Shown here: positions 1-64,000 of the stretch, one piece after another
Layout: the number at the start of each line of letters is the position of its first letter
Numbering within the stretch: position 1 is the stretch's first letter
Source of the DNA: Syntrophales bacterium
GTDB lineage: Bacteria; Desulfobacterota; Syntrophia; Syntrophales; PHBD01
Assembly (NCBI GenBank): GCA_963668175.1
Contig: OY764159.1
Span: 2,528,001 to 2,592,000 of the forward strand
DNA: 64,000 nt
Reading direction: 5' to 3'
Made by a program: the position numbers and the translations under genes
Notes under the pieces: model-generated
Databases searched by the model: none
Told to the model about the DNA's origin: nothing
What the model saw: only the letters and a program-made list of their open reading frames with translations

Positions 1-2586
1 TGTCACGCGGAGTAGTTCCTGCAACATATTGTTTCCAAACCAAGAGGCTCCTTTCTCGGCGGCCAGTCTGATGAAGTGACGGCAGATACGCGTGATGTCC
101 AGAACATAAAAGGTGAGACACGTAAATGCGAATCCGGACAGATAGATGATTTTGTCATCGACCCAGAGGCTGAACGCACCGCGAGCCGGTCGGAGCGGCG
201 AATTGAAGGCATCTAAGATTGACAAGCACAATGCCAAAGTGAGGAAATAGAGAATAAGAACGCGCTCTGTACGCTGGTCGTTCTTATCCTCCCGGAGGTA
301 GTCCATCCAAAGTTGGCCTATGGGTTGTCTATTGGGAGGATGTGTCGTCCATTGCCCATGGAAAGAGGTCAGCCAGTTCTTGACGTTCAGCACGGTGCTC
401 AAGAGAGAAGGCAAGATTAAGGCGATCTTTTCCCATGGCAGGGTATTGCTTTGGCCCTGGGGGTAGGCTGCGAAGCGGAAATCGTCGCGGATGAGTTCCT
501 CGTTCTCTCGGAGCTTCCTACGGGAGTTCCGCCAAAAAAATACGGAAAGGACGACGGCAAACAATCGGACCATTTCTGTAGGCCAGATACTGACGCCCTC
601 CATGATGAAGAACGGTTCCTCCCGAGGATTTCTGAGAATACCGTAGTAGAATAGACAAACCAGGAACATTGCAACTGCAACAGCAAGAAAGACGAACCGC
701 AAATTCTTGGACAGAATAGCGGTCACGCTTGTGAAGGTATTTTCGTGTACAAAGCAAAGAATCAGGAATGCAATGGCAATAATAATGATAATGATCCACA
801 TCCATTTCAAAAAAATATCCCTTACGTTTTCGCTTCGATGCACGGTTGGCTGGGCAAGGCCGTCCTTTGCCTCGATATCGGTCAGGAGAACCGGTTGACT
901 TCGGCCTATTTCGAAAAGCAAGGGCGGCGGTAACGTATCGAGATAGATCTTTTCCGGACTGTTCTCCTTCGTGAAGATTTTCAGAATCGTATAGAAGAGT
1001 GCTGTCTGATAACTGTCGCGGAAAGGGGGAACGGAGCCCTGAAGATCGACGGTTTTATCTTTTCGTAATGAGAGATCGAAATGGGAGGCGACAACAAGAT
1101 TCCGTGTCCATGGCAGATAGGCGGGATGAAGGAGGCGCGCATCCAGGTCCGTCGTAAAGAATATGGCCCGGGGAAAGTGCTGGCGGAATGCCTGCAGCGC
1201 CAGAAACTTGTCATAGAAATCGTTGCCCAGGATGCCGATGGCCTTGATCCCTCTTTCATGATCTTCAATTCTCAAGTCCTGATCGAGGCGCTTGGTTTCC
1301 AGCGCCAAACGCCGGAGATAGTCGAACTGACTGCGCCCGGTCGGCTGCTCGATTCTTTTCAGTTCTTCGAGGTCGGTATCTTTTTCCTTTTCCTTCTTTT
1401 TCGCTTCCCGGCCGTTCTGATCCCCCGTCACTTCTTCCTGGTTTCCGGGGATAATACCGTCAATGCCTCGCATATACGTGTATAGATGCAGCGTATTGTC
1501 GACGTTCTCATCGGGAAGCCTGCCTTCTATTGCTTTTGTCATCGCTTTCTTAAAGGCCTCGGGCAATTGCCGACCATACAGGGTGTCCATCTCGCCGACA
1601 AGGACGATGTGGTCACCCTTCCTGGGATCTATCCCGCGATTTGACAGCTCATTAATGAGGCTTTCCGCTATTGTTTGGTTCGTTCCAATCGTCCTGGCGT
1701 ATTCGATCCCGTGTTTAGACAGGCGCCAGATAATCTCAAATTCAGTCGTCTCCGATGTTCCCGTTAAGTTCATCAGCGGATCGTATAATGCGTGGTCGTC
1801 AACTGTGGCCATAGCCGAGAACATTTGGATGTGAGGAACCACGATAGAGTCCCGAGAATAAAAATTCGCGAATTGTATCATTTGCTGAAGCGTATCCGAG
1901 CCCGCGGGACCAATGATCCGAAAATGGACTCGATCGTCATCTCCGCGCAGACACTCGTTCAGACGCGACAAGCGAGTGAAGGGATCTTCTTTAAGGAAAT
2001 CGTCGTTCAGCCATAAGAGCAGGACGGCTTCGTCATTCCTGGAGTGGATAAACCATTCGAAAGGCGTGATGTTGGTCAACAACGGCCTGACAAACGTTAT
2101 ACGGTGGTCGGTTGTGATTTTCATATAATCGATATGATCAGGGTCCTTAGGCAGGAAGCCTCTTCTGCCGAGGGCGGAGAGAGCTGCATAACGCAGACGG
2201 ATGCGTTGCTCCGTATCTTCCGAATAAGGACCTCCGGAAACCATGATGCCCAAGATAGTTATGTGTCTACGGGCGTTAATTGCGCCTTTGAATTGATTTA
2301 CGACAAGGGGTTCGACGAGCTGCGTTTGGGTGCGTCCGGCGCACAACGTACATTGACCGGATACCGTGACGGAATGCGAGGTTTCGGGTGCTTTCGTATG
2401 ATCGATGACGGCCCGGAAGGGGTCCTGCCAGAGGCGGGCGGGCACTTTCTGCAAGGGATCGTAGACCTTGGTTTCGGTCGGCCGGAACGATTTGTACGGG
2501 GCCTGGACGAAGAAACTGATCCCCATGGCGGCCAAAAAGATGGCCAGGCCGGAAAAGGGCAGCATGGACCTGTTGTCGTTACCCAT
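1..2586 (-). CDS. Large hypothetical membrane protein, partial (runs off the left edge; not in the ORF track)
   Basis: Manual minus-strand translation from ATG at 2586: MGNDNRSMLPFSGLAIFLAAMG...ARLWQDPF...GRSQFDYLRRL...AIGILGNDFYDK...FFTTDLDARLLHP...PPFRDSYQT...EGVSIWPTE...LQELLRVT. Start and end segments share one frame and no stop was seen in the segments read; several hydrophobic helices. Confidence 0.85.
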   Translation of the reverse strand, partial: MGNDNRSMLPFSGLAIFLAAMGISFFVQAPYKSFRPTETKVYDPLQKVPARLWQDPFRAVIDHTKAPETSHSVTVSGQCTLCAGRTQTQLVEPLVVNQFKGAINARRHITILGIMVSGGPYSEDTEQRIRLRYAALSALGRRGFLPKDPDHIDYMKITTDHRITFVRPLLTNITPFEWFIHSRNDEAVLLLWLNDDFLKEDPFTRLSRLNECLRGDDDRVHFRIIGPAGSDTLQQMIQFANFYSRDSIVVPHIQMFSAMATVDDHALYDPLMNLTGTSETTEFEIIWRLSKHGIEYARTIGTNQTIAESLINELSNRGIDPRKGDHIVLVGEMDTLYGRQLPEAFKKAMTKAIEGRLPDENVDNTLHLYTYMRGIDGIIPGNQEEVTGDQNGREAKKKEKEKDTDLEELKRIEQPTGRSQFDYLRRLALETKRLDQDLRIEDHERGIKAIGILGNDFYDKFLALQAFRQHFPRAIFFTTDLDARLLHPAYLPWTRNLVVASHFDLSLRKDKTVDLQGSVPPFRDSYQTALFYTILKIFTKENSPEKIYLDTLPPPLLFEIGRSQPVLLTDIEAKDGLAQPTVHRSENVRDIFLKWMWIIIIIIAIAFLILCFVHENTFTSVTAILSKNLRFVFLAVAVAMFLVCLFYYGILRNPREEPFFIMEGVSIWPTEMVRLFAVVLSVFFWRNSRRKLRENEELIRDDFRFAAYPQGQSNTLPWEKIALILPSLLSTVLNVKNWLTSFHGQWTTHPPNRQPIGQLWMDYLREDKNDQRTERVLILYFLTLALCLSILDAFNSPLRPARGAFSLWVDDKIIYLSGFAFTCLTFYVLDITRICRHFIRLAAEKGASWFGNNMLQELLRVT

Positions 2587-3027
2587 GACGTCACCAGTTT
2601 TAATGTCTCAACACGGTCAACTGGTAAGCGCTTGTCTCGTCAGCCGTCATTCGTCGCACCGGCAAAGCCGCGTTGCACTTGCATCCGAGAGACTTGGGGC
2701 GTACAGGTTTGAGGGGTTAGGGAAAGCGTGGTGCGCAGTGAAGATAATCGCTTACATACCGTACAGGTCAATGACTTCAGCGTGGAAGCGAAGAGAAATG
2801 TAAGTAGCTGCAATGAGTATGGTTACATTAAAGCACAATTTTGTACAGGAGTCAATTGATATTTATGATGAATACAAATAAGGAATAGGAGTAATCGCCC
2901 TCATATTTTGAACGCGGGGGTGTTGTCGTCATGCGGGACGACGTGTATTGAGAATATGAAAAAATGTTTGAAGCGGGCGGGAGCGTTCCGACGGGCCATT
3001 CGCTTCGGACTTTAGTGTCGGCTTCGC

Positions 3028-3900
3028 TCACGTTTTATCCGGCAGGGCATCGGGCAGGGGCCAGCGGAACATTTCGTCGTCCATAACGCCGGAACAGACC
3101 CTGGTTACGGGGCCGGTCATGACGGCGTGGAAGCCGTCGCGGAAGGCGATGTGGATCGTGCCGCCCGGCATGTGCACGGCGATGTCCCCATCGCACAGGC
3201 CGAGCTTGTGCGCCACTGCCGCGGCGGCGGTGCTGCTGCTTCCCGAGGCCAGGGTGTATCCGGCGCCCCGTTCCCAGATCTCGATGCGGATGTTGCCCCG
3301 GTCCAGGACCTTCATGAACTGAACGTTGGTCCGGTTCGGGAACCGCCGGTCGTTCTCGATGAGCGGGCCGTAGCGCCGGGCGTCCTCCGCCGTCGGCTTG
3401 TCGATGAGGATAACGCAGTGCGGGTTGCCGACCGTCGCTGCAGAGAATTTGAAAACTTTCCCGTCCACGAGCATCTCTTCGTTGAGGACGTCCCGCGGCG
3501 GCCCGGTGACGGGGATGATCCGGCTGTCGAAAACGACTTCGCCCATTTCGACCTCGACCGTCCCGCCGCCGGGAGCGACCCGGCAAGACACCTTCCCGCC
3601 GGGCGTCTCCACGGTGAAGCTGTCGTTTCCCGCGAGGCCTTCGTCGTAGAGCGACCGGGCAAAGATGCGCAGGCCGTTGCCGCTCTTTTCCGCCTCGCTG
3701 CCGTCCGGATTGAAGATGCGGAGGCCGAAATCGCAGGTGGCGCTCGCCAGCGGCCCGTAGAGGATGCCGTCGGAGCCGATGCCGTAGTTGCGGTGGCAGA
3801 CGATGCGAACGATATCGGGGGAGGGTACGCCGTCGAGGGCCTGCGGGCCGAGGACGATGTAATCGTTTCCCAGGGCGTGATATTTCAGAAACGGGATCAT
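3028..3900 (-). CDS. dapF: Diaminopimelate epimerase
   Basis: FLKYHALGNDY, GIGSDG, NPDGSEAEKSGNGLR, GNPHC, WERGAGYTLASGS motifs (Ser at both usual catalytic Cys positions). Confidence 0.9.
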   Translation of the reverse strand: MIPFLKYHALGNDYIVLGPQALDGVPSPDIVRIVCHRNYGIGSDGILYGPLASATCDFGLRIFNPDGSEAEKSGNGLRIFARSLYDEGLAGNDSFTVETPGGKVSCRVAPGGGTVEVEMGEVVFDSRIIPVTGPPRDVLNEEMLVDGKVFKFSAATVGNPHCVILIDKPTAEDARRYGPLIENDRRFPNRTNVQFMKVLDRGNIRIEIWERGAGYTLASGSSSTAAAAVAHKLGLCDGDIAVHMPGGTIHIAFRDGFHAVMTGPVTRVCSGVMDDEMFRWPLPDALPDKT

Positions 3901-3978
3901 GCTTTTTTCCTTTATCTTTGAAAGAAAAACCGGGGCGGCACGGGAACGGTTCCGGATATCGGGCCGTCGAATATCCGT

Positions 3979-4401
3979 TTACTCTGTGAATCCCTTTTCC
4001 CGCATGACGTCCGCGTGCCTGAAACGGGCCATGGCCGTCTTCATCCGCCGGAAGCCGAGCTTTTCGTAAAACGATTCCCTGCCGATGTTCGCATACAGGA
4101 TGATGTTGCCGGCGGGCAGTCTCTCCAGGATACGATTCATGACGGCGGTGCCGATGCCCTGCTTCTGATATGCAGGAACGATGGCGACATCGTAGACGGC
4201 GGATTGGTAAACGCCGTCGGAGACGGCCCGGCCGAAGCCGATCATGGTCCCTTCCCGATAGACGAAGACGACGGCGTAGCTGCTCTCGAAGGCCTTTTTA
4301 TGGTTCTCGGGCCGGTGGTACGCCATGCCGACGAGGCGCAGAGTGTCGGAAACCTTCTGCCAGTCCACGCCGGTGCAATCGTTTTTGAACTCCAGTTCCA
4401 T
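3979..4401 (-). CDS. GNAT family N-acetyltransferase
   Basis: IGFGRAVSDG, DVAIVPAYQKQGIG acetyl-CoA motif A, FYEKLGF; start could be 4419. Confidence 0.88.
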   Translation of the reverse strand: MELEFKNDCTGVDWQKVSDTLRLVGMAYHRPENHKKAFESSYAVVFVYREGTMIGFGRAVSDGVYQSAVYDVAIVPAYQKQGIGTAVMNRILERLPAGNIILYANIGRESFYEKLGFRRMKTAMARFRHADVMREKGFTE

Positions 4402-4411
4402 GACGAAGCCT

Positions 4412-4978
4412 TCAGGCATACAACTTCTTCACGAGCCAGGCCATCCGCCGACCGAGGTTCTGCGCCAGGCCGATGCCCTCCGGGTCCTTCTCGACATCGC
4501 CCTTGTCGCGGGCCATGCAATGCGCCCGGCCGGCGATGATCAGGTCGTTGGAGAGGAAGAAATGGTTCATCGTCTCGATGGCGTGCAGGGAGCCCGTGCG
4601 GCGGAAGCAGGCGACGGAGGCCCCGACCTTGTCCCGGTACATCTTGTCGTTGGCGAGTCCGACGAAGCCCGCCCTATCGACGAGGGCCTTCATTTCCGCC
4701 GGGACGTCCTGGAAGAAGGACGGGGCCCCGAGGACGACGCCCTGCGCCTCCGCGATCTTTTCGATGTACTCGTTGGCCGCGTCTTTCTTGACGGCGCACC
4801 GTCCATCCCTGTTCTCGAAGCATTTGTAGCAGGCGATGCAGCCGCGGATGGGTTTCGCCGAAAGCTGGACGATTTCGGTCGCGATGCCCTCCTTCTCGAT
4901 CTCGCGCATGAGATAACCCATGAGCGCCGTCGTGTTGCCGTCTTTCCGCGGACTGCCGTTGAAGCCTACGACCTTCAT
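4412..4978 (-). CDS. Iron-sulfur flavoprotein / NADPH-dependent FMN reductase family
   Basis: GSPRKDGNT FMN-binding motif and CIACYKC-x6-C cluster motif. Confidence 0.9.
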   Translation of the reverse strand: MKVVGFNGSPRKDGNTTALMGYLMREIEKEGIATEIVQLSAKPIRGCIACYKCFENRDGRCAVKKDAANEYIEKIAEAQGVVLGAPSFFQDVPAEMKALVDRAGFVGLANDKMYRDKVGASVACFRRTGSLHAIETMNHFFLSNDLIIAGRAHCMARDKGDVEKDPEGIGLAQNLGRRMAWLVKKLYA

Positions 4979-5144
4979 GCCTTGCCTCCTTGATTTTCGT
5001 GCTGTGCGGGCGGGGTGTTTCCGGGGAAGGGGAATGCCCCATGCCTCCCGCCGCCATGATTCTTGCAGGATTGAAGACGGTTTGGCAGGAGTTTATTGTC
5101 TGCGGCCGCCCTGTGTCCTGTCCGTTCCTTCGACGGCGCCGGGT

Positions 5145-5507
5145 TTACCGCGGTTTCATCTGCCAGAGGCCGAAGACCGCTCCCGTCGGATCGGCGAGAA
5201 TACTGAACCAGCCCATGTCCTTGACCTCCATGATGTCTTTTCTCACGACGGCGCCCAGGCGCAGGGCCTTTTTCGTGGCGGCCCCGACGTCGTCGACGAG
5301 GATATAGGGCAGCCAGACCGAAGGTGCGCCGGGGATGGGGTGCTGCATCATGCCGCCGCCTGTTCCTTCGCCGACCTTGATGATCGAATAGACGCCTTCC
5401 GGCGATGCGTAGTCTTCCAGATTCCAGTCAAAAAGCTTCGTGTAAAACGCTTTCGCGCTTTTAATATCTGTCGTGTTCAGTTCCACGTGAACGAATGGAT
5501 TTCCCAT
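5145..5507 (-). CDS. VOC/glyoxalase family protein
   Basis: MGNPFVHVELNT...AKAFY..LFDW, WLPYILVDDV, DPTGAVFGLWQ; GGAGG SD before ATG 5507. Confidence 0.88.
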   Translation of the reverse strand: MGNPFVHVELNTTDIKSAKAFYTKLFDWNLEDYASPEGVYSIIKVGEGTGGGMMQHPIPGAPSVWLPYILVDDVGAATKKALRLGAVVRKDIMEVKDMGWFSILADPTGAVFGLWQMKPR

Positions 5508-5916
5508 GGGTCCTCCTTGTGTCGCAGGCTTTTCCCTCCAAGGCCGGGTCGCTGCGGCGTCGATTCGCCCCGGCTGATATCCGTCGCCGTCCGGACCGCC
5601 GTTCGGTTCGAACCGGATTCTGTTACATATAACAGATGGCGGGCGCAGAAACAATGAGGATCGACAGGCAGAGGACCGACGGCGGAAAGATCAAGGGTCG
5701 GGAGGGACGGCGGGAATGCATGGTGACGTCCGTTCTCGGGTTTCGTCCGGAAATCCGGACGGGACGGCAGCGGGGGTGTGCCCGTGGACCGGGAGGAACG
5801 GTCGGAAGCGCAAGAGCCGTCCACCGAAGGACGGCCCTTGCGAATATCCGTGCAGCGGTTGTATCGGGGGCGTTCATCCCCGTGCGTCGTCGAATCTCTG
5901 CCGCGACCCGCAACCC

Positions 5917-7791
5917 TTATGCCGGAAGCCCGAGGCCCTTGCGCTTGGCGGCGATATGGGCGGTGATGAGTTCGCAGGCCTTCACGGGGTCCGGTTCTAC
6001 GGCGAAGCAGGCCCCGAAAACGCCGTTCAGGCCCGATGTCGCCAGCTCCACGACCTTCTTGCTTCCCGCAATCGGCGGCATGACGCCGAGGACGGTATAG
6101 ATGCCGCTCGCCATGACGTAAAAGGCGATGGCGACGGCCTTTTCCGAATACCATTCGGGGGCGGCGCCCGCCAGGGGCAGCTTGTCGATGTCCACGCCGA
6201 TGGCGTTCGCCAGGGCGCAGGCGATAACCAATATCCGGGAGTTGTCCACGCACGAGCCGACATGGAGCACCGGCGGCACGCCGAGGGCTCCGCAGATTTC
6301 CTTGAGGCCGGGGCCCGCCATCTCCTTCGCCTCGGGGACCTGCAGGCCCGCCTTGCCGGCGGCGACGTTGACGCAGCCCGTCGTGAGCACGAGGATATCG
6401 TTTTTGATCAATCCCTTGATCAGTTCGACGTGCCCGTAGTCGTGCCTGATCTTCGGGTTGTTGCAGCCGACGACGCCGGCCGCGCCCTTGATCTTGCCCG
6501 CCTTGATCGCGTCGATGAGCGGCGCGAGGGTGCCCCCAAGGGCGCCGACGACGGCTTCCACGGAGAAGCCCGTCATGGTCGTGACCGGCCCCACGGGGAT
6601 CGAAACCCGTTTCTTGTCGCGACGGGCGAAGTTCTCCACGGCCTCGCGGACGATGCGGAAGGCCTGTTCCCTGGCGTTCGACGCCGTGAACTCGACGTGC
6701 TCCATGAGGTTGAAGTGCGCCTTTTCGGACGTCGTGTACATCTTCGTGTGGTAGCACTGGGCGACCCGTCCCATGGAGGGCATGATGCACTGGTAATCGA
6801 CGATGACGGCTTCCGCGGCCCCGGTCACGATGACCAGCTCCGTCATCAGGTGGTTGCCGGCCATGGGGATCTTCCTGCGCATCATGAGCTCGTTGCCGGT
6901 GCAGCACAGGCCGGCGAGATTGATCCCGGAGGCGCCATTCTTCTTGGCCAGGGCCAGCAGTTCCTTATCCTGCGCGGCGATCATCACCATCTCGGAGACG
7001 AGGGGGTTGTGCCCGTGCACGAGGATGTTGACCTGGTCCTCCTTGAGGACGCCGAGGTTGACGGTCGACATGCCGGGCGCGGGCGTTCCGAAGATGATGT
7101 CCGAAACCTCCGTGCCGATCATGGAGCCGCCGTACCCGTCGGCGAGGCTGCTCCGGACCGCCTGGAGCAGGATGGAGACATACTCGTTGTCGACGCCCAT
7201 GTGGGTGCGGTGCATCATCTCGGCGATCTCCCTGTCGATGCCCCGGGGGACGACGTTGACCTTTTTCCAGATATCGCGGCGCGACTGCGGCGCCCGGGCC
7301 GTAAGGGCGACCATCTCCTTCTTGATGCCGAAGTCGTCCATCATCGCGTCGGCGAGCTTGGCCGCTATCTCCTTGTCGGACGCGCTTTTCGCGTCGATGC
7401 CGTATTCCTTGGCTACGGCGCGCAGCTTGGCCGGGTCGCTGATCTTGTAGTCGGCGGTCTTGCCGCGGCCGATCTCGTCCAGGACGAGGACGAGGTCGCG
7501 GCCGTGATCGGAGTGGGAAGCGGCCCCCGCCGCGACCATGCGGGCGAGGTTGCGGGCGACGATGATGTCGGCGTCCGCGCCGCATACGCCGTACTGAGGC
7601 CCTTCGCCGAACGGATCGATGCGGCAGGGTCCCATGGCGCAGATGCGGCAGGATACGCCGAGTTCGCAGTACCCGCACTGCGGTTCCTGCTTCTTGAGCC
7701 TGTCCCAGGCCGTTTCGACGCCTTCGTCCAGGGCTTTCTTCAGCATCGCTTGCGCGTCCTTGCATATGGTCAGGTCTTCGAATCCGCTCAT
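5917..7791 (-). CDS. cooS: Anaerobic Ni-Fe carbon monoxide dehydrogenase catalytic subunit
   Basis: CGYCELGVSCRICAMGPC, HSDHGR, HGHNP, CCTGNE, DYQC, GCNN, TGC, GSCVDNSR, WYSEKA: B/C/D-cluster ligands and catalytic His/Lys present. Confidence 0.97.
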   Translation of the reverse strand: MSGFEDLTICKDAQAMLKKALDEGVETAWDRLKKQEPQCGYCELGVSCRICAMGPCRIDPFGEGPQYGVCGADADIIVARNLARMVAAGAASHSDHGRDLVLVLDEIGRGKTADYKISDPAKLRAVAKEYGIDAKSASDKEIAAKLADAMMDDFGIKKEMVALTARAPQSRRDIWKKVNVVPRGIDREIAEMMHRTHMGVDNEYVSILLQAVRSSLADGYGGSMIGTEVSDIIFGTPAPGMSTVNLGVLKEDQVNILVHGHNPLVSEMVMIAAQDKELLALAKKNGASGINLAGLCCTGNELMMRRKIPMAGNHLMTELVIVTGAAEAVIVDYQCIMPSMGRVAQCYHTKMYTTSEKAHFNLMEHVEFTASNAREQAFRIVREAVENFARRDKKRVSIPVGPVTTMTGFSVEAVVGALGGTLAPLIDAIKAGKIKGAAGVVGCNNPKIRHDYGHVELIKGLIKNDILVLTTGCVNVAAGKAGLQVPEAKEMAGPGLKEICGALGVPPVLHVGSCVDNSRILVIACALANAIGVDIDKLPLAGAAPEWYSEKAVAIAFYVMASGIYTVLGVMPPIAGSKKVVELATSGLNGVFGACFAVEPDPVKACELITAHIAAKRKGLGLPA

Positions 7792-8399
7792 GGCTGCCTC
7801 CTTCTCAAATCGTTGAGCCTCTGTTTATAGGCCGCGAGGAACGAGAAAGCGTCGTCCCGCCCGGCTTCTTCACGGACTTCCTCCCGGACGCCCAGCCAGA
7901 CGAGCGAGGCCAGTTTCGCGGCGTCCCGGTCCATCTGCCGGTTGACCTCGTCGAAGACGAGGGCTCCCGTCTTGCAGGCGGCGACGCAGGCGGGGACTTT
8001 TCCCTCGGCCTGCCGTTCGATGCACTGGTCGCATTTATGGGCCGCCTCGCGGTTCGGGATGTAGGTGTAGTAACGGACCACGGCAAAGGGGCAGGCCATG
8101 GCGCACATCCCGCAATTGATGCAACGGTCCCGGTTGATGAGGACGACGCCGTCTTCGCCGGTCCGGTAGATGGCCTTGGTGATGCAGGCCAGCTCGCACG
8201 GGGCGGGTTCGCAGTGGCGGCACTTGTTGGGAAAATTGTTCCCGCCGGAGGAGAGGTAGATGCGGATGCGCGGCTTCGACAGGATCGGCTCGTAGACGGC
8301 CCCCACCGGGGTCTTGCTCGCCGAGTGGGCGACGGCGCACTGGAAGCTGCATTGGTGGCATCCCACGCAGCGTTCGGGTCTGACGATCACGGTTTTCAT
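7788..8399 (-). CDS. cooF: CooF-like 4Fe-4S ferredoxin
   Basis: MKTVIVRPERCVGCHQC..., CRHCEPAPC, CINCGMCAMACPF, KCDQC...PACVAACKTGAL; overlaps cooS start by 4 nt. Confidence 0.92.
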   Translation of the reverse strand: MKTVIVRPERCVGCHQCSFQCAVAHSASKTPVGAVYEPILSKPRIRIYLSSGGNNFPNKCRHCEPAPCELACITKAIYRTGEDGVVLINRDRCINCGMCAMACPFAVVRYYTYIPNREAAHKCDQCIERQAEGKVPACVAACKTGALVFDEVNRQMDRDAAKLASLVWLGVREEVREEAGRDDAFSFLAAYKQRLNDLRRRQP

Positions 8400-8410
8400 G
8401 ACGGCCTCCG

Positions 8411-9628
8411 TTAAAGGGGTTTCATCAAATCGCTGATGGCGATCTCGCCGTTGACGGCTTTTTGGGGATCCACGGTAAGCGGCTCGGCCTTCCTTATCAG
8501 GTTGACGAACAGGCCCGCGTCTTCGGGGCAGTTGTAGAAGGCCAGCCCCACGGGGACATCGCCGCGGCAGGCGATTTTCCGGAACTGCTTCCGGGCCGGG
8601 ACGGACTTTTCGTAGACGGTAAGACCGGCGTCGCCCTTCAGCACGCCGGCCGAGATGAGGTGGAAGGCCGATGTCTTCAGGCTGTTCATGGCGACGGTCC
8701 CTCCGTAGCGGGAGGGGTAGCCGGCCATGTTCAGGGCGGCGTAGTAGCCCTGTTCCGCCGCCGCGGGCCAAAGGCCGATGATCTGGGGTTCGCTGCGGGC
8801 CGGGTCGTATGTCTCGCAGCAATCGCCGGCGGCGAAAATATCCGGTACGGACGTTTCCATGTGTTCGTCGACGGCGATGCCCTCGCCGATTTTTACCCCC
8901 GCCGTCGTCGCCAGGGCGAGATCGGGCCTGACGCCCTTGCCGGCCACGACGACGTCGCTATCGATCGTTCGGCCCGAATTGAGAGAAATTTGCTGCCTGC
9001 CGTTCCGGAAGTCTACGGCGGCGATGTCGTCGCCCGTCGTGATTTTGAGGCCCAGGCCGGCCAGGTCCTTTTCGAGGTGACGGCCGGAGGCCTCGTCCAG
9101 GACCATGGCGAGGGGGTAGGGGGACGCGACGACCATCTCCGCGGCGGCGTTTCTCGCGATGAAGCCATAGGCGGTCTTGATGCCGATGAACCCGCCGCCG
9201 GCGACGACTGCCCGGTCCTTGACCGCGGCGGCGATCTTGCGGGCGTCGTCCATGGTGCGGAGGACGAAGCAGTTCTTCCCTTCGTCGCAGTAGGGCGGTT
9301 TTACCGCCCCTGCGCCCGTGGCGATGAGGAGCTTGTCGTAGGCGAGCGTCTCGCCGTCTTCGAGGCGGACGGTCTTTCCGGCCGTGTCGATCCGTTCGGC
9401 CTTCCTGCCCCCGACGAACCGGACGCCGCGGGGGAGATCGGCGGGCGCCTTGATCGTCAATTCGGCTTCCGTCAGGGAGCGGCCGATGTAGTAGGAAAGA
9501 AGGCAGCGGCAGTAGGGGGGATAAGGTTCCCCGGAGACGACGGTGACAACGGCCCCCGGAGCGACTTTGTTCAGGGTGTCCAGGCAGGAGAGCCCGGCGG
9601 CGCTGGCGCCGATAATGACAATGTCCAT
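8411..9628 (-). CDS. FAD/NAD(P)-dependent oxidoreductase (FNOR, NirB/rubredoxin reductase-like)
   Basis: IIGASAAG, YCRC, LLIATG, GGGFIG, TSVPDIFAAGD; lies inside the coo operon. Confidence 0.9.
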   Translation of the reverse strand: MDIVIIGASAAGLSCLDTLNKVAPGAVVTVVSGEPYPPYCRCLLSYYIGRSLTEAELTIKAPADLPRGVRFVGGRKAERIDTAGKTVRLEDGETLAYDKLLIATGAGAVKPPYCDEGKNCFVLRTMDDARKIAAAVKDRAVVAGGGFIGIKTAYGFIARNAAAEMVVASPYPLAMVLDEASGRHLEKDLAGLGLKITTGDDIAAVDFRNGRQQISLNSGRTIDSDVVVAGKGVRPDLALATTAGVKIGEGIAVDEHMETSVPDIFAAGDCCETYDPARSEPQIIGLWPAAAEQGYYAALNMAGYPSRYGGTVAMNSLKTSAFHLISAGVLKGDAGLTVYEKSVPARKQFRKIACRGDVPVGLAFYNCPEDAGLFVNLIRKAEPLTVDPQKAVNGEIAISDLMKPL

Positions 9629-9650
9629 ACCCCGTATCTCCTTTCGGAAA

Positions 9651-10469
9651 TCAGGTTAGAACGGCGTTGACGATGGCGTTGACGGCGGTCTTGACTTTCC
9701 GGCTCCCGACCGCCTCGAAAGGCTGCCGGCCGGCGATGTCGGCCTCGATGAAATCCCGGTGGTAGGGGATGAAGCCGAGGAATTCGAGATCCGGGAGGCT
9801 CGCTTCGAGGTACTCTCTGTCTTCCTTGTTCCTGATCTTGTTGCCGACGACGGCGACTTGGGTCAGGCCGATCTCGCAGGCAAGCCTGTTGATCTCCAGG
9901 GCCGTTTCGACGCTCCGTTTGCCCGGCTCGACGACGACGATGAGGCGGTCGACAGCCCCCGCCGTGCCCCGGCCCAGGTGTTCGATCCCCGCTTCCATGT
10001 CGAGGACGACGGCTTCGTCGCGTTGCAGGACGAGGTGGGCGACGAGGGATTTGAGAAGGACGTTTTCCGGGCAGACGCAGCCGCCGCCGCCCTTCTTGAC
10101 GCCCCCCATGACCATGAGCCTGACGTTTCCGTCGGCGATGGAGAGCTTCTCCGGCAGGTCCTCCACGGTCGGGTTCATCTTGAAGAAACCTCCCATGGAC
10201 CGCATTTTGGCCCCCGTCCTCTCTTCGATGAGCTCCTTCATGTCGGCGATGGGGACGATGCCGCCCCGGCCGTCCATGCCGAGTGCCAGCGCCAGGTTGG
10301 CATCCGGGTCGGCGTCGATGGCCAGGACCTTCATCCCCCGCCGGGCGATTTCCCGGACGATGAAGGCGGCGAGCGTCGTCTTCCCGACGCCGCCTTTCCC
10401 GCTGACGGCGATCCTTACGCCGCTCGCGTTCGTCTCTCTGCGGTGGGTCTGGCCTTCTTCCCGATGCAT
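9651..10469 (-). CDS. cooC: CODH nickel-insertion ATPase
   Basis: GKGGVGKTT, DADPDANL, GCVCPEN (CxC), DMEAGIEHLGRGT. Confidence 0.95.
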   Translation of the reverse strand: MHREEGQTHRRETNASGVRIAVSGKGGVGKTTLAAFIVREIARRGMKVLAIDADPDANLALALGMDGRGGIVPIADMKELIEERTGAKMRSMGGFFKMNPTVEDLPEKLSIADGNVRLMVMGGVKKGGGGCVCPENVLLKSLVAHLVLQRDEAVVLDMEAGIEHLGRGTAGAVDRLIVVVEPGKRSVETALEINRLACEIGLTQVAVVGNKIRNKEDREYLEASLPDLEFLGFIPYHRDFIEADIAGRQPFEAVGSRKVKTAVNAIVNAVLT

Positions 10470-10526
10470 GATGGGAGCCTTTCTCGCGGGACTGCGCCGC
10501 TGGATATGTCCGCCCGTGACTTTCCC

Positions 10527-10556
10527 ATTCTATCATCACGAGCCGTCGTTCGTCAA
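10527..10556 (-). promoter_or_regulatory. Putative sigma-70 promoter of the coo operon
   Basis: Minus strand TTGACG-18 bp-TAGAAT with extended TG. Confidence 0.45.
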
Positions 10557-10745
10557 TGTCAGTAAAACAGGGGCGGACCGATAGGCCGGCGCGGTCCCCG
10601 GTCCGGCGGCAAGGCCCGCCGCTCCTGCATTCATATCACATCGCGCCTTCGGGGGCGATGTCTTTCTGCAAGGCGGTGAGCGGTTCCGCCGTCAACGAAG
10701 GCGTGGGCGTCGCACCGGTAAATCGTTTCAGCCTCGTTAATTTTA

Positions 10746-10774
10746 TTGACTTTTGCATATATTTTCCTTATTGT
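10746..10774 (+). promoter_or_regulatory. Putative sigma-70 promoter of HU
   Basis: TTGACT-17 bp-TATTGT, about 40 nt upstream of the start. Confidence 0.55.
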
Positions 10775-10816
10775 CGTCAGCGGCGGCATGTCTCACTAAC
10801 ACCAAGGAGGTAAGTG

Positions 10817-11086
10817 ATGAACAAAGCGCAGTTGATCGACGAAGTGGCAAAAGCAACCTGTACCAAGAAGGAAGCGGAGCAGGCAATAAGCGCGACATTG
10901 GCAGCCATCAAGAAAGCGCTGAAAAAGGGCGATACCGTGACCCTGGTGGGTTTCGGCACATTCAGCGTCGGCAAGAGAAAGGCCCGCAAGGGCAGAAACC
11001 CCCGGACCGGCGACGTCATCAAAATAGCCGCAAAAAAGGTCCCTGTATTCAAAGCCGGGAAGGGTCTGAAAGACGCCGTAAAATAA
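10817..11086 (+). CDS. hup: HU family DNA-binding protein
   Basis: MNKAQLI...GFGTF...RKGRNPRTG...[23 protein letters not shown]. Confidence 0.95.
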
Positions 11087-11219
11087 TAGGTACGTGCCTT
11101 GTCAAGACATGTTTGCCGGGCCGTCCCCTCAAACACGGGACGGCTCTTCTTATTCCGGCGGAACGGGCGGGGGAATTCGGGATAGAGGCGGAAGACGACG
11201 TCCCGCCGAGGGAGGGCCG

Positions 11220-11939
11220 ATGGACGACCTGTCGGAAAAGCAGCGGCAGTTCAACGCCGCCATGGACCGCTACAACGGCGGTCCCGGGTACATCCGTTTC
11301 GGAAAACTCGTCGCCTCCGTCAACATCGCCCTGCAACTGTATCTCCTGTGCCGTGTCCTGCCGCTGGACTTAAGCCTTCCGCTGCAAATGTTCGCCGTCG
11401 CTGCCGCCTGGATACTGGCCGACTTCGTCAACGGCCTGGTCCACATGGTCATGGACAACAGCGACAGCTACGAATCGATTGCAGGCCCCCTCGTCGCCAA
11501 CTTCCATCTCCACCACCGGACACCGCGCTACGAAAGACACAGCCTGCCCGTCGTCTACTTCAACGAGACGGGCTCCAAGGTCTGGCTCATCGGCTATCTC
11601 CTCTTCGTCGCGTATCTCATCGATGCGAGCCTCCACCCCGTCGCCTCGGCGGTGCTCGTCTACACGGGCGTCCTCTCCTCCGTGGCCGAAGTGTCCCACT
11701 ACCTGGCCCATACGTCCCGGTCGAAGCTTGCCATCTTCCTGGGCGACGCGGGCATCCTCCTCGGAAAGCGCCGCCATGCGCGCCACCACCTCGAGAACAA
11801 TGTCAGCTACGCCTTCCTCAACGCCTGGACCGATCCGCCCATCGACTGGCTCGCCGCCCGGATATACAAGGGATACAAGCTGACGACGGACCTCCACTAC
11901 GGGGCGTACGCGGGAGGGGACGCGAAAGAGCGGTTCTGA
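11220..11939 (+). CDS. CarF/TMEM189/FAD4-like lipid desaturase
   Basis: ADFVNGLVHMVMD, FHLHH, SHYLAH, HARHH, YAFLNAWTD His boxes with transmembrane helices; GGAGG SD. Confidence 0.75.
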   Translation: MDDLSEKQRQFNAAMDRYNGGPGYIRFGKLVASVNIALQLYLLCRVLPLDLSLPLQMFAVAAAWILADFVNGLVHMVMDNSDSYESIAGPLVANFHLHHRTPRYERHSLPVVYFNETGSKVWLIGYLLFVAYLIDASLHPVASAVLVYTGVLSSVAEVSHYLAHTSRSKLAIFLGDAGILLGKRRHARHHLENNVSYAFLNAWTDPPIDWLAARIYKGYKLTTDLHYGAYAGGDAKERF

Positions 11940-12057
11940 CCAGGGCTTGAGCTATCGCCGTATCGGGTTAAACGCGGCGGCATGACCGCCGACGCGAAAG
12001 AAACAAGAAGGCGGCGCCGCCCGGCACCGCCTTCTTTTTCCGTGGGTCCGTAAAATG

Positions 12058-12828
12058 CTATTTGCCCGGCGGCTTGCCGTAGGCGAACTTCTCCCGGTTG
12101 ACCTTGGCGATGTCTACGCCAAAGTGGGCAAGCTCGTCGAGGGTCGCCTCCATCATGGGCGGCGGGCCGCAGAGGTAGAACTCCTCGTCCTTTTCGACGC
12201 CGCGCCTGGAGAGGATGTCGGCGCTGAGCCTCCCCGGCTCGCAGGCGATGCGGGGGTACCGGGAGTCGTAGTGGCACTGCACCCCGTCTTCGCGGCTCAG
12301 GCAATGGATGACGGAAAGATTCATCTCCTCCGTCATCGCCCGGATTTCATCGGCGGCGAAGGCATCCTCCATCGTCTTCGTCGCCCAAAAGAGGGTCGTC
12401 ATGTTGGACGCCTTGACGTTCCGGAAATGGCGGAGAACGCTGAGAAACGGCGTGACGCCGACCCCGCCCGCGAGCATGACGATGTTGGGCTTCGTATCGA
12501 TGTCCTTGCAGAAGGCGCCCAGGGGTCCCAGGCACTTGACGGGATCGCCGGGCTTCAGTCCGAGGATGCCGGACGTGAATGCACCTTCTCTTTTGATGGT
12601 GAAGCGCAGCATGGGGTCCTCCGGAGCTCCGGAGAGGGTGAACGGGTGCGTCTCGCTCCAGCCGTCGTGGCGGGCGATGGCGATCGTGGCGAACTGGCCG
12701 GCCCGGCGCGCGGCGAACTTCGGGTCCGCCCCTTCGAGCCAAAGGGTCACGATGGACTCGTTTTCCGCTTCGACCTTGACCACCTTCCAGATATTCTGCG
12801 GGCTCTGCCCGGTACTCTGTTCCGCCAT
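12058..12828 (-). CDS. FAD-binding oxidoreductase (ferredoxin-NADP reductase-like)
   Basis: AGQF, HPFTLS, GAFT, GPLGAF, AGGVGVTPFLS, YLCGPPPMM. Confidence 0.9.
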   Translation of the reverse strand: MAEQSTGQSPQNIWKVVKVEAENESIVTLWLEGADPKFAARRAGQFATIAIARHDGWSETHPFTLSGAPEDPMLRFTIKREGAFTSGILGLKPGDPVKCLGPLGAFCKDIDTKPNIVMLAGGVGVTPFLSVLRHFRNVKASNMTTLFWATKTMEDAFAADEIRAMTEEMNLSVIHCLSREDGVQCHYDSRYPRIACEPGRLSADILSRRGVEKDEEFYLCGPPPMMEATLDELAHFGVDIAKVNREKFAYGKPPGK

Positions 12829-12932
12829 GGTGTGAACCTCCCTGTATTCGATCTCGCGAATGGATTGTTCGTCGATATCGAGGCTGCCTTTTTCCCGGGG
12901 AGCTTGGGGTCTCTCCGGATTGCTAAAAAGAA

Positions 12933-12948
12933 CGCAAATAGCGTGCCA
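12933..12948 (-). promoter_or_regulatory. Sigma-54 promoter
   Basis: Minus strand TGGCACGCTATTTGCG (GG-N10-GC), about 105 nt upstream of the FNR-like gene. Confidence 0.8.
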
Positions 12949-13142
12949 TTCCGCAAACCGTTATCCCGCATGGCGGGGGCTGCCGGAGAAGCAACCGCTT
13001 CTTCATTTTGCGATCCGTCGTCATCGCGGTCTTATGCGGGTGTCCGGACATATGGGCCGGATCAAGGGCAGAGATTCCGGAAAAAGGGACACCGTCCGGG
13101 CGAAGCAGACACTTCCCGCCAAAAGGGGATGGCCGTTTCATA

Positions 13143-14018
13143 TCACGGATTTTCGAAACGGAATGTCTCCAGGCGGGTGTTTTCCAGGTCGATGTGAAGC
13201 ATGGCGTGACGGTAGAGGTTCCCGCGTCCCAGGAGGATCTTGAGGACTTCCATCGCCTGGAAGGCGCCGATGACGGCGGCGGTTGCCGCCGGAACGCCGA
13301 GAAGGGCCTCCGGCCGCCTTGCCGCGTCGCCGGCAGGACCGGCGTTTCCATAGAGGAGTTTCAGTCCGGAGTCGCCCGGGTACACCGTCATGATCCGGCC
13401 CTCGAAGCCGGCCAGGGCGCCGTGGACGAGCGGCGCGGGCAACCGGCGGCAAATATCCTGCAGCACGAGGCGGTCCGGCACGCTGTCCATGCCGTCGACG
13501 ACGACATCGGCGCCGGCCAGCAGTCTACTGCCGGAGGCGGCGGTCAATCGCTCCCGGTGCGGTGTGACGACGACGCCGGGATTCACGTCCGCAACGATCC
13601 GGGCGGCGGTTTCCGCCTTCGACGCCTGCAGAACGGCAGCGCTGCTCAAGGCCTGGCGGTTCAGGTTCGATTCGTCGAAGACGTCGTCGTCGACAACGAC
13701 GAGCCTTCCCACTCCGGCGCGCGCCAGAAGAAGGACGACATGCCCGCCCAGCCCTCCCGCGCCGACGACGGCGACGATTGCTTCGGCAAGCCTGAGCTGT
13801 TCGGCGGGCGTGATGATGTCCCGGTTGCGGAGGTAACGGCAGGGGTAAACGGGGATACGGAGGGCGGCGCGGTAGACGTCGCCCGCCTCCGCGCCGTGCC
13901 GGCGGGCTATTTCCAGGGCGGCCCGGTCCTCGATGGCAAGGACGTCGCGCCCGGCCGGGTCGGCGATCCGGACAGCTTTTGCTTCGATGTCCCGGGTGAT
14001 GTCGGCGTTCATCGGCAT
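13143..14018 (-). CDS. HesA/MoeB/ThiF family adenylyltransferase with N-terminal extension
   Basis: RYLRN, VVGAGGLG, DDDVFDESNLNRQ, KAETA; divergent from a MoaD/ThiS gene. Confidence 0.9.
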   Translation of the reverse strand: MPMNADITRDIEAKAVRIADPAGRDVLAIEDRAALEIARRHGAEAGDVYRAALRIPVYPCRYLRNRDIITPAEQLRLAEAIVAVVGAGGLGGHVVLLLARAGVGRLVVVDDDVFDESNLNRQALSSAAVLQASKAETAARIVADVNPGVVVTPHRERLTAASGSRLLAGADVVVDGMDSVPDRLVLQDICRRLPAPLVHGALAGFEGRIMTVYPGDSGLKLLYGNAGPAGDAARRPEALLGVPAATAAVIGAFQAMEVLKILLGRGNLYRHAMLHIDLENTRLETFRFENP

Positions 14019-14151
14019 CGCAACCTCTTCCACTCTTTTATCATAAAGGGGCTGTCCTCGCCAGGAGAGGAAAACGTGTAAGAAAAAAGTAGGAAAATCG
14101 TTTCCGGATGGGATAAAATACGGGCCAATCTCATGGAAAGGATTTCCGGCC

Positions 14152-14394
14152 GTGTTGATTGAAATAAATCTCTATGCCTCCCTGGCAGCCTTTCTTCCCC
14201 GTGCCGAAAGGGTAACCGCCGGACCTATGCTCGATGTGGACGAAGGGACGACGATCCTCGAACTCCTGCGACGCTTCCAGGTCCCCATGGAGCAGGTGAA
14301 GATGATCTTCCTCAACGGGGTACATGCGACGGGGGAGGAAGTCCTTCACGAAAGGGACAGGGTGGGCGTTTTCCCGGCCGTCGCCGGGGGCTAG
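14152..14394 (+). CDS. MoaD/ThiS family sulfur carrier
   Basis: IEINLYASL..., IFLNG, FPAVAGG with C-terminal GG. Confidence 0.9.
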   Translation: MLIEINLYASLAAFLPRAERVTAGPMLDVDEGTTILELLRRFQVPMEQVKMIFLNGVHATGEEVLHERDRVGVFPAVAGG

Positions 14395-14507
14395 CGGCTT
14401 GCCGGAGAGTTCGCTTTTGAACAGGCCGTGCCCCCTGCATAGGGGGTGCTCAAAAATGCCCGGATGGAACGCTTTACGTTATCGGGCGATTTTCAACAGC
14501 CTGTTAG
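14391..14507 (-). repeat. MITE-like dispersed repeat, copy 1 (reverse orientation)
   Basis: Reverse complement CTAACAGGCTGTTGAAAATCGCCC...CCCCCTATGCAGGGGGCA...GTTCAAAAGCGA resembles the copies at 35053 and 47955. Confidence 0.7.
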
Positions 14508-14508
14508 A

Positions 14509-15132
14509 TCAGACGATCCGGAGTTCCAGCCGGACATATCCCGCCGGAAAATCCCGCACGGGGACGGAGGCCGGGTCGATAGCCTCGCCGTCCGCCTCGG
14601 CCGCCATGCAGCCGTCCCGCCATCCGGCGGGCGGGTTTCGGAGGAAGTCCTTCATCTCCTCGGCGCTCAATTCGATACCCTTCTCCAGAAACAAGGGCCC
14701 CAGCTCCCGGATGGTCAGGTTGAAAAGCTTTACGGTGATCCTGCCTTCCGCCGCCGCAGGCGTGTCCGTCTCCTCCTCATGGGTAATGCCGTTTCGCATC
14801 CCGGCATAAAATCCCCCGCGCCGCAAGGTTGCACCCAGGACGCCGGGCATGGCCGACGAGAGGGCAAGGACCGATCCGTCCCGGACGACGGCCGTATGCA
14901 GGTCGTCTATGGGCTTGCCGTTCAGGAAGATCGTCTGGATCCTCTTTTCGATGTAATCGTCGGGGAGGCCGAACCGGCCGGACAGAAGCTCGCGGACGCT
15001 GCCGCCGGTCCGGACTTGCTGGGCAAAACCCTGCTGCAGAATGGGGAAGAAGAAGGGAACGAAAGCCGCCCTCACGTCCAGGCGGAGGCGGCTGGTTGCG
15101 TCCTTGATCTGTCGAGGCGGTTCTCCGTTCAT
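14509..15132 (-). CDS. Conserved hypothetical protein with ubiquitin/ThiS-like core, downstream of AOR
   Basis: LQQGF...IEKRIQTIFLNGKPIDD...LALSSAMPGVLGATLRRGG...VKLFN; only the C-terminal 207 aa of track ORF 14509..16143 look real. Confidence 0.75.
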   Translation of the reverse strand: MNGEPPRQIKDATSRLRLDVRAAFVPFFFPILQQGFAQQVRTGGSVRELLSGRFGLPDDYIEKRIQTIFLNGKPIDDLHTAVVRDGSVLALSSAMPGVLGATLRRGGFYAGMRNGITHEEETDTPAAAEGRITVKLFNLTIRELGPLFLEKGIELSAEEMKDFLRNPPAGWRDGCMAAEADGEAIDPASVPVRDFPAGYVRLELRIV

Positions 15133-15203
15133 CCGGGCGCCCTGTCGTATCCTCGGCCGGGAGGCCTCATGCGGTCCCCCGGCCGCAAAAGGAAAACTTC
15201 GGC

Positions 15204-16940
15204 TTACCAGTTGTAGACCCTGTCCAGATCGGCATCGGAGACCTGGAAGACGATGTTGTGAGGCGGCAGGGGCTCCTTCTTGAAGAACTCGGGCAGCCGG
15301 TCCTGCTGGGCAGTGAAGCCCGCCCGCTTGTTGAAGTCCCGCTCCATCGTCAGAATCTTCTTGCCCAGGGCGGTCACGTCGTCGCCCGTCAGGTTGAGAC
15401 CGTAAAACGCATTGAGAAGGTCGAGGAGGGCCTGGAAGGTCTCGGGCTGGTCGAGGACGGCGAAAGCGATGAACAGGCACATGCCCGTCGCATCGATGGC
15501 GGCGGTGGCGATCTGGAGATCGCGGGAAAGCTCGATCTGTCCTTCCGGCTTCAGGGGATCGACGAACCCCCCTACCTTGAGGACGTTGGCGGTGACCGCA
15601 TAGCCTGCCGTGTGGTCGGCGCCCATGGTGGTCGTGGCGTAGGTGACGCCCATGCCCTGGATGGCCCGGGGATCGTAAGCCGGAAGGGCCTGTCCCTTCA
15701 CGACGGGGACACGCTCCACGCCGAACACCCTGCCCGTCACAGCCGCCCCGTTTCCGAGAATGCGCCCCAGGGGTGTTCCCTTGCCGACTTCCTTGATGAG
15801 GCCGATGGCGGCCTGGGCGTCGCCGAATTTGGCCAGGCCAGCCTCCATGGCCACGCCGATGGTCGCGCCCATCTCGATGGTATCCAGGCCGTAATCGTCG
15901 TCGAGGCGGTCGAGCATGGCGACCGCATCGAGGTCGTCGATGCCGCAATTGGCGCCGTGGGACCAGACCGTCTCGTATTCCGGCTGCTTGGTCAGGTAAT
16001 GGCCGTCCTTGTCCATATAAATGCCGGAGCACTGAATCGTGCAGCCCCGGTGGCAGCCGTGAACCGGGTTGCCGCCGCGGGCCTTTTCGGTTTCGGCCTG
16101 CGTTTCGCCGCTGATCCTGGACACGCCGGGGAAGCGGCCCCACAGGAAGTTGTTGGTGGGATAGCCGCCCGTCTCGTTGATGACGTTGGCGAGGACATTG
16201 GTGCCGTATGTGGGAAGGGCCTCCCCGGTGACGGGATGCTTCTTGAGGCCGTCGACGAAGGCCTTGTTGGCGGCCCGAAACTTTTCCGGGTCCTTCGGGG
16301 CGCGCATCGTCGTCCCCGTATCGTCCAGAACGATCACCTTCACGCCCTTGGCACCCATAACCGCGCCGACTCCGCCGCGCCCGGCATGGCGCGTGGGCCG
16401 TAATTCCATGTCGGTAAAGGCGACGGACGCTGCGGACATCTTCATCTCCCCGGCGGGCCCGATGGAGATGCAGGCGATCTTCTCCCCGAATTCCCGCTTC
16501 ATCTTGTCGACGAGATCGTAGTTGCCGAGCATCTTCAGGCTGTTGTCCGCCGTAGCCTTCACGCCGTCCTTGTTGATGAATATCTTATAGAGATCTCCGT
16601 TCTTGGGCTTTCCTTCCAGGATGATGCCGGCGTAACCGAGGCGGGCCAGGACCTGGGAAGGCTGCCCTCCGGAGTTGGCCTCCTTGATTCCTCCCGTGAG
16701 AGGGCTCTTGCAGCCCACGGATATGCGGCCAGACATGGCCGCCTGTGTACCGCTCAACATTCCCGGCGCGATGATCAGCTTGTTGTCCTCGCTCAAAGGA
16801 TGGGTCAGCGGCGGCACTTCCCGGGAAACCACGGCGGACGTCAACGCCCGTCCCGCCAATCCTGCGTATTCCCCCAGTGAATCCGCGGTTGCCTTCGGCC
16901 CCCCTTCGGCCCCCATATCGATCCTGAGTAATTTGTCCAT
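15204..16940 (-). CDS. aor: Tungsten-type aldehyde:ferredoxin oxidoreductase
   Basis: KSPLTGGIKEANSGG, SIGPAGE, AGRGGVGAVMGAKGVK, CHRGCTIQC, PEYET, GLDTIE, PAYDPR, GADHT. Confidence 0.95.
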   Translation of the reverse strand: MDKLLRIDMGAEGGPKATADSLGEYAGLAGRALTSAVVSREVPPLTHPLSEDNKLIIAPGMLSGTQAAMSGRISVGCKSPLTGGIKEANSGGQPSQVLARLGYAGIILEGKPKNGDLYKIFINKDGVKATADNSLKMLGNYDLVDKMKREFGEKIACISIGPAGEMKMSAASVAFTDMELRPTRHAGRGGVGAVMGAKGVKVIVLDDTGTTMRAPKDPEKFRAANKAFVDGLKKHPVTGEALPTYGTNVLANVINETGGYPTNNFLWGRFPGVSRISGETQAETEKARGGNPVHGCHRGCTIQCSGIYMDKDGHYLTKQPEYETVWSHGANCGIDDLDAVAMLDRLDDDYGLDTIEMGATIGVAMEAGLAKFGDAQAAIGLIKEVGKGTPLGRILGNGAAVTGRVFGVERVPVVKGQALPAYDPRAIQGMGVTYATTTMGADHTAGYAVTANVLKVGGFVDPLKPEGQIELSRDLQIATAAIDATGMCLFIAFAVLDQPETFQALLDLLNAFYGLNLTGDDVTALGKKILTMERDFNKRAGFTAQQDRLPEFFKKEPLPPHNIVFQVSDADLDRVYNW

Positions 16941-17240
16941 CTTGATCCCTCCTTGCTGAATGGTTTACGCCCTGAAAACCGGGGCCGTCCTTCCGCCGGG
17001 GTAACGTCCCGAAGATATCCGCGCTGCAGGCATGCGTCGACGGGAACGGACGCCTTGTTTCCAAACCCTCGATACGCTCATTCATTTTTTCGAAGGAGAT
17101 GCCGCCGTTTCTCTCCTTTCTTCAGCGGACGATATTCGATGCGCTTGCGATGATACGCTTTACGTCGAACCGCTCAAAGACGTTGGCAATGCGAGCAAGG
17201 ATGAAGTGGAGACGAATGCTGTAAGAGATGATAGGTCACT

Positions 17241-17296
17241 ATATGATTTGTATCATATACAAATTTTTAAAAGATGCAACATGTCAAATTTGACAT
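17241..17296. promoter_or_regulatory. Palindromic operator candidates between divergent aor and the TupA operon
   Basis: ATTTGTAT-CAT-ATACAAAT (17246-17264), ATATGAT-N4-ATCATAT (17241-17258), perfect 16-bp ATGTCAAATTTGACAT (17281-17296). Confidence 0.6.
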
Positions 17297-17497
17297 AATG
17301 CACGCCTGTCCGGGGTTTGCCGCATCCCGACGAGGGGAGGTTTAAGAAAAGAAATCTTTGGTCCGGCAGGGACAGTCGGGCTTTTCGAGGATCTTTCCTT
17401 CCCCCCGCGCGGCGCCGATGTTCATTTGCTCTTGCCAAACGGCCTGTCGGTGCCTTATACTGACTTGGAGAAAGTACTTGGAAAAGGAACGCTTTAC

Positions 17498-18232
17498 ATG
17501 AACATCACGGCCTATATCGGCATCGACGATACGGACAACCTGGAAAGCCCCGTCGGCACAGGCAAAGTGGCACGCCAATTCGAACCGCTCCTGCCCGGGG
17601 GCGTGCGGCTCAGGGGCGTCGTGCGCCAGCAGCTTCTCGTCGACGCACGCATCCCCTATACCTCTCATAACAGCTCCGCCTGCCTGATCGTCGACTGCCC
17701 GGATGTGACATGCTTCCGGACGGTCCGGGAGAGGATCGTCCCCTACCTGGAGCAGTCGGCCGCCGAGGGCAGCGACCCCGGCCTGTGCATCGCCGCTGCG
17801 GGTGACGAAGCGCTGGACGCCCTCATGGCGTTCGGGAAACGCTGCACGAACACCGTCGTGACCCAGGACGAGGCCAGGAGGGCCGCTGCCGGGGTTCATC
17901 TTTCATGTCACGGCGGCACCTGCGACGGCATCATCGGCGCGGCCGCTGCCGTAGGGCTGACCGCTTCGGGCTGGAGTGGGCGGTTCATCGAGTACAACGG
18001 GCTTCGCAACTATCCCGATCCGGTTTCGGTGGCGGACCTTGCCGCGGCGGGCATCGTCGTCGTGTCCGTCGACCGGGACGCCGTCGTACCGATGCCCGCG
18101 GACCTGATAGAAACAGGGGGCTGGCTGCGGCCGAGGCTTATGGGCCACCGGGCTGTCCTGCCGGTTATGCCCGACGGGCCGGGCCGGTGGAAGAGCTTCG
18201 GAGGGAAGAGAAACAAACACAACGCCAAATAA
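17498..18232 (+). CDS. TiaS N-terminal-like (DDTD) domain protein of unknown function
   Basis: YIGIDDTD, GTG, RQQLLVDARIPYTSHNSSAC, SDPGLC, GIIGAAAAVG; lacks the OB/zinc-ribbon domains of full TiaS. Confidence 0.7.
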   Translation: MNITAYIGIDDTDNLESPVGTGKVARQFEPLLPGGVRLRGVVRQQLLVDARIPYTSHNSSACLIVDCPDVTCFRTVRERIVPYLEQSAAEGSDPGLCIAAAGDEALDALMAFGKRCTNTVVTQDEARRAAAGVHLSCHGGTCDGIIGAAAAVGLTASGWSGRFIEYNGLRNYPDPVSVADLAAAGIVVVSVDRDAVVPMPADLIETGGWLRPRLMGHRAVLPVMPDGPGRWKSFGGKRNKHNAK

Positions 18233-18245
18233 AGGAGGACCGACC

Positions 18246-18455
18246 ATGCCGGGACAGATTTTTTACCGCGAAAGAAGGAAGGTGAGCGAGAAGGAGAAGA
18301 AACCCCGCTTTAAACTCGTGGCGTCGGCGGGCGTCGACATCGCCTTTTACGGGGACCACCTGCGGAAGAAGGAACTGGAGCAGATCGCCGAGGCCGTCGG
18401 GGCGCAGCTTGTGCTCCTGAAACACGGCGAGAAGGACGAAGAAGTCGAACTCTAG
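18246..18455 (+). CDS. Small hypothetical protein
   Basis: AAGGAGGA SD, coding-like codon usage, fills the gap in the operon; alternative GTG start about 18282. Confidence 0.7.
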   Translation: MPGQIFYRERRKVSEKEKKPRFKLVASAGVDIAFYGDHLRKKELEQIAEAVGAQLVLLKHGEKDEEVEL

Positions 18456-18495
18456 GCGCTCCGTCCGCGATACGCAGCCATCAGAGGAGGAAGAC

Positions 18496-19323
18496 ATGGC
18501 GCTCTACAGGGAACGCGACGGCAGACGTCTGCACGTGAAAAGCAAACTCATGGGCGAGTCCCTCGTGGGCAAGTCCTTTCTGGACGGCCTCAAGATTTCG
18601 CCGCAGCAGCGGCTCTTTCCGGACGTCAACGTGATCAAGATCGGCGGGCAGTCGATTTCCGACCGGGGGGCCAAGTACCTGCCCGCCCTGATCAAGGAGA
18701 TCGGCGCGGCCAAGAAGAAGCACCAGATGCTCGTTATGACCGGCGGCGGCACTAGGAGCCGCCACATCTATTCCATCGGCCTGGAACTCGGCATGCCGAC
18801 GGGCATCATCGCCAAGTTCGGAAGCTCCGTGTCGGAACAGAACGCGCTCCTCATCGCCACGCTCCTTTCCCCCTGGGGCGGCATCAAGATCGGCCACGAC
18901 GAAGTCCTGAAACTCTCGACCTACCTTGCCCAGGGCTGCATCCCCGTCATGCACGGCATGCCGCCCTACGACTATTTCGCCATCCCCGCGTCGAACCACA
19001 TCCCCATCCACCGGACCGACGTCGGCACCCTCATCGTCGCCGACCTGATCGGCGCGAAGAGCTGCATCCTGGTGAAGGACGAAAAGGGTCTCTTCACCGA
19101 CGATCCCAAAAAGAACGACCGGGCCGAATTCATCCCGGAGATCGGCGCGAAGACCCTGATGGAGATGGACCTGGACGACCTCGTCATCGAGCGCCCCTGC
19201 CTGGATATCCTCCAGAGGAGCGAGGTGATCGACCGGATCCAGATCGTCGACGGCCTGACGCCCGGCAATCTGACGAAGGCCCTCGCGGGCAAGCACGTCG
19301 GCACCATCGTCTACAAGGAATAA
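18496..19323 (+). CDS. Molybdenum storage protein (MoSto MosA/MosB)-like, amino-acid-kinase fold
   Basis: IKIGGQSISDRG, GGGTRSRHIYSIGLELGMPTG, EQNA, GMPPY, IPIHRTD, VKDEKGLFTDDPKK. Confidence 0.8.
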   Translation: MALYRERDGRRLHVKSKLMGESLVGKSFLDGLKISPQQRLFPDVNVIKIGGQSISDRGAKYLPALIKEIGAAKKKHQMLVMTGGGTRSRHIYSIGLELGMPTGIIAKFGSSVSEQNALLIATLLSPWGGIKIGHDEVLKLSTYLAQGCIPVMHGMPPYDYFAIPASNHIPIHRTDVGTLIVADLIGAKSCILVKDEKGLFTDDPKKNDRAEFIPEIGAKTLMEMDLDDLVIERPCLDILQRSEVIDRIQIVDGLTPGNLTKALAGKHVGTIVYKE

Positions 19324-19484
19324 CGCCGGGCGCCTTTGATGGCAGTGCCCGCGCCGCCGGGTTTATGTCCGGGAATGCCCCGATGCCCGGTGCCGGGACG
19401 TCCGGGAATGAACGTGCCTTGCCTTATCGCCGCCGCGCTGATATATCTCAAAACACACAACAATCATCCGCCAAGGAGGATGCC

Positions 19485-20357
19485 ATGAAAGATACCATGA
19501 AACAGGTGGTTGTCGCCATGATTCTGAATATGTTGTTGATTCTGCCCGCGTGGGCGGCCGGCGGAGGGAGCGGCTTCATCCTACTTTCGACGACGATCGG
19601 GCCCATCGATTCGGGCATTGTCGGCGTCCTGGAAGACGCCTTTGAGAAAGAGACGGGCATCCGCGTGCGCCACGTGGGCGCCGGGACGACGGCCGCCTTG
19701 GAACTGGCGAAGAAGGGCGAGATCGACGTCGTCATGGCCCATGCCAAGTCCGCGGAAGATGCCTTCGTCAAGGAGGGGTTCGGGACGGCGCGGTATCCCC
19801 TCATGTACAACGACTTCGTCATCGTCGGCCCGGCCGCGGACCCGGCGGGGATCAGGGGCATGGCGTCCGCCGCAGAGGCCTTGAAGACGGTTGCGGCGAA
19901 GGAGGCGCTCTTCGTCACCCGCGGCGACAAGTCGGGGACGCACCTGGCGGAGTTGGCGATCTGGCAGAAGGCGGGCGTGAAGCCCGTGGGCGGCTGGTAC
20001 CGCGTCTTCGAGAAAGGGGCCGAGGGGAACGTCCCGACGCTGCTCTACACCGACGCGCAGAAGGCTTATACCTTCATGGATCGGGCCACGTACCTGACGC
20101 TGGGAAACAAAATCAATCTTGCCGTCCTCGTCGAGAAGGACGAGGCGCTCCTGAACCGCATCACGCTCATTCCCGTCAATCCCAAGAAGCTCCCGAAGGC
20201 GAATTACGCCGACACGATGACGTTCGTCAACTGGCTCACCGACCCCGGCAAGGGCCAGCTCGTCATCCGCGACTTCGGCCGCGACAAATACGGAAGCCCC
20301 TTGTTCTTCCCCGACTCCGAGGCGTGGGTGAAGGAGCAGGGGAAGCAATCGAGGTGA
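19485..20357 (+). CDS. tupA: Tungstate-binding periplasmic protein (TupA family)
   Basis: Signal peptide; DSG, YNDFVIVGPAADPAG, RGDKSGTH, YTFMDRATY, FGRDKYGSPLFFP. Confidence 0.85.
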   Translation: MKDTMKQVVVAMILNMLLILPAWAAGGGSGFILLSTTIGPIDSGIVGVLEDAFEKETGIRVRHVGAGTTAALELAKKGEIDVVMAHAKSAEDAFVKEGFGTARYPLMYNDFVIVGPAADPAGIRGMASAAEALKTVAAKEALFVTRGDKSGTHLAELAIWQKAGVKPVGGWYRVFEKGAEGNVPTLLYTDAQKAYTFMDRATYLTLGNKINLAVLVEKDEALLNRITLIPVNPKKLPKANYADTMTFVNWLTDPGKGQLVIRDFGRDKYGSPLFFPDSEAWVKEQGKQSR

Positions 20358-20448
20358 GCAGGGGGGGCGGGGGGGGCTGCCGGATTGACGATTCCTGATA
20401 ATGAAGGAAGCGCGCCTTAAAAGCGTCAGGACAGATTAAGGTTAAGGT

Positions 20449-21129
20449 ATGATTGATTGGTGCGAAAAAAATTCTTGGGTAGCTGTTTTTGACATCCTCG
20501 GCTTCAAAGAACAGATTCGTCAATCTGGCAAAGAATTACAGCGACATTTATTAAAGAGTAAGCTCGATAACCTGTTAAAAGAATTGGAAGATGAAGTAAG
20601 GAGTCTTGGGAAACTAGAGTATGTTATCTTCTCCGATACGATCGTTATTTTTGCTCCTGATTTAGAACCACGTTCGTATCCATTCTTTCTCCTTCAATGT
20701 ACGAAATTTATAGAGAACTCCATAACCATCAGATTGCCCGTCAGGGGTGCCATTAGTGTTGGGAAATCTTTCATTTCCCATTCGCCAGTCATGCTCATAG
20801 GTCCATCTTTCCTTGAAGCCTATGAATACTGCGAAGATCAGAACTGGATTGGACTTCTGCTGAGTCCTTCTGCTACACTTGAATTACGAGAAGCCGAACT
20901 AGAACCACAACGGCATAACTTCATATCGGACGATGCTGACATCCCACTCAGAAAACAGGCAAAGACTAATATCTTGGCATATCGATTTCAAAATGGAGAA
21001 TCAAATCATGAAAGCCATTTACTCCCTTATCTGGAAGAAATGGCGCATTTTGCCGCTGACAAGAATAAAGAAAAATATTGGAAGACGATTGATTTCATTA
21101 AGAAACACTATAAATATATAAACCGTTAA
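20449..21129 (+). CDS. AT-rich hypothetical protein, class III nucleotide-cyclase-like fold
   Basis: VFDILGFK, FSDTIVI, PVRGAISVG, GPSFLEAYE.E pattern; composition visibly more AT-rich than neighbours. Confidence 0.55.
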   Translation: MIDWCEKNSWVAVFDILGFKEQIRQSGKELQRHLLKSKLDNLLKELEDEVRSLGKLEYVIFSDTIVIFAPDLEPRSYPFFLLQCTKFIENSITIRLPVRGAISVGKSFISHSPVMLIGPSFLEAYEYCEDQNWIGLLLSPSATLELREAELEPQRHNFISDDADIPLRKQAKTNILAYRFQNGESNHESHLLPYLEEMAHFAADKNKEKYWKTIDFIKKHYKYINR

Positions 21130-21230
21130 TGCATAAATCAAGATGGTTTTCGCCTTGAAAAATCGGCCGTTTTCCGTGCTTTTGGTGTGGGTAAAATATT
21201 TTAACGGTAGGATTAATATTAGCCCTGTCG

Positions 21231-21370
21231 GGCATCGCCTAAGCGTTGCGTCGTTGGCAACGGCCAGACAGCGGCCATTCTAGAAGCTTCCGGCATTGGC
21301 GACCAGGGTGTTTTGAAAACGCCCGACGCCGTGGGCCTCGTGCATATGGCCGCAAATGCAAAGGCCGACG
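21231..21370. repeat. About 140-bp direct repeat R1, copy 1
   Basis: GGCATCGCC.TAAGCGTTGCGTCGTTGGCAACGGC...GAAGCTT.CGGCATTGGCG...GTTTTGAAAA...AAGGCCGACG shared with 23261-23401. Confidence 0.85.
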
Positions 21371-21427
21371 GGATTCGCTTCGAGAAAAGCCATGACGCTG
21401 CGGTTGCCTACCCGCCGGGGTTCCTTT

Positions 21428-21760
21428 TCACATATTGTTGATCAGGCGGTAATACTCCCTGATGTTGCGGATCGATTCCATCGTGGCCTGGTAGAGGAAC
21501 CAGCTCAGGATGAGGATGACGATGGTGAGGCCGATCTTCCACGCCCGCGATGTGCCGGGGCGGAGCCAGATCAGGGGCAGGGCCAGGGGGCCGACGCACA
21601 GGACCGCAATGACGATGAAGGCGGTCCGGAAGTAGAAGGGAACCTTTTCCTTGGCAAGGCATGGTGGGCCGGGCCTCGCGGATGAGAGAAATTCACCGCA
21701 GTGCTTGCACTTGATGGCGGCGTCCTGGATGTCCTCGGCGCAGTAGGGGCACTTCTTCAT
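21428..21760 (-). CDS. Zinc-ribbon membrane protein
   Basis: KKCPYCAEDIQDAAIKCKHCGE followed by two transmembrane helices. Confidence 0.85.
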   Translation of the reverse strand: MKKCPYCAEDIQDAAIKCKHCGEFLSSARPGPPCLAKEKVPFYFRTAFIVIAVLCVGPLALPLIWLRPGTSRAWKIGLTIVILILSWFLYQATMESIRNIREYYRLINNM

Positions 21761-21795
21761 GATCGCCTCGCTTCTTTGGGCCTCGCGTCGGTCAG

Positions 21796-21848
21796 ACTAT
21801 ATAGAAACGCCGCGCGGGAGTCAAGATCGCGGTGATCTTCGCGAATCG
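21796..21848 (-). promoter_or_regulatory. 53-bp repeat R2, copy 1, containing a sigma-70 promoter
   Basis: Minus strand TTGACT-17 bp-TATAGT; near-identical to 24284-24336. Confidence 0.75.
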
Positions 21849-21882
21849 CCTCGCCATGAAGGAAGGGAGCCTGGCGCATCGG

Positions 21883-21931
21883 CCGCGACTTCGGCCGCGA
21901 CAAGTTCGGCAGCCCGCTCCGTCTCCCGGAC
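21883..21931 (+). repeat. Degenerate copy A of the tupA 3' end
   Basis: CCGCGACTTCGGCCGCGACAAGTTCGGCAGCCCGCTC resembles tupA 20267-20315. Confidence 0.75.
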
Positions 21932-22053
21932 AAGAGTATTGTCTTGACTTTACGGGATGAAGGGAAGATGATATCCCCATAGTCGCATAGCGAGGCTGAG
22001 GGGGTAAATCTCTCCGGGACCTCCGCCCCACAGAGGGGCCGAATATACTGTTG

Positions 22054-22092
22054 AAACCCTGTCTATTACGATTAGATGGGGTTTTTGTTTTT
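22054..22092 (+). terminator. Intrinsic terminator-like hairpin upstream of the YodL-like gene
   Basis: AAACCCTGTCTA...TAGATGGGGTTT followed by a T-rich run. Confidence 0.55.
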
Positions 22093-22126
22093 GAACGGGC
22101 TTCAATAACAGGGAGAGGGGAAGACG

Positions 22127-22423
22127 ATGAAGACATATACGATCTGGTATAGGAAGGAGCCGACCTATTGGTTCGACCGCGGCCTGAAGGTCGAGGATGT
22201 TTACAGCGCGTGTTTCAGAGTCGGTCAGATTCAAGCCGCTTGCCTGGACGAAGTATTTCAGAATCAGCAGGCGGAGGTTTGGAATCGCGAGGAAGAAAGG
22301 AAAATGACGGAAATCGTAAAAAGATGGGGATTGCGCGATGCCTCCATGAGCGTGGGAGATATCGCGGAGGTCGACGGAAAATTCTATCAGGTCGCCCTGT
22401 CTTGCTGGAAACAGATGGATTGA
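22127..22423 (+). CDS. Small YodL-like hypothetical protein
   Basis: LDEVF...SMSVGDIAEVDGKFYQV motif; purine-rich SD. Confidence 0.6.
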   Translation: MKTYTIWYRKEPTYWFDRGLKVEDVYSACFRVGQIQAACLDEVFQNQQAEVWNREEERKMTEIVKRWGLRDASMSVGDIAEVDGKFYQVALSCWKQMD

Positions 22424-22779
22424 TGCGAGAGAGGGCATGGGCGCGACGCTTTGCCCGTCGTGCGGCGGACACCGGGCAAGGATGCCTCTTCCCGAAGGAG
22501 GCCCCGATTCGGGAGATGCGTCGCAGAAGCCGGAAACGGATTAAAGCAATACTCCCGACAAAAACAATATTCGTGTAAAAAACAGACGATGCCCATGCGA
22601 ATCGAACCAGCCGGGGAAGGGGAAAAGGGCCGGTTCGACGAATTGCTGCGCCCGAAACAGTCCGTTTTACCCCGACGCCTTGACGTTCGTCCGGCGTATT
22701 CGATATCCCCGCGCGATACGAAGTCGAGGCCCCGCTCGACGCTGTGGGCGCGTGCGGCAAAGTTGAGAATGGGAAGGAT

Positions 22780-23250
22780 ATGAAAATTTACGTCGATGCG
22801 GACGGTTTCCCCACGGCGGCCAAGGACATCCTGGTCCGGGCGGCCCTGCGTTTGAGCATTTCCGCGGTCTTCGTCTCCAACAAGCCTATCCGCCTCGAAA
22901 CATCGGCGCTCTTTTCGCACGTCCTGGTTCCCGAGGGACCGGATATCGCCGACGACCGTATCGTTGCGCTGGTCGCGCCCGGCGATCTCGTCGTGACGGC
23001 GGACATACCGCTTGCGGACCGCGTCGTGGCGAAGGGCGCCTTCGCCATCAACCCGCGAGGGAAGCTCTACACGGAGGATAACGTCAAAGACCGGCTCGCC
23101 GTCCGCGATCTCCTGAGCGGCCTCCGGGACGGCGGCCTGATGACGGGCGGCCCGCCGGCCTACGGCCGGAAAGACTGCCAGGCCTTTGCCGCGCAATTGG
23201 ATCGATTTCTTGTCAAGGCCGTGGCGAATAAGACCAAAAACACGGGATGA
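22780..23250 (+). CDS. YaiI/YqxD (DUF188) family protein
   Basis: MKIYVDADG.P, VTADIPLA, NPRGKLYT, GGPP. Confidence 0.92.
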   Translation: MKIYVDADGFPTAAKDILVRAALRLSISAVFVSNKPIRLETSALFSHVLVPEGPDIADDRIVALVAPGDLVVTADIPLADRVVAKGAFAINPRGKLYTEDNVKDRLAVRDLLSGLRDGGLMTGGPPAYGRKDCQAFAAQLDRFLVKAVANKTKNTG

Positions 23251-23260
23251 GATCGCGACA

Positions 23261-23401
23261 GGCATCGCCGTAAGCGTTGCGTCGTTGGCAACGGCGGGAC
23301 AGCGCCCTCTCTTGAAGCTTTCGGCATTGGCGGCCAACGGGTTTTGAAAAAACAAAACGGTCCGCGCCTCGTGAATGCAGCCGCAAAGGGTAAGGCCGAC
23401 G
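23261..23401. repeat. About 140-bp direct repeat R1, copy 2
   Basis: Similar to 21231-21370. Confidence 0.85.
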
Positions 23402-23518
23402 ATGCAAGTTCCGTGGACGGCCTTCTCCATTCCTAAACGGTGAAGACGTCTTCGCATGGCATCGCGGCCTCGCCCGGTGCTCCGGGCGCGAAGTAAGGCC
23501 CTGCCGCCGGTTCGGAGC

Positions 23519-24214
23519 TTATTGGGCTGCCGTCTGCTCTTTCAGCCAGGCGACGGCGGCCGCGTTCACCTCGGATTCGTGGCCCTCGTATTCGTGCCGG
23601 GCGCCGGGAATGGGCACCTGTTTGTAACGGGGCGAGGCAAACCGCTTGCGGAAATCGGCGGCCTTGGCGTCCCGGCCGCTGTCCGCGTACACGTCCAGCA
23701 CCGGGATTTTCACCCTGCGGATGGTGGCGTTGGCGTTAAGGGGCTCTTCACCGCCTCCCAGCAGCCCCACGGCGATGAAACCGGCAACGCCGCTGTCCGG
23801 TCGATCGGCCAGGAAGGCGCAGGCCATGCGTCCCCCCATGCTGTAGCCCATGAGGTACACACGCGCGACGCCCTTCTCGTTTTTCAGGAAATCGACGGCC
23901 TTTTGGATGCGTTCGTACGCATCGGGAAACGTCGCGGCATAGTAATGCGCCTGCTCCATGGTCTTCCTGCCCGAAACGACCGGCATCTGCAGCGACAGCG
24001 TATGGAAGCCGAGTTCCTGGTGGATGGTCTTCCTCATGGAGCCGACCACCAGGGAATCGGGATCGGCGCCCTGGCCGTGCGCCAGGATCACGCCGATCCT
24101 GGAGCCCTTGCCGTCCAGATATTTCCCGTCGGGCATGTCGGCGGCATGAACGGCGCCCGTCAGAATCATGAAAATTCCCGCAATAAACAGCGTCGAAGTC
24201 CTTGTCCGGCTCAT
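23519..24214 (-). CDS. Secreted alpha/beta hydrolase (DUF3530-like)
   Basis: Signal peptide, VILAHG, HTLSLQMP, GYSMG, PVLDVY, GARH. Confidence 0.8.
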   Translation of the reverse strand: MSRTRTSTLFIAGIFMILTGAVHAADMPDGKYLDGKGSRIGVILAHGQGADPDSLVVGSMRKTIHQELGFHTLSLQMPVVSGRKTMEQAHYYAATFPDAYERIQKAVDFLKNEKGVARVYLMGYSMGGRMACAFLADRPDSGVAGFIAVGLLGGGEEPLNANATIRRVKIPVLDVYADSGRDAKAADFRKRFASPRYKQVPIPGARHEYEGHESEVNAAAVAWLKEQTAAQ

Positions 24215-24283
24215 TCCGTACTCCTTTCCTGATTGTGGGTGAAATGGCGACAGATCGGCAGTCCCTGCCCGGCGTCGGTTCCA

Positions 24284-24336
24284 ACTATATCGAAACGCCG
24301 CGCGGGAGTCAAGGACGCGGCGATCTTCGTGAATCG
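24284..24336 (-). promoter_or_regulatory. 53-bp repeat R2, copy 2, containing a sigma-70 promoter
   Basis: Minus strand TTGACT-17 bp-TATAGT upstream of the hydrolase. Confidence 0.75.
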
Positions 24337-24369
24337 GCTTATATGATCGGTAACGGAATGTAGTTAGCG

Positions 24370-24445
24370 CTTCGGCCGCGACAAATACGGCAGTCCGCTC
24401 TTCTTCCCGGACTCCGACGCGTGGGTGAAGGCACAGAAGAAGTGA
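24370..24445 (+). pseudogene. Displaced copy B of the tupA 3' end
   Basis: Encodes FGRDKYGSPLFFPDSDAWVKAQKK* versus tupA FGRDKYGSPLFFPDSEAWVKEQGKQSR*; many differences are synonymous. Confidence 0.9.
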
Positions 24446-24514
24446 AGCGGGGGAGGGCAGGGTGATAAGCGTCCCGGCTTTTTAAGATGACATCGACACA
24501 GACTCGGAAGGCAT

Positions 24515-24547
24515 AAAAAAGGGCGGAGCCGATATGGCGCCGCCCTT
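24515..24547 (-). terminator. Intrinsic terminator after the PEP-CTERM gene
   Basis: AAAAAAGGGCGG...CCGCCCTT hairpin with a T tract on the minus strand. Confidence 0.65.
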
Positions 24548-24571
24548 CCGTTTTTGCATTTTGTGTGTAAG

Positions 24572-25159
24572 CTATTTCCGGAACTTTTTCCTTATAACGG
24601 CGGCACCGGCAAGGCCGAGGCCGAGAAGCAGCATCGTGGCGGGCTCGGGAACGGCGGCCGTGCTGTCGGCGGTGGCGTGGATATGGAAATAATAGGAGAT
24701 ATAATAACCGACAACGGCAGAACCGTATATATCCAAATATTGATCGGTCAGCGTACCCTTCAAAATGGAAGGTTCGCCTGTCACAACAATGAATCCGTGT
24801 TCATCCGGGCTCGTCAAATCCAGCCAACTGCTTCCGTCGAATACCGATCCGGTGAACGTCCCGTAATATTTGTCGGGAAACACGAACGGGCCATACGGCA
24901 GCCAGGAAGACTGCATGTTGGTGCCCTGGAGGGTCACAAGGGTCTTATTCACCCAAGGCAGGTCGATATAGTTGTCTATCCGTCCGTAAGTCAGGGAACC
25001 GGACAGGGAATATTGACGTGTAACATCCGAAAAGTAATAACCGGACGCATCGGTAATATAACTCTGCGTCGGGTCGATGGTATAGGTGCCGGCCGCGGCT
25101 GTCACCGGGATCGCGACGAAGAGGAACATGAAGCAAACCAGGATAAACACTCTTCTCAT
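24572..25159 (-). CDS. PEP-CTERM sorting-domain surface protein
   Basis: Signal peptide; C-terminal VPEPATMLLLGLGLAGAAVIRKKFRK. Confidence 0.95.
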   Translation of the reverse strand: MRRVFILVCFMFLFVAIPVTAAAGTYTIDPTQSYITDASGYYFSDVTRQYSLSGSLTYGRIDNYIDLPWVNKTLVTLQGTNMQSSWLPYGPFVFPDKYYGTFTGSVFDGSSWLDLTSPDEHGFIVVTGEPSILKGTLTDQYLDIYGSAVVGYYISYYFHIHATADSTAAVPEPATMLLLGLGLAGAAVIRKKFRK

Positions 25160-25192
25160 AAGGGCCTCCTGATAAAATAATCATAAAAAATA

Positions 25193-25380
25193 AGCAATAT
25201 ATATACCATAAATGTAAGTGTTTCTGTTTGCTTGATATCCGTTGCCGGGCCGGTCGTTTTAATGGACAGGAATATCAATAAAATTTACACTATTCTATGG
25301 ATATTCAAGCGATAAGGGAAAAATTGTCATATTATGCAGGAGGTTACGCTGATAATTACTATATGTAAAGAATATCGACA
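25193..25380 (-). promoter_or_regulatory. Sigma-54 promoter plus putative PEP-CTERM enhancer boxes
   Basis: Minus strand TGGTATATATATTGCT (25193-25208); TTTACA-containing box near 25273-25290 and TGTAAAGAATATCGACA (25364-25380). Confidence 0.7.
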
Positions 25381-25463
25381 TTTTAGCCGGGACAAATTGT
25401 CTTGACAGGTCTCGAACCATCTGTTTTATTTCTGTTATACAAATCTTTTTCAGGGAGCCTTCC

Positions 25464-26297
25464 ATGTCGCTGACGATTGAAAAGAACCGCATCGCCGGAG
25501 AACTCGACAAATACATCAAGGGAAAGCACGACGCCGACAAGGTCAAAATAGCTACGGTCTGCAAGATGACCGTGGGGCTCGCGATCAGCTTCACCGAACT
25601 CTTGAAGGCACTGAAGGCCTTCCGGCAGGAACTGACGGTGCTCGTCGGCAAGAAGAATGAGAAACGCTGGTTCACCCACTCCGCCGGGCAACTCGACAAG
25701 ATCCTGGCGAAGGGGATCGAGAACTGCACCAAGCCCGCCGAAAACGAGCAGGGGCTGGCCCACGGGATGAAGCGCGCGCCTACGACGACCGTGAAGGACT
25801 GGAACCGCAACTCGGGCAACACGGAATTCCTCGTCAACAACCAGGCTTTCAAGCAGAAGACGGCCACCATCGAGGATATCCGGGGATTCCTCCAGCAGTC
25901 CGGAATCGCCAACGCGCACATCCGCGACTTCCTGTGCGAGTACTTCAACCAGGACGGCCTTTTGGGCATGGGGCACGCGTTCGGCATGGTGGTGACCAGC
26001 GAAACGGGCATGTCCCCGAGCTTCAGCGGCGCGTATCACGCCATCAAGACCGTGTCGTCCCGCAGCGTGTCGTGTTACGACCGGGCGGAATTCTCGTCCC
26101 TTGTCGATATGAAAGCCGGCAGAATCACGAATCTCAAGACCCCGCTGCAATTCATCACGATTTTCAACCTGGTGGACGACGGCCGGGACGTCCAGATGTC
26201 CGATGTCGAATACGCCATCGGCAACTTGAACGGCGTCGCCAAGGACCTCCAGCCCAAAATCGAGGCCGCCATCAAGAAGATCAACAGCCTCACGTGA
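25464..26297 (+). CDS. Hypothetical protein (277 aa)
   Basis: GGGAG SD, strongly GC3-biased codons; no recognised family. Confidence 0.8.
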   Translation: MSLTIEKNRIAGELDKYIKGKHDADKVKIATVCKMTVGLAISFTELLKALKAFRQELTVLVGKKNEKRWFTHSAGQLDKILAKGIENCTKPAENEQGLAHGMKRAPTTTVKDWNRNSGNTEFLVNNQAFKQKTATIEDIRGFLQQSGIANAHIRDFLCEYFNQDGLLGMGHAFGMVVTSETGMSPSFSGAYHAIKTVSSRSVSCYDRAEFSSLVDMKAGRITNLKTPLQFITIFNLVDDGRDVQMSDVEYAIGNLNGVAKDLQPKIEAAIKKINSLT

Positions 26298-26385
26298 GGG
26301 CGGATGTTTGCTTTAAGAGGACAATAAACCTGTCCCTTTATCGTGCCGTCCGAATCGGCAAGCAAAAGAGAATAGGACAACCGGC

Positions 26386-28168
<1,783 letters not shown>

Positions 28169-28178
28169 CGTCGCCTCC

Positions 28179-28673
28179 TTATTTGCCGTTGTATTGTTCG
28201 TCGGTGACCTTCTCCATCCATTCCACGTTCTTGCCGCCCTGCGTTCCCGTGATGGCGATATGCGTCATGGCGGTGGTGGGCGACGCCCCGTGCCAGTGCT
28301 TGACGTTGGGCGGGCACGTGATGACGTCCCCCGTCTTGATCTCCACGATCGGGCCTCCCCACTCCTGCGTGCGTCCGACGCCGGAGGTGACGATCAGGCG
28401 CTGGCCGGCCGGGTGGATGTGCCATGCGGACCTCGCGCCCGGCTCGAAGGTGACGTAAGAGCCGGAATAGGGCGCCGAATCGCTGGCGGGGAAGAGCGGG
28501 TCGACGCGGACGCTGCCGGTGAAATATTCGGCGGACCCCTTGGCGGATGGCTGGGAGCCCGCGCGAGACACGGTCTGCGACTTCTGGTCCGCCTCTGCGG
28601 CTTTCACCTCTCCCATTAAGGCACCCGTCGAGGCGATGACCGAAAGCATAAAGAGCATGGCTGCGTATTTCAT
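28179..28673 (-). CDS. Cupin domain protein with signal peptide
   Basis: [39 protein letters not shown]. Confidence 0.92.
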
Positions 28674-28735
28674 TTTTCCCTCCTTGCGATGGTTTGTCGA
28701 GAAAGTCCGTGGATGCTGCGAACGGCCGCCGGGTG

Positions 28736-29233
28736 TTATTCCTCCCGGAGTTTGCCGAGCCAGGCGTCGAGAGCGCGATCGACGTCGCCCTTCCGGGTCC
28801 GCTTTGGGCTGTGCAACTCGATGCCTTCGAGGACGAGGGCGTTTTTCGCTTGCTTCCCGAAGTCCGAAAGCGTCTTCCCGGGTCCGCCCTCGTGGGTGCA
28901 GAAGGCGGCGGCTTTCCTACCTGCGAAGTCCGCCTGTTTCAGAAAGCTCATCACCGGTGTCGATAACGTGTACCACCACACCGGGCCGCCGACCAGGACG
29001 AGACCGTACGGCGCCATGTCGGGCGCTTTATCCGTGAGCGCCGGCAGTTCGCCCGCGTCAAGCTCCCGCTTGGCCTCCTCTGTCAGCGCGGAATACCCGG
29101 CGGGATAGGTCCGCACGGTCTCGATCTCCACGATATCCGCCCCGGTCTTCTCCCGTAACTTATCCGCGATGCTTTTTGTCGTTCCCGTATGGGAATAGTA
29201 AACGATCAGCATCTTTGCATCGTGTTCGGTCAT
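28736..29233 (-). CDS. Flavodoxin
   Basis: [22 protein letters not shown]. Confidence 0.9.
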
Positions 29234-29429
29234 ATCCTTTTTGCTCCTTGAAAGCTTTGTTGGGGAAAATATAGCCCCGCCCGTCTCCGATTGCTAGATA
29301 CGATCCTGCCCAATTCTTGCCCAATTCTATCCGGGGACTAGCCAAATGGCATCAATCGTGGTATGGATATTTGCAGAGGCGATTCATGATAATCTTGAAA
29401 AAGAAATGAATACGGTGGGATATTACGAT

Positions 29430-30332
29430 ATGACGAAAAAAGATCGTGAGAGCGTGGCAAGGACCAACAATCTGCTGAAAGAGAAATTACTCCGCCGCCT
29501 GCCGGAGGCGGGACGCTGCCCGACCGCCATCGACGGTTTCATGATCTCCCGGCGGCACGACGCGAAGGAGCTGGAAAACTGCGTTTACAAGCCGCTGGTC
29601 GCGGTGGTGGTCCAGGGGTCCAAGCGCTCCGTGATCGGCTCCGAGGAGTACCGCTACGGGGAGAACCACTGCTTGGTCATCGGGGTGGACCTGCCCAGCG
29701 CGAACCACGTCCTTGTCGCGTCGCCGGAGCGGCCGTTCCTGGCGGTGACGCTTGACCTGGACCCCTACCTGATCACGCAGCTCGCGGCCGAAGTCCCGCC
29801 CGCGGCCAAAACGGGGGCCCGCTCATACAAGGGCATGGCCGTGGCGGCGGTCGATCCGGACGTGCTGGACGCGTTCCTCCGCCTGATGGAGCTTCTCGAC
29901 AGGCCCGAACAGATACCGGTGCTTGCGCCGATGATCGTTCGCGAGATCCATTACCGCCTGCTCATCGGGCCCCAGGGGGAGCGCCTGCGGACGGTCAACA
30001 CGCTGGGCACGCAGAGCAACCAGATCGCCAAATCCATCACGTGGCTGAAGGACAACTACAGGGAGCCGCTGCAGGTCGACGAGCTGGCGAGAAAGGTCCA
30101 CATGGCGACGTCCACGTTCCACCGGCACTTCCGGCAGGTGACGACCCTGAGCCCCTTGCAGTTCCAAAAGTGCCTGCGCCTCTATGAAGCCCAGCGCCTG
30201 ATGCTGGTGCAGAACGAGGACGCCGCCGTTGCGGGCTCGGCGGTGGGCTACGAAAGCCCGACGCAGTTCAACAGGGAGTATAAAAGGATGTTCGGCGAGC
30301 CCCCGCACCGGCATGTGAACCAGATGCGGTAG
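29430..30332 (+). CDS. AraC family transcriptional regulator (YqhC-like)
   Basis: VQGSKR, REIHYRLL.G, MATSTFHRHF, SPLQFQK.LRL, VGYESPTQFNREYKRMFG; start uncertain (29346-29430). Confidence 0.93.
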   Translation: MTKKDRESVARTNNLLKEKLLRRLPEAGRCPTAIDGFMISRRHDAKELENCVYKPLVAVVVQGSKRSVIGSEEYRYGENHCLVIGVDLPSANHVLVASPERPFLAVTLDLDPYLITQLAAEVPPAAKTGARSYKGMAVAAVDPDVLDAFLRLMELLDRPEQIPVLAPMIVREIHYRLLIGPQGERLRTVNTLGTQSNQIAKSITWLKDNYREPLQVDELARKVHMATSTFHRHFRQVTTLSPLQFQKCLRLYEAQRLMLVQNEDAAVAGSAVGYESPTQFNREYKRMFGEPPHRHVNQMR

Positions 30333-30518
30333 GCCGATTTTGCGTATAAATACAATCTTTGAAGATTGCCGCCGGCGCGGCTATGAAATGGCCGTAAAAA
30401 ATTCTATTGATCGCCTTCACCGGAAAAAATCCTCATATATGGTAAAATTTCTTTATATATCCAAACTCTCATAACACCCCGAAAAATATATGCTTTACAA
30501 TTTCAAGCACATGCCATG

Positions 30519-30534
30519 CGGCATATGAATTGCT
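30519..30534 (+). promoter_or_regulatory. Sigma-54 promoter
   Basis: CGGCATATGAATTGCT (GG-N10-GC) following an AT-rich tract. Confidence 0.6.
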
Positions 30535-31066
30535 AACGATATAAATGTGCTTATGGCCTGCGAGTAGGGAGAAGCGGGTATCATCAGGAAAATCTCTCCC
30601 GCTTTTGTCTTTTTTCGTTCCGGCTTTACGGTCGCAGGCCGCCCTTACAATCGATCAAAATAGACCATTCTATTCCGGACACGCGCGGAAATGTCCGCGG
30701 CTGCCGTTCCCGGGCCCGCCGCCATGCCGCTTCCGGGCCTCGGCCCGGCCGGTGCCGCGGCTGCAGGAAAGAAGCGCATGAAACAGCCTCCGGCTGAAAT
30801 CGACGATCGGGAAGCAGCATCGGGAACGGTTCCGCCTCTTTTATGAAACGGCAATATTTAAAGCCTATGCAATTCGGAGGAGTTTTGCCCCCATCGTCAG
30901 GGGCGCGTCCCCCGGCTGGGAAAAGCTGCGTATCATGATTCATCCCTCCGGGGAATCTAACCGCAATCAAGTATGAATGCCCCCGGGAATGACGCTGCAA
31001 AACCAGAAGAGGGCAAGTGGAGTTGTCCGGCAATCCGCCCTGGCGCGGCCCAAGCGAAAGGAAGCT

Positions 31067-32197
31067 ATGAAAAAGGAAATTTCAAGAAGGACATTCATGA
31101 AAATGGGCGCCCAGGGGGCCCTGGCCCTGGGGTTCTGCGGCCTGGCTACCGGCTCCGGCCGGAACGCGTCCGGCATCGCACCGACCCCGCATGCGCCGTC
31201 CCCGAACCGTGCCGTCCATCCCGCCGCCGTTGCCGCCGTAAAGGGCAACAATCTGGATTCCATGACGAGAGACGCCATCGAGGCAATCGGGGGGATGGGT
31301 TCCGTCGTCAATAAGGGCGATACCGTATTCATCAAGCCGAACTTCGTCACTTTCCCCTGGGCTCGGACGAACAGATGTTTTCATATCGGAGAATGCACCA
31401 AGCCTGAAATTATCATGGCGGCCGCCGAAGAGTGCCTTAAGGCCGGAGCCGGGAAGGTCGTCATAGGCGACGGTTCCCAGATGCCGACCTACGACTGGAA
31501 ATACTCGTATACCCTGGATGGAAGCACGAACATGGTCGAACAGGCCGCCAGGCTGAACGGCAGGTACGACGGCAAAATATCCCTGGCCTGTCTGGAGGTC
31601 GATTATCCGTGCGACTATGCGATCCCTTCCCGCACCGCCCATGACAAATTATATGTCTCGAATATCTACGCCATAGCGGACAAAGTGATCTCCATCCCGG
31701 TTGCAAAGACCCATCGCTGGTCCCAGCTGTCGCTGGGAATGAAGAATTTCGTGGGCGCACTTTCCATTCAAAAATACGGCGCGTTCTTGAAAAATTCGTA
31801 TTGGGACAGGGGGAGCAAAATCGACCATTCGAGCGTATCGGCAATATCCCAGGCATTTTTAGACGTGGTTGCCGCAAAAAGGCCCGATCTCACGATTATC
31901 GATTTCTCCATCGGTCTGGAGGGAAACGGCCCTTCGACCGGAGCGGGCGGGAAAACCGTGGATGTGAAAAACCGATTGGGGTCCTGGCTGGTGCTGGCAA
32001 GCCGGGATGTCCTGGCTGCGGATACCGTCGCGGCCAGGGCCATGAGTCATCAGGTCCCGAAAATCAAGCAGCTGACTATGGGATACGATATGGGGCTCGG
32101 TCAAATCGACGAGTTATCCATCGAGATAATCGGGGAAAGGCTCGCCGATATTCAAATGGATTGGGCGCCGGCGGTTCTCGCGAACTCCTATGCCTGA
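31067..32197 (+). CDS. Tat-exported DUF362 domain protein
   Basis: ISRRTFMK twin-arginine signal; VFIKPN, TKPE, IPVAKTH, LGMKN.VG, EGNGP. Confidence 0.88.
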   Translation: MKKEISRRTFMKMGAQGALALGFCGLATGSGRNASGIAPTPHAPSPNRAVHPAAVAAVKGNNLDSMTRDAIEAIGGMGSVVNKGDTVFIKPNFVTFPWARTNRCFHIGECTKPEIIMAAAEECLKAGAGKVVIGDGSQMPTYDWKYSYTLDGSTNMVEQAARLNGRYDGKISLACLEVDYPCDYAIPSRTAHDKLYVSNIYAIADKVISIPVAKTHRWSQLSLGMKNFVGALSIQKYGAFLKNSYWDRGSKIDHSSVSAISQAFLDVVAAKRPDLTIIDFSIGLEGNGPSTGAGGKTVDVKNRLGSWLVLASRDVLAADTVAARAMSHQVPKIKQLTMGYDMGLGQIDELSIEIIGERLADIQMDWAPAVLANSYA

Positions 32198-32254
32198 ACG
32201 GGCCGCCGGGATTCAGGGCGCATTTTATCGGACAAATACAAAAAGAATGGGGGG

Positions 32255-33271
32255 ATGGTCATGATCAGAAATGGATTGTTTGCGGTTGCAGTCATACTGA
32301 TATCGATGTGTTTGGTTCATTGTGCGCGAAACGGCGGGCCTCCGTCGGCAATCCAAAGTTACGCCCAGAAAACACCGGTGAAAAGGACCGTAACGTGGGT
32401 ATCCTCCGCCAAACCGGCTTCCGGCGGCAGTCTGCGCATCGCGCGGACGACAAGCGACGGGACCACTTCCAGGATCGCCTACCTCACCGATTCGCCGCAT
32501 AACGACTACAAACCGGTGATCAGCCCGGACGGCACCAAGATCGCTTTTTTCCGCTCCTACAGCGAGGGAAACGATTTCTTCCTCTGGAAGAGTTCCATCT
32601 GCGTGATGAACGCGGACGGCAGCGGCTTTCGCGAGTTGACGGACCATCAATACATGAACACCGAACCCTACTGGACGCGCGACGGCTCCAACCGGATCAC
32701 CTGGTCGCGGATGATCCATTCTTCGGAAGGGAAATACGGAACGTATGTTTACCGGACCGCTTGGGATGCCAAGCCCGGCGACGAACGGCAAATCTCGGCG
32801 ACCAACTGGGAGTGGGGAAACAGCAGCCTGAAAGACGGCCGCATGTTCGTCAGCCGGGGGAAGGCGCACCATCTGATGAAACCGGACCCTTCCGGCAAAC
32901 CCGCCTACCGGGAAATACGCTACCCGGACACGTATCATTATCTGCACAAGGCGACGATTTCCAACGACGAGACCAGGATCGCCTATATGAAAAAGATCGT
33001 CACAAACGGCGACGATTATCGCGGCTCTCAAATCGTCCTGGCCGACTTCGACGCATCCGTTCCGGCTATCGCCAATGAAGTGGTGGTTTCTCCCCTGGAC
33101 CCGTCGAAGTTTACCTGGTACGTCAGCATCTCGCCCGACAATCAATATCTGCTCTACGCCCAGAACGGCAGGATCATGATGTACGATGTCGAGACCCGCA
33201 CAAACAGCCGGATATCGACGATGAATACCGTCGAATACCGATATCCCTGCATCGAAGGCGCTGTGAAGTAG
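32255..33271 (+). CDS. TolB-like/PD40 beta-propeller exported (lipo)protein
   Basis: PVISPDGTKIAF, VMNADGSG.RELT, ISPDNQYLLY; hydrophobic N-terminus with Cys. Confidence 0.8.
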   Translation: MVMIRNGLFAVAVILISMCLVHCARNGGPPSAIQSYAQKTPVKRTVTWVSSAKPASGGSLRIARTTSDGTTSRIAYLTDSPHNDYKPVISPDGTKIAFFRSYSEGNDFFLWKSSICVMNADGSGFRELTDHQYMNTEPYWTRDGSNRITWSRMIHSSEGKYGTYVYRTAWDAKPGDERQISATNWEWGNSSLKDGRMFVSRGKAHHLMKPDPSGKPAYREIRYPDTYHYLHKATISNDETRIAYMKKIVTNGDDYRGSQIVLADFDASVPAIANEVVVSPLDPSKFTWYVSISPDNQYLLYAQNGRIMMYDVETRTNSRISTMNTVEYRYPCIEGAVK

Positions 33272-33502
33272 ATATTGCGCAGGCGGTCGAATGGTTCCAT
33301 GGCCATGCCCGGATTGACCGCGCATGCGATCCTGCCGCGGACTCCCGCGGAAGCGGGCGCGGCCTGGCGGCCGGGAAGAACGCCGCCGCCTGAACGAAGC
33401 GGAAGCGATACCCGTATCGGGTCGGAACCCGGATACGGCGGCCGTTCCGCCTGGATATAAAAAGGAGACCCGCACGGGTCCCCTTTCCGTTTTCTCAGGG
33501 AA

Positions 33503-34036
33503 TCATCTTGCGGAAGACATTCCCGGCTTCAGAATGAATGTGGTGTCTTTGCGGAAAAGATCGCTGCCGTCGATACGATGGAGATAAAGGCGAAAATTCT
33601 GATGGCGTATGTAATATTCAGGATAATTGACGGCTTCGAAAGAAAAAGCGCCGCTTCCGTCAAGGCCGGGAACGATTCTGAATGTGGCGTCTTTTCGGAA
33701 GAGATCGCTGCCGTCGGGACGATGCAATTTCAATTCGAAGTTCTGATGCCTCAGATAATGATCCGGATAATTCACCGAACGAAAAGAGAAGAGCTTCCCG
33801 TCCGCCAGGCCCGGGACAAGGACGAAACTCGCATCCTGTCGATCCAGATCGGAGTGAACAGGATCGATGTAACCCAGAAATCCCTTGTGGCGAATGTATC
33901 TGTCCGGGTAATTGACGGATTGAAAGGACGACTCTGCGGATTGGGCCTGAACAACGGTGACATCCACCCATGCCGTAATTGCCATCATGATGCATAACAG
34001 ACGGAATGACGTGCGGAAACAATCCTGATATTTCAC
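33503..34036 (-). CDS. Stand-alone secreted AbfB (CBM42-like) domain protein
   Basis: Three repeats SFxxVNYPxxY(I/L)RH...DA/TxF; signal peptide. Confidence 0.88.
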   Translation of the reverse strand: MKYQDCFRTSFRLLCIMMAITAWVDVTVVQAQSAESSFQSVNYPDRYIRHKGFLGYIDPVHSDLDRQDASFVLVPGLADGKLFSFRSVNYPDHYLRHQNFELKLHRPDGSDLFRKDATFRIVPGLDGSGAFSFEAVNYPEYYIRHQNFRLYLHRIDGSDLFRKDTTFILKPGMSSAR

Positions 34037-34170
34037 AATCTGTACCCCCTTAACATGTATTTTTCATTATGACCGCGCGCGCAACGATTACCATATTCAA
34101 AGTCAATAATCAGCCGTTTTGAGCGTCGGATTTTCCTCCGTCTCCGCAGCAGCCATGCCGCGTGCATCCG

Positions 34171-34206
34171 GCGGCCGCCATCAAGAAGATCGACAGCCTG
34201 ACGTAG
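34171..34206 (+). repeat. Displaced copy of the last 36 nt of the gene at 25464-26297
   Basis: GCGGCCGCCATCAAGAAGATCGACAGCCTGACGTAG versus 26262-26297 GAGGCCGCCATCAAGAAGATCAACAGCCTCACGTGA. Confidence 0.85.
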
Positions 34207-34213
34207 TGTGGAC

Positions 34214-34300
34214 GACCCGTGGCAAGGACGGATCGTCATCCGCGACAGGGCCGCGTCGAATGCGGCAATCCGCTCTTCTTCACCAACTCCGACGTCTGGA
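34214..34300 (+). pseudogene. Degenerate copy C of the tupA 3' end
   Basis: GACCCGTGGCAAGG...TCGTCATCCGCGAC..GGCCGCG...CCGCTCTTCTTCACCAACTCCGACGTCTGG resembles tupA 20241-20327. Confidence 0.75.
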
Positions 34301-34405
34301 ACCGGGCGCAGAAGATAAGAGGCAGTTCATCCAACGGGCCGGGTGATCTTTATGCCGTTTCCCTGAAGCGGATATCGGGGACGCCGGTTGAAAGAACGAA
34401 ACGGC

Positions 34406-34434
34406 TTGACACGTGTCACGTGACACGTTATAAA
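34406..34434 (+). promoter_or_regulatory. higBA sigma-70 promoter with overlapping operator
   Basis: TTGACA-17 bp-TATAAA enclosing the perfect 18-bp palindrome ACGTGTCACGTGACACGT (34411-34428). Confidence 0.85.
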
Positions 34435-34440
34435 GGAAGC

Positions 34441-34725
34441 ATGATAAAGACCTTTTTCGACAAGCATACGAAGGATCTTTATGAAACCGGAAAATCGAAA
34501 AAGTTTCCGCCCGATCTTCTCAGAAGGGCCATACGCAGGCTTGAATATATCGATCTCGCCGCCGGTGTCGACGATCTTAAAATACCGCCGAGCAACCGCC
34601 TGCATCCTTTGAAGGGCGGCAGGGAAGGACAATTCGCGATTTCAATAAACGATCAATGGCGCATATGTTTCCGGTTCGTTGACGGCGATGCCTATGACGT
34701 CGAAATAACCGATTATCATTCGTGA
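34441..34725 (+). CDS. higB: HigB (RelE/ParE family) toxin
   Basis: MIKTF.DK.T, PPSNRLHPLKG.REGQFAISINDQWRICF, VEITDYH. Confidence 0.93.
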   Translation: MIKTFFDKHTKDLYETGKSKKFPPDLLRRAIRRLEYIDLAAGVDDLKIPPSNRLHPLKGGREGQFAISINDQWRICFRFVDGDAYDVEITDYHS

Positions 34726-34733
34726 GGTTAACT

Positions 34734-35048
34734 ATGAGCACGACAAATAGAATAAATCGCAGAATCAGACCGACCCACCCGGGGGAAATGCTGCGGGAGG
34801 ATTTTATGCCCGATTACGGGTTGAATGTGTCGGGCCTTGCCGAGGCGCTTGGGGTTTCCCGTCAGACAATCAACGAGTTGTTGCGGGAGCACAGGGCGCT
34901 TACGCCTTTAACGGCATTGCGCCTGAGCCGGCTGTTTGGAAACTCGCCGGAATTTTGGCTCAACGCGCAAAGAGCCGTCGATCTGTGGGATGCGCAAAAC
35001 AGTTACGGCAAAGAGATAAAGCGCATCCGGCCGCTGAAAGCCGCATAG
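34734..35048 (+). CDS. higA: HigA antitoxin (HTH)
   Basis: PTHPGEMLREDF, LAEALGVSRQTINE, ALRLSRLFGNSPEFWLNAQ. Confidence 0.93.
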   Translation: MSTTNRINRRIRPTHPGEMLREDFMPDYGLNVSGLAEALGVSRQTINELLREHRALTPLTALRLSRLFGNSPEFWLNAQRAVDLWDAQNSYGKEIKRIRPLKAA

Positions 35049-35052
35049 GTGT

Positions 35053-35251
35053 TTAAGCAGGCTGTTGAAAAACGCCCATCTGTCGCGTTGCGCTGCAAGC
35101 CTCGTCAATCGACATACTTCTTGTATGACTCATTCCTCGGCTTTTGCGCGCCTTACATCTGGACATTTTTGAACACCCCCTATGCAGGGGGCATGGCCTG
35201 CGCGCCCCCTGCATAGGGGGTTCAAAATCGAGTTTTTCAAAAAGCTGTTAA
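35053..35251 (+). repeat. MITE-like dispersed repeat, copy 2 (longest)
   Basis: TTAAGCAGGCTGTTGAAAAACGCCCATCTG...GTTCAAAATCGAGTTTTTCAAAAAGCTGTTAA imperfect terminal inverted repeats; internal CCCCC-N6-GGGGG hairpins. Confidence 0.8.
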
Positions 35252-35261
35252 AGTTTGTAAG

Positions 35262-35287
35262 CTTCCCGGATTCCGACGCCTGAATGA
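35262..35287 (+). repeat. Short degenerate copy D of the tupA 3' end
   Basis: CTTCCCGGATTCCGACGCCTGAATGA versus copy B CTTCCCGGACTCCGACGCGTGGGTGA. Confidence 0.5.
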
Positions 35288-35366
35288 TTCGGGGGCCGCC
35301 ATCTCCTGACTAGGGGATGGTAACACTGGAATTGAATAGAATATGAGATAATAAGCTTTATGATCT

Positions 35367-36380
35367 ATGATTGATAAAAAGAAAAGAAGGAATATGAAGA
35401 AAGTATCCAAGCAGTTTCCAGAACTGTTTCATTATACGAATCTGACTGCTTTTAAGAAGATTTATGAAACAAATATTTTCAGAGCGACACATTATAAGGA
35501 CCTGAATGATAGTTCCGAGTTTTCACAGTTCAGACTGAAAGTACATGAATTTATCCGACCGAAAATCCAGACATACTTGGCAAGAATACGGAGGCAAGAT
35601 GTTGAGATTGAGAGACAAATCTCTGAGCGAGGCGGCATCGATTCGGTGGCTGAAGAAAATGCAATAAGACATGTCGATACAATGCACGAACATACATTCA
35701 ATGAGCGAATGTATAAACAAACATTTGTTTGTTCTTTTTGCGGACATCTTATGCCGTCGTATGAAGCAAGTCACGGATTGTTAAGTCAATGGCGAGCGTA
35801 TGGAGTGAGCGACGGTGTCGTCATTGTGCTTGACACGGAGCGTGTTGAGAAAATGTTAGAGCGTGATTATTATGCCTTCCAAATTCAGATAAGTATGATG
35901 GGCGATGTTGTTTATGATGATAACAACAAGAGAATTAAAAAGGATTATGGAAACGTCTTTAAACATTTACCTAAGATAATCGAAATTGAATTTAACAAGC
36001 TCTGGTTTAGTAGAAGATCGGAAGTCGAAGAGCTATATGCAGACATGCATGATCATTTCCTTTTAGGTTCGGTTTTAGTTAAACATCGCGCATTTAAGGA
36101 AGAAAATGAACTCCGAATTGTTGTGGCTCCTAACACTGCGGAATCCTTCACTGCATACGACCCCAATAGTTCCAAAAAGAAGAAGGAAATAAGTTGGATA
36201 CCTAAAGATAATCGTGAAATCAGATACATTGAGATGTTTGGTAATGAACCTCTTCCAATCAAGCGTATAATCGTCGGACCTTCAAAGATACAAAACTTCA
36301 ATTATCAGACAGTCAGAGATATCGTTGGTGAAAATACGGACATCGAAATCTTAAAATCCGAAATTCCCTTCTTAGGCTGA
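35367..36380 (+). CDS. DUF2971 domain protein, AT-rich
   Basis: LFHYT, LNDSSE, FVCSFC, LLSQWRAYG, KHRAFKEENELR, IIVGPS. Confidence 0.88.
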   Translation: MIDKKKRRNMKKVSKQFPELFHYTNLTAFKKIYETNIFRATHYKDLNDSSEFSQFRLKVHEFIRPKIQTYLARIRRQDVEIERQISERGGIDSVAEENAIRHVDTMHEHTFNERMYKQTFVCSFCGHLMPSYEASHGLLSQWRAYGVSDGVVIVLDTERVEKMLERDYYAFQIQISMMGDVVYDDNNKRIKKDYGNVFKHLPKIIEIEFNKLWFSRRSEVEELYADMHDHFLLGSVLVKHRAFKEENELRIVVAPNTAESFTAYDPNSSKKKKEISWIPKDNREIRYIEMFGNEPLPIKRIIVGPSKIQNFNYQTVRDIVGENTDIEILKSEIPFLG

Positions 36381-36404
36381 AAAAGACAATTTGCCACAAT
36401 TCGG

Positions 36405-36443
36405 GGGCCGGTCCCACACCATGCCATGCGTGGAACCGGCCCT
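36405..36443. terminator. Hairpin terminator between convergent DUF2971 and MCP genes
   Basis: GGGCCGGTCCCAC...GTGGAACCGGCCC followed by T-rich sequence. Confidence 0.6.
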
Positions 36444-36483
36444 TTCGATTTTTTACGTTCAATATGCTTTCCTGCCCCGGTTA

Positions 36484-38226
36484 TCAGGCGCCGTTGATGA
36501 CGGCGGTCAGTTCGCCTACGTAAGTCTGCATGCGCTGGGACTGGCCGCTCATCTCCGCGGCGCTCCCCGACGATTCCTCCGCGTTGGCCGCCGTCCTCTG
36601 GACGACCTTGTCCATTTCCACCACGGCCTTGCCGATCTGGTCGATGCCCCGCGCCTGCTCGTCGGAGGCGACGGCGATCTCCGACACAAGGCTCTCTACC
36701 TTGCCGGTGATGGCGACGTTTTCCCGGAAGGCCTCCTGGGTCTGGAGGGTCAGCCCGTGGCTCTTCTTCACGACGGCGATCGTGTTCTCGATCAGCGAAG
36801 ACGTGTTTTTGGCCGCTTCCGCCGCCCGCATGGCGAGATTCCTCACCTCGTCGGCGACGACGGCGAACCCCGCCCCCGCCTCGCCCGCACGCGCCGCCTC
36901 CACCGCGGCGTTCAGGGCCAGGAGGTTCGTCTGGAAGGCGATTTCGTCGATCGTCTTGACGATCTTGCCCGTCTCCTCGCTGGAGCGCGACACCTCCCCG
37001 ATGGACTCCGTCATGTTGTTGATATGCCCCTCGACCTGCTCCACGACCTTTCCCGCCTGCGATGTCAGGCTCCGGGCCTGGGCGGCATTGTCGGCGTTGG
37101 TCTTCGTCATGGCCGTCAATTCCTCCAGGGAGGCCGAAGTCTGTTCGATGGCCGCCGCCTGCTCGGTGGAGCCTTCCGCGAGGGACTGGCTGGCCGAGGC
37201 CACGGTGCCGGCAGCACCTTCCACGAAGGAGGACGTCTCCGCCAGGCCGGCGATGACGTTTTCAATCGGCTTCGTGATGGAACGGGAGAAGAAGTAGATG
37301 GCGACGCACGATACGGCCAGGAAAACGACGCCCAGGATCAAAAGGAGATTGCGGATCCTGTGGGCCGCGGCCATGAGCTCGTCTACATCCTGCGCCACGC
37401 CCACGCTCCAGCCCGTGAGCGGCACGGGCGCAAAACCGGCCAGCTTCTTCACCCCCTGCATCGCGTAGTTGACCGATCCCGTCTGCTGCTGCGTCATTTT
37501 GCCGATCAGGTCCTTCAAATCCGCCTGTTCGGAAAAGTTGGTCTTGAGCACCACATCCTGCTTGGGATGGGCGATGGCGAATCCCTGCTTGTTGATCATA
37601 TAGGCGTAGCCCGTCTTTCCGAGCTTGAGGGATGTGATCTTGTCGCAGAGGTACTCGATGTTGACGCCGATGACGACGGCGCCGACGAATTCCCCCGATT
37701 TCGAATAGAGGGGGCCGGCCAGCGGCATGTAAGGCTTGCCCGATACCCGGGAGATGGTCACGTTTCCCACATTGACGTTGCCCGCCTTGGCCGCCAGGAA
37801 ATAGTCGCGGTCGCCGGTTTTCGTGCCGACGACCCGGCCGTCGTTGTCGGTGAAGCAGACGCCGTTCTTGTCCGTGAGGAAGATGGACGAGTAGTCCTTG
37901 CCGATCTTCTTATGGATGGCGACGATCTCCTTGTGCACGCGTTCGATGTCCGCCGCCGCCGCGGCCCCCACAGAGGCTTTGGCCGCCGCGTCGGAGAACG
38001 CCTCGTTGACCGACAGGGTGCCGACGACTTTCATCTCCTCCATCAACACCATCTGGACCATGGTGGACATGCTCTTGGCATGCTGTTCCGCCTGCATGGC
38101 GGCGATCTCGTTCAGGGCGCCGGATACGGAAAAGAAAGAATAGATACCGACGATCAGGAGAGCGGTAACGGCGATGACGGCCCCCCCGGAAATCAACTTG
38201 AACCGCAACGATCTTTTTCCGAACAT
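36484..38226 (-). CDS. Methyl-accepting chemotaxis protein with dCache sensor
   Basis: Two TM helices, DRDYF, GKTGYAYMIN, IAFQTNLLALNAAVEAARAGEAGAGFAVVADEVR. Confidence 0.96.
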   Translation of the reverse strand: MFGKRSLRFKLISGGAVIAVTALLIVGIYSFFSVSGALNEIAAMQAEQHAKSMSTMVQMVLMEEMKVVGTLSVNEAFSDAAAKASVGAAAAADIERVHKEIVAIHKKIGKDYSSIFLTDKNGVCFTDNDGRVVGTKTGDRDYFLAAKAGNVNVGNVTISRVSGKPYMPLAGPLYSKSGEFVGAVVIGVNIEYLCDKITSLKLGKTGYAYMINKQGFAIAHPKQDVVLKTNFSEQADLKDLIGKMTQQQTGSVNYAMQGVKKLAGFAPVPLTGWSVGVAQDVDELMAAAHRIRNLLLILGVVFLAVSCVAIYFFSRSITKPIENVIAGLAETSSFVEGAAGTVASASQSLAEGSTEQAAAIEQTSASLEELTAMTKTNADNAAQARSLTSQAGKVVEQVEGHINNMTESIGEVSRSSEETGKIVKTIDEIAFQTNLLALNAAVEAARAGEAGAGFAVVADEVRNLAMRAAEAAKNTSSLIENTIAVVKKSHGLTLQTQEAFRENVAITGKVESLVSEIAVASDEQARGIDQIGKAVVEMDKVVQRTAANAEESSGSAAEMSGQSQRMQTYVGELTAVINGA

Positions 38227-38307
38227 AATCTTCTCCTTGAAAAATAATCATTCGTGACGACCGGTTGTGATCCGGCTGCGAAGGGCCTTTCAGTTTATTT
38301 AGGTCCT

Positions 38308-38324
38308 CGCACAAATCGTGCCCC
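38308..38324 (-). promoter_or_regulatory. Sigma-54 promoter of the MCP
   Basis: Minus strand GGGGCACGATTTGTGCG (GG-N10-GC). Confidence 0.6.
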
Positions 38325-38463
38325 GATCCGAATGTTCGTAATTTATCATTATATCACAGGGATATTGAGCAGGCGAGTATTTGTTCGCAAGGAAGGTCAA
38401 CCGGCGGTGTCCTGTATCGCGTGAAGGGTGTCTGGATGGGCCGGACATGAACGGGCAGGCGGT

Positions 38464-38579
38464 TCACGCTCCCCGCTTTTCTATGCATTTGAGATACTGC
38501 CGGGTCAGGAGATCGCAACTGCGCTCGAAGACGTGGCCGGGGAGGAAGGTCTTGCAGCCGGTGTCGGCGAGGATGCGCC
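38464..38579 (-). pseudogene. Displaced copy of the 3' end of the MBL hydrolase gene
   Basis: Encodes RILADTGCKTFLPGHVFERSCDLLTRQYLKCIEKRGA* versus RILADTGCKTFLPGHGFERSRDLLARQYRIFTERSRE* at 39574-39689. Confidence 0.9.
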
Positions 38580-38686
38580 GAACCGCTGATTCAGCGACTC
38601 TTGTGGTTTATCGGAAGGCATTCAGATGTTCAAGCCGCCATGTAGGTGCGGTGCTTGCAATGTGCAAGCCTGCGGCATCGTGTGAA

Positions 38687-39280
38687 CTACAGCAAAAGAT
38701 TGTCTTTCTGCAGGTCGTTCAAAAAAGCCAGCAGCATACCGTCGATCACTTCCTTTCCCATGTCGACAGGCGAATGGGTCGGGGTCAGAAAAATCATGAA
38801 GAGCTGTATCCATGTGTCCATATAGTTCTCGTATCGATATTGCTTCAGTAATTGATCGCCTTTCTTGACATCTACAATGAGCGTGAAATTGTCTCTCGCA
38901 AAGCCCGGAAGCACGGTAAATGTGAATCCGGAAACAAATCCGCTTATGAACGCAGCAGCTATGTTCCCATCGTTCTTGAGCACCAGCGATAAGTGATATT
39001 TTTCTCTGCCTGTCCCCGGACTGAATTTCGAAAAGACGTTACTCTTAGCGAAGACTTTTTCTATTTCTCCCTGGAAGTGGCTTACGCTGCCGGCATTTTC
39101 TCTGTCCAGTGAAAAACATTTGACATCGTAATCAACGGCCGGCTTCGGTTCGCGGACGAGGACTTGTTCGTACGTATATTTCGGCAGATTGTTACCCGGA
39201 AAACTTGCACACCCCACAGCCAGAAAGCAGAGAATGCCCACTACGAAATACTTCATGCCGGCAAATCGTTTCCGTCTCAT
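38687..39280 (-). CDS. Hypothetical lipoprotein, AT-rich
   Basis: Lipobox AVGC, internal hydrophobic segment. Confidence 0.8.
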   Translation of the reverse strand: MRRKRFAGMKYFVVGILCFLAVGCASFPGNNLPKYTYEQVLVREPKPAVDYDVKCFSLDRENAGSVSHFQGEIEKVFAKSNVFSKFSPGTGREKYHLSLVLKNDGNIAAAFISGFVSGFTFTVLPGFARDNFTLIVDVKKGDQLLKQYRYENYMDTWIQLFMIFLTPTHSPVDMGKEVIDGMLLAFLNDLQKDNLLL

Positions 39281-39573
39281 AGTCTCCCTTCTTTCATACG
39301 GTTCCAATGAAATCGTTATTAGGCGTGTTCTCAACATGATCGAAGGCTTTTGATCAAGTGAACCCTGCAGCCGTTATAATGCGGCGCGGCACAAGGTAAA
39401 TTCAGGCCCAAGGTACAGTCGGATGCGGGAATATGAAATAAAATGGTGATTTTGTCAAGACGATATATCAGTATAATATATATAATGACAACCGCTGAAA
39501 GGCAATTGGTATCTATGGGTTGCAGATAGAGAAAAGCGGAACTCCGGGCAAGATAGTTATGCAGACGCGTGAG

Positions 39574-40281
39574 TCATTCCCTCGACCGCTCCGTGAATAT
39601 CCGATACTGCCGGGCCAGGAGATCGCGGCTGCGCTCGAAGCCGTGGCCGGGGAGGAAGGTCTTGCAGCCGGTGTCGGCGAGGATGCGCCAGCTTTCGACC
39701 ATCCGGGGGATGTCCTGCCCGAAGGGGGGGAAGACGGAGCCCGGCACGACGCCGAAAATGGCATCGCCCGCGAGCGCAATGCCGCCCGCGACGACGCTCA
39801 CGGAGCCTTCCGTGTGGCCGGGTGTGGGGAGGATGGTCGCATCGATACCGAAGGGGGCGAGGTGCAAGATCCCGTCTACGAGAAAGTCGGGCTTCGCGGC
39901 CGGGTAGGCCAGTAATTGCTGCATCCGGCTCCTGACGAGAGCGATCAGGAGCCGCGTCGGTGCGACGGTGCCGGCGATCGCGGAATTCCCGCCCATCTCA
40001 AGGAACGGCGCCTCGCTCCGGTGAATGAATATCTTCAGCCCGAAATGTTTTTTCAGGTAGGCCGCGTTTTCGGCGTGGTCGTAATGGGCATGGGTAAGGA
40101 CGAGGTAATCGACGGTGCCGACGCCGACTTTACGAAGCCGCGCCAGGAGCGTATTCAGGCTCGATGCCCTGCCCGTATCGACCATGCACGTGCGGTCTCC
40201 CGAGACGATAAGGTAGGCGTTGGCCCGACCTCCCAGCAATCGACGGACGACTGCGCCGTTTCCTGCCTGCCAGGTTTTCAT
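39574..40281 (-). CDS. MBL-fold metallo-hydrolase
   Basis: THAHYDH, TPGHTEGS, AGD, PGHG. Confidence 0.93.
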   Translation of the reverse strand: MKTWQAGNGAVVRRLLGGRANAYLIVSGDRTCMVDTGRASSLNTLLARLRKVGVGTVDYLVLTHAHYDHAENAAYLKKHFGLKIFIHRSEAPFLEMGGNSAIAGTVAPTRLLIALVRSRMQQLLAYPAAKPDFLVDGILHLAPFGIDATILPTPGHTEGSVSVVAGGIALAGDAIFGVVPGSVFPPFGQDIPRMVESWRILADTGCKTFLPGHGFERSRDLLARQYRIFTERSRE

Positions 40282-40313
40282 AGGGGCTGACTCGCGACCG
40301 TTTCAGTTGTGAA

Positions 40314-40541
40314 TCACAGTTTGTATCCGGGTTTTATGTACAGCGTTTCCGCCTTGCTCACGATGTCCGGCCCGTAGACCTTCTCTTTCCAGTCGCGCGG
40401 GTTGTATTCCTCGATGGCGACCGAAACCGCCTTTTCTTCGTTTCCCGTGCAGGCGACGACGTCCCTCACGATGGCGTCCGCCAGGTCTTTCTTCTGCTGT
40501 TCCGTTTTTCCGGCCAGGAGTTTCACGATAACATGAGGCAT
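40314..40541 (-). CDS. 4-oxalocrotonate tautomerase family protein (PptA/YdcE-like)
   Basis: N-terminal PHVIVKL, VSVAIEE, LYIKPGY. Confidence 0.92.
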   Translation of the reverse strand: MPHVIVKLLAGKTEQQKKDLADAIVRDVVACTGNEEKAVSVAIEEYNPRDWKEKVYGPDIVSKAETLYIKPGYKL

Positions 40542-40836
40542 TGTTTTCTCCTTCGTTTATCCGACACGGCAGGAGACGCCCAATCTGTATGCGGTTGAGG
40601 CTTCCCGCGCTGCGCGTCTTTTTTTACCGTCGACAAGCGGCTGCGTCCGGGCATCGGCCGCCGGTACGCCCACGCCCCGCCGGGCCTGTCTGCGGGCTTT
40701 GCCCGTATCCTTGCCCGGGCTCGAGGCGGTGCGATCGACCCGCATTATACGTTCCGGCGCGGAAAAATGCGCGCAAAAAAAGCGGGAACGTGGAAAGGGC
40801 AGGACGCAGGGCGCCCCCTATTCGAAGTCGTTCATT

Positions 40837-41841
40837 CTAACGCCGCCCTTTGCCGGACAGCCGGTCGACCATGGCCTTCACCGCCTTCATCTGCAGGCCG
40901 GATTTCTGCGCAAAGTCGTAACGAAAAGTGTAGCCCCACCAGTCCCAGCATCCATTGACGGCCATGCTGCCCGTTTGCGGATACAGGACGACGATGTTGT
41001 TGGTATCCGCCCAACGGTTATAGCCGGTCTTTTCCGCAAACTCCTTGCCGACCGCGATCGCGTTCTGAAAACAGCCGTGGAGGGCGACGTGCAGCCTGCA
41101 GCGCGCCCGTGCCGTGCACGATTTCGGGATATAAAGCCATCCCGTTGCCGCCATGTCGAACCAGGAGACAAAGGGCGTCTGGTCGAATTCCATCAGCTTT
41201 CCGGCCGGCGTGCCGTCGTTGCGCCCGGCCAGATTGCCATACAGGTGCTTGAGTATGGCCCCGGCGAGGTCAAAGCCGCAATTGTTTATGTAAGGCGAGG
41301 CGGTGACGGCGCATTCCCCGCCGAAATCGTCGGTGATCATGGCGTGTCCGGCGGGTATATCGTTCTTGTAGACGATGTTCCCGGCCGGGACGAAGTTCCT
41401 GTAATAATCAAACAGGGCGTTCACGACGTAGGGCATGACGGTTGTGTCTTCCGTGCCGGAGAACAGGTAGACTTTCGACGATCTGAGATTGCCTACGGCG
41501 TCGATGGATTTGCGGGCAGCCCATTGTCTGGTTACATCCACGAGTGACTGCACCGGTATGACGTTGCTGCCGTCTTTCATGCAGCGTGTGACATTCAGAG
41601 GGTTGCCGTCGATGCAATAATACGGCCCGCCGGCGACGATCCCGGCGCCGCGCTTGAACGTGGACGAGTAGGCCACGTGAAGCTGCACGGCCATGAAGCC
41701 GCCGGAGGACAGGCCGGAGACGGTGACCCCGGAAGGATCGATGGCAAGCCTCGGCAACGGATCGGCCGACTGCGCCGTTGCACTCGCGGCGATAAACAGA
41801 AACGTAACGAACACACCGATCTTTTTAAAAGTGTTACGCAT
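40837..41841 (-). CDS. Extracellular PHB depolymerase family esterase
   Basis: Signal peptide, VSGLSSGGFMAVQ, AGGPYYC, CRLHVALHGC, YNRWADTN, GCWDWWGY. Confidence 0.9.
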   Translation of the reverse strand: MRNTFKKIGVFVTFLFIAASATAQSADPLPRLAIDPSGVTVSGLSSGGFMAVQLHVAYSSTFKRGAGIVAGGPYYCIDGNPLNVTRCMKDGSNVIPVQSLVDVTRQWAARKSIDAVGNLRSSKVYLFSGTEDTTVMPYVVNALFDYYRNFVPAGNIVYKNDIPAGHAMITDDFGGECAVTASPYINNCGFDLAGAILKHLYGNLAGRNDGTPAGKLMEFDQTPFVSWFDMAATGWLYIPKSCTARARCRLHVALHGCFQNAIAVGKEFAEKTGYNRWADTNNIVVLYPQTGSMAVNGCWDWWGYTFRYDFAQKSGLQMKAVKAMVDRLSGKGRR

Positions 41842-42223
41842 CTTGGCCTCCTCACCTGTTCTGTAGCGGAGGAAGTTCGGACTAAAAACGACGGCGACCG
41901 CCTTTAAAACCTCGGTTCGGTACAGGTCGATTTTCGCGGCGATGCAAGCGGATTTACGGGCGGATGAGCTGGAGGAGGAGATTGTGAATTCTGACTTTAA
42001 ATAGGATCTTTGTCAAGACGAAATATGAGCAAAATAAGTCGAAAAATACATGATTGTTCGCTAAAGGTTTGCGAAGGTGTGACGGGGTCGGGTCCGGGCT
42101 CGAATTTACGGATGAGGCCGGCAGAGCGCCGCCGCGGGGGCAGTGTGCCCGCCGGACGTTCGCAAGGCGGGAAAAAGGGACGGCCCTTACTGCGTCGCCG
42201 CGCGGAGAACCGTCCCGCCGGTG

Positions 42224-42700
42224 TTACAGGACGCAGTGCCTCAGGTTCGTGAGCTGGACATAGTGTCTTCGCTCCTCGGCGATGAGGTCGTCGATGGCCT
42301 TGTGGCGCGATTCGGGCACGAGGCGCTTGATGCTTTCGTAGTACTGGATCGAATCGAGCTCCCGCCGGGCGGCGAAGTCGATGGCCGAGCAGGCGTCCCT
42401 GACGGCCGCGAGGTCGGAGTCGATGGCGTTCTTGGTGAAGACGACGTTGTTGTCGATGTAGTTGCGCAGATACTGGGCGTACTCGCCCTGGTAGGACTCC
42501 TGCGGGATGTACTGCTCCATGCCGGCAAAGATCTTGTCGAGCTTTTCCTTATGCTTCATCTCTTCGTCGGCCAGTTCGAAGAAGAGGTCTTTCGCCTCGC
42601 TGTTCTGAACAAGCTGGATGGCGTATTTGTAGAAATGGGCGCCGTTTTCATGGATTCTCGCCGCAAAGGCGACGATTTCGCTCGCAGTAAAGGCGTTCAT
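42224..42700 (-). CDS. Ferritin-like/rubrerythrin family protein
   Basis: E.NG..FY, LADEEMKH, E.DSI.YY, EERRH. Confidence 0.88.
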   Translation of the reverse strand: MNAFTASEIVAFAARIHENGAHFYKYAIQLVQNSEAKDLFFELADEEMKHKEKLDKIFAGMEQYIPQESYQGEYAQYLRNYIDNNVVFTKNAIDSDLAAVRDACSAIDFAARRELDSIQYYESIKRLVPESRHKAIDDLIAEERRHYVQLTNLRHCVL

Positions 42701-42806
42701 GGCGTGCCTCCTTTGTACCGTCGATCGGTCGGGCCATGTCCGGTTACATGTTCCCTGAACCGTTATTTCCGTTTATCTGTTCCGCCCGGGTTTATCCGGG
42801 GGCTTC

Positions 42807-43010
42807 CTATTTTTTCCTGTCCTTCTTTTTCCAGGCCTGGACGGCGAAATAGACGATCAGGCAGACGACGATGAGGATGACGGTCCCCATGTACGGCGGG
42901 CCGGAACCGGCCGCGTCTGTTTTCCCGGACCAAAGGCTGCCGGGGCCGCAGCCCATGGCCGAAAGAGAAAGAACGGAAACGGTCAGTGCGCGCGCAAAGA
43001 GTCTCTTCAT
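42807..43010 (-). CDS. Small hypothetical lipoprotein/membrane protein
   Basis: MKRLFARALTVSVLSLSAMGC lipobox, C-terminal TM helix with basic tail, GAGGTG SD. Confidence 0.7.
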   Translation of the reverse strand: MKRLFARALTVSVLSLSAMGCGPGSLWSGKTDAAGSGPPYMGTVILIVVCLIVYFAVQAWKKKDRKK

Positions 43011-43054
43011 AGCTTTCACCTCGCCGAATGAGATATCAGTAACGTATGATTCTA

Positions 43055-43603
43055 TCATCTTTTCGGGTAATTCGTGAAGATGAAATCTCTGGCCTTCACG
43101 ATGGTGTGGCATTGGTGGCACTGCTGCGCAAAGTCCGGATTGTCGGCCGCCCATGGCGAAAAGGCGGATACTTTGGGGTCGTAGACGAAGCGCGCGTATC
43201 CCCAGCCGTTTGTGGCGGGAAAGCGCTTCGCATCCTTGATGATGTACTCGACCCGCCTCAACTCCCCCGGCTCCCACGCGGCGGGGAAGACGGGGCTCTG
43301 TATTTCGGCCCAGGCGATCTTCACGATCTTGACGCCGTCGGGGAAGGGCCGGCCGTTGCCTGGTATCCCGGATTTGTAGGCCGCGATCATCTCCGGGTTG
43401 CCGAGGATGGTCCGAAGCTCGCCGACATCCGTCCGGCGGCTGACGGCGATCACCTGCCAGGTCTCGTAACCCCGGATTTCGGAGAAGGCGAGCCCGTTCG
43501 GTTCCTTCAGTTCGTAACGGTCCTGCGCCGGGATGGCATTCCTGATCCACATGGCAAGAATGGCGACAAACACGACCGCGGCAAAGAATCCTGCTTTTCT
43601 CAT
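43055..43603 (-). CDS. Cytochrome P460/c'-beta family protein
   Basis: Signal peptide, PFPDG.KIVK, KDAKRF..TNGWGYA.F, C-terminal CHQCH, DFIFT. Confidence 0.9.
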   Translation of the reverse strand: MRKAGFFAAVVFVAILAMWIRNAIPAQDRYELKEPNGLAFSEIRGYETWQVIAVSRRTDVGELRTILGNPEMIAAYKSGIPGNGRPFPDGVKIVKIAWAEIQSPVFPAAWEPGELRRVEYIIKDAKRFPATNGWGYARFVYDPKVSAFSPWAADNPDFAQQCHQCHTIVKARDFIFTNYPKR

Positions 43604-43652
43604 GGTCCCGAGTTCCTTTCGTTGTCGATAAGGGTTGATGACCGTCCATCTC

Positions 43653-45821
43653 TCAATCCCGCAGGGCCTTGCCGATCCTTGCCAGGACCGTCTTCTGACG
43701 CTGCGACAGGGGCGCTTCCGCGGAAACGATGCGCCTGGCGACCGCCAGGGCGGTCCTGCGCTCTTCCGGCGTCGTAATCAGGCTCCCGAGCGACCGGAAG
43801 GCCGTGTCCGCATCCGCCTGTAATAAGCGCGACTGATCCCTGGCCATGTCGATAAAGGTCTGCTTGTCCAGTTTGCCGAAGCCCGCCCCCGCTTCCAGAA
43901 GCCTCTCGTCGCGCCAGAGGGCGTCGCGGTCGATGACATGGTCCGAATCCTCCAGGGCCATAACGATGCGCACGAGTCCTTCTTCAAACCCTCCCCGGGT
44001 CATGGCCTGGAGCCGGTAACGCTTGTCGAACGGGGTATCGATGCGTGCCTCCTCCCCTTTCGTTTTCTTTTGCGCCAGAGCCGGCCGCTCGATCCCGGGC
44101 GACAGGCCGGCGAGGGCCCGCTTCGTCCAGGGATTTTCGTAGAGGGCGAAGAAAAGGGCCTCCTCGGCGTGATCCCGGACGTCCTGATAGACGCCGCAGA
44201 GGGCGGCGATATTGTCCGAAGCGAATTTCTCCAGGGCGGAAAAGTAGTTATCCGCCGAAGCGGGGCGTCGGTTATGCTTCACCGCCGGAGCCAGGGCGGC
44301 GAAGACCGTCATGAAGGGATTGACGGTATCCGCAAAGACGTACTTGCTCACCCGGAGGGGATGGATCTGTTTCAGGAATGCCGCCGACGACTCGGTGGCA
44401 AACGTCCGGACCCAGGGGCCGACGAACGTGTTGTAGAGCCTGTCGTTGATCTCGGAGACGGCCGCAACCCGGGCGAAGTCCGCGTCCTCCTCCGCCATCT
44501 CCGTCTTGTCCTCGTTCAGGGCCATGAGATCGCTGATATCGCGTTCGACGAAGCGGACGTCGTAATCGCTCAATCCTTCCTTCTTCCCCTTGTCGACGAT
44601 CTCCATCTCAAAAAGGCCGGGCGGCAGGGCCTCGACCATGTCGATGCTCCTGATGATCTCCATGTGCTCCTTCTGCGCCGTCTTGGCCCCGACGAAGATG
44701 CCCAGGTGGCCGACGGTGGGATGCAGCATGTAGACGATTACCCTGCCTGCACGCCTGATCTCGTCGGTCGTGCGGTAGGCCTTGATGATCCAGTCCAGGG
44801 CCTGCTGGGGCGGTGTGATGTTGTCGCCCTCGGAGGCGAAGAGGATCATGGGCCGCTCGATATTCCTGAGGTCTAGGATCTTCTTCCTGTCGAGCGAAAG
44901 CTTCCCTCTCTCCAGCTTGTTGCCGATAAAGAGATTCTCCACGATGGCGTGCATCTCTTCCCGTGTCATTTCGGAATAGCCGTCCCACCATTTCTCGAAA
45001 GTGAGGTAGCGTTCCTCCTCGGTGTCCACGTGTGCATAGAGATCGTACTGCTTCGTCCAGAACGTGTTGCCGGGGTTGAGGCTTTCGAAGTTCTCCTCCA
45101 GCCAGGCGCCGTCGAAGCGGCCGTGGCCGAGGTCCGACAGAAACGAGACGAGCCAGGCGCCGCCGAGGAGCCCTCCGGCGTAACGCATGGGGTTCCTGCC
45201 CTGGACGCCGGCCCAGTAGGAGAGGGGCGAACCGTTCAGGACGAGCGGACCGGTCAGGTCGGGACGGTCGGCGCCGAGGAGTGCCACGGCCCAGCCGGCC
45301 TGGCAGTTGCCGATCACCGCCGGCTTTTCCGCATGGGGATGGCGCCTGGCGACCTCCTCGACGAAGCGGACCTCTGCCTGCTCGACATCCGCCACCGTCT
45401 GCCCCGGCACCGGCTCAGGATGGAAAAGGACGAAGTAAACCGGGTGGCCCTGCGCCAGGGCGTCGCCGATCTCAGAATCGCGCTTGGAGCCGCCGATGCC
45501 CGGTCCGTTTCCCGCCCGGGGGTCGATGACGACGATGGGCCGCCGGTTGGGATCGAGAGCGTCCGTGTTCCTCGGCAGGATGCGGGCCAGGTCGTGGTTC
45601 ACGGGACGCGGGAGGGTCCGGCCGTCCATGACGACTTCGTAGTCGAAGACAAGGACCGGCGGTTCTCCCTTCCTTATCGTGTCGAAATAGTTGTTCCCTC
45701 GCCTGCGTAGGATGTCGAGGAAAAGTATCCAGCGTTGCGAGGCATCGAACAGATAGGCGCACCCATCGGCCAGCGGATTTGCGGCGGCAGGCGTCTCCTG
45801 CGATTTCTCTTTTACGTTCAC
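43653..45821 (-). CDS. DUF3141 family PHA synthase-like alpha/beta hydrolase
   Basis: DPRAGNGPGIGG.K, GNCQAGW, GSPLSYWAG, NFE.LNP, FEKWW, GDNITPPQQAL.WI, GHLGIFV. Confidence 0.9.
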   Translation of the reverse strand: MNVKEKSQETPAAANPLADGCAYLFDASQRWILFLDILRRRGNNYFDTIRKGEPPVLVFDYEVVMDGRTLPRPVNHDLARILPRNTDALDPNRRPIVVIDPRAGNGPGIGGSKRDSEIGDALAQGHPVYFVLFHPEPVPGQTVADVEQAEVRFVEEVARRHPHAEKPAVIGNCQAGWAVALLGADRPDLTGPLVLNGSPLSYWAGVQGRNPMRYAGGLLGGAWLVSFLSDLGHGRFDGAWLEENFESLNPGNTFWTKQYDLYAHVDTEEERYLTFEKWWDGYSEMTREEMHAIVENLFIGNKLERGKLSLDRKKILDLRNIERPMILFASEGDNITPPQQALDWIIKAYRTTDEIRRAGRVIVYMLHPTVGHLGIFVGAKTAQKEHMEIIRSIDMVEALPPGLFEMEIVDKGKKEGLSDYDVRFVERDISDLMALNEDKTEMAEEDADFARVAAVSEINDRLYNTFVGPWVRTFATESSAAFLKQIHPLRVSKYVFADTVNPFMTVFAALAPAVKHNRRPASADNYFSALEKFASDNIAALCGVYQDVRDHAEEALFFALYENPWTKRALAGLSPGIERPALAQKKTKGEEARIDTPFDKRYRLQAMTRGGFEEGLVRIVMALEDSDHVIDRDALWRDERLLEAGAGFGKLDKQTFIDMARDQSRLLQADADTAFRSLGSLITTPEERRTALAVARRIVSAEAPLSQRQKTVLARIGKALRD

Positions 45822-45870
45822 GGTATCCTCCCGCTACAGCGTCATGCCGTCAGGCGCGCCTTCCGCGCGT

Positions 45871-46206
45871 CTACCCTTCCAGGTCTTTCTTCATACGCTC
45901 GAATTCTTCCCGGGTGATTTCCCCCTTGGCGTAACGGCGCTTCAGGATGTCCATGGGACGTTCCTGCTGCGTCGACAGCGGGCTCTTTCCCGTCCGGGAC
46001 TGCACGATGAAGTAGATCAGAAGTCCAAGGACAACCAGGAATACGATCCACATGAACATTCCTCCATATCCGTAACCGAACCCGTAATGCATCATCGGCC
46101 CCCAGCCGCCGGGACCGCCCGGGCCCGGCGGACCGTAAGCGCCCGGGCCGCAGGACGCAATCAGTCCGCTCATCGGCAGGAACGACAGCGCAATCGATTT
46201 CTTCAT
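45871..46206 (-). CDS. SHOCT domain lipoprotein/membrane protein
   Basis: GPMM..G.GYGG, TM helix, ILKRRYAKGEITREEFE.MKKDL. Confidence 0.9.
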   Translation of the reverse strand: MKKSIALSFLPMSGLIASCGPGAYGPPGPGGPGGWGPMMHYGFGYGYGGMFMWIVFLVVLGLLIYFIVQSRTGKSPLSTQQERPMDILKRRYAKGEITREEFERMKKDLEG

Positions 46207-46219
46207 TTGTCTCATGTCC

Positions 46220-46369
46220 TTATCCGCGGCCGCCGCCGCCCGTCATACCGGGCCCCATGCCGCAGCCGCAGTCGTAATCTCCCCCGGCGGATTGATCTTG
46301 CGCCGCCGCGGGCAGGAAGAAGAACGCCGAGGCCATCGCCACGGAAACGACGATAACGAGCTTTTTCAT
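46220..46369 (-). CDS. 49-aa exported peptide, possibly a truncated gene
   Basis: MKKLVIVVSVAMASAFFFLPAAAQDQSAGGDYDCGCGMGPGMTGGGGRG*; AAGGAAG SD; below the ORF-track cutoff. Confidence 0.55.
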   Translation of the reverse strand: MKKLVIVVSVAMASAFFFLPAAAQDQSAGGDYDCGCGMGPGMTGGGGRG

Positions 46370-46510
46370 GTGCACTTCCTTGTCTGCGGGCCTCCGCGTG
46401 CATCCTTTCTCCGTCCGTGCCCTGCGGGCCGCGGCCGCCGTCTCCGCATCAGACGACGACCGCAGCGGACAGGGTGAGGAAGAAAGAATTCCTGCAACGG
46501 CCGGCTCCTC

Positions 46511-46900
46511 TCACCATACGGCTTCGAATACGTGCTTCAGTTTGCGTTCGACCTCTGTCGCGACCCGCCTTAGTTCCATATTGTCTATCGCCCCCATGGT
46601 TCTGGTAGGCCTGATGATGGACAGAATCGTTTTTCCGCCGTTTTCATAGAGGATGACATTGCATGGAAACAGGAGGCCTGCGTTCTCGTCCGCCTGGAGC
46701 GCCCGGTAGGCGAAGGGCGGGTTGCACGTACCGAGGATGAGGTATTTCCTGAAGCCGATCTCCAGCTTTTCCCTGAAAATCTCCCTGACGTCGAGCTTTG
46801 ACAGTATCTCAAACCCTTCCTTATGAAGGGCTTCCCGTACCATGGTTCCCGCCTTCTCATACGGGAGATTCAATTCCTTGGTATATCCGTAGTCGCTCAC
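46511..46900 (-). CDS. DUF302 domain protein
   Basis: EGFEIL, YLILGTCNP.FA, GLLFPCNV. Confidence 0.92.
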   Translation of the reverse strand: MSDYGYTKELNLPYEKAGTMVREALHKEGFEILSKLDVREIFREKLEIGFRKYLILGTCNPPFAYRALQADENAGLLFPCNVILYENGGKTILSIIRPTRTMGAIDNMELRRVATEVERKLKHVFEAVW

Positions 46901-47244
46901 CGTTCCCCCTTAGCGACCGTTTTCGCTCCGCCCAAAGCTGGGCATGGCTTCGATCATACTTCATAAATATGATGCCTGGTGCCAGCGATGGCAATGAGGG
47001 TTTATTGGCTGAATAGCAGTAGCGAGAAACAACCACTGCCGCCGGACGAAAAACAGGGAGATACAGTACAAGTTGCCGGACTTCCCGCCGAATAAACCGC
47101 CGATCTGGTCCTCTGTTGATTTCCGGGACATTTGGGCGTATGGATAAATGGCTGCTTCCCGGGCGATGAGCCGCCCCGGGAAAGGACTTCATGCTAAGAA
47201 CACCCCGGGTGTTCCTCCGGGAAGGATCGACAGACGAGGTTGAG

Positions 47245-47958
47245 ATGAAAACGGAAAAAAAGAAGATGATGTCGACAAAGGATGTGCCGCCCCAATGCGC
47301 TTTTTGCGGCATCGATGTGAAGCTTTGCCGGTCTGAAGAGGGGACGGGACCCGGGTTCTGCCCGACGAGAAACAAGGGGGAGATCGTCGAGGCGTCCCTG
47401 GCCAAGTACAGGAAGCGAGGCACCATGCGCTTCGCCAGATCCGCCTCCCTCCAGGAGGCCGAGTGCTACGACCGCCGGGACGAAAAGCCCTTCGTGATGC
47501 GCCCGGTCAGGACCCGCGTGGAAGAGATCGTCGAGTTCGCCGGGAGGATGGAATACAAGAAGCTGGGAGTGGCGTTCTGCATCGGACTCATGCAGGAGGC
47601 CAACACCTTTGTCCGAATACTCAGAAAGAACGGCTTCGAGACCGTCTCCGTCTGCTGCAAGGCGGGCGGCGTGCCCAAAGAATTCCTGGGCCTTGGCGAG
47701 GACGAGAAGGTGAGGATAGGCGCTTACGAGACGATGTGCAACCCCATCGCCCAGGCGGATATCCTGAACGACGCCGGGACCGATTTCAACATCCTGATCG
47801 GGCTCTGCGTAGGGCACGACTCCCTTTTCTTCAGGCACGCCAAGGCCATGACGACCGTCCTTATCGCCAAGGACCGGGTGCTGGGCCATAATCCCGCCGC
47901 GGCGCTCTACGGGGCAACGGGGTACTTCCAGCGACTGATGCATCCGGACAAGGACTAG
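47245..47958 (+). CDS. DUF1847 domain metal-binding protein
   Basis: TRVEEI, GVAFCIGL, SVCCK, MCNPIAQA, GLCVGHDSLF, KDRVLGHNP. Confidence 0.92.
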   Translation: MKTEKKKMMSTKDVPPQCAFCGIDVKLCRSEEGTGPGFCPTRNKGEIVEASLAKYRKRGTMRFARSASLQEAECYDRRDEKPFVMRPVRTRVEEIVEFAGRMEYKKLGVAFCIGLMQEANTFVRILRKNGFETVSVCCKAGGVPKEFLGLGEDEKVRIGAYETMCNPIAQADILNDAGTDFNILIGLCVGHDSLFFRHAKAMTTVLIAKDRVLGHNPAAALYGATGYFQRLMHPDKD

Positions 47959-48085
47959 CAGTCTGTTGAAAAACGCCCATCTGTCGCTTGCCCCCTTCAG
48001 GGGGCATGGCCTGTGCGCCCCCTGCATAGGGGGCCGCGCCCCCCGAATGGGGGGTTCAAAATCGAGTTTTTCAACAAGTCGTTAG
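47955..48085 (+). repeat. MITE-like dispersed repeat, copy 3
   Basis: CTAGCAGTCTGTTGAAAAACGCCCATCTGTCGC...GTTCAAAATCGAGTTTTTCAACAAGTCGTTAG with three C-run/G-run hairpins. Confidence 0.8.
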
Positions 48086-48137
48086 AAGGTATAGGGGTGT
48101 CTCCGGATATCCGGGCGGTTATAGATAGGGACGGATG

Positions 48138-48986
48138 TCAGGAACGGCGGGCGACGGCGGCGAATTCGCTTGCCCGCGGGTCGTAAGGGGCCCCGGCGAC
48201 GTCGGCGTACCGCTCCGCTACGGTCAGGCCGCAGGCCGCGAATTCCCTTTCCATGTCCTCCGGGGCGAAATACTGAAGCCAGTTGTACACGGTGCGCGTG
48301 CGTTCCCGTTCGAAAATGGTATATCGATCGAGCACGACCCTGACGTCGTCGTACTTGAAAGTGTGAAGGAAGCCGTAATACGGCTCGGGCGACCAGAAAC
48401 CGTCCAGGAGGTTCGGCTCGAAACCGGTTGCCTCTTTGCGCTCGCCGAAGGCCGCCAGGGAATAGGCGTCGAGAAGGACGGCCCCCGACGGCTTGAGAAG
48501 TTTTCGGAACTTGGCGAGCATCGTTCGTCTCCGGTCCGGACCGAGGGCGCAGAAGTCGCACATGATCATGACGATCAGGTCGAAGCGGCTTTCCGTGTCG
48601 AATTCGAGATAGTCTTCGTTTATGTAGCGGATGTCCAGGCCTTCCTTCGCGGCGGTCTCCCGGGCGTAGGCGATGGAACGGGGCGAGAAGTCGATGCCTG
48701 TCACGCGCGCCCCTTTCCGGGCCAGCCTCGTCGTGTAAAGCCCCGGCCCGCAGCCGAAGTCGGCGATGTCCGTCCCCGGGCCGATGCGGAAACGGGAGGC
48801 GATCCAGGCGGCCGATGCGTCGATGAATGCGCCGTTTCGAGACGACATGTCGCACGTTTCGTCCAGGTGGAAGGCGAGCATCTTCTGCGACGTGTATTCG
48901 TCCGTCCAGAGGTCCTTCGTCGTATAAAATTCAAACGGCTTCGGCCGCCGGTTCATTTCGTCAAGTGCCTCAAAAATATCGGTCAT
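48138..48986 (-). CDS. Class I SAM-dependent methyltransferase
   Basis: LWTDEY.S..ML.FHL, DFGCGPGLY, GIDFS, DFCAL. Confidence 0.92.
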   Translation of the reverse strand: MTDIFEALDEMNRRPKPFEFYTTKDLWTDEYTSQKMLAFHLDETCDMSSRNGAFIDASAAWIASRFRIGPGTDIADFGCGPGLYTTRLARKGARVTGIDFSPRSIAYARETAAKEGLDIRYINEDYLEFDTESRFDLIVMIMCDFCALGPDRRRTMLAKFRKLLKPSGAVLLDAYSLAAFGERKEATGFEPNLLDGFWSPEPYYGFLHTFKYDDVRVVLDRYTIFERERTRTVYNWLQYFAPEDMEREFAACGLTVAERYADVAGAPYDPRASEFAAVARRS

Positions 48987-49461
48987 CGTTTTTTCATCCT
49001 GTCGTGTCGTTGCGGTGTGTCTGATGCCCCCAATACCGGGGTTTGCCCGCCTTTTGCGTTCCGTTTTTCCATCTGCAATCCGTATCAGAAAAAGGCGGTT
49101 CCCGCCACCGATATCCGTTCACGATATCCGTTCACGACACATGGCCGCGCCTGCGTTCCGCCGGACTATTTAGGGATTTTCCCTGCGTTGCGGGTTCGCC
49201 GCATCGACCGAACATCCCGCAGGCGCGGGGTTGATCTTACGGCCGGAATGGTGTATCGGAAGGCCCGTGCCGTGCCGCCGCTGCCGGACAGGATTTCACA
49301 GTGACATAACGGGCGATTTATGTTAAATAAGACATAGCGATTGTCCTGCGGCGGTGGGAGGACTTGATACAATGATTTCTTGCCGGGTGCGCTGCGGCCT
49401 GAACGGGCCGTTGCTGCATCGGGTATTCATAGAAGAAACAAGGATATCAAGGAGGTTCATC

Positions 49462-50310
49462 ATGAAGAAAGCGGGAGTGGTGGGCGCAGGCACCATGGGT
49501 TCGCAGATAGCCATCGTCTTTGCGGACGGCGGCCTGGATACCTATCTCTACGACCTCACGGTCGACCGGCTCGATCAGGCCCGGCAGAGCATCAGCCATC
49601 ACCTGGAACGCCGGGTTTCCAAGGGCAAGCGCACATCCGCCAACCGGAGGGACATCATGTCCCGGATCCGGACGACGGCATCCCTCTCCGATCTGGCCGA
49701 CGCGGACATCGTTGTCGAGGCCGTCTTCGAGGACCTGGACACGAAGCAGGCGGTGTTCGGCGACCTCGACCGCGTGTGCGCACCCAAGACCATCTTCGCC
49801 ACGAACACGACCGCCCTCAGCGTCAGCGAAATCGCGTCGGCGACGAAACGCGCGGACCGCTGCATCGGGACCCATTTTCTCATCCCGGCGCCGCAATGCT
49901 CCCTCGTCGAGGTGAGCCGCGGATTGGACACGTCGGACGAAACCCACAACGCCGTGGTCGAGATTCTCAAGACCTGCGGGAAGGAGACGGTGACGTTCGT
50001 CGACGAGCCGGCCTTCGTCATCAACCGCCTTTATATGCCGTTCCTCAACGAGGCGTTTCTCCTGCTCCAGGAGGGCGTGGGGACGGCGGAGGAGATCGAC
50101 AAGGCCTGCGAACAGGGTTTGGGGCTTCCCGTCGGCCCGTTCAAGGCGGCCGACGCGTCGGGGCTCGACTACGTCTACAAATGCCTCAAGAGTCTCCAGT
50201 ACCAGCTGGGCGACAAGTACCGCCCGGCCCCGCTGCTCTCGAAGCTCGTGAAAGTCGGCAGGCTCGGTGAGAAGGCCGGCCGGGGCGTCTACGACTACCG
50301 GAAATCGTGA
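49462..50310 (+). CDS. 3-hydroxyacyl-CoA dehydrogenase (Hbd family)
   Basis: GAGTMG, VEAVFED, ATNT, GTHF, FVINR, GRLG.KAGRG.YDY. Confidence 0.92.
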   Translation: MKKAGVVGAGTMGSQIAIVFADGGLDTYLYDLTVDRLDQARQSISHHLERRVSKGKRTSANRRDIMSRIRTTASLSDLADADIVVEAVFEDLDTKQAVFGDLDRVCAPKTIFATNTTALSVSEIASATKRADRCIGTHFLIPAPQCSLVEVSRGLDTSDETHNAVVEILKTCGKETVTFVDEPAFVINRLYMPFLNEAFLLLQEGVGTAEEIDKACEQGLGLPVGPFKAADASGLDYVYKCLKSLQYQLGDKYRPAPLLSKLVKVGRLGEKAGRGVYDYRKS

Positions 50311-50406
50311 CGCCGGGCGGGATCGTTCGTCGATCGTATGCCGATGCACGCGGGCAGCCGTATTCAGGCGACCGGCGGAAAATCGGAAACATATAAAGAC
50401 TTTTGA

Positions 50407-50434
50407 GAAGGCCGCCTTCCCGGGCGGCTTTTTC
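50407..50434 (+). terminator. Intrinsic terminator
   Basis: GAAGGCCGCC-TTCCCG-GGCGGCTTTTTC. Confidence 0.65.
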
Positions 50435-50686
50435 GTTTCCTCCTTGCGTCCCGCCTGCGGCCATCCCGCCGGAAATCAGCACAAGCCGCGTCTCTGCGGG
50501 TGCCTTTCGAAGATTGTGATGAAGCGGTCCGCCGCATTGCCTTCCGTTGGCTGGATATGAAGTATCCGACTGGGTATTAAAACTGGATACGAAGTATCCG
50601 GATTGGCGCGGCCGAAATACCTCCTCCCGAGATTCCCGATAGCTAATAGTCACTATAAACGGCGAGATAGCTCTCCCGGAAAAATG

Positions 50687-50702
50687 TGGCATGTTCTTTG
50701 TA
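50687..50702 (+). promoter_or_regulatory. Possible sigma-54 promoter (variant -12 element)
   Basis: TGGCATGTTCTTTGTA, 36 nt upstream of the next start. Confidence 0.45.
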
Positions 50703-50738
50703 ATTTGTCGGCGCAAGGATATGACAGGAGGTGTCGTT

Positions 50739-51248
50739 ATGAATTATAAACAGATTAAAGAGTGGGCAACTCCACTGGCAATAGGAAGTTTCGTGTTATC
50801 GGCGGCTACCGGCATCCCGCTTTTCTTCCATCTGGAGATCGGCTGGGTCAAGTCAGCGCATACATGGTTCAGTTGGATTTTCCTCGCCGGGGCGATCGGC
50901 CATGCCGTCGCCAACCGGAAATCCGTCATGCTGCATTTGAATAAACCTATCGGCAGGGCCATTGTCGGTCTGTGCCTGGTCGCGACGCTGGCGTCCTTCG
51001 TACCTCTGGGCGGCGGCGCAAAGGGAGGCAACCCGTTCATGGGTATGTCGAGGACGCTGGCAGGCATGCCCCTGACGGAAATCGCCCAGGTCGTGAAGAA
51101 GAGCCCGGATGTCCTGATAGCCGATTTGCGGGCGAAGAACATCGCCGTCGCTGAGGAAAAGCAGACCGTCCTGGAAATAGCGAAACAGAACAACAGGAAA
51201 GACATCGAAGTCCTGTTCACGATATTCGGTCAGGACAGACGGCCGTAA
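50739..51248 (+). CDS. DUF4405 domain membrane protein
   Basis: WATPL.IG.F...A.TG, AHTW, H...N; AGGAGG SD. Confidence 0.8.
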   Translation: MNYKQIKEWATPLAIGSFVLSAATGIPLFFHLEIGWVKSAHTWFSWIFLAGAIGHAVANRKSVMLHLNKPIGRAIVGLCLVATLASFVPLGGGAKGGNPFMGMSRTLAGMPLTEIAQVVKKSPDVLIADLRAKNIAVAEEKQTVLEIAKQNNRKDIEVLFTIFGQDRRP

Positions 51249-51288
51249 ACGGCACTCCCGCTGCATCGGTGACGGGAATGGTAAGGAT

Positions 51289-52149
51289 TTACAGGCGGGC
51301 CAGTTCAACGCTGCGCTCGATGCCACGCACGAGGGCGTCGGGAAGCGGCAGGCCTTCGGCGATGGCCTTCACGATGGCCTCGGTGACGCCGCCCGGTGTG
51401 GCGGCCTGCGCGAGGTAACGGTCGCGCTCGGAGGCGGAGAGGTTCCGGGGGCGGACGGCGTCGGCCCACTCCAGGATCTGCCGGTACGACGGCAGGCCGT
51501 ACCGCGCGGCCGTCTCCATAAGCCCGTCCTCGTCGCAGACCTTCCCGAGACTTTCCCAATACGCGAGCGCAATCGGCAGGCAGGGCCCCAGGGCCGTGAA
51601 GGCGTGGATGTCCGTCTCGCTTCGCAGGGGAAAGACGCTGAGCCCCAGCGCCGCGACGATCTCCCGCGCGATGTCGTCGTCCGCCGGGTAGACGGCGGCG
51701 ATGCCGTTCTTTTTTGCGATAGTGTCCGGGGCGCTCGTCATGATCCGCACACGCCGGACCAAGGCCGGTTGGACCGGGATGCGGTCGAGGAAAACCCCCG
51801 CCATGAACGAAACCAGGATCGCATCGGGAAGAAGCGTGTAGTCCGCAAGCGCGGCGCAGTCCTGCGGACGGACCGTGCAGAGAAGGATTTTCGAGCCGCC
51901 CGCGACATCCGCGGCAGGCGCGACGCGGTCTGTCAGACCAGCCGATGCAATCTCGCGCGCCGTCTCCGCCGAGCCCCGGTGGCAGAGGGTGAGCTTCTCC
52001 CGGGGGAGCCCCGCCGCGATCAGGCCGCGCGCCATCGTGCGGCCGAGATATCCCGCGCCGAATACTCCCAGGGACGACGTCCCGATAAATGTCTCGATGC
52101 GCCCCGTATTGCGGACCGGCGGACACGGGGTTTCTGTTTCTCTTGTCAC
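51289..52149 (-). CDS. Pyrroline-5-carboxylate reductase-like protein
   Basis: GAGYLG, VRPQD, SFMAG, ATPGGVT; GTG start uncertain. Confidence 0.75.
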   Translation of the reverse strand: MTRETETPCPPVRNTGRIETFIGTSSLGVFGAGYLGRTMARGLIAAGLPREKLTLCHRGSAETAREIASAGLTDRVAPAADVAGGSKILLCTVRPQDCAALADYTLLPDAILVSFMAGVFLDRIPVQPALVRRVRIMTSAPDTIAKKNGIAAVYPADDDIAREIVAALGLSVFPLRSETDIHAFTALGPCLPIALAYWESLGKVCDEDGLMETAARYGLPSYRQILEWADAVRPRNLSASERDRYLAQAATPGGVTEAIVKAIAEGLPLPDALVRGIERSVELARL

Positions 52150-52162
52150 AGGATTCCTTTCG

Positions 52163-52567
52163 TTACCGATGGACACGGACGGTAAGCTTGTAGGGTATGG
52201 GCTCCGTCTCGAAGGTCGAGACGGCGATACGGTAGTCGCCCGCCTTCTCCAGCGTGCCCGTGAGATGCTGGTTGAAGTCGAATTCCTCTTCCGGGAGCGC
52301 CCGGCCTTCCGCGCCGGTGACGGCGAACCCGGCCTTGTTGGCCTTGGAGGTAATGCGCCCGATGAAGGTGAGCCCCGCGGCGGCGCTGAAGATATAGACG
52401 ATGTCGCCGCCCCTGGCGACCTTGCCTTCGAGGACGAGGGCGGCACCGCCGGGGACGACGCGGATGCGCTCGGGAGGTTGCTCCGCGAAGGCGGGCGCGG
52501 CGAACAGAAGCATCAGGATGAACGGGAAAATGTACCGGGAGAGAAGGTTGTCGGCGGATCGTTTCAT
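52163..52567 (-). CDS. Secreted hypothetical protein (PPC-like beta-sandwich)
   Basis: Signal peptide (PAFA), YIFSAAAG, GTLEKAGDYRI.V, YKLTV. Confidence 0.75.
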   Translation of the reverse strand: MKRSADNLLSRYIFPFILMLLFAAPAFAEQPPERIRVVPGGAALVLEGKVARGGDIVYIFSAAAGLTFIGRITSKANKAGFAVTGAEGRALPEEEFDFNQHLTGTLEKAGDYRIAVSTFETEPIPYKLTVRVHR

Positions 52568-52589
52568 GGTCTGCCTCGTACGGTATGTC

Positions 52590-53009
52590 TCAATTGGGGC
52601 CGACGGCCAGGCCTTCGCAAAGGAAGCCGCGGCCTGCGGCGCGGGTGAAGTGGATCGCGAATTCCCCGGTCTTCATGCGCCAGGAGATGTAGTAGCTGTC
52701 GTCGTCCACCCGGATGGGGACCGACCGCTCGATCCTTCTTTTGACCTCCGTCGTGAACATCCTGCCGTAGTTCGCGAGGAAGGCATCTTTCCCCTTCACC
52801 TCGCGGAAGCGCTCGTCCGACTCCCAGGTAAAGCGCTCGAAGTCGATCATGGCGGCCACCTTTCCGCGGTCTCCGGCGGCGACGGCCTTTTTGAAATGCT
52901 TATAGAACGGCCCGAATGCCCCGTCTGTCGCTGCGGTACGGTCCGCCGCCGCGCCGATGCACAGGGCGGCGCATATCAGAATCGCGAGCAAGGGCAATCG
53001 CTTCGTCAT
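52590..53009 (-). CDS. Secreted hypothetical protein
   Basis: Signal peptide, FKKAVAAGDRGKVAAMIDF, FLANY. Confidence 0.75.
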   Translation of the reverse strand: MTKRLPLLAILICAALCIGAAADRTAATDGAFGPFYKHFKKAVAAGDRGKVAAMIDFERFTWESDERFREVKGKDAFLANYGRMFTTEVKRRIERSVPIRVDDDSYYISWRMKTGEFAIHFTRAAGRGFLCEGLAVGPN

Positions 53010-53244
53010 GGTCTCTTTTTCCTTTTCGGTTTGATTCGTTTTTACGGCCGGGACGCGGAGGCGGAAACCGCCTGCCTCTCCGGCCCCGTTACGGACGCAT
53101 CCTATACACCCATTCGCGGCATTGCGCAAGCGGGGTTGAGCCTATGAACTTGTCGGGCGGAGAGGGCGCAGTCCATTCCGGACTGCCTGCCTGGAGAGAA
53201 TTCCGTGGCGTTTCGCCAGCCGATCCAGTATAGATAAAGGCCGT

Positions 53245-54069
53245 ATGATGACTTTCAAATCGACGATCGTCGGTCTTCTGACCGCCGCCATGCTTCTCGG
53301 CATTCCCCGGGTGCTGCCCGCGGAGACGGTCTATCTCTTCGGCCGGATCGGCGGGTTTCCCGTTATCGCCGCCGTGGAGAAGTTCGAGAGCAAGCTCGAC
53401 GGCTGGTATTTCTATCCGTCGCGGGCACAAAAGATCCACCTCACGGGAACCATGGAGAAGGACGGGACCTTCCGCCTGGACGAGGAGACGCAGGCCGGGG
53501 CGAAGACGGGGATATTCGCCGGGAAGGCCGCCCAGGGAAAATGGACGGGGACATGGCGCAAATCCGAGAAGGCCGTGGCCCTTACGTTCGACCTTGCCGA
53601 AAACCGCGACCCGCTCAAGGGCCTGAGCGGGGAGTTCGCCTGCGCCTTCAAGGAGAAGGACGCCCGGTTCGGCTTTACCTACGAGCGGAGCCTGAAGCTT
53701 GACGTGGCGGCCGGCGCCGTCCGGAAGCTCGACATCGCCCAGGGGGCCTACACGGCCGCGAAAGGCGACGAACAGTGGTGCACCTTCGGCCTCGGCGGGA
53801 AGAATGAGCCGGACAGCCTGAAGCAGGTGCCGTCGGAGGCGGGCATCCTCTTCGCCGCCGGGAAGCCTGACGAGGAGGGCGATTACGCGGGATGTACGAT
53901 CCGCATCGTCGCCGACAGAGATTTCATCTGGATCGCCATCGGCGGCGGCTCGGGCGGGGAGGGCGGCGACTGCCGCTCGATAGGCGAGACGATGCTTTGT
54001 AGCCCCCGCGCCTTCTGGAACGATATAATATACGACCGCCGCACGGGGAAATGCAAGGCCCCGCGATGA
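53245..54069 (+). CDS. Secreted hypothetical protein
   Basis: Signal peptide; GWYFY, GIFAG, WTGTW beta-rich N-domain; Cys-containing C-domain. Confidence 0.8.
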   Translation: MMTFKSTIVGLLTAAMLLGIPRVLPAETVYLFGRIGGFPVIAAVEKFESKLDGWYFYPSRAQKIHLTGTMEKDGTFRLDEETQAGAKTGIFAGKAAQGKWTGTWRKSEKAVALTFDLAENRDPLKGLSGEFACAFKEKDARFGFTYERSLKLDVAAGAVRKLDIAQGAYTAAKGDEQWCTFGLGGKNEPDSLKQVPSEAGILFAAGKPDEEGDYAGCTIRIVADRDFIWIAIGGGSGGEGGDCRSIGETMLCSPRAFWNDIIYDRRTGKCKAPR

Positions 54070-54138
54070 ATCGGAAATGAAAACGGCGGCGGACCGGGAC
54101 AGCCCGCCGCTAAACCGCTGCGATAAAGGAGAAACGCC

Positions 54139-54477
54139 ATGACCTGGAAGCCTGTTTGCCTTGTGTTCGCAACCCTTATCCTGTTCAGCCCCACCATTGC
54201 CTCCGGCAACGTCATGTGCGAGGACGCCGACGGGAACTACACCGTCGCCCTGACGACGGCCGACGACGGCGGCGTGCTCGATCTCGCGATCGTGAACGGG
54301 GACAGGATCGCGCGCTTTCCCGATGCCAACCGTACAAAAGTGTCCGTGAAGAACGAGACCTACAAATTTTCCGCCGGGAAGAAGAAGGGCCAGGACGCCC
54401 TGGCGCTGGACATCGCGGGGAAGGCCGGGAAGATGACGTACGGCGGCAAGACCGTCGTCCTCGAATGCACGTGGTGA
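54139..54477 (+). CDS. Secreted hypothetical protein
   Basis: AAGGAG SD, signal peptide, Cys near both ends of the mature chain (C-terminal LECTW). Confidence 0.8.
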   Translation: MTWKPVCLVFATLILFSPTIASGNVMCEDADGNYTVALTTADDGGVLDLAIVNGDRIARFPDANRTKVSVKNETYKFSAGKKKGQDALALDIAGKAGKMTYGGKTVVLECTW

Positions 54478-54565
54478 CGGCAACGACCGGAGGCGGGGGA
54501 TCGCCGTTCGCATCCGGATGGATGGCTCCGGCGGCCCGCATGAAGCTTCCGCAGGGGGGATCGGT

Positions 54566-55024
54566 ATGGCGTATTGGATGGTTTTGGCGGCATGGCTTTG
54601 CGCAGCCTGTTTAACCGGGACCGCCTGGGGCGCGGCCGTGGAGACGGGGCCGTTGACGGCCGCCGAAAAGAAGCTCTGCCGGGCCGTCGAGAAGGCCGAT
54701 GCCTTCTTCCACTGCGGCGGCCGCGTGAAGCGCCATTACGAGATCGCCTCCGATACCGGGGCGAAACTCCCCGTTCTCGTCGAGTTCGTCTACGAAAAGG
54801 AAGGCCCCCTCTATTTCGGCGAATATATTTCCTACGCGGCCTCCGTCGATCCGCTGACGTCCGTCGTCTCGTATACGTTCGACGCCGGGACGGCGCTTCG
54901 TGGCCGCGGGACAGCCATGGAAACGGAAAAGGGCGTCATCGTCGTGAGGGAAACGTGCGGCACATCGGGCTGTTCCGTGGAGGTTCTGCGGGACGGTAAA
55001 AGGCTTTACGGCGGGCAGAAATAA
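54566..55024 (+). CDS. Secreted hypothetical protein
   Basis: Signal peptide (AWG), CGTSGC motif. Confidence 0.75.
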   Translation: MAYWMVLAAWLCAACLTGTAWGAAVETGPLTAAEKKLCRAVEKADAFFHCGGRVKRHYEIASDTGAKLPVLVEFVYEKEGPLYFGEYISYAASVDPLTSVVSYTFDAGTALRGRGTAMETEKGVIVVRETCGTSGCSVEVLRDGKRLYGGQK

Positions 55025-55123
55025 GGCGCGCGCAAACAGAAAAAGCGCCTCTCCGGCGCCTGTCTTGAAATGCGTGTCGATCTTAAGTCTGTATCCGGAC
55101 TGCCCCCGGATGCATGAAGGACA

Positions 55124-55411
55124 TTATCCGTTCCCGGCCTCTCGCAGGGCGGACAGTTTCTTTTCCCTGGGCAATCGCTTGATCCTGTATTCCAGGCGGA
55201 AGGCCTCCGCCTTCGGCATCGGCCGGCTGGTGTCGATCAGGGTGACGGGCAGGCGGGCCCGCGTGAACCGGGAGGCGTCGCCGCGGTTGTGGGCAGCGAT
55301 CCTTTTCGGGAGGTCGTTCGTTACGCCCGTGTAGATTTTCCCGTCGGAACAGCGGAGGAGGTATACAAGCCAGGAGCCGCTCGCGGACAAGGCATCCCGG
55401 CCGCCGGCCAT
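55124..55411 (-). CDS. GIY-YIG nuclease (YhbQ-like)
   Basis: VYLLRCSDG.IYTGVTND..KRI..HN.G, E.RIK. Confidence 0.9.
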   Translation of the reverse strand: MAGGRDALSASGSWLVYLLRCSDGKIYTGVTNDLPKRIAAHNRGDASRFTRARLPVTLIDTSRPMPKAEAFRLEYRIKRLPREKKLSALREAGNG

Positions 55412-55412
55412 T

Positions 55413-55688
55413 TTAATGCCTGACACGCAGCGAGTTGGAGGGTTTGAAGGTCACGACCTTCCTGGCCGTGATGGTCATCGCTTCCCCCGTGCGCGGATTC
55501 CGGCCCCTTCTGGCCCGCTTCTCCCTCACCGACCACCTGCCGAATCCCGAAATCATGACCTTCTCTCCCTTGGCAAGCTCTTCCTTGACGATGGCAAAGA
55601 GGCTCTCGACAATGGCGGCGCATTCCTTCTTGGGGATGTCCAGTTCCGTGTAGAGCGAGTCAATTAGATCTATTTTGGTCAGCGGCAT
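55413..55688 (-). CDS. ihfA: Integration host factor alpha-like subunit
   Basis: LTK.DL, ISGFG, GRNPRTGE, ARKVVTFKPS. Confidence 0.85.
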   Translation of the reverse strand: MPLTKIDLIDSLYTELDIPKKECAAIVESLFAIVKEELAKGEKVMISGFGRWSVREKRARRGRNPRTGEAMTITARKVVTFKPSNSLRVRH

Positions 55689-56890
55689 CGATATTCTCCT
55701 TCGTTTGTTTTCCTTTTAGTATTTTTTGCCCCTGCAGTGTTACGGGGCTTTGCATCTCTTTTACGCGCGCAAGGACACTCCTTCGGCGGATGGCGCCCGT
55801 CTTTCTACTATTCGGAAAAACGCGGCCGAAACTTGAGGCTAAAAATAGAGCCGCAAGCGGATGGACCGGATGCCCCGACAGTGTGGACATGTCATCCGAT
55901 TGTACTTCGATTCTGGCAATTGGAAACCTACGACTTCTTGCTTTCTTGCACCGCAGGCTTGACTGCGGCCTAAAGTGCCCGCGGCCGAACGAGAGTGAGC
56001 AGGAGATCAATTTATAAGAACGCGATATTTAAATATTCTTTTGAACTGATTTGCCGTCCTTGTCAAGAAAAATCAAAACGGAATGTTATACGAATGATGG
56101 CAACCGCCGCCGACCCCATGATGTTGTGTCCGCTAATATTTATACAACAATATTTTGTTATGCTCACCGGGGCGGTTCGGCAGGGGATGGAACGCCCGAC
56201 GGCGCCTCCGGGCGGGAAAAGCGTCGCGGCGCGGCGAATTTCCCGTGTTGCTCCCCTGCGCGGCGCGCAGAATGCGGATATCGCGATATCGAACCGTGTA
56301 AAATCAAAACGGTATTGCCATGGCGCAGGGATTCATTCGAAATTCAGCGCGGGCTGCGGCCTCCATGGCGGCGTGAACGTGTTCAATCCTGCCGGTGCGC
56401 GAAAAGGGCCGTTCGTTTCCCCGGCGTCCGCTGCCGCTCTGCTTGGCGGATTACAGCCGCCGGCAAGTCCGGCTTCCGGAATATCCCGAATATGCTTATA
56501 CCGGGGGCACGGAGCATCGGCGATTTGTTGGCCGGCGTCGTCCCCGGCTGATGCCCTGTTCCGCTTGCGGCTTTTGCGTTACGGCGGCAATGGACCCGCA
56601 TACGGGAGTGTCCTTCCGTACCATCCATCCGGTCCGCGCATGAAACGGTCCTGTTTCCGGGAAGGCCCTTTGCCGTTATGTTCCTTCCGGCCGATTCGGG
56701 CAGTCGCGGCGGTCACACGGCGCGTTAAGTCCTTTAAACAGCGATGTTATTGCGATGCATAACAAGGGCGGCAGGAACGCCTCGCGACGGGTTTCAGCCG
56801 CCGGGGTTCGCCGTCCGGCCGCGGCCGAAGACGAAGATAACGATTTGAAAAATGCTCATCCGGCACCCATCGCTCCGTTTTTGCGTGACC

Positions 56891-59773
56891 CTAATGTGCC
56901 GCAGGCAGCGCAAAGAAGAAGGACGCCCCTTCTCCCTCCTTGCCTTCCGCCCAAACGCGGCCGCCGTGGCGGTGAACGATGCGCTGGACGATTGCCAGCC
57001 CGACCCCCGTCCCCTCGTATTCCTCGGCATGATGAAGACGCTGGAACACATCGAACAGTTTGTCATGATAAGACATATCGAAGCCGATGCCGTTATCCCT
57101 GACGTAATAAACGATTTCATTCCGATCGGAGTAGCACCCCGCTTCGATCCGCGCGTCGGCTCTGTCCCTTGTGAATTTCACGGCGTTTTCGAGCAGGTTG
57201 ACATATACCTGTTTGATGAGCGCCCGGTCGCCGTAAGCGCCGTCGAGGTTATGGACCGTCAGGTGGAGGGACCTGGCGGGATTGGCTTCCTGAATTTCTT
57301 TCCACGAATCCTGTATCAGGGAATTCATGTCGAGCATCGTCCTGGCAATATCCTTACGGCTCAGCCGCGAAAATGCTAGGAGGTCTTCGATGAGCTGTCC
57401 CATCATCCGTACGCTGTCCCTGATGACGTTGAATTTTCTGACGGTGTCTTCATCGAGCGTGTCGCCGTGCTTCTTGACGATCATGCGCGAGAAACCGTCG
57501 ATGGCGCGCAGCGGGGCGCGCAGATCGTGGGAGACGGAGTAGCTGAAGCTCTCGAGCTCCCTGTTGGCCTCTTCGAGCTGGGCCTTTCGTCCCATCAGTT
57601 CCCCGAGGAGGGAAGCGTTTTGAAGGGCAAGGGAAACCGTCGAGGCAAGTTTCTGTGCAAAATCTTTGTGATAATCGCGAAAGGCGTAGATATGGCTGTG
57701 ATGGTTGAGGAAAATGACGCCGACGGTCTGATCTCCGTCGAAAAGGGGGATGACCGCCTCGGATCGTATTCCCCATTTCTTCATGTAATCCCTGTTGACC
57801 CTGTCGTCGTTCGCCGCATCGTCTATGAAGACGGGCTGCCTTGTTTCGATGGCCAGCAAGGCATGCGGCTCCTCTCTGTCTTCCATCCGCATGCCGACGA
57901 CGCTCTCGGGAAAACCCAACGCGTAACTGACTATCCATTGGTCGTCCTTCTTCAGGGAGACGGCCGCGGTCTGGCATTCCATGGCCAGGGCGGCGCTGGA
58001 TAGCGCTCTTTTCAATACCTCTCCGGCTTCGGAGGTCGAATGGACAAGTTTGTTGATGTCGTTTAATGCCTCGCTCAGAATTTCCGTCTGCTTGCGTTCG
58101 GTGATGTCGCGCGCGGCACCGAACCATTCGGCGATGTCGCCTTTCGCGTCGAGAATCGGTATGGCGCGCGAGAAAGTCCAGCCCAAGGTACTGTCCGCCA
58201 TCACGACGCGGTGTTCGAGTTCGAAGATGGTCTTGCCCCGGATGGCGGTTTCGATGGCCGCCGTCACGCGCGGCCGGTCCTCCGGGTGGATGTATTTCTC
58301 CAGCCACGTCCTGTCGGGCTCCTCCGTGTCGGCAAGGAAGTCCCGCCCGCGCAGCCGCCGCATTTCCTTCCAATCGGGGCTCATCTGATACACGACGTCC
58401 GAGGTCGCTGTCACGAAGGCTCGGAAGCGCTCTTCGCTTTTCCAGAGCTTTTCCTCTGCCCGCTTGCGCTCCGTGATGTCGAAAAAAGTGAAAATGATGT
58501 GGGGTGTGTCGTCGATATCGATCAACTCCGCCGAATGATTACACAAAAGCACGTCGCCCGTCTTGGTGCGAAGCCGGAACTCCTGGTTCTCGCTTCTTCC
58601 CTCGGTCGTCACCTTTTGCAGCATGCGCTCCCGGTCCGCGAGGTCGTTCCACACGCCTAATTCCACTACCGAACGTCCGATGAATTCGTCCCGGCCGAAG
58701 CCGAGGCACTTGAGCATCGCCTCGTTCGCTTCAATGACGAGGCCGTCGGCCAGGCGGCTCAATCCCACGCAGGCTGGATTGGATTGGAACGTCTTGATAT
58801 ATTTTTCCTCCGCCTTCCGAAGTTCCTGGGTTTTCCGGAACTCGTACTCTCGCCTGAAAAACAGCAGGCCCAGGGAAAGAAGGAGGAATATACCGAGGCC
58901 GGTAATCCCGCTCAGGATGAAATAACCGTATAAAGGCTTCAGGACGGCGCTTCTTTTCTGCCCCACGATGACGGACCAGCCGATTTCCCTGATCGGCGCA
59001 ATGGATATATAGGATAGGCCCTGGGTCTCCATATCCGTCATTTCCGTGTCTGCCGTTTCTCCTGCGAGCGCTTTCTTGAGGCTGCCGCTGTCGGGCCATG
59101 TCGTGATTTTTTTCTCGTAAGGGAATGCGCTGCTGAATAAGATGTTTCCTTCCTGGTCGAGGAGGCTGATCGTCTTCCCCGGTTCTATCGGGTTCGATCG
59201 AATGAGGGATGCAAAGAACGAGGCGCGCTGGGCTGCGCCGAGGATGCCGACGATGTTGCCCCGGCCGTCGGTCACAGGAATGACGATTGCGAAGGCAGGA
59301 CCCTTTCTCAAAACAACCGGTCGGCATAAGGATGAAACGTGACGTTTCCAATCCCGGCTCAGCCCTTTGTACCAGTCGCTGGAAGCCAGGTTCTTCCCGT
59401 AGGTGCTCCTGTCCATGGGGTAGATTGCCCAAAGTATCCCGCGCTTGTCGGTAATAAAGAGAGCATCCAGTTCGGGATGATCCCTTCTCAATGTCTGCAG
59501 GTGGCCGACAACTTCATCAAAATCTCTCTCCTTCATGGCAATCTTAAGGAGGGGGCGCTGAGCGTAGGATTCGAGGATACCGATCGTTGCCCTCTGGTGT
59601 TCGTCGATGAGCGAAGAGACAAGCTTCGCACTCAATCGGTTATCCCGGACTGTATTGGTTATTTCATGGCGGTAATGGCTGTGCATGAAGCCGAGCGTAA
59701 CGAGAACGGCAATGACGAACATGGCGGCGATGACCGCTGCATAGAATTTCCTTCCTTCGAACAAACGGTGCAT
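56891..59773 (-). CDS. Sensor histidine kinase (dCache-PAS-PAS-GAF-HisKA-HATPase)
   Basis: Two TM helices, DITERK twice, FSYSVSHDLRAPLR, NLLENAVKFT, DNGIGF, FQRLH, GTGVGL. Confidence 0.95.
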   Translation of the reverse strand: MHRLFEGRKFYAAVIAAMFVIAVLVTLGFMHSHYRHEITNTVRDNRLSAKLVSSLIDEHQRATIGILESYAQRPLLKIAMKERDFDEVVGHLQTLRRDHPELDALFITDKRGILWAIYPMDRSTYGKNLASSDWYKGLSRDWKRHVSSLCRPVVLRKGPAFAIVIPVTDGRGNIVGILGAAQRASFFASLIRSNPIEPGKTISLLDQEGNILFSSAFPYEKKITTWPDSGSLKKALAGETADTEMTDMETQGLSYISIAPIREIGWSVIVGQKRSAVLKPLYGYFILSGITGLGIFLLLSLGLLFFRREYEFRKTQELRKAEEKYIKTFQSNPACVGLSRLADGLVIEANEAMLKCLGFGRDEFIGRSVVELGVWNDLADRERMLQKVTTEGRSENQEFRLRTKTGDVLLCNHSAELIDIDDTPHIIFTFFDITERKRAEEKLWKSEERFRAFVTATSDVVYQMSPDWKEMRRLRGRDFLADTEEPDRTWLEKYIHPEDRPRVTAAIETAIRGKTIFELEHRVVMADSTLGWTFSRAIPILDAKGDIAEWFGAARDITERKQTEILSEALNDINKLVHSTSEAGEVLKRALSSAALAMECQTAAVSLKKDDQWIVSYALGFPESVVGMRMEDREEPHALLAIETRQPVFIDDAANDDRVNRDYMKKWGIRSEAVIPLFDGDQTVGVIFLNHHSHIYAFRDYHKDFAQKLASTVSLALQNASLLGELMGRKAQLEEANRELESFSYSVSHDLRAPLRAIDGFSRMIVKKHGDTLDEDTVRKFNVIRDSVRMMGQLIEDLLAFSRLSRKDIARTMLDMNSLIQDSWKEIQEANPARSLHLTVHNLDGAYGDRALIKQVYVNLLENAVKFTRDRADARIEAGCYSDRNEIVYYVRDNGIGFDMSYHDKLFDVFQRLHHAEEYEGTGVGLAIVQRIVHRHGGRVWAEGKEGEGASFFFALPAAH

Positions 59774-60114
59774 TCGTTCACCTTTACCCGCTCTTCGTTG
59801 GCGGCTGCTTGGCGGAAGGGGATGCCTGAAAAAGGGAACCCCGAATGAAAGGTATCCGTTTGCGTTCTTACGAACACCGGAGAACGATCCCCGCCTCCGC
59901 ATGAAGACGCGCCGCGACGGCTTCTTCCTGGAGGACGACCGGTCGTCTTCTCAAGCAAAAAAAGGACTGAAGCTTAAATTATTTTACATAAAGGAAAAGG
60001 CACACGAAGACCATAAGGTTTTGCCTGAATTGCCTGTTCGAAATACCTTAGATGCTTTTTGTCGGCCGACGTAGTGGATACAGCGGGCCGGGCCTGTCCG
60101 GACCGGAAGCTGTT

Positions 60115-60696
60115 CTACGGCTGCGAATCGTCCGCCCGGGTGTTCATCCGGCGCTCGTCGAGCAGCTGCTTCAGCAGCTTGACCTGCTCCTCCTGGATGG
60201 CGAGAAGCTCACGCCATTGCTCTTCCCTGAGCATATCCACTTTTTCGTGAAGCCCCATGATCTCCAACTCCGCCTTCAGGTTGACCTCGTAGTCGTGCTC
60301 CGCGGAGAGCCGGTCCTTGAAGGCCTGCCGGTTCTGGGACATCATGATGATCGGCGCCTGGATGGCCGCCAGCATCGACAGGACCAGGTTGAGGAGGATG
60401 TAAGGATAGGGGTCGAACGAGCTTCCGAGCCTGACCAGGATCAGCGAATTCAGGATGATCCAGGATACCATGACGCCCCCAAAGATGCCGATGAAGGTCC
60501 AGGAGCCGCCGAAGGAAGCGACGGCGTCGGCCGTCTTCTGGCCGAGGGTCAGGCGCTCGGGCAGGACCCGGTTGACGTTTTCGGAGATGGGGGTCCTGTG
60601 CGTGATATGGTGGGCTACGTGCTTCTGCTGATCCGTCAGGGTATCGAACTTGGAGCGGAAGAGCTTCTCCGCCTTTTCGCGGGCCTTCTGATCCAC
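60115..60696 (-). CDS. DUF1003 domain membrane protein
   Basis: FGGSWTFI, FDPYPYILLNL.LS, QAPIIMMSQNRQ, DYEVNLKAELEI. Confidence 0.93.
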   Translation of the reverse strand: MDQKAREKAEKLFRSKFDTLTDQQKHVAHHITHRTPISENVNRVLPERLTLGQKTADAVASFGGSWTFIGIFGGVMVSWIILNSLILVRLGSSFDPYPYILLNLVLSMLAAIQAPIIMMSQNRQAFKDRLSAEHDYEVNLKAELEIMGLHEKVDMLREEQWRELLAIQEEQVKLLKQLLDERRMNTRADDSQP

Positions 60697-61004
60697 GGTG
60701 CCGTCCTCCTTGCTGTCGGCATTGCCGGGGCCGCCGTTTCACTCGCGACCGTTACGGAATGCCTTCTTCCTGGAACCAGTCTATCACAGTGTCCGCGGCT
60801 TTGTCACCCCCGCCGTACGGTTCCGGTCCGCAAAGGATTCCGCACTATCCGCCGGGAAATCAATGCCGGGGCTGGTTCCTCCTGCAGATTTACGGATATG
60901 CCCGGCAACCGGACTTCCGGACCGAACCGAGACGGCAGACGCATCCCGCCCATAACGCGATGCGGCAGACGGCCGATGCAGCCGCGATCCCGGGCGGCCG
61001 GACG

Positions 61005-61301
61005 TTACGCCTTGGGCGTTTCGGGGCTCAACCTTTTCTTCAGCTTGGCCGAGGATTTGAAGGTGACGACTTTCCTGGCCCCGATGGCGATGGATTCGAG
61101 CGTCTTTAAGTTCCGGCCCGTTTTCGCCCTCCGGGTGCGGACGGACCATTTACCGAAGCCCGAGATGAGGACAATGTTGCCCTGGACCAGTTCGTCCTTG
61201 ATGGTTTCAAGAAGGCTTTCCAGGATGGCCGAACATTTTTCCTTGGGAAGGCCGACTTCCGTGTTGATCGTTTCGATAAGGTCTTTCTTTGTCAGCGCCA
61301 T
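61005..61301 (-). CDS. Second IHF-alpha-like protein (divergent arm)
   Basis: MALTKKDL, ISGFGKW, GRNLKTL, ARKVVTFK. Confidence 0.85.
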   Translation of the reverse strand: MALTKKDLIETINTEVGLPKEKCSAILESLLETIKDELVQGNIVLISGFGKWSVRTRRAKTGRNLKTLESIAIGARKVVTFKSSAKLKKRLSPETPKA

Positions 61302-61637
61302 GATCGTTTTCCTTGAATGAATGGTTTGTTGTACGGGGAAACCGCCGCCTCCCGCCCATGTCCCTGCGGACAGCGTCCGCGATCGCAGATACCGCGCCGG
61401 GAAAGGCCTCATCGTGTCGATGTCATGCCGGGTTCGGCGTCTTCCATGAGGGAATCTTTCTGTCTGAAACGGCCGGGAATGACCCCGGCGGGAATTCCGA
61501 AAAAAGAGAGAGACGGCGCGCGATTCGGTGCAGGCGGCGTTCCCTCCGGTTATTGTTTCTTGAAGCTGCGGCATCGGCCCGCATCCTTCGATGAGGCGTC
61601 CGCGTCGCTCAATACTTTCGGGTTGCCGGTTAGTGAT

Positions 61638-61967
61638 TTACGAGAAAGAGGGGGGTGCTCGTTTGCGGGATACGCGGCGATTGGTGAAGTCTGCCTGCCT
61701 TTTGATCTCGTCCGGGCAAGCGCGTATAAAGAAAGGCTGCCGGCCGTAAGCGGCGGCATCGTGCGATATGCCCTGGTGGCACACGGTCTTGGGGCTGTGT
61801 TCCCCGCCGTCGTCTTCCTGTCCGCCGCTGCTCTGCATGACGGCGACGCCGATGTTCATGGGACGCCAGAAATCAGGAACGTCGTCCATCCCTGCGATCA
61901 GGCACAGAAACAGGATAGCGACGCATAAGAACCCTTTACGGAAAACGGCGCTTTTCAGGCTAAACAT
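61638..61967 (-). CDS. Small exported hypothetical protein with C-terminal RAPP motif
   Basis: Hydrophobic N-terminal segment, ends KRAPPSFS*; AGGGG SD. Confidence 0.55.
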   Translation of the reverse strand: MFSLKSAVFRKGFLCVAILFLCLIAGMDDVPDFWRPMNIGVAVMQSSGGQEDDGGEHSPKTVCHQGISHDAAAYGRQPFFIRACPDEIKRQADFTNRRVSRKRAPPSFS

Positions 61968-62168
61968 AAAGACGGTGTAACCCCTTTGGAACCTTAAACT
62001 TGTGTAACTTCCTATAACGCAGTCCGTGGGGCGTGTCAACGGATTTGTGTTCCTTCCTTTCCTCCATGCGGCGGTTCAAAACGGGTAAGGCGGAGACGTT
62101 GGGAGGTGCCGCCTGTTTCGTCGATGCCGCAAACCGGAACGACCGGCCCCGCCGTAAGTCCGGACCGG

Positions 62169-63587
62169 CTAGAGCCAGATGAATTTATTCTGTCCCGTGG
62201 CGCATTCGCTGCACATCCTGACGGGCGCAGGGTATCCGTAATTGGGCGCCTTGGCGCGTACCTGGCTGCAAGTGTCGCAGAAGATCCTCCCACAGACACG
62301 GCAGTGATGGCGCCTTGTCACGATCCCGAAGGTTGTCTTGCATTTATGGCAGGCCTTGGCGGCTTCATCCGGCACCCAGTGGGGGTTGTCGATCTCTTTC
62401 GAGCTTTTGACGGCCTGGGCCGGGGGGATTTTGACCGGCCCGGCGATATGGACCCACGGGACGGTGCCCGGCAGGAAGCAGGTGTTGAACTCCGTCATGC
62501 TCATGCCCGTCGTGCCGCCGTGGGCGTGGAACGACTGGACGAACCCCCGCGTTTCCGGCTGATGCGCGAAGGCGATATAATTCAGGGCGGGATAACCCGT
62601 CTTGGGATCGACGTTCTTCTGCACCTGCGTGATGAAGGCGTGGTTGCTTCCCCCGCCGCCGTCGCAGTTGAAGACGTAACCGTCGGGCATGGCCACGACC
62701 GATTCGCTCTTGATGCTCATGCCCGCCGACGGGACGAGATGGATCTGGACCCTCGGCTGCCCGACCGCCGGCGGGGAACGCCACAGCCGCCGCATGGCGT
62801 GATCGAGGCAGACCTCCATCCCGAAACGGATGCCGTCGACGGAGAACATGCCCAGCCCCTCGTAGCGCAGGCGCTGCGCCTCCTTTCCGCTGCCGCGGTT
62901 AAGGTTGCCTCCCTTGCCGGCCTTCAGGTGTTCGACGTCTTCGTGCATGAGCTTGTCGCCCACCTTGTCCCGCGGCTCGATCAGGATCTCCGTCACCTTG
63001 CCGGTATTGTCCTTGTTTTCCGAGCTTTTGCTCAGGAAGTCGATGCCGGACTTGAACTCCTTCATGACGATGCACGATCCGGACTCGCCCGTGTTGCCCT
63101 TCTGCACGACGACGATGTTGTAAACTTCAAGGCCGCGGTCGCGGGCGATGGACGGTCCCTGCGGGCGGTCCATGGCGTGCTTCTCGGAGGATGCGATGCA
63201 GCTCCCGAAGACGAAGAGCCAGTCCTTGAAAATGCTTGGGCTGACGAAGCTCCTAAGGCGCTCGACGATATTCAAGTAGGTTTCGAGGGAGTATGCGCCC
63301 TTCGTGCCGCGGAAGTAGAACTCGGGCGCCATGAAGAGCTTGAGGCAGTTGGCGCTCTTCTGGACGGCCAGCGATTCGTAGGCTCGGCGGATGGCGTCTT
63401 CCATGAGGGAACAGCGAAGCTGGATGTCCTTATCGTCGTCGGCGATGCCCGTGTATTGCTGCAGGCGCTCGTAGACGGGAAGGAGGGTGTTTAAGTCCGC
63501 GATTTCGAAGCCCTTGAGCGCACCCTTCACCTGCTTCGGAAACGTATCCAGCCTGTAGGCGATGAATTGGATATTTTGGTAGGCCAT
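62169..63587 (-). CDS. Nitrilase/CN-hydrolase-like protein fused to a C-terminal FYVE zinc finger
   Basis: APEFYF, KEFKS, EVCLDH putative E-K-C triad; WVPD...CHKC...RRHHCRVC...CDTC...RMCSEC; GGAGG SD. Confidence 0.9.
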   Translation of the reverse strand: MAYQNIQFIAYRLDTFPKQVKGALKGFEIADLNTLLPVYERLQQYTGIADDDKDIQLRCSLMEDAIRRAYESLAVQKSANCLKLFMAPEFYFRGTKGAYSLETYLNIVERLRSFVSPSIFKDWLFVFGSCIASSEKHAMDRPQGPSIARDRGLEVYNIVVVQKGNTGESGSCIVMKEFKSGIDFLSKSSENKDNTGKVTEILIEPRDKVGDKLMHEDVEHLKAGKGGNLNRGSGKEAQRLRYEGLGMFSVDGIRFGMEVCLDHAMRRLWRSPPAVGQPRVQIHLVPSAGMSIKSESVVAMPDGYVFNCDGGGGSNHAFITQVQKNVDPKTGYPALNYIAFAHQPETRGFVQSFHAHGGTTGMSMTEFNTCFLPGTVPWVHIAGPVKIPPAQAVKSSKEIDNPHWVPDEAAKACHKCKTTFGIVTRRHHCRVCGRIFCDTCSQVRAKAPNYGYPAPVRMCSECATGQNKFIWL

Positions 63588-63767
63588 GGTATCCTCCGGA
63601 AACGGTTTTTCGTGCGGGACCCGCCGCCGGCGTTGCGGCCCGGGGCCGGGAAAGGGAGTCGGCGCGTAACGTCCTGCCGTTATTCGTTAAAAACGGTACA
63701 AGTATAAGGCAAGGCCGTCACGGCTGTCAAAGGAAATCTTGCAGCGTTGCCGGCGGCCGGCCACCGG

Positions 63768-64000
63768 TTACGCCTTCCGGACGAGGTCGATGACGGCGAT
63801 TTCCGGCGGGGCCAGGATGCGTACTGGCGGCCCCCACGTCCCCGCGCCCCGGCTGACGTAGAGGTGCGACCGGGGCGGAAGCGCGAAATAGCCGGCATTG
63901 AACGGGTAGACCAGGCGGGTGACCAGGCCGAAGGGGAAAAGCTGTCCCTTGTGGGTATGGCCGGAAAGCTGGAGGTCGAAAAGACCCTCTGCGCCCCGCT
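63768..64000 (-). CDS. Metallophosphoesterase (YkuE-like), partial C-terminus
   Basis: Manual translation: FDLQLSGHTHKGQLFPF...LYVSRGAGTWGPPVRILAPPEIAVIDL. Confidence 0.92.
   Translation of the reverse strand, partial: RGAEGLFDLQLSGHTHKGQLFPFGLVTRLVYPFNAGYFALPPRSHLYVSRGAGTWGPPVRILAPPEIAVIDLVRKA

Follow-up and report, generated by a model that had tools for sequence, protein, structure and literature searches.

A 472-residue protein (P0001) of a Syntrophales bacterium joins an N-terminal enzyme domain, predicted to have a nitrilase-superfamily fold, to a C-terminal FYVE zinc finger, the hallmark of eukaryotic endosomal identity. The reading we put forward, with a confidence that stops a little short of even, is that P0001 is an amidase of the Cys-Glu-Lys type that is directed to PI3P and exerts its action within eukaryotic cells. 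New beyond the original prediction, which was made from the DNA letters, are the unnamed bacterial family of the N-domain, the T6SS-linked loci of that family and a relative (P0271) in which an ADP-ribosyltransferase module is fused to the same architecture.

The coding sequence of P0001 occupies 62169..63587 on the minus strand, stop codon included, of the window, by which we mean the whole 64-kb stretch of DNA analysed. It begins with ATG and, as had been predicted, is preceded by a Shine-Dalgarno sequence, GGAGG, placed 5 nt ahead of the start codon (63593..63597, minus strand; read directly from the sequence). A sigma-70-like promoter, TTGACA-18 nt-TATACT with 11/12 matches, is found ~114 nt 5′ of the ATG (63701..63730, minus strand); it is a consensus match only, as the scan of 61500-64000 returned one site against a mean of 0.7 in shuffled sequences. 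The codon style was expected to resemble that of neighbouring genes and does: GC3 is 0.85 for the gene, compared with 0.71-0.90 in 12 Pfam-supported window genes, and the values of the N-domain (0.87) and the FYVE part (0.75) both fall inside this range. The neighbours are housekeeping genes coding for a HU/IHF-like protein, a DUF1003 protein and a sensor kinase. The N-terminus of P0001 is polar and was judged by eye to be without a signal peptide; in the model a beta strand starts from residue 5 with a pLDDT of 95. No terminator was found in the terminator scan, no Rfam match in 55000-64000 and no tRNA in the whole window. PADLOC defence models gave no match with 12 proteins, which leaves an anti-phage defence reading unsupported. 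An antisense ORF of 462 aa (62106..63494, plus strand) was dismissed as a GC-rich shadow frame, because the homology, Pfam and fold evidence are all on the minus strand.

The FYVE zinc finger comprises residues 403-464 (62196..62381, minus strand). It matches Pfam PF01363 far above chance, the score being 73.7 bits (cut-off 27.8) and the E value 1.3e-20, and the HMM check proposed originally is therefore positive. WxxD, R(R/K)HHCR and RVC are the motifs that define PI3P-binding FYVE domains. In P0001 they appear as WVPD at residues 404-407 (the W404 codon begins at nt 62378), RRHHCR at 425-430 and RMC at 457-459, where Met replaces Val. The eight Zn-ligand cysteines form four CxxC pairs, C413/C416, C429/C432, C437/C440 and C459/C462, so that the claimed motifs and cysteines were all borne out. 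These observations support a complete, eukaryote-type FYVE domain with all PI3P-binding signatures present. Across 11 family members seven of the eight cysteines are invariant and one is nearly so. The WxxD motif is kept in 10 and R(R/K)HHCR in 9 of the 11 aligned FYVE-bearing members, the basic motif being lost in the other two; such retention at 35-77% overall identity suggests selection on the lipid-binding signature.

Solved structures tell the same story. At E<=1e-3 the finger matches fourteen FYVE domains of known structure, most strongly that of ZFYVE28/Lst2 (66 bits), and Foldseek superimposed the FYVE part on Hrs (3zyq), LM5-1 (1z2q), RUFY1 (2yw8) and EEA1 (1joc) with rmsd values of 1.2-2.7 Å at 36-47% identity (1.2-2.5 Å over 57-63 alignment columns). 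The finger thus shares Pfam family, fold, eight cysteines and motifs with eukaryotic FYVE domains such as those of Hrs/Vps27, EEA1, RUFY1, ZFYVE28/Lst2 and WDFY3, being ~44-56% identical to individual ones. It differs from them in being bacterial and in lying C-terminal to an enzyme domain that occurs in 0 of the 150 best FYVE matches, and its lipid binding is predicted. FYVE domains are overwhelmingly eukaryotic. The nearest relatives outside the family with a recognisable architecture, among the 30 of the 150 best FYVE matches that were looked at, are VHS-FYVE-Hrs, C2-myotubularin-FYVE, RhoGEF-PH-FYVE and TBC-FYVE proteins with <=56% identity. These eukaryote-type architectures suggest that the finger was derived from eukaryotes. 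A 67-column FYVE tree has low resolution, with stars on only 4 of its 165 branches; four changes are required within the family, with which one origin is still compatible.

The N-terminal enzyme domain (residues 1-395; 62403..63587, minus strand) was modelled by AF2 with a pLDDT of 91.2 and a pTM of 0.92, and Foldseek placed the model in the nitrilase (C-N hydrolase) superfamily, as the structure-prediction check had been expected to show. The best match was the Nesterenkonia amidase 3hkx (E 1.5e-6, probability 1.00, target-normalised TM 0.55). Among the matches listed, all those that are not FYVE domains are nitrilase-superfamily enzymes: besides the Nesterenkonia amidase, H. pylori AmiF, Nit2, vanin-1, D-carbamoylase, N-carbamoylputrescine amidohydrolase and the glutaminase domain of NAD synthetase. 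The top Atlas cluster (score 0.94) bears the automatic name ‘CN hydrolase domain-containing protein’. No Pfam model matched the N-domain, including CN_hydrolase PF00795 at E<=1, and NCBIfam gave no match to P0001. A PDB profile search with 120 sequences retrieved no nitrilase but only a chance match to an aldolase (E 0.9), and a PDB search with P0038 likewise gave no nitrilase, only repeat-protein noise. P0038 carries the name ‘predicted amidohydrolase’ at JGI. Since the Pfam, NCBIfam and PDB searches were negative, the nitrilase link is one of fold alone, and the model supports a highly divergent member of the superfamily.

Three candidate catalytic residues were located. Glu89, the putative base (codon 63321..63323, minus strand), belongs to the APEF motif (APEFYF, residues 87-92) right after strand 81-86; Lys176 (63060..63062, minus strand) opens KEFKS (176-180) at the end of strand 171-175; and Cys260, the putative nucleophile (62808..62810, minus strand), sits in EVCLDH (258-263) between strand 253-257 and helix 261-264. 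In an alignment of 120 homologous sequences, conservation reaches 90% or more for E89 and C260; full invariance is confined to two columns, K176 and, seven residues further on, D183. In the AF2 model the three residues follow the order E..K..C at strand ends, C260 occupying a strand-Cys-helix elbow; they are candidates from conservation and predicted secondary structure. Of the original claim of a nitrilase Glu-Lys-Cys triad, the fold and the conserved E89, K176 and C260 stood, whereas the CN_hydrolase HMM test did not come out in its favour.

The comparison with known nitrilase-superfamily amidases is instructive in both directions. The four-layer alpha-beta-beta-alpha fold is common to them and P0001 (Foldseek probability 1.00, E about 1e-6), and the candidate Glu, Lys and Cys of P0001 come at strand ends in an order that agrees with theirs. 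In contrast, P0001 has no detectable sequence similarity to them, target-normalised TM is only 0.42-0.56 for the stand-alone amidases listed, and Asp183 takes what is presumably the place where nitrilases carry a second Glu. It also has an N-terminal beta extension of ~45 residues, a family-specific insertion of ~65 residues between Lys and Cys (about residues 186-250) and an extra C-terminal beta unit.

P0001 has 202 homologues at E<=1e-3, and 257 matches to the N-domain were found in GTDB; the domain defines a wide, unnamed bacterial family. Its fusion with FYVE was found in 11 of the 120 clusters listed and in three Thermodesulfobacteriota MAGs (L001, L002 and L006). The same junction occurs in P0002-P0004 at 73-77% identity and in the more distant P0005-P0009, P0019, P0047 and P0271. 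In P0271 (886 aa) the N-domain and FYVE are followed by an Enterotoxin_a/Scabin-like ADP-ribosyltransferase module of the cholera-toxin type (28.8 bits; cut-off 21). Further family members are fused to Lipase_3 or to a fucose lectin. For the clade of P0001-4, P0005 and P0006, the tree of FYVE and that of the N-domain are in agreement, with support of 99-100. All 13 FYVE rows fall in one half of the N-domain family tree, and the AU test for a single clade of all 13 gave p = 0.054, by which a single origin is neither shown nor rejected. When just the FYVE region was used in a word-index search, P0001-P0003 were the only matches; this search was too insensitive and was replaced by an exhaustive one.

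How such a protein might leave the cell was approached through gene neighbourhoods. The search for secretion systems that had been suggested was run on the window, with Pfam on 50 ORFs and tblastn with 11 T6SS proteins, and found no secretion-system gene there; the window reaches only ~0.4 kb 5′ of the P0001 gene. Pfam found no PAAR, MIX or other delivery or adaptor domain in P0001, FYVE being the only match, and no match in the N-terminal extensions of T6SS-linked members. Among 80 fetched loci, 11 have one or more core T6SS homologues within 8 kb of the family gene. By Pfam, TssA/B/C, Hcp, TssF/G/K, ClpV, VgrG, Fha and Rhs surround the family gene at seven loci (L047, L054, L060, L063, L066, L071 and L075); VgrG and Rhs adjoin it in L066 and VgrG in L060 and L071. 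An eCIS_core protein is found near another member (L009). T6SS clusters holding a family gene occur in methanotrophs, Acidobacteriota, Verrucomicrobiota and Myxococcota. On the tree, where T6SS labels follow a list separate from the 11 loci, 9 of the 10 labelled rows lie in the half opposite the FYVE rows, at ~30% identity. The T6SS-linked loci mostly represent a sister subfamily and not the FYVE-bearing one.

For the FYVE-bearing relatives in the Syntrophaceae, a link to a T6SS is weak and was downgraded. The adjoining AAA+ protein is ClpB-like (1127 bits versus 768 for ClpV), and a ‘TssM-like’ (IcmF-like) neighbour, with 43 bits, falls far below the cut-off of 388. When the 3,858 ORFs of the 80 loci were clustered, no neighbour proved common to more than 11 loci, hence no conserved partner or immunity gene; tblastn with eight candidate neighbours gave matches in close relatives only, and no immunity-like partner stands beside the window gene.

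Legionella and other bacteria have effectors that seek out PI3P on the vacuoles of the host; as far as is known, these use non-FYVE folds, belong to intracellular pathogens and are delivered by T4SS or T3SS. P0001 would follow the same logic, with one module being an enzyme and the other predicted to bind PI3P. It differs from the Legionella type in carrying a genuine FYVE domain, in occurring among free-living or syntrophic anaerobes and in having no secretion system in the window. T6SS cargo effectors and polymorphic toxins are resembled by the sister subfamily, whose genes lie between core T6SS genes and beside VgrG and Rhs, and the family is likewise modular, with fusions to an ADP-ribosyltransferase toxin, a lipase and a lectin; P0001 itself differs from such cargo in being without PAAR or MIX, a conserved immunity gene or a nearby T6SS.

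Among the literature searched, we found no paper on a nitrilase-like/FYVE fusion or on a FYVE-bearing T6SS effector, so the architecture does not prove to be already widespread and characterised. That FYVE occurs in bacterial records has been noted earlier: one survey counts ~40 bacterial FYVE proteins ‘of unknown function’ and names five bacterial examples in Table S1, the architectures of which are FYVE alone, VHS-FYVE, FYVE-PI3/4-kinase and UBA-FYVE, none of them nitrilase-like (PMC9324892). The present family may overlap with that list, since the N-domain has no Pfam model and a member would appear there as plain ‘FYVE’. In a comparative-genomic study of FYVE and PX domains, a term search gave no mention of bacteria or prokaryotes (PMC2837644).

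The explanation that P0001 is an artefact, either eukaryotic contamination or a chimeric assembly of a bacterial gene with a eukaryotic FYVE exon, can be refuted for practical purposes, and we give it a practically negligible probability. It would draw on the eukaryotic bias of FYVE domains and on the somewhat lower GC3 of the FYVE part relative to the N-domain, a value that is nevertheless normal for genes of the window. P0001 is encoded by a single uninterrupted ORF with its own Shine-Dalgarno sequence and promoter on a 4.57-Mb contig; the same junction recurs in the independent contigs of P0002-P0009, P0019, P0047 and P0271 and in three MAGs, and the FYVE and N-domain trees are congruent for the clade of P0001. 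From these features, together with GC3 in the range of the window, P0001 is a real bacterial gene and not a chimera, and the possibility of chimeric assembly raised with the original prediction is excluded.

Two biological alternatives deserve more attention. P0001 may work inside the bacterium, where FYVE would keep the amidase at the bacterium's own membrane by binding an inositol phospholipid of bacterial origin or some other anionic lipid, with a role in lipid, polyamine or envelope metabolism. Phosphatidylinositol-phosphate, an intermediate of bacterial PI synthesis, is a candidate for this lipid, although we know of no inositol lipids in Thermodesulfobacteriota. An intracellular role is consistent with the lack of a signal peptide as judged by eye, the lack of secretion genes in the window, the housekeeping neighbours, the gene's own sigma-70-like promoter and its fully host-adapted codon usage. 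It also accords with the family at large, most members of which stand alone and have no toxin context, with 69 of the 80 loci being without a T6SS homologue nearby and no conserved immunity-like partner being recovered by clustering or tblastn. What makes us consider it unlikely, if worth serious attention, is that the exact eukaryotic PI3P signature is kept in 9 of 11 members and that fusions with an ADP-ribosyltransferase toxin (P0271), a lipase and a lectin better suit an offensive protein. Such an offensive protein could also be directed at other bacteria, passed between them by a T6SS for example, with FYVE serving as a generic zinc finger or membrane anchor in the prey. The T6SS contexts at 11 of the 80 loci and the VgrG and Rhs neighbours at L060, L066 and L071 point that way; but an adjacent immunity-like gene is conserved neither in the family nor present beside the window gene, and a eukaryote-specific lipid-binding signature under selection would be left unexplained. 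We regard this antibacterial role as improbable.

For the PI3P-targeted amidase that we propose, the following course can be envisaged. P0001 would be a leaderless protein of two modules, an amidase-like one followed by FYVE. Cys260 would be the nucleophile, working together with Glu89, Lys176 and, as a second acidic residue, probably Asp183, and a non-peptide amide bond would be cleaved or transferred via a thioester intermediate. The FYVE module is predicted to dock the enzyme on PI3P-rich membranes, namely early endosomes, phagosomes or autophagosomes. As PI3P-rich membranes exist in eukaryotes, the site of action would most likely be inside a eukaryotic cell, for example a grazing or host protist. 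Export would proceed by a route encoded outside the window, for which, by analogy with relatives, a contractile injection system of the T6SS or eCIS type is the best candidate. The idea of an effector gains indirect support from the ADP-ribosyltransferase module of P0271 and from the embedding of the sister subfamily in T6SS clusters.

A broader scenario is possible, though we hold it to be doubtful: a hitherto unrecognised nitrilase-fold effector family spanning phyla would be exported by contractile injection machines, and one lineage among the sulfate-reducing and syntrophic Thermodesulfobacteriota would have captured a eukaryotic FYVE finger, and once also an ADP-ribosyltransferase, so that its protein homes to phagosomes that carry PI3P in anaerobic protists and disarms or exploits them. 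In that case these ‘free-living’ anaerobes would actively manipulate their eukaryotic predators or hosts. To our knowledge, the interaction of anaerobes with protists is known ecologically and has almost no molecular players. If the proposal is true, with FYVE intact and under selection across several lineages, the protein could serve directly as a natural probe and effector of PI3P membranes, and it would open a way into an unnamed enzyme family whose genes are found in T6SS clusters as well. It would be a clean case of the capture of a domain by a bacterium from a eukaryote, followed by shuffling of FYVE, ADP-ribosyltransferase, lipase and lectin modules on a common catalytic scaffold. Moreover, it would lend genetic evidence to a direct engagement of anaerobic sulfate reducers and syntrophs with protists.

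The 472-aa protein P0001 is encoded on the minus strand of the window (62169..63587) by what is a real bacterial gene. The GGAGG Shine-Dalgarno sequence of the original prediction lies 5 nt ahead of the ATG; a putative near-consensus sigma-70 promoter, TTGACA-18-TATACT, is found at 63730..63701 on the same strand (11/12 matches). GC3 is 0.87 in the part encoding the N-terminal domain (N-domain, residues 1 to ~395) and 0.75 in the part encoding the FYVE finger. Both values fall inside the range of 0.71 to 0.90 seen in 12 Pfam-supported window genes, and the codon style is that of the neighbours, as predicted. The contig measures 4.57 Mb. The gene lies among bacterial neighbours (a dCache-PAS-GAF histidine kinase, DUF1003 and a HU/IHF-like protein), and aldehyde:ferredoxin oxidoreductase, DapF, 3-hydroxyacyl-CoA dehydrogenase and a DUF3141 protein are encoded farther off.

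Several other features of the window were observed. The aldehyde:ferredoxin oxidoreductase (15207-16940) fits an anaerobe. The DUF3141 protein (722 aa, 782 bits) is located near a weak match to a PHB-depolymerase-type esterase, and this region (40840-45821) suggests polyhydroxyalkanoate metabolism. A stretch of low GC, 0.47 against ~0.60, at 33506-36377 (and 34001-36000) holds a 177-aa AbfB (arabinofuranosidase-B type carbohydrate-binding) protein as well as a DUF2971 protein whose GC3 is 0.38, and may be a small acquired island. An 862-aa open frame in a stretch of 50% GC at 1-2586 (minus strand), which extends beyond the window start, has no Pfam match at E ≤ 1e-5.

By all sequence and fold criteria tested, the C-terminal module belongs fully to the FYVE family. 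Pfam FYVE matched residues 403-464 with 73.7 bits (cut-off 27.8, E 1.3e-20), and the eight cysteines expected from the original prediction are present and form four CxxC pairs. The FYVE motifs WVPD (404-407), RRHHCR (425-430) and RMC (457-459) and the N-domain motifs APEFYF (87-92), KEFKS (176-180) and EVCLDH (258-263) were all found where they had been placed. Fourteen solved FYVE domains were matched at E ≤ 1e-3, the best being human ZFYVE28/Lst2 (66 bits) and the next ones RUFY1, Hrs, WDFY3, Leishmania LM5-1, EEA1 and Vps27. Exhaustive HMMER search with the 77-aa FYVE region against 1.84 billion representatives yielded 14,939 matches at E ≤ 1e-3; among the best 150 of these, identity was 56% at most and the N-domain occurred in none. 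Pfam scanning covered 30 of the best 150, and those with recognisable partners were of eukaryote type (VHS-FYVE-Hrs_helical, C2-myotubularin-FYVE, myosin TH1-FYVE, RhoGEF-PH-FYVE and RabGAP/TBC-FYVE). The FYVE tree on 67 columns lacks resolution, and a single origin of all FYVE fusions was neither shown nor rejected by the AU test (p = 0.054). In the 11 aligned FYVE-bearing members, R(R/K)HHCR is intact in nine and WxxD in ten, the exceptions being P0005, which according to the trees is the Desulfobacula protein of locus L001, and P0006. That lineages sharing only 35-42% overall identity have kept this lipid-binding signature unaltered speaks for selection on the ligand rather than on a zinc scaffold alone.

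The N-domain is highly divergent. It is without a Pfam CN_hydrolase match at E ≤ 1, no NCBIfam model matches P0001, and neither profile nor sequence searches found a nitrilase in the PDB. The AlphaFold2 model obtained from 120 homologues is nevertheless confident (mean pLDDT 91.2, pTM 0.92). Foldseek comparison of the model with the PDB gave 156 matches at E ≤ 0.001, and among the matches listed all the non-FYVE ones are nitrilase-superfamily enzymes. The top one is a Nesterenkonia amidase (E 1.5e-6, TM 0.55 normalised to the target); others are H. pylori formamidase AmiF, Nit2, vanin-1, D-carbamoylase, N-carbamoylputrescine amidohydrolase and the glutaminase domain of NAD synthetase. In a protein-language-model atlas, the N-domain lies beside a cluster that was automatically labelled 'CN hydrolase domain-containing protein' (score 0.94). 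The predicted nitrilase assignment therefore stood at the level of fold but not at that of the family models; as the N-domain fails the family's HMM, it is filed by its modelled fold only, as a putative divergent nitrilase-superfamily member. In comparison with nitrilase amidases, three strands (5-44) are added at its N-terminus and further strands at its C-terminus, and ~65 residues are inserted between the Lys and the Cys.

In the 120-sequence alignment, only K176 and D183 are invariant, while conservation of E89, C260, D262 and H263 reaches 90% or more. In the model, Glu89 comes after strand 81-86 (..MAPE), Lys176 ends strand 171-175 and Cys260 lies between strand 253-257 and helix 261-264. 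The nitrilase superfamily has Glu, Lys and a nucleophile-elbow Cys in such an arrangement; Asp183 presumably occupies the place where the second Glu usually lies. E89-K176-C260 is a well supported candidate for the catalytic triad.

The fusion is not confined to P0001. Homologue searches gave 202 matches in all, and the N-domain + FYVE architecture is present in 11 of the 120 clusters listed (P0001-P0009, P0019 and P0047). P0002-P0004, on other contigs, show 73-77% identity in the alignment. Among GTDB species genomes, where the window's own genome lies outside the 80 loci fetched, the full-length fusion was found in a Desulfobacula MAG (L001, 49% identity) and in two Syntrophaceae MAGs (L002 and L006, 34-35%), all three from Thermodesulfobacteriota. 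The FYVE and N-domain trees are concordant for the P0001-4/P0005/P0006 clade (support 99-100), and therefore the two domains evolved together. Taken with the host-like GC3, the bacterial neighbours and the same fusion on other contigs, this does not bear out the chimeric assembly that the original prediction had allowed for, and an artefact is effectively excluded. P0019 (560 aa) has a tandem pair of FYVE fingers (Pfam 101.5 bits over two stretches) and branches away from the remaining FYVE-bearing members.

The N-domain defines a bacterial family that is wide and has no name. In the scan of GTDB, 257 matches were confirmed and 80 of them fetched; they lie in Myxococcota, Pseudomonadota, Acidobacteriota, Thermodesulfobacteriota, Cyanobacteriota, Planctomycetota, Lentisphaerota, Verrucomicrobiota and others. 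Stand-alone proteins of ~350-450 aa without Pfam match make up most of the family, and none of the N-termini inspected by eye resembles a Sec signal. A precomputed label, PF28597.1, is attached to a few members; this id is absent from the Pfam version used, and a very recent entry for part of the family may exist. Where fusions occur, the partners are informative: Lipase_3 (P0059), a fungal-type fucose lectin (P0021), a chromo/Tudor-like module (P0113), Amidase_6 (P0285), and long N-terminal Ig-like, CarboxypepD_reg or zinc-ribbon regions (P0272-P0286). The metagenomic P0271 (886 aa) combines the N-domain, FYVE (388-447) and a C-terminal toxin-type ADP-ribosyltransferase module (732-847; Enterotoxin_a/Scabin-like, 28.8 bits, cut-off 21). 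Two Planctomycetota MAGs, of which one is Ca. Kuenenia, have tandem duplicates of the family gene (L016:6943-9122 and L025:7998-10018), and these paralogues pair across both genomes in the tree.

Clustering of 3,858 ORFs from the 80 loci revealed no universally conserved neighbour. With 11 T6SS queries in tblastn, at least one core T6SS homologue was found within 8 kb in 11/80 loci. The family gene is embedded among T6SS genes in Crenothrix (L047:7653-8936), Ca. Sulfotelmatobacter (L054:7623-9224), Bryobacteraceae (L060:7362-8954), Verrucomicrobiia (L063:6609-9104), Methylomonas (L066:7584-8960), Roseateles (L075:7662-9062) and at L071:8001-8864, that is, in Gammaproteobacteria, Betaproteobacteria, Acidobacteriota and Verrucomicrobiota. 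Pfam-confirmed components around it are TssA, TssB, TssC, Hcp, TagJ/ImpE, TssF, TssG, TssK, ClpV, Fha, VgrG and an Rhs protein, and the gene sits between TssF/TssG/ClpV and VgrG or immediately ahead of TssB. Most of these ORFs begin ~100-200 codons upstream of the matched part (that of L063 far more), and the six scanned gave no Pfam match. This sister subfamily may represent a T6SS effector, or an accessory protein, that has not been described before. In the quick LG+G4 family tree of 100 rows, 9/10 rows labelled T6SS-linked fall in one half and all 13 FYVE rows in the opposite half; the labels differ from the tblastn list in that L036 and L040 were labelled by BLAST clustering only and L017, L029 and L070 joined after labelling. 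For this reason the T6SS link belongs to the sister subfamily, at ~30% identity, and is not simply transferable to the FYVE members.

At the FYVE-bearing Syntrophaceae loci, the adjoining AAA+ protein scored as ClpB over ClpV and an IcmF-like match was far under cut-off; these loci were not counted as T6SS-linked. Directly downstream of the FYVE-bearing gene, a ~598-aa protein (L006:7595-9385 and L002:8937-10733, 83% identical) has no Pfam, NCBIfam or PADLOC match; it is weakly matched in L016 only and not in the window. In L007, L008, L012, L018 and L023, two or three small homologous ORFs (~125-270 aa) and a ~970-aa protein precede the family gene (e.g., L018:2979-11796). The small ORF directly upstream is a phage-tail-collar-domain protein, and a family-2 glycosyltransferase follows in L007, L008, L012 and L018 (both by Pfam in L018 only). 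In a Methylococcaceae MAG, ~3 kb separate a family member from a downstream gene for an eCIS_core (PF13699) + DUF5636 protein (L009:11999-13489), after which comes a ClpB/ClpV-like AAA+ gene.

Our tentatively preferred reading, which is about as open to doubt as to belief, is that P0001 would be exported from the bacterium, by analogy most plausibly through a contractile injection system, that its FYVE finger would dock it onto PI3P membranes inside a eukaryotic cell, and that the Cys-Glu-Lys module would act there as an amidase or acyl-transferase. The main rival, in which P0001 acts inside the bacterium and its FYVE finger binds a bacterial lipid, is a good deal less probable. It draws on the housekeeping neighbourhood and on the window's content, as tblastn with 11 verified T6SS proteins found no T6SS homologue, and Pfam on 50 ORFs no secretion-system gene, in the 64 kb. 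A role as an antibacterial toxin, for which no immunity partner was found, is improbable. The analysis establishes the two domains, the modelled fold, the conserved residues, the bacterial setting and the T6SS and toxin settings of related proteins, and from these catalysis, binding of PI3P, export and a eukaryotic target are inferred.

Bacterial FYVE matches were previously noticed in print: ~40 bacterial FYVE proteins 'of unknown function' were reported, and the architectures in Table S1 of that paper are FYVE alone, VHS-FYVE, FYVE-PI3/4-kinase and UBA-FYVE, the nitrilase-like/FYVE fusion being absent from that table (PMC9324892). In full-text literature search, neither a nitrilase-like/FYVE protein nor a T6SS effector with a FYVE finger was found described, and the caveat that the architecture might already be widespread and characterised found no backing there. 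The kinds to which P0001 would belong are already known, namely an enzyme joined to a host-lipid-targeting module and a eukaryotic domain captured by bacteria.
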